Shown piece after piece: positions 1 through 64,000 of a stretch of DNA of 64,000 nucleotides. Position 1 is the first letter of the stretch, and the number at the start of each line of letters is the position of its first letter. This DNA is from Antedon mediterranea (Eukaryota; Animalia; Echinodermata). Under the pieces are notes generated by a model. The model saw only the letters and a list, made by a program, of their open reading frames with translations, was not told the origin of the DNA and made no database searches. The stretch covers positions 27,639,175-27,703,174 of the forward strand of contig NC_092677.1 in the NCBI RefSeq assembly GCF_964355755.1. Reading direction: 5' to 3'. The translations under genes were made by a program, and so were the position numbers.

Positions 1-1666
1 TATTGTACTTAAATAATACGTCAATTATATAAATAAAATATAGCCTCTAATTTCTCTTGTGTAATAAATAAGCATAGCCAGCTACTTCTGTTACTGTATT
101 TTCTTCCACCATTCTTAATAAGAAATCTATTATGAAATTGTTGCTGGTAAACCGGCTTAGGGTGAGCATTGAGTAGCATAGAACAGTAGTAGCGATATCA
201 AGGCCATCGTTCACAACAATGATAAGCTTTAGTATACCAATGTGTTTCTGGCCATTTTATAGAGATTTTTTTTTCAATATGAAATCATTGTTGGAAGAAG
301 GACTTGTTTTTTATAATAGATTTTCCTAAGCAGCTTAGCGGAACATATGTATGGCGTAAACACTTCGTAATATGTAATATTAAATGTTCGATTTATTTTG
401 AATGTTATCATGTTGTAATAATGTTAACCCAATATTTACCTCAGCATTCCAGGAAGAGGCCTGTTACAAAAAACTAAGTCTAGACAAAAGGTTATGTGAG
501 TTCATGCTATGTGTATGTAATAATATCGCCTCTATTGTCTCTCGTTTATGCAATAAGCACTCCATGCGTGCGAACGAATTGGCATAGCGCCATCTACCAC
601 CCACGTTCGCTAGAATGTTTTTTTCCCAGGCGCCAAATTTAAACGGAGTAAGTACGGTCTGTGATTTAGAAAAGTACCAAATTTGAGGTTTATTCATGCT
701 TTTTTGGTATATTAGTATTTTTTACATACATCATTTGACATTTTGCTTCATAATAGACAATCTAAACCACAATTTTTTTTTAATAAAAAAAAAAATTATC
801 TAACTTATAATTTATATACATGTATTTTTTGTGTTTTTTTAAAGGAAATGTGTTTTTGATTCATAAAGTCCCTGGATAATCACTCACATGATTCATGTAT
901 CACTCACATGATTCATGTATCATTAAATCTGCTGACATAAAGCAAATCACCAAGGTCAAAGGTTATGACCATATGTTGGTTTTGAAATGATTGTTGTGCT
1001 TCTCAGTTATCTATTGTTATCAAATTGATATATTATAATTCCAATAAATTCTTAGAACTTGTCAACTAATGTAGCAAGAATGTGATTACACCTGAGGGAG
1101 GCACAGAAGACAAAGAACCTCAGTAAATCACCTGATAAATCACTCACTTCATACCAATAAATAATAATGCCATTACCCACAGTAACATTTTTATTAATTT
1201 CAACAGATTTTATGATTTTTTATAATTTTAATAATAAAAATGTAAATTTTCCAATGTATCCACAAAAAATGTAAATTGTGTAAACGTAAATCATGTAAAG
1301 CTTGAAAATTAAGTTTGCGACAGGAAAGAGCTGGTTATGTGGCGAGGCCCGTAAAGGGTGATACTGAAGGCTGCCCAGGGATTAGTTGGGATGCTGATGG
1401 GTGGAAAACCAATGCAATAAATTGCTGATGTCAACAACAACAAAATATGAAAATTGACAACAAACAATGTCATTAGTTTTGGATTTGTTTTAAACATATT
1501 CCAGGTTGTAGTTTAAAATATTATTTTTTCATGAATATGATTAGAAAAATGAAGATTTACTCATTTACAGAATGTTTCTTAATGTTATTAAATAATGATT
1601 GAGTAGATATAGTAAATTATATTTCAATGTCTTTGTGTAAATGATTTAAATATTATAATATATTTA

Positions 1667-1817
1667 AGCTCTGTCTACACTATCAAACAATGTGATGTGC
1701 CCAGCCCATATACTGTATGAACATGATGTCATATTACTACCATATAGGGGTTCATCACTACCATATTTGAGCACATCACAGTTTTTTGTCAAACTAGTTT
1801 GATAGTGTAGACACAGA
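1667..1817. mobile_element. MITE family A (PIF/Harbinger-like non-autonomous element)
   Basis: Terminus AGCTCTGTCTACACTATCAAAC and degenerate reverse complement GTTTGATAGTGTAGACACAG; related copies at 31717, 32947, 34910, 36279. Confidence 0.75.
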
Positions 1818-2209
1818 TGTAGGTCCCAATCCAATACTGATGGTATACATCCTAATATCCAAGCTCAACAACTGCAATAGTTCTGCCGAATGCGATAACA
1901 ATTCCTGGATGTCCCTCATCCACCACCTTATTTAAAACTATTACAATAATATTAGTTCTGGTGCAGTTTTGTTTACCAAGCAACACACAAAATATTGATT
2001 GTAAGACTTGTAATATTGGGTTTGGTTTTTCAGAAATTATATACCAATTACTCTGTATTATTAACTCAACTAAAATTGGCAAAACAAAACAAACCCGCTG
2101 TAGAAGATATGTTCAAGCAAAAACAAAGACCTGTGTGTGTGATTAATATAAAATTCTTATTTATTTTTCTATTGATATTCATATATACAACGTACACATT
2201 ACATGTTAT

Positions 2210-2371
2210 ACAAATAATGAATGTTTATGAGTGCAATGGTACAAATAATGGCACGAGGTGAATGATGAAAGGTTATATCAACGAGGCAAAGCCGAGTTGA
2301 TATAACCTTTCATCATTCACCAAGTGCCATTATTTGTACCATTGCACGAATACAAAACATTCATTATTTGT
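2210..2371. repeat. Long near-perfect inverted repeat (foldback element)
   Basis: Arm ACAAATAATGAATGTTT...GGTGAATGATGAAAGGTTATATCAAC and its reverse complement flank a central GAGGCAAAGCCGA. Confidence 0.85.
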
Positions 2372-3273
2372 TTTATATAACATCTAAATAACAAACAAAA
2401 ATGTTTCAAAAAGTACTATTTAACGATCGTTGAATAGTGCGTACTATTGCACGCCATGTGACCCACATTCGTCCAATCAAATGACAGGAATTTATATAGG
2501 TGTTATATAAAATTGTTTGTTTTATCCCCATTACAGTTCGAGTCATTGATTATGCATGGTACAATGTAAATTAAAATGCCTTTATATAATATATGAAATC
2601 ACATGATCCATGTGGCAGAGATAAGTACAGTTTCTTTCAGTAATTTTAATAACATTTGCACTGCAAGAGGGATGTCAGAGGTCGGAACACTATTTTTATG
2701 CATAAAACCTAATTATATGCATATTTTTGTCGAATCCAAGAACACACAATCAGTAGAATACCAGTATAATATCATTACTTTTAATAGATTATTATTATTC
2801 TACGATTCCTTGCAGCTCAGGCAATTATATGTTGTAGTTTATTCAACCTCCAAATATTTATTCAGTATATTACTTTACATTTCAGCCTTATACATTATTT
2901 TAATGATCATGTGAATGTATCTCTAGTATTTGTATTATAGTATTTCTCGTACTCATTATTATCTTATTACTATATATTATTTATTAAAATTCATTGTTTA
3001 TTTTTATTATATTTATTTTTATGTTCCTGGGTTAAAAAATAATTAGATATTTTTTGTTTGTATGGTTTTGATGAATGCAATGTTTACGAGCATTTTCTGC
3101 TGATGTAAATGTGTAGTTTCAATAAATTATAATAGCATCATAAAGATATACTTTTAACCCGTGTATTGGAGGTTTAGTCTCATCTATAGATTTCTATGGT
3201 ACAGTAGTGTTATATTCTTGATATGGCAATTGGTGTATTCAATTGTTGAACGGTTGTTAACAGTATTAACTTA

Positions 3274-3526
3274 AATATGTATTGTCCCCCAAAAACATGA
3301 AAAACACTTTGAATAAGCCATTTTGCAGTTTTAATAAAGTTAATAACTTCTGTAGAAAAAAGAACCAACAAAAATAATTATTTCACTTATAAAAAGTCAA
3401 AAGAAATGGTTAAGTTTTTCAGGAAAATCATTTTTTTTTCCATCCAGTTTTTGGTCAAAGTGAATAACTGTTATGTGACATTAAAATGGCATATTAAAAA
3501 AAAATGTTTAAAAACAATATATCTTT
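3274..3526. mobile_element. Degenerate copy of Kolobok-like MITE family C
   Basis: ATGTATTGTCCCCCAAAA...TTTTGGTCAAAGTG..TAACT...ACAATATATCTTTAA is homologous to 31199-31529. Confidence 0.7.
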
Positions 3527-3704
3527 AACGTTTGTTAAATGTATGAAATACAAAATACTGAATGGAAAGAATCAAATACGGTAAATGCTATTTCACCATC
3601 AAAGGCAATAAAATTGCATTTCTTGGTGTAAAAAACACAGATCAATATATTTTTCATTCTATTTTTTTTAGAAATATTTCATTAATTAATATTTGAAGCA
3701 TAAT

Positions 3705-3805
3705 CACACGCTACTACTTGCACAGATCTTGGAAAACACAGCGCTTTGAAACCTTTGTCTCTTGCGCTTTATAAATGTTATTTATTATTATTATTATTAT
3801 TATTA
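3705..3805 (+). mobile_element. 3' tail of an L2/CR1-type LINE or derived SINE
   Basis: AGCGCTTTGA...GCGCTTTATAAAT followed by (ATT)n, typical of L2-clade 3' ends. Confidence 0.55.
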
Positions 3806-4409
3806 AACATCATTACAAATTTTTGAATGAATGATAAAACATAAATTAAAGATAGTGTGGGCATTTCAGTTTTTTTTCATAATTTTAAACAATTATAATA
3901 TTTCATTTCTTATTTTAAAGGACCTTATTACGCCAGAAGAAGTTCAAGTCAAATTTAATTTACAAGTGAATCTAGGTTTTTCAACATCAAATTGTGTAAG
4001 TTTTTTTTTTCACTTTTGTTTGTATCTGGTATTAAGAGAGTACAAACTGGAAACAATAGGTGAAGAGGTCAGAAAGTGAAAATTCTCAACAAGGTCACTT
4101 TTTATCCATTGAAAAATAACCCTTTGTAATATTCACTCCATCCAGATAAACCAGCTCAAAGCCAAATATGTACTGGGTCATAAAGATATCAATATTAGGG
4201 TGCGTTACAGGCAGTTTGTGATAATTTACAGCGATATGTTTGCTGATTAGTTTAAGGAAGGTGTGGCTTAATTGTTGAGGTTTGAGATGATGGTGGGAAC
4301 TTGCTTTAATTCAACAAGTTTGTAGAACTACAACATAAAAACACTTGTTATTAAAGTAGTGGGCTTGTAAATTGATTTAAAAGAACAAAACCAAAGAGAA
4401 ATCAAGTAA

Positions 4410-7400
4410 AATAAACATACAGACAAAGCTTTATTACATGATTTTCATCGTCAATATTATACAACAAACATTAATTTTTAATTCCATTTACAAATACAAG
4501 TTGCTAACAGAAAACTGCACTACACTACAACATTTTATAACCTATAGCAGAATATGACATAATTATCTTGATACCATAGATACTATACTATTGATAAAAC
4601 ATAAATCACCACTAAACCTTCACTACAACAATCTACTACATTCCATTTTCAACAGAGAAAATAAAATATATGTTTCAAAAACATTATCTTTTACCAACAT
4701 ATATCAATATTTTTATATTAAAATTTATACTTATTAACTTTCAATTTTATTATACAAGTAAATTGTCAATTATTATTATCATAATCTTCCTGCTTCAGTT
4801 TATTTAATCATAGTTTTAATAAAATACAATAGATTCTAAAATATTATATAAACTACAAAATAAAGAGGAGCTAAGGCCATACAATTTGGACCAAATCTAC
4901 CTTACACCATTATGCTATGGCTAATATATGTACCCCAAACTTAAGCAATAAGCATACAATCTTTAGTAGTAAGCGTACAAACTTGATACGTTATACAGCA
5001 AAGAATCTATAAATGGTGCACTTTTGCATGGAATAATTTGCAACACAGTAATTGTTTACATAGGGTTCTGGCTTGTTGCATTGTTAGTAGACACGGCTGG
5101 TATAATACAAAATGGATGCTGATCATTGTGTGCAATAAATTATTCTTCAATGAATGTATCACCATCAGTTTGCAGTGATACATGATTTACTGACAAAAAT
5201 GGAAGATTATACACTCTGTTACATTATATGCTGTTCTACAACACAACAATAATACTATTGTAAAATAGCAGTTTTCCCTGAATTTGACAAATGCATAATA
5301 TAACAGACAACATCCATTGATAAATTATCTTTGATAAGTTTATAAGAAACAACAAGATGTTTTAGTTAAGATATATAAGTGGTCCAGGACCATTTAAAAG
5401 CAACAATGATGATTGAACAAAGCGTTAACACACCTTAAAGGTAGTGACATGCAGACAGCAACAACATTTTATCCATAAAACCATTTTTATAAAAATGATA
5501 ACACCAATGTTTTACAGTTTTAATCTGTGTGGGAGAGCATGAGGTATAGATGGTTCTTTTACTGATTTTATCACATGTTTATGATCATGTGTATTGCTAC
5601 AAAACATTGCATAAAGCTATTACATGGCATGAATAATCACAAAAATTACATCTAAGTATGGACCTAAAATTTAAGTCCTATACACTAAGTAAAAATAGCT
5701 TAACATTAATTTGTGAATAATTAGCAGTGTTCTTAATTCAAGACAAGCAAATCTAGAAGCTTGGAGTATATAATAAATATTATTTAAATTAAAACATTTT
5801 ATATGCAGCTGGTGCAATGATGGTGCAAACTTATCTGTTCTAAGTACCTGTACTTAAGCACCACATGATTTTGTACAAATGACTGATTTTAGAAAACATT
5901 GTTAGCGTTTTCCATTTTTACCTTTCAACAATTTTGTTTCTTATGAAAAATACAAATGTAGCCCAGATTTTACCTTTAAGATCATATTCTACATATAATG
6001 TCAACAATATATATAACTATTATAGAAGATATTTACAGTAAAGTTGAATTCAATCTTTAGGTCAAGATTGTGAGTGGCTTCACAAATGCAGTTGGTAGCC
6101 TACTGGCAGCCAAATGTAGGTCAGATTCTTTTTTTGTCACTATTCAACAACAAAAAATCTAGAAGAATGTGCTGTTGATCAAATTACTAGAATTATGACC
6201 AAGGGCACGTATTTATTAAGACAAATATCAAGAAAGAATATAATCCTAGGCCAAAGATCTGAGTCATAAAGCAAGACTGCTTTGAATTCTAGCCCAAGAA
6301 AGGAAATTCACTAGCCTGATAAAAGGAAATTGTAAAACAGAAAACAGGCCTACAACAAACCATCTCATGGCATTCAAAGAAACAAATCTACTACCTACTG
6401 TAAATGAATACACAAAACATATTTTACAACAGCTTTTAAGCCTGATTTTGATTCCTATATATAGCATATTATAAACATTTTTTTTTAAATAAAAAAGGCA
6501 ATTTCTTAGTTTCCATAGTCATTGAATAACCGTTCTCAAACTGAAAGATCTACCATCTTTTGTACATTACTGGCCTTTTGCATTTGTGCCTATAACTCTA
6601 ATTCTAATATTAATTTGTCCTGTACTATCATTCTAATCAGTAAAACAATTACTGGCCAACACAAACCATAAATTCTACATTAGCACTTAATTACAAAAAT
6701 CTCATTCTTTTGGAAATCAATTATCATTTGAAACGATAAAAATTTGGAAATCATTGGGAAGAAAATGGGAGTAATGTTAATATGGTTCACAGTTTAAAAT
6801 GTATTCATTTTCAATGTCCTAAATCAATTTACTAATGCACTACACCTATAAAAAGAAGATGATGCAATGTTTAACCTAATATTTGAAATGATTTTAACTT
6901 TCAAATCTAGCCTATATTTTAGTTAAATTGTACATAAAATAAACACCAAATAGCAATATAAAGTATATTAATATAATATTTTACTGATAATATTAATAGT
7001 TTTGAATGATTATAGCTTGTAACCTGTTTGCCTACAATGTCTTGCTAGAGAAGCTGCCAAAATTGTAGCTAAATTGTACATAAAATAAACAGCAAAAAGC
7101 AGTAGATATGATATTATTTGTACAGTACTAACATTAAGATAGTACACTTGTCAAGCGAAGCCTTTTGCCAGCAATGACCTAACAATGTTTGCAATCTTAT
7201 TCAGCCTCCACCGACCTTGATGCAATGAAATTGTTGCAACATAGGCATGGTCAGTGTGTACAATTGACCTTGCCTGATCTCCTGGGTCAATGTCCATTCT
7301 GTTTACAATCGTAAAGCTGGTCATTGTAAGCTTTTTGCAAATAATTATGAAAGGAGTTGTTGGTTGAACTATTCACTAAACAGAACTACAGTCGTTTTGT

Positions 7401-9970
7401 TTACAAATATATCCATAGCCTCGCTTTTGTAATTATCTTTGAAACCTCTGAAGTACATTTTACTTACTACTTGCATTATCATAAATTTTATAAAATATAC
7501 ATAAACATTTATAAGCTGTGTACAAGTACATTCATAACAAAATTGTGCGCTTGTCTTGTGTCAAACACAAACATTATTGAGAGTACAGTATATATATGAA
7601 TGATTTACACATGTGACTGTTATATAAGAAATGAATTATTGGGCATAAAAATTAAGTTCATCCAAGGAGAAACTAATTCCGCATTGGTTTAAACGAGATA
7701 AAAACAGAATATAATGAATACATTAACTGGTGAAAAGCATCATTCTTAAATCTTAGTGGTGGAGGACTACTTTGGTTCAATTATAGATTTCTCATTTCTT
7801 TGTAGAAATCAAGGTAAGAATAGCTAATGTTACAGTAATCTTTTTCTAGAAAAATAGGCCATTTACATACAGTATATAGTATATTCATTTAAATTCATTA
7901 TTAAGATTAAAAGTTCAGCTAACAAAAAGGCAACTTACTAATATAAAAAGGCACTTTACTGTAAACAAAAAAAAGAAGAAACTATGCATGTATTTACCAA
8001 GTTATTACTAATATAAAGATCCATAGTAGTACACTAAGTATGTATACAAACTACACTAAGAAATTAACAATTTCATTAAAAAAAGAAATACTGTAGTTTG
8101 TTCAACCATATATTAAGAAATTGTGACATTTACCATGGTAAGGTTACCAAGAAATGAATCTAGACATTTATATAATATATTAATTGTATTTTTCTTTAAA
8201 ATTCTCTAGGCTTGGATTTACTTTTGTCAACTTTGTTAGTTAAAATACAAAATATTTATGGACAAATTTTCCCTGAGTACACAAGTTAGAGACGTGTTTG
8301 GTTCGAGTTACAACAAAAACGGTTTAGTACAACTTCAGAAGCGAATTTTAAGCAAAATAACAACAGATTTAACAATTGAATGAGAATAAAAATAAACTTC
8401 TGTGAAAAAGTTAACAGAAAGGTTGGGTAAAAAGCAGTTTATACAAGGAATCCTAAAAATAACTTGGAATTATTTTGTGTCACCTCCATTTATCTTGCTG
8501 AAATACGGTAATGAAAAAAAACCAAAACAGTGCTGTAAATTGAGGTGGACATTTTTGGATAAGTTTTCTTTAAGCTGATTTTATCTGTGAATACTTGGCA
8601 CAGTAATAAATAATATTTAAAATATTGTCATTACTTTTGACAAGGATAACTGGAAAATAGCATGGAATGACTTGGCGAGATTTGAACTATACTTGAACTC
8701 TGGCCAATTACCAGTCACTTATCATATGAATATTATTTTCCTGAAAATCAGAATCACACATACAGTAGTATGTGAATCATAAATTGACCTTTGACCTGAA
8801 TATTATTGTTGGGATTACATTTACACATAAGTTTATTCATAGATATATTTAAAATGGTTTCAGAAAAAACAAAAAAATGATATGAATTTGATAAAAAAGA
8901 CCTGAGAATGCTAGACTTATTAAGCACATTTGTTTAAGTGTTTGAGGTAAAATGAACACTAACATTTATAGATGAGGTACAATAATTGATTAAAACCTGA
9001 ATTAGTATTACTATATTTTATGGAAGAATAATATAATCTGTAAAAAAAAGGCCTATTATGCATAATTTCCACTATTTTGAATGAGGCATTGTGGGATATA
9101 CATTTTTCTATACTACTGTATTTAATTAAATAATAAATTTAGTTGCATAAAACAGAACACAATTACTATATCATCTTATTTGATTACTGTACGAATTTGG
9201 ATAAATCATTTGTCGGAGTAAAGTCTTCCACTTTATTACAGAATTTTACTGGTCTTCTGATATTAAAGATATTAAAAAATGAAGGTGTGTCACTTAGCAC
9301 CTAAATATAGGAAATGGTTATTTTTTATAGAGGTAATGTAGTTAATATCAAAACACTAAAAACAAAAACATGGGACACTTAAATACCTCTGTAAAACAGA
9401 GGCTCTTAGTCTAATTTACTACTTTTAAAATAAAAAATATTAATATTAAGCTATTATTTTATTTTACAAGATTTATTATATTCTTGATTAAATCACTAAT
9501 TTACAAGAAAACAGCCAAAATTCACATCACATAAAATCTGCAGCAATTAGAAAAAAAAAATTGTTTGATATAATAATCATTCGAGTGACGTTTGTACACA
9601 ACAACAGACCCTGAGATACGACATGCGATCAGCCTATGCATTTCACTACAAATCACGAAATACCTGAGGTAGATTTTTTTTTAGAATAAAATACGCAATA
9701 ATCAATTTTAGTAACTCTGTTGCATTTTTTTTTAACATTTTAACTTGGCAACATTTTATTTGTATTTGGCATTAACATGAATTCTACACACCATCAACAG
9801 AAGCTGACAACGCCAATTTAAATGCTTGTAGCATCGACATATACAACAACAACATTAATAATTAACATACACAAATTTTAGCGTGTTGTAGAGAAATGCA
9901 TATTAAGTTAGACGCATGTTTTCATTATTTACACATACTGCCTAAATCTACTAAGATTTTTTTACCCGTA
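4410..9970 (-). promoter_or_regulatory. Probable long 3'UTR of TRIM71 with let-7 and miR-125/lin-4 seed matches
   Basis: Largely repeat-free AT-rich tract after the stop; minus-strand AATAAA at 4430-4435 followed by a U-rich tract; + strand TGAGGTAG 9665, TGAGGTA 8943/8973/5540, TCCCTGAG 8270, CCCTGAG 9609, TCCCTGA 5275. Confidence 0.65.
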
Positions 9971-12421
9971 TTAAAAAATTTGCACACGATTATTTCCAAA
10001 GTCCACAACAATAATATAGCCATCTGGAGAGACACATATCCCTGAGGGTCGATCGAGTTCACCGAGACCGGAACCTGGAGATCCAAATCTGCACAAGAAC
10101 GTACCGTTGGGTTGAAACACTTGAATACGATGATTACGAGAATCTGCCACGATGATGTTGCCCTCTTGATCCACACAAACACCTTGAGGACGGAGGAACT
10201 GGCCGATGTTGCTTCCTTCCGAGCCGAGAAAACGAGCAGACTGAAAATCTGGAAAATCAGGATTTATCACGAGCAAACGATGATTATTGAAGTCGGTTAC
10301 AATAATTTGACCTTCAGGGTTAAACGCCACACCACGAGGAGAATCAAAATGTTTCCATAGAGCACCATCGAATCCGTACTTATTAATAAATGTCCCGTCG
10401 TTATTGAAAATTTGAATACGGTGGTTGCGGGTGTCGGACACCAGGATTTTTCCGTCACGGTTACAAGCAGTGTCCCATGGGTAGTTAAACTGTCCATTTT
10501 TGCTTCCTTTCTCTCCAAATTTAAACAAAAACTGTCCTTCGAAAGTGAATACTTGAATTCGATGGTTATCTTTATCGGCAACAATAATCTTCTCTTCAGG
10601 ATCAATGGCTACTCCAGCTGGTCTATCAAATTGACCGTTTCTTGATCCAGCCGTACCGAATTTTCGCAAAAACGTACCATCTGGATTGAAAATCTGAATA
10701 CGGTTGTTGCTACGATCAGCAATAATCAGATATCCATCTTTGTTTGTTGTGATTCCCCACGGCCGGCAGAGTTCACCATCCCCTTCACCTTCACAGCCAA
10801 ATTCTTTTTGGACCACGCCAATATTTTGATAACTGCGACCCATTCTCACATTAACGGTGAAAGGACTCTCACGAATATGTCTCCCTCTTATTGTAACAGA
10901 CACACTATGTGGCCCTTCTGTTTGCAGCCGGTAACTTATTAGATAAGTTCCATTTTCACGATCTAGAACATCTGTGGGGTATATTCCTCCGTCGGGGCCT
11001 TGTAGAACCACAACAACCGGTTCACCGCCTGTGAACGAGGCTTCGCTGTTATGATCTCTGGCGTGAACGAGAAATGTGCTGAGTTTACCAAGTAACGCTC
11101 GTTTTAAGCCATCACCGGTAGCAATGCAATTTGGAGCGTAAGCACTGCTGCTGACAAACCCTAGGGAGGATATAGCAGTCTGCAAGGCTCCATCTGGTGG
11201 TGTAAACAAGATTGTATCATCCTCGTGAGGCTCAAGTAGATTTCGTAGACCTCTCATCGTTTGCATTTGCTTCACCATTCGATCTTTAGCTTTCAGGATT
11301 GCAATGTCATTTCCACTTTGCATAGCGCCCTCAACTGATTTGATAGAATCCAATATTTTATCCAACCCTTGGCGTAATTCTTCACCTTGAAAATTCAATG
11401 CTTTTTCTTTAACTTTTCGAATTTTATCAACTTTTAGTAACAAATCTCGTTGCCGTTCTTCCAATGCTGTCATGTGTCTCTTAATAGTGGTTTTTACTTC
11501 GTTAACGATCATTTGCGAATGCATCTCAACTCTGTCCGCCATACTTTGTGCCGAGTTAATACTGTCCTCCAAAGTCCTGATGCTGTTGTTTGCTTCCATT
11601 AGTAACCGTTGCGTTATCACTTTGCTGTTTTGCACCGCGTCTTGAAGATACACACAATTGTGACCTCTGTGTTCTTGCATAGTGCATTCCCGGCATATTG
11701 CCATCGAGCAGGTATCACAATAAAGACGGACAACTTCATTTGTGTGGACGTCGCAATAACTAACAGTTTTGTCAAAATTCGGCTGATGGATGATGGAATT
11801 ATAATTTGGCGAGTGTACGGGGCTTTGGTTTTGTTGGCCGTGATCGTTAAAATAATCATCTAAACGACAAATATTGTGATCTTTTGTCATTCGTACCCGT
11901 CGGTGAGCGTGCACGCATCGATCGCAAAGCTGTTCTTGGCATTGCCGACAAATGCAAGTTGCGAGCTGTTTATCCTCGCAGGATTTACAAAGATGGAAAT
12001 CATTTATATCCTTATCATCTTCTTGTCCAACAACACCTAGAATATTATTGAGTATGAGATTTGATGTTAAAGAATTAAGTCCCAGTTCACCCAAAGGTGT
12101 TTCATGAGAACACAGTGGACATTGGATTCTATCTGGTTCCCCTAGCCTTTGTGTTAAACAATGTTTGCAAAACGTATGCATACACGGCAAAACCCTCACA
12201 TCATACACGTTGTGGAACTGTTCTAGGCAAATACAACACATCTGCTCTCCTCCCAGCATACGATCCTTCGACGACCCACCAAAAGCGGCCATTATTTGGC
12301 GATTGGGATTTAAACATGAGTGTGTCTTTCCTACATCAAAAGTATCTTTCTGTATAAATGCTGGTATCCACTCACTTTCGACTTGCTTGCTTGTTTCAGA
12401 GCCTGTTGAGGTGCAAAACAT
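9971..12421 (-). CDS. TRIM71: E3 ubiquitin ligase / RNA-binding protein TRIM71 (lin-41), single coding exon
   Basis: 816-aa ORF with RING (CCICLEQF..LPCMHTFCKHCL..CPLC), two B-boxes, coiled coil, filamin repeat and six NHL repeats ending DFGNNRVQIF; the true start may be the ATG at 12292 (MAAFGG, strong Kozak context). Confidence 0.93.
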   Translation of the reverse strand: MFCTSTGSETSKQVESEWIPAFIQKDTFDVGKTHSCLNPNRQIMAAFGGSSKDRMLGGEQMCCICLEQFHNVYDVRVLPCMHTFCKHCLTQRLGEPDRIQCPLCSHETPLGELGLNSLTSNLILNNILGVVGQEDDKDINDFHLCKSCEDKQLATCICRQCQEQLCDRCVHAHRRVRMTKDHNICRLDDYFNDHGQQNQSPVHSPNYNSIIHQPNFDKTVSYCDVHTNEVVRLYCDTCSMAICRECTMQEHRGHNCVYLQDAVQNSKVITQRLLMEANNSIRTLEDSINSAQSMADRVEMHSQMIVNEVKTTIKRHMTALEERQRDLLLKVDKIRKVKEKALNFQGEELRQGLDKILDSIKSVEGAMQSGNDIAILKAKDRMVKQMQTMRGLRNLLEPHEDDTILFTPPDGALQTAISSLGFVSSSAYAPNCIATGDGLKRALLGKLSTFLVHARDHNSEASFTGGEPVVVVLQGPDGGIYPTDVLDRENGTYLISYRLQTEGPHSVSVTIRGRHIRESPFTVNVRMGRSYQNIGVVQKEFGCEGEGDGELCRPWGITTNKDGYLIIADRSNNRIQIFNPDGTFLRKFGTAGSRNGQFDRPAGVAIDPEEKIIVADKDNHRIQVFTFEGQFLFKFGEKGSKNGQFNYPWDTACNRDGKILVSDTRNHRIQIFNNDGTFINKYGFDGALWKHFDSPRGVAFNPEGQIIVTDFNNHRLLVINPDFPDFQSARFLGSEGSNIGQFLRPQGVCVDQEGNIIVADSRNHRIQVFQPNGTFLCRFGSPGSGLGELDRPSGICVSPDGYIIVVDFGNNRVQIF

Positions 12422-12780
12422 GTCTTAAACCAGGCCACCGTACTCACCCCTTTTCTTGCATTGAAAGCACTTCTGCCAGTAAAAAATTCGTACAAATGAA
12501 AGTGAAGATTGGCGCAGTCGTAGTTTGCGTTTTGGTAGACTCTTATCCAGTTAGTCCCATAGAAACAACTAAATCAAAAACAGCATTCAGTCACTCGAAA
12601 ATAAAGCGATGTGCCAATTTACATTTAATTTACATGTGCAATGTTCATTTCATTGAAATTATATAGATTCGTTATTGCAAATTGATAAGACGCTGATGTT
12701 TTAATAATGTAATCACCTAAAACGGCTGACACGCGTCCAAAGCCTTACGTAACCAGGTCACAGCCGTCTCTGGTTTTAGG

Positions 12781-13117
12781 CGGTCAATGACCTTTGAAAA
12801 GTCCTATTAGAATATTTTAACTATAACAAAGATTGGTAGGATTCTTTAAAACAGAAAAAAAATAAGGTAAAATGGTGAATTAGCAATACGTTGGTTGCTA
12901 TATAATTTAATACACGCCTTTCCGGTACAGCACCTACCGACACGCGCGCGAGGGATACGGTTACGCATACGCGGTACGCGCTTCCGATTACAGAAAAAGG
13001 TAAAGTTTCATCAAATCATGATGGCGCCCTACACAATTTTATTTATAAATACATCCATCAATTTTACTTTGTTTTGCTTTTTTTCGCGTGCATGTTTGTT
13101 TTCTGGGTCATTGACTT
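12781..13117. promoter_or_regulatory. Two IR1-type nuclear receptor elements upstream of TRIM71
   Basis: CGGTCAaTGACCT at 12781-12793 and GGGTCAtTGACTT at 13105-13117, in a CpG-enriched upstream region. Confidence 0.4.
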
Positions 13118-15077
13118 TTAAATGTCACTTAATGAACTTGGCTACGCAACATAAACTGTTAGGGGCGCGCCCAGAGAGTCAACTTTAAACGTGCGAGTAC
13201 GCAGGAGACACCATTTATTGTTGTTTGTCACACTGCCAAATTAAGCAAGTGTGTGGCGACGAAAATGTGTTACATTTTTTTTTTGTAGCTGACATTATCG
13301 CTGCTGTTGAACCGTTGAAAAGTTTAGAAGGGTGAGATATCTTTCCCAAAGATAACGTTTTTCTTTTAGAGGGAACGTCGTCCTAAGTAACGCCTACGCA
13401 CTTACAGATAATTGATACGGCATTTTTTATATGCGTTGTTCAAGGGGATTAGAACAAAGTCCGTTAGGCACATAATCAATTTATTTACAGGAGAAAAAAA
13501 CCCCTCAAATCCTTATTTTGTTTACATCAATGTTTCAAAGGCGAACGTAAAAAAAACTTTATTTATTTGATATTTATTATTTGGGTTTCATGATATTTTG
13601 GATTTGTTTGCTTAATTTTTACTACACATTATTATTCTGTCCGATCGTATTGAGACAATATACAATTGTTTCAGGTATTGAAGGTGTGATAAATACTTTT
13701 TTAATTAAAAGTTTGCACAAAAATAGAGGGCGGCAAACAGAAAATTTGAGCGCCCAGTTTTTAGCACGTTATAAATCTGTCTGAAAAAACTGTGTATTAT
13801 TATTGGGATTCTAGGCCTTTGTAGAATATTCAACTGATATATAACATTTTATGTAAACATGAAAATAAAAAAACACATACTACACAAAACCGATTATTAA
13901 TATGTTCTATTTAATTATCAAACCCAATATTTAACAAAATATAATCATGTTTTAAAACTATATATCAATCACAACAATGAATTCTTTGATTAGTCAACAA
14001 TTAAAAAATAAATCGGATTAAAAACAGTTGTTTTCAATGTGAACACAATTTGGTAAAATTGAATGCAAAACTGAAGATTAATAACTTAACTACCTCTTCA
14101 TAGTCCTGATATCTCTTACTGAGGCATGATGGGAAACTGAAAGCCATACTAATTTATTATCTTACCCTATTGTATATAATATATTTGAATATAAAATCAT
14201 ATAATATTTCTGTACAATTATATAAAATGTTCTTGAGTATTGAAAGACTGTAATGAAAGGTCGATGTGATGTGACTGTAATACACTACACTGTCATTTGG
14301 TACATTTCATTTTCCTAAAAAGAAATTTATTATCTAGCGCATTTATATTTGTAATGCAAGTTTAGCTACCAAGTTTGTTACAAAATTAAAGTTGGTCTTT
14401 AAAATAAATCAAAGTTTACGTCTTACTGTTGCTTAAAATATGTAAAAAATGTCTTTCAAAAAGATATAGTTATCTTGATTTTTAAAATTATTATATTTGC
14501 AATATTGAGGTAGCTTAAAGATCTTAAACCATTGCTGTGAAATTAGCATATTGGCACATCACTGAATTATAGTCACAATTACAATGTTATTACAAAAATT
14601 AGACATTGAAGGTTTAAAATTAGACAAACTACACACTAATGAATAAGCAGCTTATATAGATAGGTAGCTGGACTTAGCTTAACACAGAATCAAGGTGTCT
14701 CCATTATATGCTGCACACTGTAAGACAGTACTGTTATTCCATAATTGGCATTGAACATCCACAGTAAATGGGATTTGTATACAGGCCAATGTTAATGACA
14801 GAGCACAATAAAATTAGTAATTTTTTCAAAGAAAAATGTAACGGTACCAGCTAAAAAATGTAAATTAACAAATCAACATACAGAATTGATACCTAAGAAA
14901 TTATATAAAATAAGAGATACTAAAAAAACATTCATAAAATTGTTATAATTTAGACATTTGGTGGGTTTTTGGAATCTGCTTTGAGACATGTTTGAACATT
15001 TATTCCAAATTAGTACTGAATGCATAAAATAGCTTTCCTTAAAATTTCATTTCAACAATTGGTTGGTAAATTTAAGA

Positions 15078-18000
15078 TTAAAATTTTATCATTTTTAATT
15101 TGTCGCTGTATTTAAATGCAGCGAATATGGCTAGTCCTACCACACCCATACCCACAATACTTGGGAAAGACCGTTTCAATCTGTATACCATATTAGGATA
15201 TACCCACATCCAGAATAGAGAGCCAGAGTAACTGCACGCCCTGTGGAATGAACGCCTTTTCTGAACCCTCTCGTAGTATGCCTCTAAATTTGGTCGTTTG
15301 CCCCCGGTGAAGAATCTTTGACCTAAACCAAGGAAAGCAATACGGTGAAGAAGAGTAGCCAAGTATATATCAGCGATAGTAAAATTCTCAGAACACAACC
15401 AAGGACCTTCTTCTGGTGACCCTGTATGGAAAGAAATTTTCAAATAAAGTTTTATTAATATATTTATTGGCATAAAGAAACTATGAACCACCAAGTGATA
15501 TACTGAAAATTAAATAAGTTATAAATCTAATGAGAGTGTGAAGACAAGGAATAAGCCACCCAAGAATATATCCGAGATGACACATTTGCTAGTGTGGACA
15601 CACTTCAGGACAACCAGTGCAAGTTTGACTATACTATGTCTTTACTGTAGTCAGCATTTAAGTTATATAAACTACTGTTTACATTGAAATGTTAATTGCC
15701 ATTGCATAAATAGGTACTCTGAAAGAGTATACAAATAATTGTACCCTTAAATAAATAGCTACTTGTACTGGTAGGGTATAGGGTCATCATAAAGTATCAG
15801 GAAAAGTCTATTTCTTTCTATTATGTAACATTAGATATTATAAATATATAAAACAGTTTAAAATAATTAATAAATTCTTTTCTTTGAGGTTTAAGTTACC
15901 TTCCTTATTATAATTAAGTATAATACTTCAATTCAGTATTATTCCAATACATACCTTGGCCTTTGACCTTACTAAGTTCCTCTTCAATTTCTGTTAAGAC
16001 CTCATCACAGCGTTGTAGACAATTCATACAATATTTAAGGTCAAGTATTTTGTTTACCAAGGCTTGAGTTCTGGCAATCTTTCCCTCGTACATCCCACGT
16101 AGATCAGGTAATTTAGCAGCATAATTCTGCATTACTTTTTGTGGTTTATCAAACTTGGCTGTAAATAGCAAAAACATATTTTCAATAATTACATTATTAT
16201 AGTGTTGTCAAATAAACTAACAATGGTTCAAATGCTTACTATTACAGGGATTTTGGTTCAAATCTTAGTCATACACTGTACAACAGGATTTCTTCTTGTC
16301 CAATACAGTGGCCTCACCTAAGATTTAGTTTATTTTAATTTTTACAATTTTATTTCACCTTTATCCTAGAGAAAAACCACATTAAGCCACCAGTAAGTAA
16401 CATGCTTGAATACATACAAATACATAATTTAAACAAGCATAACATCTACAAAAAAAATCAGTAATTTTGTCACAATTTGACCTTTGACATTTAAACCTTC
16501 TGACGGAAACATACTTGAGTGAATCTTTAGGAAGGATGCTTTGGTTTCCATCCTGTAACCCAAGTCATGTGATTACTGTTGTATATGTTGAAATACTAAT
16601 AACATTAATTAACTTAAAGAATGGAAATCACTCACAAGTAATCCAGAGTATATATATATTCAATAATTAATTTAAAACCATCTAAAAACTTAATAATAAT
16701 AATTTATTTTATTTACCACGAACTTGAGCTGGATTAAAAAACCTTTTCTTGGTAGATTCAATTTCTGGATGTAACATTGTTCCAAATGTAATATATTCAA
16801 TTTCCACAGACTTCAATAAAGATTTAAAATGTTTCACTTTGGCACCATCATCGGTTGATGGGTCAGGGGTCAAACTAGGTGCTAAATGAATGAGAAAGAA
16901 AGAAAATGTTATAAATGTCATTGTGCTGATGATATATCAATCATCATTACTGCAGGGGAACATGTTCAGCCAAAAACAATTATTCTACACAAAACTAACA
17001 TATTGCTACGCATTCATAAAATGTGTCAAATTCACAAAAAACAAAACTGCAAAAAAACAAAATGACCTCAGTTTTTGCTAATCAAACTTTTTAAATGAAA
17101 ATATTGATTGCATAATATCTTTATTTTGAAATTACAAATAAATAAAAATAGTGAATTAAAAATATCAAGTATGAACTACTAATGAATGATAACAGAACAA
17201 TACTATGGCCGTTTTCCAAAAACAAGAAAATAGGTGTTGTGTTTTAAACAGTTATTTACAGGTGTTGTGTTTAAAACAGGTTTAAGTGTGCTTGTTGTGT
17301 ATTTAAAATATGAAATGAAAATAAAATATCTTTATGTATTGTGAGTTTGATAAGTTAGAAAGGATCTTATTGTTTAAATTTAATATGGATTTTTTTCCAG
17401 CAACAAACTAAGGTGTTGTGTTTAAAACAGTTTTAAGTGTTCTGCTTTTGTATTTATAATATGAAACACCAATCAAATTTCTTCATTCATGTACAGTATT
17501 GTGTAAGTTTGATAATAGAGTTGGATAAGATCATATATTGTTTAAATTTACATTGCGAAGTACAAATACCTTGTGGGGTTATTTGATCCAAGTAATTTAA
17601 TATGGCTTCAGAGTCTATGATGAGACGCTTATTGTGCTGGACGATTGGGACCTCTCCATGTGGGTTTAGCCTGATGAACCATGGTTCAACTTGCTCTCCT
17701 AGTTGAATATTCACCAGTTTTTTTCGATATGGTACTCTCTTCTCCTCAAATCCAAGTCTGGCCTATACAAAAAGTATAGAAAAAATGGTTTATTTTTTAA
17801 ACAAATAATTGATTCTGTTTGTGAAATGTTACATAAGTCCAGGCCTACTACACCGGGTCCAAGGAAGATAAATAGTATGAAGAAAGAACTGTAATTAATA
17901 GGGTCAAGCTAGGGAGTTGTTTTTTAAACTCCCTCTGGACCACTTCCCAACCACTGCATAATGCCATAATACGGCTCACGGACGTGGTGGAGTCGACGGA

Positions 18001-18149
18001 AATCAACTTGTTGTGTTGGCCTTATTAGGCCTAGATAAATTGAACTTAGTTAGTCTTCGAAATTTGTAGTTTAAAATAATAAATTATGCACTTACTCGTT
18101 GTGAATAAAATGAGGATTCTGCATGGTATAATAAAGGTGAAGAATACAT
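15078..18149 (-). CDS. GDAP1: GDAP1-like GST-fold tail-anchored protein, paralog a
   Basis: Exons 18149-18096, 17762-17570, 16881-16717, 16158-15955, 15421-15078 with GT-AG junctions in frame; LYHAESSFYSQR, EPWFIRLNPHGEVP, DSEAILNYL, WLCSENFTIADIYL motifs and a C-terminal TM segment. Confidence 0.88.
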
Positions 18150-19055
18150 ATTAATTAAAAGGGAAAGAACTTTTATTAGCAGAAAAATTTGGTAAAATTC
18201 GCCGCTCTCTCGCCCTGCTAGTAGAAATTCAACATCGAAAAGACACGCCTACTTTTCTAACATCGTCACGCTGTAATTTTTGCTAATGAATATTCAACAA
18301 TATTTCACTAAGCCAAAGTTTACTGTTTTAGCGCGCTTTTGTTTCTTTTTTTTTATTTCCACCTCCCAAAATATATACCTCTCCACCATTATTATAAATA
18401 ATATAAACATAATGTCCAAATAACATAATCGCTCTGACTGCACGAGATGACTAGGTATAGGACCTACAGGTTGATTTGACATCAACAATAATTGCACGCG
18501 TGCGTGTCAATATTGTGCGTGTGTGTAAACAGCAATTCAACCTTTACAAAGATGACAGATGTGCGTCAGAGCGTCCCTAATGCAATTCTAACATAACGTC
18601 AAGTATTAGGCTTAATATATCCCGCAAAATTTGACCAAATCATGTTATTAAAAAAATTGGACAGTCATAGCCCAAGGTGATTTTAATAAAAACTGTATGA
18701 CCGTGCCAAATGCTAGATAGGTCACTAGCCAAAAAGGCCTAATAAGCGTTTCAGATTAAAAAAGACAATGTGTTCGTGCCTTCGTTTTTATTACTATATA
18801 TATTAGACACCATGCATTGTGCGTTTGTCTGGATTGGATCGGATACGCGCAAAAACGAAACAGTGGGAATTGTCGTTAGTCCGATTTTAAAGCTACGTTC
18901 ACACTAAGCCAGGATTCGAATCAAATCAAAATTAATTTCTTTTCAAATCCAAGAAAGTCGAAGCTTGTGTGTGAAGCTCAAATATTATAATGCACGACTT
19001 ACGTTTTGACTATCGTTTTGTGGGATAGTAAAAATAATGATAATTTTGCTTCAAA

Positions 19056-19210
19056 TGCTTGGTTCCCACAGAGACGTAACACAAACGACGTAAGGCAACG
19101 TAAGGGATTTGGCCAATCACAAGCGATGGATTTATTCGACTGTCCCTTGTCATTGGTCAACTCGTTTGCGTTGCGTCTCTTACGTCCTTGCGTTAGTGGG
19201 AACTAAGCTC
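19056..19210. mobile_element. MITE family B (Harbinger-like)
   Basis: GCTTGGTTCCCAC...GTGGGAACTAAGC termini with internal CCAATCACAAGCGA palindromic core. Confidence 0.75.
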
Positions 19211-20259
19211 CAGTAGAATATTATAATTATATTTTTAAAAATCGCATAAATATAGGTCTGTGAAATTGGTTCAAATGCAACACTAGCTGTCTGTTGTCAA
19301 TCAACACTACACAATAATGATATATCGTTGAATGATTTCATTTACATTTTGACGTTTAGCTCAAGGCTATTATTTTGGAAGATATTGCAAATTTAGGTTT
19401 TTTTATTGTGTTTTATGGGATTTTAAAAACCAGAATGAGTAAACGATTTCAATCAACGTCACCCACAAACTAATACGGGTTATTCGAATCTTCAACAACA
19501 TGGTAGGACCATTGGACGTTACAGGACGCGCCGGCAATATTTTGGAATTAATAACTTCTACTTATTTTTTTCTCCACAAGATTTCTAAAGACAAAAAACA
19601 CAAAACACTTAAATAATAATTGTTATAAGCAAGCAAAAAAACGATGCAAATAATACAAAAAACCCCAAATGGACACGCATCATTAGATTGCAATGGAATT
19701 AATAACTAACAATTTGGTGTCAATCAAGGAATTACGAAAATCGGAAAAACTTTCGAAAAAATCCGTCAAAGCAGTAGCAGCTGATAGATATAAACTACGT
19801 AAAAAGTTTATTAAATGTTGTCATTACTTTAAATTTGCACTTATTATTTGGAACTATAATTGAAGAAAATGAAGAAATTGGCTAAAATAAAATACACGAG
19901 ATTGTAAGAAAAATGGAAATGATTTTGACAAGATAAAATGACATAATTCTAAAGGGAAATAACTCATTATAAAGAACACGAAAATAGGTTGCCTTCGCTA
20001 GGGAAAATATTAAAAAACATGTCGTCTGTCAAATTCAACTAATGTTTACAACATTTGAGGGCACATTTTAAAATATCCTGGACGTCCTATTTGTATATAT
20101 TCGGCATCATTAATGAATTAACATAGATATCTGAAAATTAATCTTTTTTTTACCAGTTAGTTTGGTTTCCAATCTAGAATGACGTACGCGCAACGCATGT
20201 ATTAACGTGACCAATAACAAGCGACCGTTCAGCAGGACGATGATCGGCGTCGCTTGTTA

Positions 20260-20680
20260 AGCCCGGCGCACACTAGAGCTTCCGCCGGCTGAGCCAACTG
20301 GCACGAGTAACACTTTGCTCACAGTGTGCGCCGGGCCGGGGAATTCGTGAGGAATCGGCTACGCATGCCGCTGAGGAAAATATCTATCATGTTTAATATT
20401 TTTTGGCACGCGTGCCATTTTCCGCAAGTCTGCGCCGAACGTAAGCAGATAGCTCACTAAAAAATTCCACTGCGAATGACATGTTCTAATTTATTATATG
20501 TCAGGTCAGCGCGTGCCGTATAGCGTATTAAGTAACTATCCAATCAGCAAATCGCGTACTGAAGGCGTTTAGTGTGCGTCCGATAGAACGCGATCACAAT
20601 TTGCGGCAAATTTTTTAGTGAGCCAAGTGTTACTCGTGCCAGTTGGTGGCTCAGCCGAAAGCTCTAGTGTGCGCCGGGCT
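20260..20680. mobile_element. PIF/Harbinger-type MITE with TTA target-site duplication, adjacent to a truncated family B copy
   Basis: TIR AGCCCGGCGCACACTAGAGCTT and AAGCTCTAGTGTGCGCCGGGCT; TTA on both sides (20257-20259, 20681-20683). Confidence 0.85.
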
Positions 20681-20705
20681 TTACGTGTAGTAGTAGTTAC
20701 GTCCT

Positions 20706-21070
20706 TAAGCGTGGTTCCCACTAGCAACGCAACAAGTAGACGCAACGCAAGCGAGTTGACCAATCACAAGCGACTGTTCGAATAATCCATCGCTTGTTGG
20801 TAAACTCGCTTACGTTGCGTCGCTAGTGGGAACCAAGCTTTACCTACAGAGGTTCCCCTAGCGACGTAGACGCAACGCAAGCGAGTTGACCAATCACAAG
20901 CGACTGTTCGAATAATCCATCGCTTGTTGATTGGTGGTAAACTCGCTTACGTTGCGTCGCTAGTGGGAACCAAGCTTTACCTACAGAGGTTCCCCTAGCG
21001 GCGTAGACGCAACGCAAGCGAGTTGACCAATAAGAAATCACTAACGTTGCGTCTCTGGTGGGAACCTAGC
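20706..21070. repeat. Tandem array of family B MITE units (~137-bp period, ~2.5 copies)
   Basis: Repeated GGTTCCC(A/C)CTAGC..CGCAACGCAAGCGAGTTGACCAAT...GCTAGTGGGAACCAAGCTTTACCTACAGA. Confidence 0.85.
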
Positions 21071-21795
21071 ATTATATTTTATAGAATGGCACCTTCATAT
21101 TGTATTATATAAAGTTCTTTTAACAGTCATTGGTATTACTTTATTACGATTACTTTGGGTCAAAATCCCAAATTTTCCAGCCGAATTTAGGAGGCCTACA
21201 GTCTTGTTATTTATCATAAACAAAATCTTTCGTAATATTACTTGGACGAAACGAGTAATTTGACCAATCACAAGCAACAGTTTGGATGACCCATCATGAT
21301 TGGTGAGATTACTTGCATGCGGCGCGCTTACATTGCGTCGTGTCTAATGGGAAGCTTAGTAATTAATAATGGATACATCAGAATCCATATTAATTTCAGT
21401 TTTAATTAAAATAAATATATTAATGTTATCTTTATTTAATATAATAATACCTAATATAATAATGACTAAAAATTACCATTACAAAGTAACAGTTCCTTAA
21501 AGAAAAAAAAATTAACAAACTCAAATAAATAATAGGTTTATCTAATAGTCTTTAGCTGGATTTCATGATTAACTACAATTATTGTACAAGCCCTGCTATT
21601 GCTATTATACAATACCATACCCATGCTTAAAATATATACTTTAAAATATTATGAATCAATAATATATATGCTAATAATCATATTTTATTTAATTAATTTT
21701 ATTTTATTTTTGCACACATCTATTTTGGTTAAAGTTTGTCTTCCGATCCAGAATTTATTCAGGGAAATAAGCAAAGAAATTGCATTAGTTTATGA

Positions 21796-24377
21796 TTACC
21801 TACGATGTTTATAATACATAAAGAAGGCGGCCCCTAAAACACCTATAATTGAAACATATGGAGCTGTTCTCTTGATTTTATACTTAAGAATCGGGATAGC
21901 CAACGCCCACAGTGCTCTGTTGGAATACAAACAAGTTTTACGAAAAGAAGGTCGTTGTAAAACTCGCTGATAATACGCTTCTATATGCGGCCGCGTTCCC
22001 CTTCTGAAGAATTTCTCGTCAAGTCCAATTGAAACTAAACGATGAAGAATTGTCGATAAAAATATATCAGCAATTGTGAATGTTTGTGAGCATAGCCATG
22101 GTAACTCCTCTGATGACGGTGCTGATTCTATAAAAAGTTGAAATGAGAAAATATCAATCATTATTGTGACACATTTGAACTTTATGTGAAAGTTAGTGAG
22201 CTTCAATCAGCCACACTTCTAAAAGGAACTTTAAAACCAAAGTGTTTACCAATTTCATTTCACACAATATTCTGTAGTTCTATTACATTACTCTAGTTGT
22301 TAACAATTATTTTCTGTTTACAGTTAGTAATTATGGGAACAAGGGTTAAACAGTTCCTTTCCCAAGTATACTAAGCAGCCTAATATCTTCTTGTAATAGA
22401 GGCTAACTTAAACCACACATTTGTACATCCTTCCTAAAGACCTTACTTACTCTCCTGGGTAAGTAAGCCAAATGTAGGACATTAAATATCTGAGCTAGCT
22501 TAATAGAAACGACATGACGCTAATTAATTACACTTTTTTGTAATAGAAAACCGGAAAAAATTAAAAAGTGTTGAATTAAATGTCCTAGCTTTTGCATTAA
22601 AATATTTAGAACTTAGGGTTTGGTGGGGGAGGGAGGGTGGTTGTGTTTAGAGGAGGGGGAGGGGTGGATTATAATCTGACTATGACTTACCGTTAAACTC
22701 TTGAATAACCTGAACAAGTTGCGCTTCAATTTCATCAAAAACTTCTTGGCAATGTTTAATTTCAGCTAGCAGAACATCAAGTTGAATACCACCTTTCTTG
22801 TCATATGTCAGAATCTTAGCATCGTATGCAAACTTTAAGTCTGGATATATTCTGGAGTACCACTTCATAATACGGATACCTTTCGACAGTTTTACTATAA
22901 TTTATAAACAAAAGAAAATGAATGAAACCTGAAAATGAATGAAAGGTTGGTACATATTATTAACATTTTGTGAGTACATAATTACAGCCTTGATAAAAAA
23001 AATGGTAAAATAAATGGTAAAAAAAAAATTAAAATTTTTTTTTTCAAAAATGGTGAATGGTCAAGTTTTGTGTACATTTTTAAATTAATAACAAATAAAT
23101 TTAAATTAATAAAAAATAAATTCAAATTAATAAAAAATAAATGTCATTGGTAGACTGTCCAGTTGGGTGACTAGGCTTCACATCCTGGGATTAAACAAAA
23201 ATTAGAAGAGATCTTTAGATATGCAACAATCTAGGATTGACTTAATATAATGAGTCACCCAGTAGAATAGGACTCTTTGGATTTAACAGGATTTGAACCA
23301 AATGCCTTGGGATTGGTAAGCAATCACTCAACTACAACGTCACTTACATTTTACAAAATGTCCTAACCATGCATTAAAATCATTCACTTTCACTGCTCCT
23401 ATTTCTTGCGCATGATGTTTACTTCCAAGCATCAAGATACCAATATTGACAGACTTAAGTAGGTTCTTAAATCGGTGAACTTTGGCACCTTCTTTGCTTG
23501 ACATGTCAGGGGTTAATCTTGCTCCTAATATAAGCAAAAAAACGAATTTCTATAAATTAAAATAAATATCTAAAATAATTTTTCTTCTAAATTGCTTTTA
23601 AAAATTAATTAGAGCTTTTTTTTTTTTCCAAATATAAAAATATTTTTTTATGACAAGTTTTTAAAATGTGTAATACATTGCTAAAGTAGGATGATGTCAA
23701 TTTAAATTTATACTGCAAAGGGGACAGAGGAATTACATTACTTTACTTTTTTTAACATAAAAAAGGGGTTGTAATGCAACGCGGACAATTAGGAAATAAA
23801 CAATCTTGTGACGGTGTTGATACTGAGAGTCAACTAACCCTCTGGTGCAATCTGGTCCAGATAATCTAAGATAGCCTCCGAATCTATTATAATTCGTTTG
23901 TCGTGCTCGACAACCGGTACCTCTCCTTTTGGGTTGATGCGCATGAACCATGGCAACAGGTTTTCACCAGCTTTGTGAGTCACATGATATCGACGGTGTT
24001 TTACACCTTTTTCTGCAAAACCAAGCCTTGCCTGAAAAGAGAAAGAGATTCAACTATGTAATTAATGTAATCAGTTATTAAATGCACCATGTGACCTTGT
24101 GATTGAACTTCAGCTGAATAAATGAAAAATGGAGCAGTTCTATGGTAAAGTTCTATAGGCCACAGAGTTGATAAGATTTAGATTAATCAATTTTGAATCC
24201 TTACATCACTCTCATAAATAACTAATGTCTATAGCTTGCGAGTAGCTGGCAGGCTGTATAATGATTTTAGATCTAACTATCTACTGTAAAGACATAGGCT
24301 GGCTACTACAACACAGTACTACTTACCCTCTGTGAATAAAATGAGCTTTCGGCATGGTATAACAAAGGTAGCGACAT
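21796..24377 (-). CDS. GDAP1: GDAP1-like GST-fold tail-anchored protein, paralog b
   Basis: Exons 24377-24327, 24031-23839, 23524-23348, 22894-22691, 22127-21796; same intron phases as paralog a, with exons 2 and 4 of identical length (193 and 204 nt); C-terminal TM segment plus KHRR. Confidence 0.88.
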
Positions 24378-25570
24378 TTTACTTGAAAATTCTTCCAACA
24401 TCAAAGTAACATAATTTTATAATGTCCAACTCAATATACAACAAAACAAACTCTGGTTTTGTGGACCACCGTGTATCACAGTGGACAGTGTTGTGTGTAT
24501 CACACTGGACACTGTTGTGTGTATGCAGCAGCAGCAGTAATGACCGGTTTGTTGTTGAGAACTGGTGTAGGTCAAAGTTCATGAGCCCTGGGGATTTAGC
24601 TTGCACAGCGTGTTGAGAGATAGAAATTTACAAAAACACGACAAACTGAATGGAATGTCATGTTTTATAGACGCCATGTTCAGTATGCATTGACCAGTGC
24701 ACGAATGATATTACTTGATAAGTTACTTTCTTTTAAGCCACGTATTCGGGCACGTATTACTCATACAGCAGCCCCACCAGACTAAGCCTATTTTCCTTTT
24801 ACAAATTACATAGTCAGTTTCCGAACCATGTTCGTGTGACCACTGCATAACATTTATCTGGAACGCGACAGGAGCTATAAATAAAAGTTATGGAATATTA
24901 AATGATGGTGACCCTGGGTGCACTTTTAAATTGGTTTGACCATGCACGTTTTCAGGAAATTGAAATAGATAAAAAGTTCACTGTGTGCTCAATAAAAATT
25001 TGCTAAATTATATAACTGATCAGCTTCGCCAGGTGGAAGAGAATTTTTTTTAAATATAGACCATGGGAGACCATGTTAACAAAAACCAACAAATATTGTG
25101 CTCACTCTTTGAAATTCACCACAGCGTGTGGATATCATCATTATCATCACTATATCATCATCACTATTATTATCATCAACGTTATCATCATCAAACTGGA
25201 AGAAAAGTGAAAACATTTTCCTCTTGGTTTCGATTGGTATTATTGAGACATAGTTCATGAAATGTAAAACCTTCGTGTTTCAAGAAAGTTCTGTCAGGCG
25301 TCAAGCTGTTTTTTATTTTACTGGTTTACATTTTGGATTAGAAAAGGATGTTACTTTGATAAAAAAAATATACACAAATCAAAATTCTATTTGATTTATT
25401 ACTACAACTACATTTTGTCATTAAAATGTACAATTACAACATCTACATTTATTATTAGTTAAAGTATTACAAAACATTTCTAAAATATAACAATATATCA
25501 ATTGTTATTAACAATATTTGTTTTGTCCTTTCAAAATCATACCATCAAGTAAATATTTGTTTATTAGTAA

Positions 25571-25749
25571 AGCTTGGTTCCCACTAGAACGTAACGCAAG
25601 GACGTAAACGCAACACAAGCGTTTTAACCAATGACAAGCGAAGTTATAGACAGTTAGCAATCACAAGCGAATAAGCCATCGCTTGTGACTGGTCAATTCA
25701 CTTGCGTTGCGTTACGTCCTTGTGTTGCGTCGCTAGTGGAAACCACGCT
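25571..25749. mobile_element. MITE family B
   Basis: AGCTTGGTTCCCACTAG...CTAGTGGAAACCACGCT flanked by TAA and TTA. Confidence 0.8.
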
Positions 25750-25933
25750 TTATGCTAAAAATGTAAAATTACAAAGAAAAAAGTATTTTAAATAAATAAC
25801 ATTTCCACACTTTGTATAATCTTTCATAGTTTGAGTAATCTCCAGGGACGGGACAGGCGACACATTTTTCTAGCACCAACATTGTTTTCTCGTCCTAATA
25901 GTACTGTACTAGGTTCAATGTGTTCCATTCTTA

Positions 25934-26131
25934 AGCTTGGTTCCCACTAGCGACGCAACGTAACGCAACGTAAGCAAATACCCTTACAATAATTGTGTTT
26001 GCCCCCGCCGGCGTGAAATCAAACCTGCGATTTTTGCATCATTGTTGCGTCGTCGGTTCCTATTTGTGATTACGCAATACAGCATTTTGCGTCAATACGT
26101 TGCTGCGTTGCGTTCTAGTGGGAACCACGCT
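25934..26131. mobile_element. MITE with family B termini and a different internal sequence
   Basis: AGCTTGGTTCCCACTAG...CTAGTGGGAACCACGCT with TTA TSD on both sides. Confidence 0.8.
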
Positions 26132-26329
26132 TTATTAAAAATATTTAAAAGTATTTAAAAGTACTATTATAACATTTTGGTGAACGTAATTTAGGTATGT
26201 GTTCAATTTTAATTAATGTTTTATATTTTAAGTTCAATATCTATCTAAAATATTCAATTTAACATTTTTCAAGACACCTAATTTTATATGGAATGTACAT
26301 TAGCAGGAACCAGTATTAATCTGTATTAA

Positions 26330-26525
26330 GGGTCTTTACACCTGGACGTTACGGCACGGCTTCGGTCCGGCGCCGGAAAATCAAATCAAACGTAAAATGT
26401 TTCGTTTTCATGCGGTTACTACGTGCATATATCGATTTCCGCATAGCCGCGCCGCGTAAAGCGTCGTGAAAACGAAACATTTTACGTTCGATTTGATTTG
26501 CCGGTACCGGACCGGAACAGGTGTG
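26330..26525. repeat. Foldback element just downstream of the FITM2 stop
   Basis: CGGTCCGG.GCCGG.AAATCAAATC.AACGTAAAATGTTTCGTTTTCA and its reverse complement at ~26467-26515. Confidence 0.75.
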
Positions 26526-26555
26526 TTCATCCTTGATCTGGGAATAGTTTAATCC

Positions 26556-27392
26556 TCATTCAACTGTTCTAACTGGTGATCCAGGCGAGAACGTTTTTTT
26601 ATACCAGAACTGGTATGTTAATAACCATATGACAATAGCAATCACGGCAGCTATGATCTTTTCCAAAAAGGTATGAAAATAAACAGCAGTACACAACAAC
26701 ATCCAAACCCACAAACAACACAATAGTAACAACAGAATAGCAAATATATAAATTAGTGGTGGTAGTATTTTTGACAACCATTTCTTGTTGCGATCTGTAG
26801 AATATTTATATTTACAAATTGCATTCATTGATCGCAGTTCTTCTAATATTGTCAGCATACTGTGCATTAGTATAAAAGTATGCCCTGAGATGTCGAAGCC
26901 TTTCCAGTTGGATTCAGCGTGTACACAGGATTTCTTTGTAGCAAAACCTTCTGCATCACAAGCTCCGGTCGCCTGTTCAATAGCTAAAAATAGATTCACA
27001 GTAATATACCAAAAGAATGTTGCAATCGCTAAGCGCAAACCATCTTTAAGTACTAAATACCATTGTTTATCACATGTAAGAAGACCAGATAAAACCATGT
27101 AGGGGGTCAAAAAGCATAAAGTCCAACCCCATCCCCACTTGACAAATACTTGATTGAAGAGGTTTTGAGGGTTCGAGAAGATAGAGTCTGGTGCTACATT
27201 TAGTTCGTAAACTATAGAACCTATAAACACAATGAAGAAAAGAAAGAATACAGTCTTTTCTGGGCGAAGCATTCCCAATGTCATGTCATCAAATGAGCAA
27301 GTTGTTTCGTCGTTGTTTGGCGGTGAAACTTCATCATTCGCTCGTCGTGTCTTCATTTTTGGTTTCCGATGTCTTGTCATCCTAGAAGGCAT
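26556..27392 (-). CDS. FITM2: Fat storage-inducing transmembrane protein (FIT family, acyl-CoA diphosphatase), single coding exon
   Basis: FSNPQNLFNQVFVKWGWGWT, GFDISGHTFILMHSMLTILEE and TAVYFHTFLEK motifs with both catalytic His residues; multiple TM segments; first ATG at 27392. Confidence 0.92.
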   Translation of the reverse strand: MPSRMTRHRKPKMKTRRANDEVSPPNNDETTCSFDDMTLGMLRPEKTVFFLFFIVFIGSIVYELNVAPDSIFSNPQNLFNQVFVKWGWGWTLCFLTPYMVLSGLLTCDKQWYLVLKDGLRLAIATFFWYITVNLFLAIEQATGACDAEGFATKKSCVHAESNWKGFDISGHTFILMHSMLTILEELRSMNAICKYKYSTDRNKKWLSKILPPLIYIFAILLLLLCCLWVWMLLCTAVYFHTFLEKIIAAVIAIVIWLLTYQFWYKKTFSPGSPVRTVE

Positions 27393-27784
27393 TATAATAT
27401 ATCCTGTCAATTTTAGTAAATATAAGTCACAATTTAACGGTAGAAAACAAGAAATATCACGTTGTATTCTTGATACGTGTTGTTGTGTTGATTCCTATGG
27501 AAAGGTCATGTGAGGGATATTATTCATACCATTTTGGTAGGTTGAAATATGCCCGGCTAATGCCCACAACTTTCTAATATACAAGCATTTTTTATTGAAT
27601 TAAATAATTATTATTTTATGTTTATCACATGGAACCAAATTAAACTCAAATAAGATAATTTTAAGTCTATATAAACAATTCAATAATGTTTAAAATTAAT
27701 TTATACAGAGCTATATTGTTATAATTTTCTTATGTTTGGAATGAACTAATATTTAGGTTTATGACGTGCAACAAATGTTAAATT

Positions 27785-27945
27785 ATTTGATTTGATTTGA
27801 TTTGATTTATTTCGGCATCAGTACATAAAATATCACAGACATACAATTAAAATTGGCAAATATAAAAATACCAATATAAAACAAGGATGCCAAGGATAAC
27901 TCATAAAAGTCCTCTACGGACTTGTTTCCAATGAGGTCCTTTGAA
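27785..27945 (-). mobile_element. 3' end of a CR1/L2-type LINE
   Basis: Minus-strand AATAAA followed by (TCAAA)n tail, preceded by the stem-loop-like AAGTCC..AGAGGACTT. Confidence 0.5.
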
Positions 27946-28825
27946 AGAACAGCAAAAAAGACAAACAAAGCAACATAAAAAAATTACAAAAAACAGCAAA
28001 AAGGACAATCGAAAAAAGAAGAAGCGCTAATTAAATAGTTTCTAGAGCTAGTGAACGTTCCTGTTAGATTTGATGATGATTAAATTAGATTTAGATGATG
28101 CAAAGAATATCCATGTGCATTTTAAAAACACTTTTTTATGCGGGTATGCTGGTAGCCTTATCTTTAAAAAACAATTTAATTAAGTTGGTAGGACTGACCC
28201 AATTACGGTATTTTTACAACAGACTAACTATTTGTTTATCATAATTAATTTTTTATGGTAATTGAATAAAACTTTAAATCACACCACAAAAAACGTAATT
28301 TATCAAAGTATAAATGTGAAAGAATAGTATACACTTGTTTGTAATAATACCGCAAGTTCAGACTTAACTGGTACTTTACGGAAAAGTATAGAGGGCGGCA
28401 ATCAGGAAAAAGTAATACTCTTTCGTGAAAGGCTGAACACACCGGAACTACCAATTTGGTACATTTTATAAATCCGAAATCATGATTCACGGTCACGACG
28501 AATTATGAGCAGACGACGTATGAAAACTGTTTGTAAAACGCATCATATTTTAAATATAAATAAAATTGTAATGCTAATATGTTTAACTTAAAAATTAATA
28601 TTAAAATAATTAACATTTATTAAATTTCAAAAACTTTTTAAAAATATAATAATTAAGGAAATATAATATCATCTATCACGATTCATTGTGTGGTGGTGGG
28701 AAACTAAAGGTCATGTGTTTACATTTCTCATGACGTCATCATCCGAAGTAATTTTCGGAAGTTAAAACAATCCAGTATATTTTGCATTAGTAAGGCGTAA
28801 AATCTATGCCTAGCTATAAAACAAG

Positions 28826-34829
<6,004 letters not shown>

Positions 34830-34909
34830 TGAAGAACTGGTAAGGTATAATCACCATCCTAAATTAGAATGTTGTTTTACAATCCATGTTTGTCCAGTTG
34901 TTTTAGTTA

Positions 34910-35035
34910 AGCTCTGTCTACACTATCAAACTTTATGTGACAAAAAAATGTGATGTGCCCATACAAATAAACATGATGATGTCATATCACTACCGTATTT
35001 GGGCATGTCACACCTTTTTTTCTAACAAGTTTGGA
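34910..35035. mobile_element. MITE family A, right end degraded, just 3' of the VPS4 stop
   Basis: AGCTCTGTCTACACTATCAAAC...GTGATGTGCCCAT. Confidence 0.7.
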
Positions 35036-36051
35036 CAGTTTTTTGTTTGTGAAGAAATGGACAGTATCACTGCATATTGATCCTATTGCAAGGGTAGATC
35101 CAGTGCATTGCATTGTGATCATCTTATGTTCCTTGAGAAAACAATGATCTCTGAAAAAATGTTCCCAACCTCAATGCGGAGTGTTTCTCTTTTTGTGTTT
35201 GTCTATGAATGTGAAAAAGGTACGGATCATGACATACTTAGATAAAAGAAGTATATTTGATGTTTATAGTAAAAAAATATGAAAGTAATTAATAAATCTG
35301 GTAAGTTGCCCTTCATACATGCATGTTATATGGAGGTCTTAATCTGCGTCTGCCATTTTCTAGTAGTGTTACTTATTTTGTGCATGTGTGTATTTACAAT
35401 AATGTCCAATCAGAATGAATCTGAAACAAGATGCCACTGGCATGTCTCAGTTTCCCCGAAACCTGACGCTTTCGCTGCAACCATATCTCATCTTTTTCTG
35501 CTTGCCAACTGGAATAATCAACACTGTGGCTTTGATTTAATTTCAGTAGTTTGTAAACGTTGTAAGAGTCAAAAGTGAAGACTGATGATTGGTCAGAAGG
35601 TCGGTACTAAATACCAACACTCCTGTGAATTTATTAGAGAGTCTATATGTCTCAAACATGTTATAGATATGTACAGTATATTATGTATCTATTTGTACTT
35701 GTGTTTTAACACATAGTTTATACGCAGGAGGGAGGGAGTTTACATATTATAAATTCAATTGAATTTATAATGAATTCATAAGTTCAATAATAGGCTTATA
35801 TCCAAAGCCTATTATTTTTTAAAGAAAAAAAAGTTCCACTATCGCATTGCAATGATGTTTAAGTGGTTTATAGATAATTAGATTAAGTAATTGAAACGAT
35901 CTATTTAAGATTAAGAATCGTAAAGACATATGCATGACCAGTGATGTTGACAATCATCTCTTGCAGATTACAGACTACATCTTCATACCCTACTGGTAAA
36001 ATGCGTAGTTGCTCACACACTGTTGTTACCAAATACTTTACTTGAAAATAT

Positions 36052-36812
36052 AGCTTAGTCTACACTTAGCAAGCTTTACCTAATTTTTGTTTGCAAACTC
36101 CTAGTTTTGCTCGAGTTTTCAAACAAAAATTGTTTAGTGTAGATTTCTACAAACTCATTTTCTGATTTTTGTCAACTGTTCTACACTATAGCAGAGGTTA
36201 TAGAAAAACTTGACAAACTCCGTTTTTGCTGAAATTTGTGGGTTTATTACATGACCCTTATGTGTTTTGATGTTCTTAAGCTCTGTTTACACTATCAAAT
36301 ATAACGTGACAAAAAAAATGTGCCCATATATGGACATTGATGATGTCATATCGCCACCATTTTTGGCCGCTTTTTTGTAAAACTAGTGTGGACAGAGCTT
36401 TAATTCATGTCATTCAACATGTTGAATATATATTTTTAGAACATTGCAAATATGCCAAGCGTACCTTATTATTATATTTAATAAACAATTTTATGAATCA
36501 AACATGCATTTGTGCCCGATATTGGAAGTTTAAAAAAAACGTAAAAATTAGAAAAGAAAAACTTTTTTACTCAAGTGTAAATGAGATTGTAAATATTATA
36601 TGTCAAAATGTTCCTCTCTTGGCTGCGGCATGTTGTATACTGCACAATTTCATTAAATTGGATAAAAAAAAAAAATTTAGAATAGATTTCCACAAAACAA
36701 ATTATGCTCGGTATACCAGAGCTGAGTTCAGGGAGTTTGTGGGAGCGGGGTTAGTAGTTTTAAAGTATTCAAGTTCTGAAACTTTTTTTTGTGTAGAAAA
36801 TGGCGCGCTTAA
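36052..36812 (+). pseudogene. Decayed PIF/Harbinger transposon remnant with nested family A MITE (36279-36399)
   Basis: Translated NVPLLAAACCILHNFI resembles the C-terminal ACxxLHN motif of Harbinger/HARBI1 DDE transposases; GTCTACAC / GTGTAGA terminus-like motifs. Confidence 0.5.
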
Positions 36813-38330
36813 TTGACCTCAACCCTTTTGCAATATGTCAAAAAATAATGCTTATTATCAGGAAATTGAACTATTAAAATGTGCATATTTGACCTATGAC
36901 CGAACGTATGGACTGATATATAACTCTATTGGCAGTGTGTACTTTTCCTACCATCCTTAAAATTGTATAGTGTAAAACTTGCCCTCGTGGATTGGCATCG
37001 TTATAATAATAATTGCGCGTGGTGACTAGAACGCGTAAAGCAAATGGCGCACGCAATTTGACCAATCAACGTTGCGTGTACAGCTGTGCGTCCTCCCAGT
37101 GGGAACTACCTTTTAAAAGAAATAAACTTCTTGAAACATTATGTTTATTTATATGTAGATAATACAGTTATTTAGTTTTCATAATTATGTTGCGTTCCGA
37201 CGTTCTGGTACGCCCAATTCTTGTAAACCGTTATTGTTCGCAAGATAGTTGAAATAAAGTTGTCTGTACCGCCGGTGCAATTGAAGGCAACATTAGTTAA
37301 ATAAACATTATTGATTGAGTTAAAAAAAAAAATATATATATTGTGTGAAGATTATGTAATAACCTAATGGTGACGAACGTACTGTACTAAGCCTATAGGT
37401 TTAATAACGTTTATTGTTATCGTCAGCCACGTGACACTGACGCATAATGTGACGTCATCACGTACGGAATCCTGACATGCTCTATGATGAGCGCTTAAAA
37501 ATAATCGGATTCCGGCATAGACGACGGGAGTAGCATGGAGTAAATATTTTCTCCATGGTTCAGAAGGACATATTGTACCATTTATTAAATAAGAGGCATG
37601 CCACATTTTCTAAAGCACCTCTGTAATTTATTGAAATAAAGGGTATACAATGTAATATTTACAGTGATGTTATTGCATGTTGTATGTAAGTCGTGATGAC
37701 CTATTACACAGTGGCTCCAGAAAGTAACTTTCTACCTTTTTACAAAGCGGAAACGTGGCTCTACGAATAGGAAATATCGGAGACTAATGTTGGTCACATT
37801 TTCCAATTAGTATGGTGGTACGTGAACGTGGGTTTCTGTGGTTAACTCAACTGTTACCGTCAGATGAAAGTAAACCGTGGCAAGCCTGTAAAAATCGGAG
37901 TACAAGCCTATAAGCAACTGAAGACAAGATATGTTTAGGCCTACTTAGTAGATGAAAATAATTTGCTATAAGTTAGGCCAATTTACTATCACGTTTGCTG
38001 TTGGGCTCCAGTAGAAAAAAGGGGTTCTATCGAACCCTACGAACCCCCTGGCTACGGGCTTGCGTGGTGATCATATCAAATGTAGCCGGTTATTCCTTGT
38101 TTGTGTATGCAACATTGTGAAGATGATAAAGAGAACATTCAAGCGCGCATAGAGAGTTCTTTGCTGCTTCAAGTAAATACATTTCAGTATCATTTACATA
38201 CGTTACATATATACACTTTTATTCTTTTAATTACAAAATGTTGTTATGACATAATAAATAAAGTTAAAATATAATGTTAAGATTTTACAATTCGCAGCAA
38301 GATTGTTAGTGTTTAGTACATTTTTACATT

Positions 38331-40105
38331 TTAGAAGCATTTTCTATGAACGACTTCCGGACCCGTTTCGTCGTATTCCGCTTTTGTGATCCACATCGAA
38401 TCGAATGACGACAGCGACGACAAGATCGATCCGCCGATCCAGACCGAGAACTTTCGCTCGGGTGGCGCAACGACTTTAACTTTCATTGTACTGGGCGCCA
38501 ACTTTTGTAATTCTTTCTCCATACGTTCTGGCATTCCTTCAAACATAGAGCTTCCTCCTGATTGGCAGACGTTCGCGTAAAGATCTTTTCGGATATCGAT
38601 GTCACACTTCATAATTGAGTTGTAAGATGTCTGGTGTAAGCCGACCGCTTCCAGACCTAAAGAGTAATGTCAAATCACAAGTAACTTATTTTTATTTTAA
38701 AAATAATGTGCTTAACTTGAAAAAAAATTGTATTTAAACGGTCAAGGCCTACTTACAAAGTCATGAGGTGTACTTACCGAGCATCGGCGGATCAAAAAAT
38801 ACTTCTGGACATCTGAATCGTTCGTTACCAACCGTTATCACCTGTCCATCAGGTAGTTCGTACGTTTTCTCAATTTTGCTGACTTTACCGTTCATTTCCG
38901 TGTCGAAATTTTTTGCGACGTAACACAATTTTTCTTTTATATCCTTTACGATTTCTCTTTCGGCTAAAAGTAAGAAAATAACAAATTCACGGATAAAGAA
39001 GTGATAGCGCCCCTTACGCCCATAGGAATAGACAACTTGTTTATTTGTAAAAGTTGGTGAAAATCCTGTTACCTGTTGTTGTAAATGAATATCCTCTTTC
39101 TGTCAAGATTTTCATCATATACTCCGTGAGATCTCTGCCTGCAAGATCTAGCCTCAAGATAGCATGAGGAAGAGCGTATCCCTCATAAATGGGTACGGTG
39201 TGGGAGACACCGTCACCGGAGTCGAGAACGATTCCGGTCGTTCTTCCTGACGCATATAAAGCTAACACGGCCTGGATACCTACGTACATGTTTGGTGTGT
39301 TAAATGTCTCAAACATTATCTATGTTACGTGAAATCAAGAAAAGTATATATGATGTTTAATTCATTACATGTAATATGATGAAAAGAAAAATGGTTTAGC
39401 TTTTAAATGTAAGCTATTTATGTATATTTTATTTCAATACCGGTACCGTCACAAATATTATTACAAACTTTTCAATACCTGCGTCATTTTTTCACGGTTT
39501 GCTTTCGGATTGAGTGGTGCCTCAGTTAATAAGACGTTATGCTCTTCAGGCGCAACTCTGAGTTCGTTGTTGAACACGTGCTTCCATACACGCTCCATAT
39601 CATCCCAGTTTGTAACGATTCCATGTTCAATTGGATACTGTTGAGCAAATAAAAACCAAAATATGCAAACATGTGAAAACAGTTATGGGATTAAGAACAA
39701 GGCCAATAGCCATAAGTCGCGTGCTAAAACGCATAGTGATACCGGACCGACAGACAGACCGACCGACCGACATAGTGAACTATAGAGTCGCGTCCATGCG
39801 ACTAAAAAGCATGGCAATCTTTTAAAGATTCTAAATTCTATCTAGGCCTAGCCTAGGCCTGGCTTAATTAATATTTATTACTACAAGATGTGTTGTACCT
39901 TCATTGTAAGCATGCCTCTTTTGCTTTGCGCTTCATCACCTACGTATGCATCCTTGGTACCAACACCGACCATAACACTGCGATGTCGTGGTCGACCTAC
40001 GATTGCTGGGAAGATTGCTCTTGGACTGTCATCTCCAGCAAACCCTGCCTTGATCATTCCACTTCCATTATCAATAACGATCGCTGCTGAATCACTATCA
40101 CACAT
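38331..40105 (-). CDS. Divergent actin (374 aa)
   Basis: Exons 40105-39899, 39637-39479, 39319-39073, 38963-38778, 38656-38331; [31 protein letters not shown] and HRKCF retained, with many non-conservative changes. Confidence 0.93.
39696..39808 (-). mobile_element. DINE-1/HINE-like (Helentron-associated) short element
   Basis: TAGTCGC.TGGACGCGACT hairpin, (GAC[AC])n microsatellite, T-rich flanks; near-identical inverted copy at 45893-46004. Confidence 0.65.
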
Positions 40106-41233
40106 TTTTGATTTTGAATTTTATCCCAATTTTTTTTATTGAATACTTAAGCCCATTTTAAGCCTACCTAAATGTGAAAGACGTTGTGCCCAAGAAGATT
40201 GAGTTTAGAACTTTTCACAACAAACTTTGGAATACACGCGCGATTGTTGCTAGGACGTTTGCGTGCAGAGCGGGCGCGCAAAAATTACGCGTACCTCAGT
40301 ATTCTAATCATCTAACAAATTATTTCACGTGATTTTCAAATTGTTTATTGCCATAACAACAGAACTATTCCTCTCATTAATTTATTTTACTTGCAAAACT
40401 ACCGTCGTATTGTTCATCAATGATACCTAATATCGAGAAGTTATATATAGCGCGCGTGTGCATATTTGTCACAATTAAATGATTTATTCTTTCTCTTTTG
40501 TGGAGAAAGCCAAATTTATTTCGAATTTCAATGTCTTTAGGCTTACCAATCAAAATGTATTGTTGTCTTATCAATAATATGATTTTGTACTGTAATATCT
40601 ATTACATTCTTTAAAATAAAAAGATAGGCCTAGATACATTGTTATTTTATAGTTTATTTGGAAAATGGGGTAATTTTGTGAAATGTCTTTGATACTAACA
40701 GTAATTCTTAATATTGTAACCACACCCTCTTTCGGAAACATACGACTCCTATAAAACAACATTACTAGCCAGTCTGGCAATTTTGTAATGTCTATACATG
40801 GATATCATTATCTTGAAGATAAATTTACGTTTCTAAAAACGCACCGTGCTAATAAATACATGTATTGTCGGTCCTGTTTAAAATTGAATGTAAGAGAAGA
40901 CATCATCTTTAAAACAGGTTTGTTCTCTGTTTCCTTGGTCGGCTCACTCCTCTTCCGCAACCGGAAACTGTCTTTGGGTCATTTACTTCTAAATATGGTT
41001 ATCGCTTATAGACGTGTTGAATATTCATACCTTGATAACGCGGAACATGAGTGACGTAACAGTTTTACAAGGTTTCGGTAGATGTTACAACGTTGTCAGG
41101 GCAAAGGTCATGGTTCGCTTCAATCGTTTCCATTCGACCGAACGAACAATCGTTATTGGTTTTACAAAAGCAACAGTTCAGTTCTGTGGACGTAGTAGAA
41201 ATTCGCCGGTATTCGCTGAAATTACATTCAAAC

Positions 41234-44200
41234 ATGAGTACTTTAAATAAAGAAGAGGTTTGTACCGCATACGAAGATGTTAGAGCGGATGATACAGAAA
41301 CAACATGGTGAGTAACGCTCTTTTAACGTTTTAAATTCCGGGTTTTAATTCACTATCTGTAGATAGAATTAGATACTAGATACCGTTGGATTGGTGTGTA
41401 CTTAAGTTGACATATTGCACCTGCTTTCGTTATTTTAGTACCTGTACCGGTAGTAAGCAACCCCACCTCAAATACAATAAATAAAACTGTACTGTCATTT
41501 AATGTAATGTATTCGACTTAAACTGACAAAATTATTCAATTTAATGATGATAATTTTGAAGATTGTGTTGTTTTATAATGTACCGCCGGTTGTTACGCCC
41601 TGTAATTAAACTGACGGATGTACTATTGAACCCGGTACAACTGGCTTGTAAATACTATCTTATCACTATATAATTAAACTATTTATATAATATATACATT
41701 GTTTACATTAAAAAACGTACGAACATACAGTACTTATAGTTTCTTTTTATTCCAGGCTTATATGTAGATATAATGAAAAGGAAATTGGTGTGTCCGGAAC
41801 TGGTACTGACATTGAAGAGTGTTTCAACCAATTAACAGGTATGTTGCATGTTTCCAACCATTTACCATTACAGTATTATGTTATAATAATATTGAAATAA
41901 TATAGTTTTCAAATTGACTAGATTTCATCCTTACTGATTCGAAATTACACCCTCTGTATAAATATGATCTTATTAATTAAATTGATAACATATCACCATG
42001 GAGTAATTTACTCCATCCATGCTATCACAAGTTCCTAGAATTCAACACATTTACAGACATAAAGTAATCATTCGGCCTATTGTCCAGTGCTCTTTTTTAT
42101 CTTTTACAATTGAAATGTGTGAATGTTGTTTACTTATTTCTTTAAGTATATAAATTCAAAGTCCTTCAATCAGCCTCTTGCAATTGCTAACCCCCTCGCA
42201 ACCAGGGTTACGTACCCTCTGAATAGGTAGCAATTATCTCCTCGTTGTCATGTCGACGATCAATCTCTCTTTCTACCCTTTTCGTCTTGTTACACCTGTA
42301 GTGAAGATTTCATATTATAATTGTTAATAAAATACATTATTATTATCGTATTACAAATTGTAAAAGTCAATATTAAGTCAAATTCGATGATATAATGTAC
42401 TATATATATAGGCCTATAAAGCATCAATTTAAATAGTAGGCCTATAGTGTGATTGTGAAATGAATGAATGATATAATGAAAGAGACCATCAACGCAGCAA
42501 ACCTTGAATCATTGTTCACACCCGTTTGTTAGGCGCAGCAGCATTGTTTAAAGGCACGGTTCATTCAATAGTTTCTAATTGTGAAACAGCCGTTTTTTGT
42601 TAGGTAATGTAGATCCCATTTTAATGGTATTTATTGTGATTGTATTGTATGAATAAGCCTCTATGCATTGATGACGTGAGTTTCCTTTTGTGAATGACGT
42701 CACCAGACGCCCGACAAACAACAAGTTCACGCGCGCGTATTAAATCTGATGAATCTTGATTATGGGCTTCATTTTAATTGTCAAACAACAGAAAGAAAAT
42801 AATTCAAATTTAACTCATGAACAACAATAGTTTGTGGTCTAAATATTACATAAAATTTAACAACCTGACTGTATAAAATCTTTTATGTGTTTTACGAGTG
42901 AGTAGTGATAAACTGTGTAGAGGATTATACAGCCTAGGCCTATACTTTGTCATCGCCTGATCGCTGTTACATGATAAAAGCGAAAGATATTGATTACCAA
43001 ATTGCCAAAATAGCTTTTACTTTTAATATAATGAGCTTTTTAATGATACATTTTAGCATAATAAATTGTGAAAGTATTTAATTAATTGACCATACTGTCG
43101 TGGCACAAAAATGGTCTACAGATTTTGGCTTTTGTTCAGATTGATCATGTTTCAGACATTTTTCCTTGAGCTGTTGAAAGAATAAAATCATAAAATATTA
43201 AGTGGTAATAGATGTTGATTGGTTAGCAACACGCCTTGTCATATTCCATATTAGGGTATGGTATGCAAGTCGTTATACGAGCTACGGTTTACTTTAGTTC
43301 CGGTATCTTTACTTCCGGGGTTTGTAGCAATAGAGGTGGTTACGGCTGACAGAAACCAACAATGTCTTGATTAATTAATGTGGTTTTTATTATTTTATTA
43401 TGTGGTGATTTGTTCTTGTTGGAAAACAACTGTACATTTCGATAATTATTGTTCAAATATGCTGTTCTAAATTCCATATTTGGTACTCAACGTGATTTAT
43501 TACATTCATAGGCCTACTGGATTAGAATCTGCTCTACTACTACTACATATAGGCCTACAGACAATAAGTTTCAGGAATATTTTCAGTGGCGCTTTAAATG
43601 TAATTCAAAGTATATCTGTGTACTCGATTAAACCAAATGTCACGTATACATGCTGTGTGTGCTGGGTATTTTTACATGGTAATCATGTTAGCCACTACTA
43701 AAATACAAGGAACTGTTCTTTCCATTATATATCCACCCAAGTCCTAATTCCTAAATTCTTATTTGAAATTCTTATTTGAAATTGAACCCAAAACCCCTAT
43801 TGGGAGAGTAATCGTAGGTCATGGCTTGTCAGGACCATACAAATAATAAAGATAATAATTATATTGCAACGCGTTCCATGTTACCAAGCAGTTGTGCGTA
43901 ATTTGACGCGCGCGTTAAAAGCAAATGCGCGTGAATAACATGATAAAACGCTACGCGCGCGTGTTTTCTATGAGACGCTAGTTGTTTTTGCATTTTAATA
44001 CTAATTTCTAATGCTAATACTATACCGTAATAGAGAGAGAGACTGTGTCTACTCTAGTTTTAAACAATTTAATAATTTTGTTTTTTCAGATGACGAGAGG
44101 GCATTTATATATATTAGACTAGAAACTGGAGACGAGATGAGCAAGCGAGCAAAGTTTGCATTTATCACGTGGATAGGACCCGATGTTGGGGCATTGAAGA

Positions 44201-44485
44201 AGGCTAAGACCAGTACAGATAAAGCCACTGTAAAGAAAGTAGTATCGGTAAGTTGCCCCGGCAGATTCAGGCCTACCTATGATATTTGAATTGTTTAGTG
44301 CGTTATAATCTTTTAATCCAATTATAAATTAGAAGGGTATTTGTTAATAATTTGTTTTAAATTATTTGTTTTAGATTTTTGCTAAAGAGTTCCTAGTTGA
44401 TACTAAACATGATTTGAACTTAGGAAGAATTGAGGAAGAAGTAAGAAAGGCAGGAGGTGCTAATTATGGCACTGGCAGTCGATAA
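41234..44485 (+). CDS. COTL1: Coactosin-like protein (ADF-H domain)
   Basis: Exons 41234-41307, 41756-41838, 44090-44247, 44375-44485; AYEDVRAD, RLETGDEMSKRAKFAFITWIG and RKAGGANY motifs. Confidence 0.92.
43246..43483. promoter_or_regulatory. Candidate SRF/ETS enhancer in coactosin intron 2
   Basis: CArG boxes CCATATTAGG 43246-43255 and CCATATTTGG 43474-43483; ETS core ACTTCCGG 43311-43318. Confidence 0.45.
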
Positions 44486-45892
44486 AATAAACAACGTTAC
44501 GTCATCATTACGTATTTTAATCATTTTTCTTCAGTTTCTCAAACATTATTATTGATTTTTCGATTGCGTGACGCCGGGTAATACTAGTGATTACAATGGC
44601 GTCACGGACATTTTGCGCATGCGCCCCATGATTGGAATTTCAGAATTGTTATAGATGCACAAGCTATCATGACATCGATATGTTTGTGGGCATGCACCAG
44701 TGTTCGCTACGTCATAAGTGTTTTCGGCAATCGGCGGAAAGTACACCAAGTCGAATTGATTATGGCTTAGTCGTTCTATTTTCCATGAATGTGTCTCGTG
44801 TATTAACTGTGCGCGTTATGCGTTTGGTGTTTCAATGCGTATATATCTTGTACGCGTTGAATCCAGAACACAGATACGATACATGGACGCAGAAACATTC
44901 AACAACACATCATTTACAATTACATTCGAAATGTTTTTCTTTACATCTTTTTCTCGTAGTAGATAGATGATGATGATGAACACAGACAGAATTCGGACCT
45001 TTGCGAAGCCTTATGATGAGTGAAAATTAATAGTCTTTGTGTAGCTTTAAAGACGACCATTGTATTTTATTTTTTAACAGAATAGTGTCATGTAGAGATA
45101 ATGAGGCCTAAAATGTAAATTCATGTTATTGTTTGAGACCAAACAAATGACCAATACTCAATGTAATCAATGTGTTTTCAATAAAAGGTATACTTATTTT
45201 ATAAATTGAACACAAGTGATCATTTTGTATTAGGTGACAAATAGTGATAATGTTTAGTTTTGTTTTGTGTCCATTGATTTTATATAATTTTAAGCAAATT
45301 GTAGGCGCGCGTAAAATGCATGTTTTGCACGCGCACATCGCTGCAACAAACATTTTTGTTTACAGATCAATTTCAAACATCATTCAAAACTAATGGCCAA
45401 AATGTGCTCAAATTAACAATTAATTATATTAATATAAAAACTATCCGTATTTATTGTAATTATAAACGGTGCGATTTAAAATTAGCAATAAACTTTATAT
45501 ACATTTATCATTTGTGTGTTGTATGTGTTTTGTGGATATATACATTGTAAGGAGACACGGTGTGAGTTTTATTTCAGATTTAGCGTTCATGCTGTTTTGG
45601 ATAATTTGAACTTTTGCACCGCGAGTCTCTTTTCCATACGGTTATTTCAAGATGATTTTTGCATATTTCAATAGCGAGCTATTCGCAGCCTCGGTAAAAG
45701 AACTGTGAATCGACCAAATGCAATCCCGGAATTAACAGAAGGGTGTATATTGTATTTGTTTTAATTCACATTTATTCAGCAATATAACAAATTACATTAC
45801 AGGGATTTTACAGAGACAAGTAATTGTCTGTAGTCGTAAGACCCTTTAGAAAAAAAAATATTATCACAAAGGAAAAAAAACATGAAAACAGT

Positions 45893-46004
45893 TTTTAGTC
45901 GCGTGGACGCGACTCTATAGTTCACTATGTCGGTCTGTCGGTCTGTCTGTCGGTCCGGTATCACTATGCGTTTTTGCACGTGACTTATGGCTGTTGGCCT
46001 TGTT
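45893..46004 (+). mobile_element. DINE-1/HINE-like short element (second copy)
   Basis: Reverse complement of 39696-39808. Confidence 0.65.
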
Positions 46005-46131
46005 AAATGTATTGTTGATATGATAATACTGACACATCTTACAAAAATAAACAGAAAAATCTACGCAAACTGTGTATTAAGCGAGACGTTTATTGTTACG
46101 TTTTGTATAGGCCTTAAAATGATGTAACCCA

Positions 46132-47295
46132 TTAAAATAGAAATAACTGAAAACCATCGATCCTCGACATTGCTTTTAGGCTGGTCAGCAATATCAACAT
46201 ATCAAAACGTTCGGTTTGCTCGAGTTGGAGATCATCTAATAACGCATTAAAGCACGCCTCCTCTAGGTAAGGCTCTGTCGTCTCCGCAGTTCTGTTCATA
46301 ATATTGAGTCGTCCAAATTTGTTAACAATTGCAACTAAGCGAGAAGGATGATATTCGATGTCGAAACCTAGCGGACTTAAAAATGTAACCACTTTTCGAA
46401 GTTTGTCTATGAAATGTTGACGCATTGATAAATCACCAGCACTTTCAACATCTATCATCGTTGTCATAGTAAGTAATGTGTAACCGTAGAAACGTCTTTT
46501 ACTGTTTTTTTGGTCAGTCATTCTGAAAATGTAGGAGACTATTCGACGATCGAGTTGGAAAGCTATCTCACCAATTATTCTCAACTTTAATTCTCTTTCT
46601 TCTTGAGTACCTTGACTTAAAGACGCCGCGGAAGCGCCTAAACTAAAATCAGTTCTCGTCAGAGGGCGCTTGTCTATATACTCCATTTCAGTTAATGCAG
46701 ATGCATCTGATAGTCTACTTCTTGAGGAGGTCTCATTCATTATATTTTTCTTAGGAGTAGAATGTATTTTGGGCTGAAATGTCTCTGTGTAAGATCTGTC
46801 AGTTTGATCACGTGATTTGTGATTTGTTTCTCTGATTGGTTGAGTGTTTTTAAATATAGGTATACTACAATCACATGTTATTCCTTCAACTGCATGCGCG
46901 CATTGTTTAGATTTATTTTCATAAACAATTGTAGAAAGTTCCTTTTGTGGAATACTGCAACATGTTTCTCCATTATTTTCTATAAAAAGATATTTATAAC
47001 ATTTTATTTCTTAGTTATTATTAATCGGCGCTTTGATATATACTGCAATATAGTGATACACAGATTTTCGATATTATCACTTACCTCTAGAAATGTTCAA
47101 TCGTTTTCCAGACATCCAACTTGCAAGAACACTAATCAAAGTTGCTGATTTCAAATCAGAATTTTCTTTCAGCAATTCCAGTTGAGATTTTAAAGAACGA
47201 TTTTCCTCTTGTAGTAATGCGTTTGTTTCGTTGACTAATTTGTTTGATAAAACAAAGCCACTACTTTTTTCACCTTTATTGTTAAATGTGGACAT
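46132..47295 (-). CDS. SPATC1L: Speriolin-like protein (SPATC1/SPATC1L family), ~352 aa
   Basis: Exons 47295-47085 and 46979-46132 in frame; N-terminal coiled coil LQEENRSLKSQLELLKENSDLK; C-terminal RIIGEIAFQLDRRIVSYIF..RFYGYT..DGFQLFLF matches the speriolin C domain as recalled. Confidence 0.85.
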
Positions 47296-47400
47296 TTTAC
47301 AGAATATTTACGTCACGCCAAATGAATACTATTAAAACCATTATTTTGTTTTACTTACTATGAACGTACGTCCGCCGTACAGTACAAATAAAAACTGCGT

Positions 47401-47490
47401 TGTATCTTAGTAACAAGAGTAACACGTTTCATTGTATCTTAGTAACAAGAGTAACGCGTTTCGCTGTATCTTAGTAACAGGAGTAACGCG
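47401..47490. promoter_or_regulatory. 32-bp tandem repeat x3, each unit with an RFX X-box-like motif, upstream of the speriolin-like ATG
   Basis: GTATCTTAGTAAC at 47402, 47434 and 47466. Confidence 0.6.
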
Positions 47491-48609
47491 CACAACTATT
47501 CCTGTTTATATTTGAAATAGCGCCACCATGTCATAGTCTTTATCATCAATTGCGCGGCGTACGCCCTTTTGATAAGATGTTGTCAAAGGTCAATGCTATT
47601 TATCAAATCTTTATGTATTTAACCGTCAATGTTTGCATATGATTTAACATTGTGTTTTTTAATTTGAAAAAAAATGAAACTATTACACAACCACCAGGAA
47701 CATAAACAGCTATAGGGCGTGAACCGAAAGATTAATGACTAGACCTAATAGTGATAATGAATTTATGAAACACATAATTATACACTTGAATCTTGATAAA
47801 AAGAAAGAAATATCAGCTAACAACTGAATGTAACGAAGATTATGAGAAGGTGGTTTGGCGTTTGGTTAGCACACAATCCAATCTCACGAGGACACGCAAC
47901 GCAAGGACGTCGTAAGCACAATAAGTAATTTTACCAATCACGAGCTAGATTTGTCTGCGTTTAACTGTTGTCACATTGGTAACTCGCGTGCGTTGCGCTA
48001 CGTATTTGCGCGTCATAGTGGGAATCAAGATTAACACACTGATTGGTAGAATAGGATCGACTCAATAACTATTGAGGCTTATGGTTATCCTGTGGGATTA
48101 AAAGTTCTATCTTCACGTCCGTAGGAGCATTGGAGGCCGAATTAACATTTCGAAATGTCACAAATATGGAAGACTGAAAGATGAGGATTGATGAATTAGA
48201 CTTTGATCTGTATTAGAGGTGCATTGAATTAAAGAACGTTATGATAATAATTAATGATTAACTAAAATTGATATTTTGTATTTGCATTATCATCACTATC
48301 ACCAGTAGTGGTCACTATTTCATTCCTAGACTACACAGACTACACGACATTTATTCTCAACCAAAACCAGGTAAGACTTATTTTTTCCACTTTTGTAGAA
48401 AACCTATTATTTCTAATTATTATGCCGTTATTTTTTGTTGTAAATGCGATTATAATGATATTGCTTTCCTTAAGCTGTCGTGCACTCGCACATGTGAACG
48501 CAAAATGGTTATGCCTAGCCTACTCGATGGCTGATTGATCACAAACTACTTTGAAACTGCTTGACAGGATGACTACCCTACGACGATGGGCATCACTGAT
48601 GGGACTTAA

Positions 48610-48912
48610 TACACCATGCATGTTATAATGCACTCGGCCTAAACGCATTTTATTTGAAGACGGTATGTGCACTTGATGTAAACGCATTTGCTGACGAAAA
48701 ACGCGTTTACTTTGCTGACGGTATGCGATGTAAACGCATTTAATTTGGTAAATACGGATGGGATACCATGTATAATGCACTCGACGCATTTTATTTGCTG
48801 ACGGTAAGCACTCGATGTAAACGCATTTAATTTGGTAAATACGAACGGGATACCATGTATATTGCACTCGACGCATTTTACTTGCTGACGGATAAGCATT
48901 CGAATGCGTTTA
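48610..48912. repeat. Imperfect tandem repeat (~89-bp unit with sub-repeats)
   Basis: Recurrent TACCATGTATAATGCACTCGACGCATTTTATTTGCTGACGGTA..GATGTAAACGCATTT. Confidence 0.85.
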
Positions 48913-49997
48913 TAAGCACAATACTGTAAAACACTATTTTAATTGATTATTTTACGAAGAGGCCAATGAGGACACGCCCTTCCATTTTGAAAGAAACAGA
49001 ACCACGAACTTAAAATACACCGTCGATTTCCTCCTGTAACACTCAATATAATAATTGTAGGCTACTAATTAAATATTTATTCACTGTCGTTGAGTGTGCT
49101 TGTCTAATAACAGCACGTTATTGGATCAATCGATGTCATACCTTCTATTCATCGTTGCTTATAGAATAAGACAAACAAAGATATTCAATGAAGCTGTATT
49201 ATTCAGCGATTTTTGTAGTAACTGGCGGCATGATGAGGCTCAGAAAATACTGAGTGAAGAAAGTCACAATGACAGATATGCTCACGTCGCCATGTTAACA
49301 TGTTGCTGTTTTAATACATAGCCATTCATGTTGTAAGTATTATCTCGATACGGTAGCATTAACATAATATGTATAATTAATTGATATTACTAAGCGTGGT
49401 ATACGTGTTAAGAGATCAGCACGATCGACGCAACGCGCGGTCAAGATGACATTCCGTGTGCTGATAAGCTCCCTGTTTATTTCATTTGACAATACAACAG
49501 CGCTTTTAACAAATAGATATATTTTTTTAGTTTTTAATTTTCATATAAAGGTAGTAAATGTCCATGAAATTAACTTTGCTTTTGAGTGCTATTAGCCAAT
49601 TATAGCTGTGGTTATAATACGTAATACTGTACGAGTATTCTAGCCGTTCGGGACCGTACAAAATGCCCAAGATACACTGACGTGAGAAACAAGCTAATTG
49701 TAAACGAGTAACCCTGCCCCACCAAAACGACACCTTGACAGCAGTCGCCATACATACCCCACTTAAAACTCCTGGCATGATTACCCATGGCTACACTAAA
49801 ACGACGCCTAGACAACAGTATCCAACAAGTTGGTGCACAATGCTCGGATTGTGTTGTTGATTGTTGTATTTAATTTTTTTTAACGTTCATCTTTTTCACA
49901 AAGATAAGTAGGTTAAGCGTAGACTTACCTCCTTGTGATCTTTTTGAAAATGGCAATAATTCTAGTACACAATGATACTTTTGTGTCGACCGAGTCC

Positions 49998-50183
49998 AAA
50001 TACTTGACAAATAAACCACAATGCTAAAAATGTCCCGGATCCAGCCACGTGCCTTTACACTTTCAATCTTCAGTCAAGTTATTCTTTACATGTAAAGAAT
50101 AACTTGACTGAAGATTGAAAGTGTAAAGGCACGTGGCTGGATCCGGGAAATGTTTAGCATTGTGGTTTATTTGTCAAGTATTT
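49998..50183. repeat. 186-bp spacerless palindrome
   Basis: 93-bp arms centred on TTACA|TGTAA (50090/50091) with two mismatches. Confidence 0.95.
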
Positions 50184-50518
50184 TTTACTACACTACATAA
50201 AATTATTACGAGTACAAATAACGGGAAATAACGATGGTAAAGTTAAATTGATCGTAATTACAACAAAGATGACCTGTTAAGTGCATACACCGATCCATCG
50301 ATAGACCTGCTCAGCAATGAACGATGGCATCGTTCATGGGAACACGTCGACAACGTATTTCATACGGTATGCTGTATACATATATAATATTGTGTGATAT
50401 GAGCCGATATATCCAAATTCAACGTCACAGAACATATGAGAAATAATCTTTTCTATTATTTAATATAAATAGGCCTATATATTGTATTTTCAGTAAAGTA
50501 AAAGACACGAAATCCAAA

Positions 50519-52277
50519 ATGCCGGCTGAGCCAAGCGATAAAGAGAAAGAAGAGAAGATGAAAGAACTCCTGTACCGGATGCAAGACGTTGAAGATGACG
50601 AAGGATTTGCAAAAATGGAAAATACGTAAGAAATCATTTTGTTACAACTTAACAGACGCGTGGCAACGCACAAGGAAGTGCGTGAGCGCAACGCAAGTAA
50701 TTTGACCATTCACAAGCGGTAGATCATTATCCGAATTATCGCTTGTCATTAACCAACTTGTTTGCGTTGCCCTTACGCCCTTTCATGCGTTGCGTCTCAT
50801 AAGGGCAGGAGTTGACGTTGAAGTTTGTAACAAAACCACTTTTTAGATATCGTTTTATTTATTATCCGGTAGCTGGAATATATTTTGAAGCTGTTAAATT
50901 TATATTTTTCTTTTACAGCCGGATGCGGTACTTAGTAGGATATGAGTGGGACTTAGAAGAAGCCGAAATCCGCTTACGAGATACCGTTCAATGGAGAAAA
51001 GAACGGCGTCCTCTTGAGGCAGACTGTAAATATTGTGAGGATCAGCCTGGATTTCATGCTTGGGTAGGTTTTATATATCTTTATAATTTATGTGTTGCAT
51101 AAAATTACATAATGTATTGTAATATTGTATAAATAAAAAGTAATCATAATAATAACATATTGAATTTTTAATTATGTATACATATTATGTATACATATTA
51201 TGTATACGTATTTTACCTTACGTATAGCGTCAAGTTGGTCACGACAAGACTGGTAGACCTGTCATTTACTCATGCTTTGCACAAGCCTCAACTCAGCACT
51301 ATACAGCCGAGGATAATGTACAGCATTTATTACATTTGGCCGAGAACGCCAAGAGAAGTATGTTACAAGACGCTTGCAGATGGGTGTGGGTCCTTGATGT
51401 AACAGGTAGGCCAATGTTAAAACAATTATCAGCAGCACATGAAAAAAGAAACCCATAAATTTACGCGCGCGTTCACAAAGTTCTCTTTTCATCAGCGGGT
51501 GCACGCGCAAGTCAACGTGTGTTTATTTTTCATGGTACGTACATGTCAATCCTGTTAATTGCGTGCAATACGGTAAGATTTTAAATGTTCAATAGGCACA
51601 ACTCAAGTCAGTTGACCAATTAAAGGCGACATTTCAATCCGTCTCGTCGTGATTGTCAAATTACCTACTTGTATTGTGGTAGTTTGTTTATGGTAGTATT
51701 AATGTTGACACTGTGATTGTTTTTAGGAATGACCCTATCTGCTTGTAATCCACGTCTGGGTAGCGCCGTCAACTCTGTGATAGCTACCCACTACACTGAA
51801 CGTCTTGGAAACGTAATCATTGTGAACCATGGGTGGTTGTTTGAAGGTGCTTGGAAGGCCATTAAGATATTCGTACACAAAAATACGCTAGCTAAAGCTA
51901 GGCTAGCCAGAGGTGACAACAAAATCGAAAAATGTTTCGAGGAATTCTTTGACCCAAGTCTGACACGGTGGTTTTTGCAAGAACTACGATTAAACAAGCA
52001 CAAACCGATGTTGCCTTCACAAAAGTCATTCTGGAAACCACCAGATGATCCAGACTCACATGATCCACGCGGCTGTCCAGACTATGTCAGGAATTACTTG
52101 GATCCATATTACAGACAAGTTGTTTGTAAACAGACGGGAATGTCCAGGGACGAACTACCAAAGACGCCACCTATGCACGAACCTCATCCTAACTATGTCC
52201 AAGATATGCGTGAGCGCGCCAAAAGACAACAGTCACGAAATCAAGACGATGAAGAAGATATTAACCAAGATTGGTGA
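50519..52277 (+). CDS. CRAL-TRIO (SEC14-like) lipid-binding domain protein
   Basis: Exons 50519-50625, 50919-51063, 51228-51405, 51727-52277; RYLVGYEWDLEEA..LRDTVQWRKE, GHDKTGRPVIY, WVWVLDVTG, HYTERLG..IVN and WKAIKIFVHKNT motifs. Confidence 0.87.
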
Positions 52278-53495
52278 TTGAACTTATAAATACACACCTC
52301 TCTTTAATCAACCAAGAAGAGTGATTGGATGAATATACACATTTTCGCGTACTGTATATACGCGCGCGTATCCGTTCTAGCTTAATGCGCGCCTAGTCTA
52401 GAGAGTAACTGCAACTGCACTCAATGCAAACGTGCCGTCTAATCTTAATCAGGTTGGTTCACCGGCCAACTGTACTCAACTACGCGTCTACGCTAACGCC
52501 AGTGATTCTTCGATTGTGATTGGTTGTTTGCAGCCGCGAATTTAAGTGGAAAATTAATAATTATTTTAGCAAAGAAATTTACAAATCACCACAATGGTGC
52601 TTGAGTTTTTGTGTGATACTGCTGCTGCGGCTGATGAAGTGAGAATTATGTTTAATTAGCTCAAGACTTTTCCTTGATTTGTGCAATAATCAAATATACA
52701 ATTTATATACGTGTTTAACGAAATTTATAAATTAGATATTTATAAGTGATTTTGTAAAATTATAATAAAAGATAATTTTAAACAATCATTTGACACGTCA
52801 ATTCATTTTAGTAAATGTCTCTCAAAATGCGATTTTTTATCGTTAGGAACAGTGTACGGTAAAATTAGGTAATGAAAACCGTGGTGCGGAAAAAGTATAT
52901 ACCGGTATTGAACAATTTGAACAACTATAAAAAAGAGAAATGGCAACCTTTGGACTGTTTACCCAGTCTCAATAGGTCGCCCCTCTAAACCTATCAAGCC
53001 TCTGATGAAGTTTTATATCATTATAATAACTAACCAGTGTTAGTACAGCCTCAATTGATTTATGTTGAATGCGTCCGTAAAATATTCGTATTTTGTTGTT
53101 GGCTCTATGAAAGAGATTTAATTGTGCACGGAGGAGGAAACCTGTCACAAAATAATTCGAGTTCACACACAAACCTTCATTATTATAATATACGCTCTGA
53201 ACTTGTCCATTGTTTGAACAACAGAATGGAAATACCCCAGTATACGTTGTGCTTTTGTGCCGGTAATGCGAAAGAAAATTCTAGAATCGCAGTTATTATA
53301 TAATAATTGTTAAGCGTAAATATAGTAACAAAACGTAGGTGTTCTTTATCAAGACGAATGTCTAGGCATGCGCACTAGTAGTATGAACAACTGAATGTTT
53401 TTGTAGAAATAAACAAGGAAATTAAATAGAAGAAATACAATAATGTTATAAATTCAATGTAGACTGGAATAACTAATTCCTCCTCTGTGTTATCA

Positions 53496-53530
53496 TGACG
53501 TCATACACCAAGACAGTTCCGGGGATTTCC
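53496..53530. promoter_or_regulatory. CRE plus NF-kappaB site upstream of the HOIP-like gene
   Basis: TGACGTCA 53496-53503 and GGGGATTTCC 53521-53530, upstream of probable short 5' exons (donors near 53664, 53881, 54264). Confidence 0.55.
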
Positions 53531-54410
53531 ACACTGCTATTTTTGCTGTGGTTTCCAATTAACAATACAACGTAGGCTAAAAGAAATCATTGATTCGTAT
53601 TGTCTTCATGTCTCGGAAGTATAACCGAGCAAAGAATTGCTGTACTGGGTGTGTAAGATACATGGTAGGTTCTGTAGTCCCTGTTAAACAAACTAGGTTT
53701 ATTGGTATTAATATAGGCAGGTAATTTGAAGAAGACTGTATAGCAGCCGGTAGATCATATCCTAAGCATGGCTTTATAAGCGGCTAAATTTGACTGTAGC
53801 TCGTTCTTTGTCAATGACGAAATTATAGTTGTTGCGAAACCGATAGTCAGAAATATGCTGAATGTCCTAAAAGAGAAATTGTAAGTATATGGTATTCTAA
53901 GCAACAATAGCTAAGCTTGGTCCACAACCGGGAATACATGGACATACACTATTCTTGAGTTTTTGCTGTTGCCAACACTCATGTTGGAAATTCCATGTTT
54001 TTCGTTTATTGTGTGCAGACATAACACTATAGTGGCGAATGTACCATGAGAAAAATCGATTTTCTCTGAATTCAAACACCTACCAAAATGCCTCCACCAT
54101 TAAATATAATGGACTGTCGAACCGGCATGACATTTATTTATATTTTATTTAAGCTTACGTCATTATTTTCAATTATTAATACATTCTGAATTTAAATGTT
54201 TCATATGCACATTTTCAAATGTAGAGTCCGAGAAATTGGCGGGTGATATAGGATATCGTTCCGGTAGGTAACATGCCATTTTATTCCTATTTTGATTGAC
54301 CTACTGTACTCAATAATTAAGAGCCTGAAAGAACGAAGTCAACAATATTCGAGTTACAAATTGACATTACGGACAACACGAACTTAGACCGAGGCGTCGA
54401 AAAGGAAACA

Positions 54411-57400
54411 ATGGGCCAAAACCACACGGGCCTTAGCGAACCAAGCTCAGATGAAGAAAAAAGGAAAACTACAAAGAACAAAAACGGAGGGAAAACAAGT
54501 GAGAAACAGAAGAAAAAATTGTCAATAAAATCTATGAAAAGATCTATGAAACGTAGCAAAGATCAACCTGAATCTTTACAAGAAGCAACAAAACCAGCAA
54601 ACACATTTGAAAATAAATGTTCGGAAGATAGGAGAGAGGAGTCGGATGTTGCATCTTCTACGTCAGAGCAATATTTGTCGTCTGCTAAATGCCGAGAATC
54701 AGAGAGCGGAGTGACGTCATCACCTAAAGATTCGTCAACGACAAATAAACCAGATGTCAAAGGTGAATACGAACTACACATAATATTCAGTGCTTACAAT
54801 TAAGGGCAGTATATATTAAGACTTATTTTCGTAAAAAATAGGGTTTGTGATACATTTCAGATATTACCTAACTGAGGCCTTATCATTTCAGAAAAAGATT
54901 TGTCTTCAAATGATTGTCAGGCGAAGATGGAGTCACACGTTGATACACAAATGCATACTATTGACATGAATATAGGACATCTTCCAATCATCAGAATTGA
55001 CCCAACTCAGAAGAAGCAGAAGAAACAAGCTGGAGAAGACATAACACGTGCTTTAACAGATGAGGTCACTAATGACTCAAACGTTGATACAGGTAGGTTG
55101 GAATTTAGTGTACTACTGTTAAGCCTAAAATAAACTAAAAATGTTCAGTTGACGTCACTACAAAGATTATTTCAAACTAACCAATCTCTGTTTTCAAAAC
55201 AGACATGTGTGAGACATGTGGAATCAAGAATGGCACAATGTCCTGTGATGTATGTGAACATTCCAGATGTGATAGTTGTGATAAAAAGTGGCACAACAAT
55301 CCGAAAAGAAGAAGTCATCAACGAAGATCTAAAAAAGAATCCTTGAATAAATCTATTGAAATAAAAGATAATTCTGATACAGGAGAAACTGAAAATGAAA
55401 CAGAAGTGAATGGAATTAAGGACAATACTGACACATTATGTGAGACATGTGGGGTTAAGGTTGGTACCATGACTTGTGATGTATGTGGGAATTCTAGATG
55501 TGATAGTTGTGATAAAAAGTGGCACAACAATCCCAAACGAAGAACTCATCAACGAACAGAAACTTTAAATAAATCTATTGAAATGAAGGAGCATTCTGAT
55601 ACAGGAAAAGCTGCAAAAGAACCAGAGTTAAATGGAACGAGGAAAGAGAGCCTAAAAGAAAATGAAAGTTTAGAAAAGTCATTGAAATCGGAAGAAGTTC
55701 AACAAAGAGGACAAAGTGTACCATTAAACAGCATTGAAATGCGATTAGAGCAAAAGAATTTAGAAAATATTGGACGTAATTATCCTGAATTAAAAAATTA
55801 CGCAAATGTTCCTGAAGTATCTCACGAAAATGGTAGAGATAAATCGGATGTCTTTCAACCAAATCAGATGAGTACATGTTACAGGTCAGATAACGAAGAA
55901 CTGTTAGGTGACAATAGCCAAGGTAAAAACGAAATACATAAGCCTAACATTTAGATATAACATGTTTAATTCAGTTCAAATAGACAGAAACAACAACTGG
56001 ATATGTTTAACAAATACTAAATGTTTATTTTATATAAAAGATGAGCTGTGTGTGCTCTGTGGTGTTGAAAAAGCTAGTATTCCGTGTCAACAGTGTGGTG
56101 ACGCAAGATGCGTTCAATGTGACGCAAAATGGCATCGGCACAAAAACAGGAACAAACATATCAGGAACAAGACGCAAGTTTTGCAAGAGATTGCTGATGG
56201 AAATCCTAAGAAAGATACAGCCTCGACGGCGGAAGAGTGTGAACCAGGAATCAAGAAAAATGATGAAAGAACCAACAAAACTGAATACCAAGAAAATGAA
56301 AATGATTTTGACAAACCGACTGAGTTTGGTAATTTAACTTTTTACATTTACATATTTGGTAGATTTTATAGTCAAGTCTGTAACGAAAAGAAGACGTGCT
56401 TAGATACGATAGAGCTTTTGTACGGCGCATGCGTTATATTTGTATCTTGGATGCAGATCAATGGATTTAACTTCGTTGTTGTACTGGTGATAGAAGTAAT
56501 AATTTTGTACTTTAAGCTGTTTTAATGTGATTAAAATGATTTCATTATTTTGTTTTTATCAAAACAGACATTTTTACTGAAGGCCTTACTACTCCAGAAA
56601 AAGCTTTATCTTTAAATGACCGTCAAACGAAAGCGGATTCACATATTGATACACAAAAACATACTATAGACATGAATATAGGACCTCTTCCAATCATCAG
56701 AATTGACCCAACTCAGAAGCAGAAGAAACAAACTGCAGAAGGTATGACACGTCAAGGTTTAACAGATGAGGTCACTAATGACTCAAACGTTGATACAGGT
56801 AGGTTAGAAAATATTTTCTGCAGTTAACGTCATTTCAAAGATTGTTTTACAAGTTAACCAATCTCTCTTAATTAAAGTAACTAAATATAACGTTTTATTC
56901 CAAACAGACATATTATGTGAGACATGTGGAGTAAAGAATGGCACGATTTCCTGTGATATATGTGAAAATTTCAGATGTGATAGTTGTGATAAAAAGTGGC
57001 ATAACCACTCCAATAGAAGAACTCATCAACCAAGACCTCGAAGGGAAACATTGAATAAAACTACTATTGAAACGGAAGAGAATTCTAAAAGAGAAGAAAC
57101 TGCAGAAGAACTAGAGTTGAATGAAATGACAGAAGAGAGCATAAAAGAAAATGTTGCAAACGTTGGACATTTCGAAAGTTTCGAAAAATCATTAAAATCG
57201 GAAAATAAAAAAGTTCAACAAAGAGGACAAAGTGTACCATTGAGCAGTAACATTGAAGTAAACTTAGAGCAAAAGAATTTAGAAAATATTGGACGTAATT
57301 ATCCTGAATTTGAAAATTACGCAACAGTTTCTGAATTATCTCACGAAAATTGTAGAGATAAATCAAATATCTTGCAACCAAATCAGATAAGTACAAGTTA

Positions 57401-60400
57401 CACACCAGATAACGAAAAACTTTTAGGCGACAACATTCAAGGTAAAAATGAATTACATAACATTTAGATTGTATATGACAGAGTATAGTTTAGTAATTAA
57501 AGATATACATCAACAATTGGATATGTTTCTCACACTTTTTTTTCTTATTTTAAAAGATGAGCCGTGTGTTCTCTGTGGTGTTGAAAAAGCTATTATTCCG
57601 TGTCAACAGTGTGGTGACGCAAGATGCGTTCAGTGTGACGCAAAATGGCATCGGCACAAAAACAGGAACAAACATATCAGGAACAAGACGCAAGTTTTGA
57701 AAGAGATTGCTGATGGAAATTCTAAGAAAGATACAGCCTCAGCGGTGGAGTGTGAACCAGAAATCAAGCAAGAAACAACAAACGAAACTGAAAACCAAGA
57801 AAATGATTTCGACAAAACAAACAAAACAGGTATTTCAATAATTGACATTTATATTTGGCAGGTTTAATAGTCGAGTACTTAGTAACGCCTTTTTAATATG
57901 ATAACTATATTATTTCATTCATTAACATTTAACAAAAATCAAAACAACAACTTAATTGAGGCCTTTCCATTTCAGAAAAAGCTTTGAATGACTGTCAGGC
58001 GATGATGGAGTCACACGTTGATACACATATGCATACTATTGACATGAATATAGGACATCTTACAAACATCAGAATTGACCCAACTCAGAAGCAAGCTGAA
58101 GAAGACATGACACGTCAAGCTTTAATAGATGAGGTCACCAGTAAAGAAGCAAAATTTGATGAAGGTTGGTTTGGAGTTTATACCTATATTAGAATATTAA
58201 AGCTTATGTACCTCTGTATACGTCTCTCCAAATAAAATTTATGAAGATAATTATAAGAATTTTAATAACGTGTTTTTTTTTAAAATAAAAAACAGACACA
58301 ATTTGTGATACATGTGGAGTTAAGGTTGGTACAATGACTTGTGATGAATGTGAAAATTCCAGATGTGATAGTTGTGATCAAAAGTGGCACAACCATTCAA
58401 AAAGAAGAACTCATCAACGAAGACATCGAAAGGAAACATTGAATAAAACTACTATTGGAGGAATGGAAGAGAATTTGGATAGAGGAGAACCAGAGTTGAA
58501 AGGAATGAAAAAGGACAGCGTCAAAGAAGCCTTTGTGAACTTTGGAAATTCGGAAAATTTAGAAAAGTCATTGAAATCGAAGGAAAATAAAGAAATTCAA
58601 CAACGTGTGACATTGCACAACATTGAAATGAGCTTAAACCAAATGCATTCAGAAAATATTGTGATCAAATCGTTTAAAAATGATCCAATTGTATGTGAAG
58701 ACATTGCCGACAGTAGAGGTAATGTCGATGTCAAACTGGACACGACACCCAGAGGTTATAGGTCAAACAGTATTGAAATGCAATTGGACCAAATGAATTC
58801 AGAAAATGTTGGAGGTAATCCTGAATTTAAAAACTACCAAAAGGGTCCTGAATTATTTCCCAGAAATGGTGGAGATACATCGGATGTCTTGCAACCAAAT
58901 CAGACAAGTACAGGTTATAGGTCAGATAATGAAGATATTCAAGGTAAAAATGAAATACATTATTATACCAGTATACAATTGATATGTTTCCCACAAATGA
59001 TAATGGTTTGTTTTATTGTTTTTAAAAGATGAGCCGTGTGTTCTCTGTGGTATTGAAAAAGCTAGTATTCCGTGTCAACAGTGTGGTGACGCAAGATGCG
59101 TTCAATGCGACGCAAAATGGCATCGACACAAAAACAGGAACAAACATATCAGGAACAAGGCGCAAGTTTTGCAAGAGGTTGCTGATGGAAATCCTAAGAA
59201 AGATACAGCCTCAACGACGGAGTGTAAACCAGAAATAAAAAAAAATGATAAAGAAACAAAAGGAGGAACTGAATGCAAAGATAATGAAAATGATTTTGAC
59301 AAACCGACAAAAGGTAAAGGGTCATTTTTTCTGAATTGTGAAAACTGTTTTGTTTATAAAAAAAACAAAAAAACAAGAGGAAAATGTTTGTTATCATGCT
59401 AAGAAAATGTAATAAAGAAAGTATGTTTATTTTGAATTGTTCCTTATGATTGAAGCATAGGTTACCGTACCATTTAGGAATATACTATTCTAGATCTCAA
59501 TTATTTATTGTATTATTATGTTAAAGAACCATGTGTTCTTTGTGGTGTCGATGACGCAATTATCCACTGTGACGAGTGTGGTGACGCAAGATGTATAAAA
59601 TGTGACACGAAATGGCATCGACACAAGAAGAGAAATTCACATAAACGAAACCAGCCTCCTTCTAATATCGAAGGTATAATAGGTTACAGCAGCACTATTA
59701 CACTACCTAACATAATGCCAGAAAAGGAGTTCAGTGATCCTGGAATCGGAGACGGTGAGTTGTTCCTTATACCAAGATATATTAGGCCTACTTATGAACT
59801 GATGATTGAAATGCGCATATAATCGCGCTTTCGTTTCAAGAGAATAAATTCTTCAGTTGCCAAAAACAGACTTCAATGCATGTTATTTGTTCATTGCAGA
59901 GATTGAACCATGTGGCATTTGTGGCAAGGAAGATGGAGCTATTATTTGCAATGAATGTGTATATATTTTCTGTAAAATTTGCGATGAAAAATATCATCAT
60001 CATAAAGATAGAAAGACACACGAAAGAAGACACAAAGGTAACAACAATTTGTTAACAAAATATAATTTTAATTGTATCCGTAATCTATAAGACAAAACGA
60101 GTATATATATGAATATACGCATGCGTATAATCCAAGCGGCTTTGGGTTCGCGTGCTAATGAATTCACCTCGTGTGGAGAACAGCTTAAACTTTGTGTTGA
60201 CCGCAAAATAGTCCGTTTTTCAGTTAATATTATATTGACATCTTACAGAAAGTAACCAGAAAATATCGGACAGAGTTGAAAATAATCTGAATCAGCCGGA
60301 AACGATGCCAGTTGGCATAAACGAGGTTTCCCAAAAACTAAAATCCGATTATGAAGTTGTAACGGAGAAAATCAACGCATTGGAATTAAGATTACAACAT

Positions 60401-62172
60401 ATGGACTACAAAGGGGATGAAGAACGCAAAGATATAGAAGGCGAACATAAGGAATTATTACGAAAAAGGCAATTACTTATGGTACGAATAGAAGCTGTTG
60501 ATGCTATTGAGAACACATCACATTCAAGCCATGCTGGTAGCACTTCTCTAAACACCTGGACGACCAAAAGTGAAGTTGCTAAATCTGATAAACCTCGAGT
60601 CGTTTCTGGAAGGTCATCACTACGATATGTCATAGATCACGACGTTGAAACAGATGGTCCCGTTGAATACGAAAACGGTAAGAACAAAATAAATAATGAA
60701 TTTGAACTCATTATTCAGTAGTACCGAAAATACGAAAATAGCACAATATTGTGCGTTGTTGTTGATAATTAAGGAGATTCTGTATACTTTAGTCGACTCA
60801 CGCTGAAAACAAGTACAGCATTTCTTATTATTTAATTTCAGTAGCAAATCAACAACATGACTCTTCGATGCAAGATGACGTAATGATGCAGGTTAGTTCA
60901 ACTTGACATGAACATATGGAATATACAGAATAATATAGAACATTAAAATACCAAATCTTTAATGGCGTCAATTATTTAAAATCAAATAATATAAATATTT
61001 TTCATTTTAAGGAGGCGAGAAATCAGGGTTTTGATTCAGATGATATACGAATTGCCAAAGAGCAATGTAAACAATCTGGTTGTAATTTTGTTCAATGGTT
61101 AAAATTCAATTATAAGGCGTTTATTGCCGAAGTATGTAAATCCGTAACAAATGAACTTCATCAGTTAATACCAGGAGTCCGAATTGCAGAAGCCTCGGTG
61201 ATACGGTCACTAGTAAAGTACCCCGGTGACGTGAACAGAGCAAAAGCAACGTGTGTTCGTAAATTCGAGGCTCAGGTAGGGACTCACTTATTTTTGCAAT
61301 AGCATAGTTCTTGGTGAAACTAAAGACAGTTTGACCATAGAAAGTAACTTGATTTGATAGACGCGCTATATAAATAGTCGCGCGCGTACGTAAGATGTTA
61401 GTACGGTACTTTAAAAATAAGGTGTCATCATAATAATTAAATGTTACGCAGTCGCAGGTAAACTAAAAATAAATAAAATTTAATTATTGTAGATTTGCGA
61501 GATCCTTCAATTCGAGTTTAGAAAAGACAGTCATAAACTTACTATGCACGAGGTTTCACAGTATCTGTACAAATGCAACGGTGATGTGGATAAGGTAATG
61601 GCGATGATTAAAACAGACGGCTACAAGCTTGACATTGCGGAGAGAATTTGGAAGTATGAAGACGAGATTGAGTCTGTATCTGTTCTATTGAAGAAACCAG
61701 AAGATTTTCAACAAGAAGAGGTGCGGATAACTTATTAAAACTTGGTTCTTAATTGACGCACGGAATGGCGTACGCGCAACGCAAGTGAATCGACCAATCA
61801 CAAGGGACAGATTGATCCATTGCGTCGTGATTGGTTAGTTTACTTGCATTGCGCTTACGTCCTTACGTACGACCTAGTTGAAACCAAGCTTAAAAGATCG
61901 AGATCCAACATAACAAGTTATTGTTTGCTCAACAAATACTAATGTATGTTTTAAGTGCTAGATTTCCATTTATTTACTTTATATTGTTTTGACAGAGACA
62001 CAAACGCTTGATAATGGCGGAGTTTGACCTGACCTGGGATGTAGCATCTAGATTGTTTGATAAGATTCAGGCGCATCGGCGGAATACAAAGACTGACGAC
62101 AGTGAATTCAGTAGATGGGTACTGAATACACTGCGCTACGCATCGAAACACAGAACAAATCCGACAAAATAA
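54411..62172 (+). CDS. HOIP/RNF31-like protein with nine B-boxes, coiled coil and HOIP-type UBA region, no RBR seen (~1,734 aa if all exons are used)
   Basis: Exons 54411-54762, 54892-55092, 55203-55922, 56041-56328, 56598-56798, 56908-57441, 57557-57829, 57976-58164, 58296-58943, 59029-59313, 59527-59754, 59900-60037, 60249-60677, 60842-60891, 61012-61275, 61493-61720, 61996-62172 (TAA); B-box pattern Cx2C..Cx2C..Cx2CDxKWH..RxxH; start codon uncertain. Confidence 0.75.
61738..61891. mobile_element. MITE family B, degenerate (others near 21250-21357, 37020-37110, 47870-48030, 50650-50790)
   Basis: CTTGGTT...CGCAACGCAAG..ACCAATCACAAG...GATTGGT..CTTGC.TTGCG...AACCAAGCT. Confidence 0.7.
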
Positions 62173-63394
62173 TAATAACAATCTTTCTCCAGAAGACAAC
62201 CGAAGTCAAACGTGAAGACAGTCCAGTCCCTAGGCCTACTTTTTATTTCCTTTGAACTCACCCGGTGTACCGCAAACGTGACTTTACTAATACAACTTAT
62301 GAATGCTTCTATGATAAGTAACTTTAAAATTCAATGGAAATTCATTAATTCAATTCTTTGCTTCGGAATCTCTGGTCCATAGAAAGTAAAATTACATATA
62401 AATGAATTAACAATAATCACTCAAGACTGTAATAATTACTACTAATTGAGAGATACACTTTAGGCTTAAGAAAGTAGAAAAGTGGCAATATACTGAACGC
62501 AAATGGAAAAAAACGCAGCATGTAGTAAAATACGATACGATAGAGTAAACATGCCAAAAAAACCTTTAAAAAACTTATATATCGATATAATTATATTTAG
62601 GCCTATGTCTGAGCCATCTTATAATTGATATGCTGTAGTTAACAATAGTTATTTTATTAGTTGCCTATCTACAAAATGATCTATTTCGAAAACAATGTTA
62701 TTTATTTCGATAATGGTTTCTTAAATACAAAAATAATATTAATATAGGTCTATTCAATTAAAAAATATGAGCATAATTTCATTACGTAATCGTAAAATAA
62801 ATAAGAAAATAATAAATATATGTGTACCTGGATGATGTCAATAATTATCTCATACAAAAAAAAAACAAAACAAAAAGAGCAGCAGCGTGCAAAACATGGT
62901 AGACATTTTTGTATTGTAGAAGATTGAGGTAGGTTTCAGCTACTATTTTCAGCTTGATTAGGTTGATAAATAATATTTCTTACTGAATGTTTTAAAAGTG
63001 TATGAGACCGTTCGGACTTTACAGTTTACACATGTAATGGTCGCATGAGGTGTAAATTTTGAGATATAGGCCTAAGGAACAATTTGAACGCGTAAAAAGG
63101 TGTAAATGTAAATTTTTGTCCCTAGAGTAATTTAGGTTATACATGTGTATTTGATTTTAAAATCTGAACACAGCTCAATTGAGTTTAAAGTCCGAGCACA
63201 GCCCCCGAGTAATTTATGTTAAACGTGTAATCGAGTTTAAAGTCCGAACACAACCTTCAAGAGATAAAATGCTATATTTTTAAGCCACAGTCCTAGTAAA
63301 AATATGACCTTTTTAAGTTTTCTAATGAAATTCATTATACCATCGTACAAAAATAAAACATTGTTGTCAATGAAATATTATGACATGAAATCAC

Positions 63395-63625
63395 CAACAA
63401 GCGAACCGTGTGTAAAACAGACCAATCAAAAGTATAAGTGAGTGAAATACAGCCGCGTCAACAAGCGAACCGTGTGCAAAATAGACTGTTCGACTATCAT
63501 ACAACCATTTTAACTGATAACAGGCGAACGTTGCTGGTTGAAAAAGTTGATGAACGAACTCACGAAGAAGCGAACCGTGTGCAAAACAGACTGTTTTAAC
63601 TGAGGAACAGACGAACGGTGTGTTA
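63395..63625. repeat. Local imperfect direct repeats
   Basis: AAGCGAACCGTGTG(T/C)AAAA(C/T)AGAC near 63399, 63463 and 63568. Confidence 0.7.
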
Positions 63626-63784
63626 AAGATGTAATGTGAGATTTTTAAGTGCAAATTAAAATTAAAAGGTAATTGATGATAATACATGTCCGTTTAAACA
63701 ACTGGTGTGGACAAAACGTACCTATGGTGATATGTAGCCTTTGTACTCATGACCATGAACTTGGTCCATGGTACCATCATTAAT

Positions 63785-64000
63785 TCATGAATATTCATTA
63801 ATCTGTGATGGCATATACGGGCTAGTATATAAAACAAAAGAAGACACATTTAAACTATTCTTCTCAATCATGGAGACATTGTACAAGCAGAAAATGTCCG
63901 GTTGTAATTCGACAACGTCAAGCAAAAGTGATAGAGAAGGCGTTGCTCTTGTTCGCCAACTCTCAATCATTCCATTTTCATCGTTAATTATCGGAACGGT
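63785..64000 (-). CDS. Possible 3' end of a minus-strand coding exon entering from beyond the window
   Basis: Frame open from the window edge (TVPIINDENGMIESWRTR...) to a stop at 63785; no recognisable motif. Confidence 0.3.
   Translation of the reverse strand, partial: TVPIINDENGMIESWRTRATPSLSLLLDVVELQPDIFCLYNVSMIEKNSLNVSSFVLYTSPYMPSQINEYS

Follow-up and report, generated by a model that had tools for sequence, protein, structure and literature searches.

An RBR-less paralogue of HOIP with nine B-boxes in the feather star Antedon mediterranea: a possible multivalent scaffold

The locus and its transcript

The window, which is the whole stretch of 64,000 nucleotides of Antedon mediterranea DNA that was analysed, contains a coding region at 54411..62172 on the forward (+) strand, the strand of all features described below. 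Seventeen exons, with GT-AG borders at 16 of 16 introns, join into one frame of 1744 residues, whose only stop is the TAA at 62170-62172. The product is identical letter for letter to the RefSeq protein XP_071957741/742 of this species, which is annotated as uncharacterized (the coding region is covered by XP_071957741-744), and the frame and end point of the original prediction are thus those of RefSeq. Exons 1-6 lie at 54411-54762, 54892-55092, 55203-55922, 56041-56328, 56568-56798 and 56908-57441, exons 7-12 at 57557-57829, 57976-58164, 58296-58943, 59029-59313, 59527-59754 and 59900-60037, and exons 13-17 at 60249-60677, 60842-60891, 61012-61275, 61493-61720 and 61996-62172, with tandem acceptors at 60842/60845 for exon 14.

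Expression evidence comes from one public run of one study (X1), given as contigs, which drop rare forms. X1 is not recorded as RNA, but was taken as such because GT-AG joints and empty introns are present in X1 and not in the DNA runs X2 and X4. Spliced X1 contigs join 12 of the 16 introns at the modelled places, which disposes of the objection that the locus is untranscribed. The transcribed 5' leader (54244..54410) carries an in-frame TAA upstream of the ATG, and the stop-free frame starts at 54321. A longer N-terminus via candidate upstream exons (52595, 52848, 54224) was dropped because an X1 contig is unspliced over 54244-54760, with the in-frame stop, and the RefSeq start is at 54411.

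At the other end, one X1 contig of 1864 nt runs from exon 10 to exon 17 and then continues unspliced past a donor at 62118 and beyond the stop as far as 62391; a further contig spans 62381-63694. The 3' UTR of about 1.5 kb (62173..63694; X1 contigs 61994-62391 and 62381-63694) has an ATTAAA signal at 63655 and another at 63661, and past 63796 X1 depth is 0 while the DNA run continues. Since the transcript reads through the TAA into this UTR, no RBR exons follow downstream, and splicing from 62118 or 61720 into such exons, one of the refutations foreseen in the original prediction, is contradicted by the unspliced stop. No joint at the 62118 donor occurs in X1, and a search for Cys-rich downstream exons found more than one Cys in none of the five acceptor-led frames (of at least 20 residues) 3' of 62118.

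Domains multiplied, kept and missing

Nine B-boxes of the HOIP/LUBEL type, as had been proposed, fit the pattern C-x2-C-x8-C-x2-C-x4-C-x2-C-D-x2-[WY]-H-x7-H and are matched by Pfam PF22586 in nine stretches, with the C/D/H ligands intact in all nine. They lie at 55208..55318, 55439..55549, 56049..56159, 56916..57026, 57565..57675, 58304..58414, 59037..59147, 59532..59642 and 59911..60021 (B-boxes 1 to 9), the ninth being the most divergent, and are separated by acidic linkers of 40-179 residues. A three-exon unit is present in three tandem copies (exons 2-4, 5-7 and 8-10; 54892..59313), with introns all in phase 1 and 71-79% identity between units by self-BLASTN; the triplication is recent in Antedon. 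Among B-boxes 3, 5 and 7, dN is 0.011-0.022 vs a dS of 0.10-0.16, and among B-boxes 1, 2, 4 and 6 the values are 0.07-0.13 vs 0.25-0.81, while dN/dS in the linkers is 0.36-0.76, all of these estimates being drawn from a small number of changes in each pair. In the tree of the B-boxes only 1 of 18 branches is starred, and most of it lacks resolution. The predicted B-box fold is closest to those of CONSTANS, CYLD, TRIM28-B1 and PML-B1 (TM 0.7-0.8 for CONSTANS, CYLD and TRIM28, which are also nearest to B-box 8; E 1e-4 for the B-box sequence against CONSTANS). Identity to the HOIP B-boxes is 35-51%, and therefore the B-boxes of the paralogue may no longer recognise those of HOIP.

Downstream of the array, residues 1390-1452 or so (60329..60517) are predicted to form a helical hairpin or coiled coil, a likely homologue of the one that in echinoderm HOIP separates the B-box from the NZF: the HOIP hairpin profile matches the orthologue of Anneissia japonica at an i-E of 6e-06 and the Antedon paralogue at only 0.16, and BLASTP of the hairpin against HOIP gives E 0.03. 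Exon 14 (60842..60891) has acidic residues in place of the N-terminal half of the helix with which HOIP binds SHARPIN, UBA helix 1. Exons 15-16 (61012..61720) encode the HOIP double-UBA core, with 49.3 bits on Pfam PF16678 (cut-off 22.4) and 40.3 bits on UBA_HOIP for exon 15 alone (cut-off 22.4). The profile of this core matches 5Y3T, 4DBG and 5X0W at about 2e-17 or better and HOIP UBA chains occupy Foldseek ranks 1-8; a phmmer search with exon 15 by itself missed the HOIP structures that the profile recovered. The agreement of Pfam, PDB profile and fold bears out the proposed HOIP-type UBA region at the C-terminus and removes the objection that this region is unlike that of HOIP. The coding part of exon 17 (61996..62172) falls below scoring on Pfam UBA_RNF31, and AF2 predicts helices for it; the bundle aligns to the HOIP segment before RING1, which places the TAA about where RING1 would start, as was first suggested.

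Profiles for PUB, NZF, RING1 and RING2-LDD, built from six true HOIPs, have no match in six frames of the entire window. RING1, PUB and NZF are also missing from the RBR-less proteins of Antedon and Anneissia, in which RING2-LDD scores only weakly (4.2 and -0.1 bits) and the only places with an IBR score are B-boxes; PUB and NZF are present in the true HOIPs of both crinoids. No RING family scores anywhere on the Antedon paralogue, unlike in TRIM proteins, where an N-terminal RING precedes B-box and coiled coil. With the transcript ending free of RBR exons, the predicted lack of PUB, NZF and RBR holds, and the gene encodes a catalytically dead paralogue from which the whole RBR-LDD is absent. 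HOIP is the only enzyme known to write M1-linked ubiquitin, and a protein devoid of RING1-IBR-RING2-LDD is, on established grounds, unable to make M1 chains. As a separate observation, Pfam calls an IBR on the paralogue above cut-off from summed B-box matches, and automatic surveys may therefore list it among the RBR ligases. An Arg-Pro amphiphysin motif is missing from the paralogue, which contains no PxxP at all. Innate immune signalling, suggested at the outset, is a candidate setting for it; echinoderm HOIP has been linked also to amphiphysin and membrane tubules (PMC12778051).

Descent from HOIP

A separate full-length HOIP, sought as a test of paralogy, exists in Antedon (XP_071958434: PUB, B-box, UBA_HOIP, UBA_RNF31, IBR and RBR-C), outside the 64,000-nt window, and another in Anneissia (XP_033122782). 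The RBR-less orthologue of Anneissia, LOC117121669, has four isoforms with eight pattern-matching and one or two decayed B-boxes, and ends at the same point as the Antedon protein. Paralogue and HOIP lie on contigs of equal size within each species (28,587,047; 1,915,095), this being the sole ground for linkage. The paralogue is collinear with HOIP in B-box, hairpin, UBA pair and third bundle, and all seven UBA-region matches among 1.84 billion representatives were HOIP-family UBA proteins; on these sequence comparisons, the paralogue is a descendant of HOIP. Its anatomy would be explained if HOIP was duplicated locally, the copy lost exons at both its 5' and its 3' end, and phase-1 exon units were duplicated several times over.

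Between Antedon and Anneissia, the UBA region is identical at 124 of 216 positions (57%) in the RBR-less copies vs 107 of 234 (46%) in the HOIPs, and at the level of substitutions the B-boxes and UBA region of the paralogue are shown to be under constraint. In the tree, which leaves out the unplaceable 103-aa fragment P0009 and the half-length P0018, the paralogue has a long stem (1.58) and short tips (0.36, 0.42), and an origin before the crinoid-starfish split is not rejected (p-AU 0.11). Further orthologues were found in none of 785 candidates among proteins of 119-394 aa, and a word-index search with a wider alignment gave nine matches among 7998 scored, a crowded result; neither search shows absence. 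Among openly accessible papers, none was found that describes an RBR-less paralogue of HOIP in crinoids or as a gene standing by itself.

It is highly improbable that the gene model is a mis-annotated N-terminal part of HOIP or a pseudogene in decay. The single transcript run, with its contigs that lose rare forms, leaves some room for this, as does the fact that 12 of the 14 coding differences in X1 alter a residue. Eleven of those 12 changes, however, fall outside the B-boxes and none in exons 13-17, the 5.2-kb frame is open and under purifying selection, and the read-through of the stop, the separate HOIP and the shared end point in a second species all argue against it.

Partner surfaces, possible roles and known relatives

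The original prediction included a decoy, in which the UBA pair binds the UBL of HOIL-1 and/or SHARPIN, draws them off HOIP and lowers M1 ubiquitination. In mouse HOIP, SHARPIN is bound through R474, L483, V486 and Q490 of helix 1 and HOIL-1L through Q607, L611 and F614 of helix 7 (PMC6044281). All 7 of 7 HOIPs with an RBR have hydrophobic residues at L485/V486, where the two paralogues have D/D and D/K; the same 7 have Phe at F614, where both paralogues have Ile, and helix 7 of the paralogues also carries a Gly and one inserted residue. AF2 breaks the helix there, at the edge of a low-confidence stretch in a seven-sequence model with no crinoid HOIP as control fold. Moreover, fly LUBEL is reported to require no HOIL-1/SHARPIN partner (PMC5090701). 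The decoy nevertheless retains some support, since the UBA fold is kept under strong constraint, F614 to Ile is a mild change, and the positions of Q607 (K in the paralogues) and L611 (Y or I) vary even among true echinoderm HOIPs. At the mouse L483 position the paralogues have M (Antedon) and D, Q490 is Q in both, and R474 is not aligned. The start of the third bundle, which according to work combining modelling with SPR also contacts the UBL of HOIL-1L (PMC11322871), is retained, and mouse triple mutants of either site weakened the trimeric core only slightly (PMC6044281). With the fold kept but the two binding helices altered, the decoy is weakened and is considered unlikely.

HOIP's own UBA is thought to clamp its RBR in cis, which raises the speculation that the free UBA of the paralogue, with its core kept and its release sites lost, is no longer releasable by a UBL and clamps the RBR of true HOIP in trans. 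This is quite improbable: the mechanism of HOIP autoinhibition is itself described as unexplained, addition of the RING1-adjacent UBA2 to the fly RBR left activity unchanged (PMC5090701), and nine B-boxes would have no role beyond delivery.

The main element common to the linkers of both species is a repeated motif, I-x-M-x-I-x-x-L-P-x-I-R-I-D, with three copies in Antedon (residue 141, 54960..55004; residue 554, 56666..56710; residue 888, 58038..58082, with Pro changed to Thr), five in Anneissia and none in five true HOIPs. Its second half is PxIxIT-like, with Pro, Ile and Ile/Leu/Val at the three buried positions in two Antedon and four Anneissia copies and Leu at position -1, which calcineurin favours (PMC6728138). 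A new job outside LUBAC, with HOIP parts kept to scaffold other partners such as calcineurin, would fit this motif, the loss of every HOIP-specific docking part (PUB, NZF, amphiphysin motif) and the long stem branch, which suggests a change of role. However, Thr is the last residue of none of the copies, PxIxIT does not account for the motif's first half, and a protein of this kind is expected to contain the loose pattern P-x-[IV]-x-[IVL] about once or twice by chance alone (3 observed vs 0.9 expected in Antedon, P 0.07; 5 vs 1.4 in Anneissia, P 0.02, the copies not being independent). Such a job is regarded as doubtful.

The lead reading, at a probability of about 0.45, is a non-catalytic, many-armed scaffold of HOIP descent that assembles through its B-boxes. 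The multivalent scaffold proposed at the outset fits the anatomy, its binding being predicted. B-box-to-B-box assembly on long acidic linkers would give valency, and nine B-boxes would bind their own kind and those of true HOIP, setting the site and density of ligase clusters. The UBA region may have turned to a new partner, because its core is strongly conserved while the SHARPIN and HOIL-1L helices have changed, and the linker motif may dock a further protein. The net effect on HOIP would be either clustering and a boost, or dilution by dead subunits lacking the PUB that binds OTULIN/SPATA2. In a tentative and rather unlikely extension, the protein would be a dedicated pseudo-ligase partner of HOIP, a nine-B-box polymer that clusters HOIP independently of HOIL-1/SHARPIN and swaps out PUB-bound deubiquitinases, and the PxIxIT-like motifs may recruit calcineurin, linking calcium to M1 ubiquitin; if true, a gene-encoded dead HOIP would be a natural demonstration of the purpose of the HOIP B-box. 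The loss of the catalytic part, a UBA core more tightly constrained than that of HOIP and a multiplication confined to the B-box point to the B-box as a binding unit whose number matters. CYLD dimerises via its B-box (PMC5135002, PMC12722640), and endogenous HOIP was captured in pull-downs with HOIP 1-436, which includes the B-box and NZFs and in which an oligomerisation module was proposed to lie, although this result maps to a 250-residue stretch and not to the B-box itself (PMC4017264). The function of the HOIP B-box is described as still unclear in a 2025 review (PMC12722640). Nine natural B-box variants, with two species and the HOIP that matches each paralogue, are material for B-box oligomerisation tests, their reach being limited to the two feather stars in which the paralogue has so far been found.

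Compared with HOIP/RNF31 (XP_071958434, XP_033122782; 5Y3T, 5X0W, 4DBG), the paralogue shares B-box type, likely hairpin, double UBA and bundle in the same order, but has nine B-boxes instead of one or two, lacks PUB, NZF, RING1, IBR, RING2, LDD and the amphiphysin-type proline motif, and has altered UBL-binding helices and a new repeated linker motif. CYLD, CONSTANS, TRIM28-B1 and PML-B1, the nearest folds to the repeated domain, embed their one or two B-boxes in folded surroundings instead of stringing nine along acidic linkers. RBR-less HOIP forms are already known from fly isoforms and amphioxus gene models, and the crinoid gene is a further variant. Fly LUBEL itself has no PUB. Three of seven annotated LUBEL polypeptides lack UBA2 and the RBR, and the authors guessed at an adapter role (PMC5090701); these likewise consist of HOIP-family N-terminal parts free of the catalytic region, but derive from the ligase gene, with one B-box and no RING1-adjacent bundle, whereas the crinoid paralogue has a gene of its own in two species, an amplified set of B-boxes and part of the bundle. 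In amphioxus, XP_019637933, LOC144865757 and a B-box-like/UBA/BIR/RING model also have a HOIP UBA but no RBR-LDD. These unverified gene models keep most partner-binding residues, have no B-box array and nest within amphioxus HOIP, a joint clade with the crinoid copies being rejected (p-AU 0.008). Within deuterostomes, the HOIP UBA region would have become detached from the ligase on more than one occasion, in crinoids and in the amphioxus models.

Gene structure and transcript

The paralogue, a copy of HOIP (RNF31, the M1-ubiquitin ligase of LUBAC) lacking the RBR, lies at 54411-62172 on the forward strand. Exon ends were set by AG/GT signals and joined by script, giving 16 GT-AG introns of 85-275 bases each and 17 exons encoding 1744 codons with a single stop. 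Exon 15 as a query returned a single protein match, from the feather star Antedon mediterranea and identical across the whole query; the corresponding RefSeq cluster holds three isoforms, every one named 'uncharacterized', and the model equals RefSeq isoform X1 letter for letter. The 3' part of the gene is contained in five public runs, with a word fraction of 0.56 in the one taken as RNA and 0.99 in the other four. Fourteen GT-AG joints are listed along the gene for the RNA run and are absent from a DNA run. Twelve coincide exactly with modelled introns, so that both this agreement and the RefSeq protein bear out the predicted 17-exon frame ending in TAA. The other two connect exon 2 to 6 (55092>56908) and exon 6 to 10 (57441>59029), removing whole repeat units with the frame kept; because their short sides measure only 22-24 letters, they most likely reflect misplacement between near-identical repeats rather than true skipping isoforms.

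One RNA contig covers exons 10-17 and extends, without a splice, across both the weak 62118 donor and the stop as far as 62391, which argues against the onward splicing to RBR exons that had been considered there. A second spans 62381-63694, beyond two ATTAAA signals, after which cover is zero while the DNA run continues. Expression is judged from this one run of one study, given as contigs, from which rare isoforms could escape. The paralogue is a real, spliced and conserved HOIP copy without the ligase, and an artefact is highly improbable. High-copy repeats occur at about 61770-61810 and 62362-62416.

A CRAL-TRIO gene (50495-52278, +) lies directly upstream. A long perfect inverted repeat, seen by eye at 50080-50112 (arms about 60 bases long, centred near 50095), is probably a small mobile element. 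The window also contains a single-ORF TRIM-NHL gene (9974-12424, -) with RING, B-box, filamin and six NHL repeats, presumably similar to lin-41/TRIM71; two tandem GST-fold genes with hydrophobic C-terminal tails (about 15081-24049, -), which we take to resemble GDAP1; a FIT-family (fat storage-inducing) gene (26559-27494, -); an AAA ATPase gene (32368-34693, +), presumably VPS4-like; a divergent actin gene (38334-40120, -), head to head with an ADF/cofilin-fold gene (41060-44486, +) that we assume to resemble coactosin; and a Speriolin C-terminal domain ORF (46135-47307, -) with a short coiled-coil-like ORF upstream. HOIP itself was not found inside the window.

The UBA region and the origin of the copy

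Pfam UBA_HOIP matches the last 225 residues at 49.3 bits, a profile of the region gives significant E-values in the PDB for three HOIP UBA sequences only, and the first eight Foldseek matches to its AF2 model (pLDDT 84.6) are HOIP UBA chains; the HOIP-type UBA region of the original prediction is upheld by all three. Among profiles made from six HOIPs, those for PUB, NZF and RING1 had zero matches in the paralogue or across the whole window and RING2-LDD gave noise-level scores only, in agreement with the expected absence of PUB, NZF and RBR. Pfam IBR (PF01485) reaches 46.8 bits on the whole paralogue, summed over six stretches (cut-off 24.3); these sit on the B-boxes and the domain was rejected as a cross-match, one that automatic annotation could mistake for an RBR. 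Since the RBR-LDD, the defining feature of the family, is missing, the paralogue is not a HOIP ligase, though descended from HOIP.

A HMMER search of 1.84 billion representatives gave seven matches, the paralogue itself among them. An Anneissia japonica protein (1680 aa, 58% identity) likewise ends directly after the UBA region; four isoforms are listed for its gene, which has no RBR and encodes eight B-boxes that fit the pattern along with one or two decayed ones. The remainder are complete HOIPs from Antedon, Anneissia and the starfish Patiria, one amphioxus protein and one fragment, and a separate full-length HOIP is therefore present in the same animal. UBA region identity between the two crinoids is 57% for the paralogues and 46% for the HOIPs, and the paralogue UBA region is therefore constrained. 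The equally long contigs listed for paralogue and HOIP in each crinoid point to linkage of the two genes.

A tree built from 11 UBA regions places the pair of RBR-less crinoid proteins in one clade (100/100) with a long stem, adjoining the crinoid HOIPs (85/85). A longer UBA2 loop is common to all four crinoid proteins only, being missing from starfish, amphioxus and mouse, and this favours a duplication that would have arisen within crinoids; an older one, predating the split from starfish, was not rejected (p-AU 0.11). An Antedon-only duplication (p-AU 2e-07) and a common origin with amphioxus RBR-less models (p-AU 0.008) were rejected.

B-boxes, linkers and possible function

The nine predicted B-boxes are in frame, each with complete zinc ligands. 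The AF2 model of B-box 8 (pLDDT 79) is nearest to the CONSTANS, CYLD and TRIM28 B-boxes (TM 0.7-0.8), the query being so short that no match reached E 0.001. Exons 2-4, 5-7 and 8-10 are one unit repeated three times (71-79% identity, introns included; all phase 1). Among the B-box repeats dN is far under dS; in the linkers the gap is much smaller. The linkers, of 40-179 residues, are likely disordered, judging from a composition of 21% acidic and 21% hydrophobic residues (32% hydrophobic in the UBA region). Their chief likeness between Antedon and Anneissia is a 15-residue motif, present three times in Antedon (54960-55004, 56666-56710 and 58038-58082, +) and five times in Anneissia but absent from the five HOIPs compared; a profile of the Anneissia copies recovers the three Antedon copies at i-E 0.0005-0.003 in a nine-protein set. 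Shorter halves (S/N-I-E-M/V) occur five further times, in exons 3, 6 and 9. The second half resembles PxIxIT, a calcineurin docking motif (excerpt of PMC6728138), with the final Thr in no copy, and calcineurin docking is a candidate lead only. A new role outside LUBAC is unlikely.

The original prediction also proposed a decoy, whose UBA region would draw HOIL-1/SHARPIN away from HOIP. In mouse HOIP, helix 1 (R474, L483, V486, Q490) is the binding site for SHARPIN and helix 7 (Q607, L611, F614) that for HOIL-1L, according to an excerpt of PMC6044281; residue numbers were placed via chain 5Y3T_B and our own alignment. The L485/V486 positions, hydrophobic in 7/7 RBR-bearing HOIPs, are D/D and D/K in the paralogues, where an acidic stretch stands in for the first half of helix 1. 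The F614 position is Phe in the same seven HOIPs and Ile in both paralogues, and helix 7 has gained Gly plus one residue, at which the AF2 model breaks the helix, although the model is weak immediately after the break. At the Q490 position, however, the mouse Gln is retained, Q607 and L611 differ even among true HOIPs, and mutants of the mouse sites destabilised the trimer just slightly (same excerpt). L483 is replaced by Gln in crinoid HOIPs and by Met in the Antedon paralogue. A mollusc has HOIP and HOIL-1 and no separate SHARPIN gene, in the portion of PMC9334734 available. Thus the HOIP-type UBA fold stands, but sequestration is doubtful because the partner-binding helices are changed in sequence.

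The best-fitting function is a B-box-driven scaffold (probability about 0.45). Nine B-boxes on flexible linkers would supply valency for self-assembly and for assembly with HOIP, and this would tune ligase clustering. From the excerpts available, endogenous HOIP co-precipitates with a HOIP fragment that includes the B-box and NZFs (PMC4017264), a result cited for the B-box region (PMC7732508), CYLD dimerises via its B-box (PMC5135002, PMC12722640), and fly LUBEL acts in puncta resting on multivalent contacts and disordered regions (PMC12778051). The last source also describes echinoderm RNF31 binding amphiphysin through a proline motif; this motif is in three echinoderm HOIPs and missing from the paralogues, with zero PxxP in that of Antedon. 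Inhibition of the RBR of HOIP in trans is improbable.

Among the literature listings, including an excerpt of PMC11322871, no report was found of a separate RBR-less HOIP gene with a B-box array in two species. Of the seven polypeptides annotated for LUBEL, three have neither UBA2 nor RBR, and the authors of that study guessed them to be adapters (excerpt of PMC5090701). Three unverified amphioxus gene models (P0008, P0017, P0018) have the HOIP UBA region and no RBR-LDD, one being fused to BIR and RING domains in an IAP-like manner; these are independent of the crinoid case. Catalytically empty forms of HOIP therefore have precedent in both LUBEL and amphioxus.

What the first reader, a model, noticed from the sequence alone, without database searches (positions are those of the whole stretch)
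54892..59754. B-box array built by triplication of a three-exon, phase-1 symmetric module
Seen: three tandem modules (54892-56328, 56598-57829, 57976-59313), each with a spacer exon (SH.DT..HTIDMNIG.L..IRIDPTQ), a type-I B-box plus acidic linker exon, and a type-II B-box exon. Intron ends are also similar between copies. Every exon from 54892 to 60677 has a length divisible by 3 and phase 1-1 junctions, and all indels between copies keep the frame. Inference: recent intragenic duplication under selection for the frame, allowing combinatorial exon skipping or copy-number polymorphism that tunes B-box valency.
Basis: partly seen in the sequence, partly recalled or inferred. Interest (0 to 1): 0.7.

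Follow-up and report, generated by a model that had tools for sequence, protein, structure and literature searches.

The report
Feather-star HOIP copy lacking its ligase
The repeated exons belong to a spliced feather-star gene, a shortened copy of the ubiquitin ligase HOIP that has lost the enzyme part, kept the partner-docking part and multiplied its zinc finger nine times, so it likely acts as a non-enzymatic adaptor or decoy.

Summary
The triplicated three-exon module is real: 12 of 12 exons are phase 1-1, and spliced contigs from two coded organisms cover all three modules. It is Antedon mediterranea XP_071957741: nine HOIP-type B-boxes, a helical segment and a HOIP UBA pair, ending where HOIP's RING1 would start. 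PUB, NZF and RBR are absent. Anneissia japonica has an orthologue with the same end and an independently expanded array. Both species also keep a full HOIP, apparently on the same scaffold. The paralogue's UBA region is better conserved between the two species (59%) than HOIP's own (42%). The 'spacer' exon carries a motif repeated three times here and five times in Anneissia. Corrections: module 1 has two B-boxes, exon A2 starts at 56568, and both B-box classes share one ligand spacing. Skipping of B-box exons is not shown: apparent skip joints lie in identical sequence and cannot be phased. Best reading: a catalytically dead HOIP paralogue, likely an adaptor or decoy for HOIL-1/SHARPIN-type partners (untested). 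The exon duplication is ordinary; the gene was not found in the papers searched.

The parts
54225..54762 (+). First coding exon (ATG 54411; in-frame stop upstream at 54318); low-complexity charged N-terminus, no PUB domain
   Evidence: Contig of run X5 covers 54244-54760 and joins to 54892; its loose end matches an upstream exon ending at 53664; no Pfam hit
54892..55092 (+). Exon A1, spacer with conserved motif copy 1
55203..55922 (+). Exon B1, two B-boxes (internal 219-nt duplication) plus linker
56041..56328 (+). Exon C1, C-class B-box plus acidic tail
56568..56798 (+). Exon A2, motif copy 2; the acceptor seen in use lies 30 nt upstream of the homologous one at 56598
   Evidence: X5 joint 56327>56567; RefSeq
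56908..57441 (+). Exon B2, B-box plus linker
57557..57829 (+). Exon C2, C-class B-box plus tail
57976..58164 (+). Exon A3, motif copy 3 (alternative acceptor 6 nt further in, isoform X3)
58296..58943 (+). Exon B3, B-box plus linker with internal duplication
59029..59313 (+). Exon C3, C-class B-box plus tail
59527..59754 (+). Exon C4, older C-class B-box; its tail is orthologous to the Anneissia gene
59900..60037 (+). Exon E, ninth B-box
60249..60677 (+). Exon F, helical (coiled-coil-like) segment, conserved in Anneissia and weakly similar to the same position in HOIP
60842..60891 (+). Exon F2, phase 1-to-0 linker exon
61012..61275 (+). Exon G, first part of the HOIP-type UBA pair (PF16678)
   Evidence: 40.3 bits, cut-off 22.4; spliced
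61493..61720 (+). Exon H, second part of the HOIP-type UBA pair
61996..62172 (+). Terminal coding exon, helical extension after the UBA pair; stop TAA where HOIP's RING1 would begin
   Evidence: A contig of run X9 runs from 61994 through the stop to 62390

Best explanation
This is a spliced gene encoding a copy of the ubiquitin ligase HOIP/RNF31 that lacks the PUB, NZF and catalytic RBR domains, keeps the HOIP UBA region and carries nine HOIP-type B-boxes, and it likely works as a non-catalytic adaptor or decoy that would bind HOIL-1/SHARPIN-type partners. Shown: exon structure, splicing, domain content, an orthologue in Anneissia, and a separate full HOIP in both species. Inferred history: a local duplication of HOIP in the crinoid lineage, before Antedon and Anneissia split, lost both ends. 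Because the B-box and spacer exons are phase 1-1, unequal crossing-over could then add copies without breaking the frame, and it likely did so separately in each lineage; the A-B-C triplication is the Antedon round. Inferred function: the conserved UBA region would dock ubiquitin-like domains and so compete with, or localise, the active ligase. The B-boxes and the repeated motif, spaced by near-neutrally evolving linkers, would give multivalent binding to a partner not identified here. The array most likely acts as one mainly constitutive chain.
For: PF16678 above cut-off in the window protein and the Anneissia protein, with no PUB or RBR family hit in either; both families are hit in 3 of 3 full HOIPs scanned in the same call, PUB just under its cut-off in one. 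A search of 1.84 billion representatives with the last 222 residues gave 6 hits: self, the Anneissia orthologue, three full HOIPs and one amphioxus UBA protein. A profile search of PDB sequences put three HOIP UBA chains on top, E 4e-10 to 2e-9, next hit 0.023. The AlphaFold model (pLDDT 84.4) has HOIP UBA chains as its top 8 Foldseek rows, E 0.001-0.016, and as top VIA row, Z 10.4, rmsd 3.1, 109 aligned, next Z 7.0. The crinoid HOIP B-box matches the array at 40-53% identity, and no PUB or RBR match lies in the window. Both paralogues end 44 and 35 residues after a conserved Trp; RING1 starts 40-47 residues after it in 5 of 5 HOIPs checked. In the UBA tree the paralogues join crinoid HOIPs at 95/95 and share an insertion with them. 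UBA identity is 59% (112 of 190) between paralogues and 42% (79 of 187) between HOIPs. B-box dN/dS is 0.07-0.52, against 0.47-0.96 in spacers, linkers and tails. Human HOIP 466-695 is the HOIL-1L/SHARPIN-binding module (PMC11322871, passages). RBR-less short isoforms of fly LUBEL were proposed as adaptors (PMC5090701, passages).
Against: No binding was tested, and no crinoid HOIL-1 or SHARPIN sequence was available, so their presence is not shown. The UBA region is only 23-26% identical to crinoid HOIP and may have changed partner; fly LUBEL is active without these partners. The alternative tree, with all echinoderm HOIPs in one clade, is not rejected (AU p 0.062). Foldseek E-values are all above 0.001, and Z 10.4 lies in the range the tool calls common for helical folds. 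Only two species carry the gene in the searches, and one search missed known members P0004-P0006, so the range is poorly sampled. Linkage to HOIP rests on equal contig lengths. DNA beyond 64000 could not be read.
Confidence: 0.55

Rival explanations
1. The paralogue has left the LUBAC pathway: its UBA region binds ubiquitin or a new partner, and the B-box and motif array serves an unrelated scaffold role.
For: Long stem branch and 23-26% identity to HOIP, yet 59% between paralogues: the pattern of a shift in function followed by constraint. The repeated motif is absent from 8 of 8 full HOIPs scanned. Invertebrate RNF31 has a membrane-shaping role apart from immunity (PMC12778051, passages).
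Against: The retained piece matches the whole UBL-binding module and ends just before RING1 in both species. Thirteen positions are invariant across the six UBA rows.
Confidence: 0.25
2. One reading: the symmetric exons are used for combinatorial skipping or copy-number polymorphism that tunes B-box valency.
For: 12 of 12 exons can be skipped in frame. One of four Anneissia isoforms lacks 76 residues in frame. Contig depth in DNA run X1 is 51-75 over parts of modules 1-3, highest at B2, against 37-43 in the flanks, not explained by GC. The number of intact B-boxes differs between species, 9 and 7.
Against: None of the 3 Antedon isoforms lacks an exon, and no shorter form of 958 residues or more was found. 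12 of 16 coding junctions are seen unambiguously as neighbours in run X5; three skip-like joints cannot be phased and one junction is not listed. Three modules are seen in both coded organisms. The tool states that depth is no copy number.
Confidence: 0.15
3. The gene is a decaying HOIP duplicate and the array is selfish, near-neutral expansion.
For: 12 of 13 listed coding differences in run X5 change an amino acid, in line with neutrality (p 0.21 against 79% expected). Three Anneissia B-boxes have lost ligands.
Against: Open frame of 1744 codons, spliced contigs in two organisms, 9 of 9 B-boxes with all ligands, and a UBA region more conserved than HOIP's. 12 of those 13 differences lie outside B-boxes.
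Confidence: 0.04
4. The modules are an assembly artefact.
For: Uneven depth in run X1.
Against: The copies differ by 8-25% per exon. Module-specific pieces occur in runs from more than one sample and two coded organisms.
Confidence: 0.01

Closest known systems
HOIP/RNF31, catalytic subunit of LUBAC (crinoid XP_071958434, XP_033122782)
   Same: HOIP-type B-box, helical segment, UBA pair and following helical extension, in the same order
   Different: No PUB, NZF, RBR or LDD; nine B-boxes instead of one; a repeated motif not found in HOIP; a separate gene beside an intact HOIP
Short RBR-less isoforms of Drosophila LUBEL (PMC5090701, passages)
   Same: HOIP-family protein without RBR, proposed to act as an adaptor
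   Different: Those are isoforms of the ligase gene; this is a dedicated paralogue with an expanded B-box array
Amphioxus HOIP-UBA proteins without RBR (P0008, P0016; P0018 with BIR and RING)
   Same: HOIP UBA pair kept without RBR
   Different: No B-box hit; P0008 and P0016 group with amphioxus HOIP, so they arose independently; may be gene-model fragments
Disordered proteins built by tandem duplication of symmetric exons (PMC3632108, abstract)
   Same: Symmetric exons, internal tandem duplication, linkers poor in hydrophobic residues with short motifs
   Different: Nothing in principle: the duplication mode is the known one
TRIM (RING-B-box-coiled coil) proteins
   Same: B-boxes followed by a helical segment
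   Different: No RING, no B-box2; the B-boxes match HOIP, not the RING-B-box-NHL gene in the same window

Membership tests
HOIP/RNF31 RBR E3 ligase | HOIP-type UBA pair (PF16678) | tested here: met
   40.3 bits for exon G and 49.3 bits for the whole protein, cut-off 22.4; PDB profile and fold matches
HOIP/RNF31 RBR E3 ligase | HOIP-type B-box | tested here: met
   P0005 B-box hits 9 of 9 window B-boxes at 40-53% identity, E 2e-8 to 3e-3 in the window
HOIP/RNF31 RBR E3 ligase | RING1-IBR-RING2 plus LDD catalytic core | tested here: not met
   No PF18091 hit; stop before RING1; the IBR score of P0001 is a sum of B-box cross-matches with 0 stretches passing alone; none in 3 Antedon and 4 Anneissia isoforms
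HOIP/RNF31 RBR E3 ligase | N-terminal PUB domain | tested here: not met
   No Pfam hit; in-frame stop upstream of the ATG; no tblastn match
HOIP/RNF31 RBR E3 ligase | NZF zinc finger between B-box and UBA | tested here: not met
   No cysteine between residues 1371 and 1540
HOIP/RNF31 RBR E3 ligase | Binds HOIL-1/SHARPIN UBL domains | not testable with these tools
   No partner sequence was returned by any search
HOIP gene family (descent) | Groups with crinoid HOIP in a tree | tested here: inconclusive
   Clade 95/95 and a shared insertion, but the alternative is not rejected, AU p 0.062; descent from the HOIP family as such is clear
TRIM/RBCC | N-terminal RING | tested here: not met
   No RING family for the whole protein at E 0.01
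TRIM/RBCC | B-box2 (His as second ligand; pattern recalled) | tested here: not met
   0 matches; 9 of 9 have Cys there
Symmetric-exon tandem duplication | Homologous exons and introns in tandem with equal phases | tested here: met
Alternatively spliced exon array | Transcripts that skip array exons | tested here: inconclusive
   No skip among 3 RefSeq isoforms; contig joints cannot be phased; one in-frame skip outside intact B-boxes in Anneissia
Calcineurin PxIxIT docking motif | Core P-x-I-x-I-T in a disordered region, binding calcineurin | tested here: inconclusive
   Two of three Antedon copies have P-x-I-x-I; none of the 8 copies ends in T; A3 lacks the Pro; motif description from PMC6728138 passages; binding untested

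The most novel reading that the evidence does not exclude
Feather stars evolved a dedicated, enzyme-dead HOIP mimic: a natural brake or scaffold for linear ubiquitination. It would sequester HOIL-1/SHARPIN-type partners through a strongly conserved UBA region and gain avidity from a repeatedly re-expanded array of HOIP B-boxes and an undescribed linear motif, possibly a calcineurin-docking site. Module number may still vary between haplotypes.
Probability: 0.25. Interest if true: 0.75.

Novelty: new variant of a known kind. Interest (0 to 1): 0.5.

Why it matters
LUBAC is the only known writer of Met1-linked ubiquitin chains in mammals (PMC11322871 and PMC11399889, abstract starts in search listing). 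To my recollection HOIP is usually single-copy and the job of its B-box is not settled. A lineage that keeps an intact HOIP and also a conserved ligase-less copy with 7-9 B-boxes offers a natural test of two questions: whether a pseudo-HOIP can regulate linear ubiquitination, and what the HOIP B-box binds, since the array is a ready multivalent bait. The exon triplication by itself is ordinary.

Tried and rejected
No whole genome is held, so HOIP's position and DNA beyond the window could not be read. No RNA holder listed on record; X5 and X9 are treated as RNA only because their contigs join exons at GT-AG ends. Single-sequence PDB searches found nothing useful. The single-sequence fold was poor (pLDDT 57.9) and was not used. 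The ESM Atlas gave only scores of 0.80 or less. Word-index protein searches found only the protein itself, and the profile search missed known members, so they say little about range. Complex prediction of the helical segments of HOIP and the paralogue gave no answer (score 0.00, alignments not used). The tree was discarded because the cut included RBR columns; it was redone. P0018 was left out of both trees. The B-box tree left out the most decayed Anneissia copy and the second Patiria B-box, and has only 38 columns. My NZF pattern was too narrow to match crinoid HOIP's NZF, so the cysteine list is used instead. The motif pattern was drawn from the eight copies, so its shuffle control (0 hits in 2000 shuffles each) is not independent. 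The runs test for mosaic modules gave p 1e-4, but a segment table gave p 0.06, and neighbouring substitutions inflate the first: gene conversion is possible, not shown. The X9 joint from C1 to C4 was rejected as a skip because its last letters are of the C3 type; the X9 joint from B1 to C2 cannot be told from B1 to a C1 that kept ancestral letters. Paper searches that found no description of this gene: (listings only); one search returned nothing. No supplements were read; gene-family tables in crinoid genome papers could list it. No earlier scan notes matched.
Full report
Observation. Self-comparison of the window shows three tandem repeats between about 54.9 and 59.3 kb, 71-79% identical with introns included. 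A 17-exon model from ATG 54411 to TAA 62172 is open throughout. All 12 exons from 54892 to 60677 have GT-AG ends, lengths divisible by 3 and phase 1-1. With exon A2 starting at 56568 the model equals RefSeq XP_071957741 of Antedon mediterranea, named 'uncharacterized protein', letter for letter. Exon B1 holds two B-boxes, so the gene has nine. All nine keep eight zinc ligands with one spacing, and none fits a B-box2 pattern (recalled pattern).

Splicing and copy number. No run is on record as RNA, but contigs of X5 (organism A, another sample) and X9 (organism B) join exons at GT-AG ends. In X5, 12 of 16 coding junctions are seen unambiguously between neighbouring exons. Three joints look like skips or back-splices (A1 to B2, A2 to B1, B2 to C3). 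Each has only 22-24 letters on one side, inside 41 letters shared by the ends of A1 and A2 or 30 letters shared across B2|C2 and B3|C3, so they can neither show nor exclude skipping. B3 to C3 is not listed. The three RefSeq isoforms differ by one or two residues at alternative acceptors. Organism B has pieces of all three B exons and three kinds of C-exon end, about 3-9% different from the window, so the triplication is likely older than that split. One loose end remains. In DNA run X1, contig depth is 37-43 in the flanks but 55.6, 64.3, 74.8 and 51 over the end of B1, B2 and C2-A3; run X6 is also higher over B1 and B2. GC content does not explain this. The tool warns that depth is no copy number, so an extra copy on another haplotype is a hint only.

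What the gene is. Exon G scores 40.3 bits against the HOIP UBA pair PF16678, cut-off 22.4. A search of 1.84 billion representatives with the last 222 residues returned six proteins: the protein itself; Anneissia japonica LOC117121669 (58% identical); full HOIPs of Antedon, Anneissia and Patiria; and an amphioxus UBA protein. Pfam finds PUB, UBA and RBR families in the three HOIPs (PUB just under its cut-off in the Antedon one) but only B-boxes and the UBA pair in the two paralogues; the IBR score of the window protein is a sum of B-box cross-matches. The HOIP B-box matches all nine window B-boxes at 40-53%, and no PUB or RBR match lies in the window. No cysteine lies where HOIP has its NZF. 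A profile of the UBA region finds the three HOIP UBA chains in the PDB at E 4e-10 to 2e-9. An AlphaFold model with pLDDT 84.4 has these chains as its best fold matches, though Foldseek E-values stay above 0.001. Both paralogues stop 44 and 35 residues after a conserved Trp; RING1 begins 40-47 residues after it in five HOIPs. A contig of X9 runs through the stop into the 3' flank, and none of seven annotated isoforms has an RBR. In both species the paralogue and HOIP lie on contigs of equal length (28,587,047 and 1,915,095 bases), which I read as the same scaffold.

History. In a tree of the UBA region (12 rows, P0018 left out) the paralogues join the crinoid HOIPs at 95/95 and share an insertion absent in starfish and amphioxus; the alternative is not rejected, p 0.062. 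Anneissia has seven intact and three decayed B-boxes. In a 38-column tree the Antedon C1-C3 copies form a clade (97/98) inside a C class shared with Anneissia, and the four Antedon B copies group at 85/90. So the C class is old and the expansions are likely separate. The C4-E junction is orthologous in the two species. Between modules, dN/dS is 0.07-0.52 in B-boxes and 0.47-0.96 in spacers, linkers and tails, on few sites. Of 13 listed coding differences in X5, 12 change an amino acid and 12 lie outside B-boxes (the lists were cut by the tool). The UBA region is 59% identical between the paralogues but 42% between the HOIPs, which argues against decay. The 'spacer' carries a motif of the form M-x-I-x2/3-L-P-x-I-R, three times here and five times in Anneissia, and not in eight full HOIPs. 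It resembles the calcineurin-docking PxIxIT motif (PMC6728138, passages) but lacks the final Thr; this is a lead only.

Mechanism. The structure and history above are shown or well supported; the function is inferred. [quoted passage not shown] The paralogue keeps this module and drops the catalytic core, so it would most simply act as an adaptor or competitor for such partners, with the B-box array adding avidity for a target not identified here. Fly LUBEL has three annotated RBR-less isoforms proposed as adaptors, but it is also active without partners (PMC5090701, passages). Invertebrate RNF31 has a membrane role as well (PMC12778051, passages). Aplysia has putative HOIP and HOIL1 orthologues (PMC9334734, passages); crinoids were not checked for HOIL-1 or SHARPIN. 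A changed partner is therefore a serious rival. PMC5031558 (passages) shows that an unrelated B-box, that of CYLD, mediates dimerisation; the passages shown say nothing on the HOIP B-box.

Comparison and novelty. Growth of disordered proteins by tandem duplication of symmetric exons is known (PMC3632108, abstract). The gene is not a member of the RBR ligases, since the defining core is missing, but it descends from the HOIP family. Amphioxus has RBR-less HOIP-UBA proteins of separate origin, without B-box hits. Searches of the held library found no description of the crinoid paralogue (listings only, no supplements read).

Noticed in passing
window 55762-58058: Contig depth in DNA run X1 is 1.3-1.9 times the flanks over the end of B1, B2 and C2-A3; GC does not explain it. 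Possible extra module on another haplotype.
   Followed up: partly
window 56041-59313 (C exons): The three C-class B-boxes are 95-97% identical as protein; in organism B one contig over the C tail has about three times flank depth, and its C3 body maps best to C1. Possible gene conversion.
   Followed up: partly
window 56568-56597: Thirty bases of former intron have been added to exon A2; organism B also extends this exon.
   Followed up: yes
P0018 (Branchiostoma belcheri): A protein joining part of a HOIP UBA pair to BIR and RING domains; real chimera or gene-model fusion.
   Followed up: no
P0008, P0016 (Branchiostoma): HOIP-UBA proteins without RBR that form their own clade next to amphioxus HOIP, suggesting a second, independent truncated copy.
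   Followed up: partly
P0007 residues 402-417 (Patiria HOIP): The segment right after the first B-box faintly resembles the spacer motif and could be its origin; weaker in Acanthaster.
   Followed up: partly
window 9974-12424 (-): A single 817-codon frame with RING, B-box, filamin and NHL domains (TRIM71/lin-41-like, name recalled), apparently without introns.
   Followed up: no
window 15081-24369 (-): Two similar GST-domain genes in tandem (GDAP1-like, name recalled).
   Followed up: no
window 26559-52274: Other neighbours by Pfam: FIT, an AAA ATPase (VPS4-like, name recalled), actin, a cofilin/ADF protein, a Speriolin_C protein and a CRAL-TRIO protein.
   Followed up: no
window 61764-61868 and 62362-62416: Short repeats with very high contig depth, one in the intron between exons H and I and one after the stop codon.
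   Followed up: no
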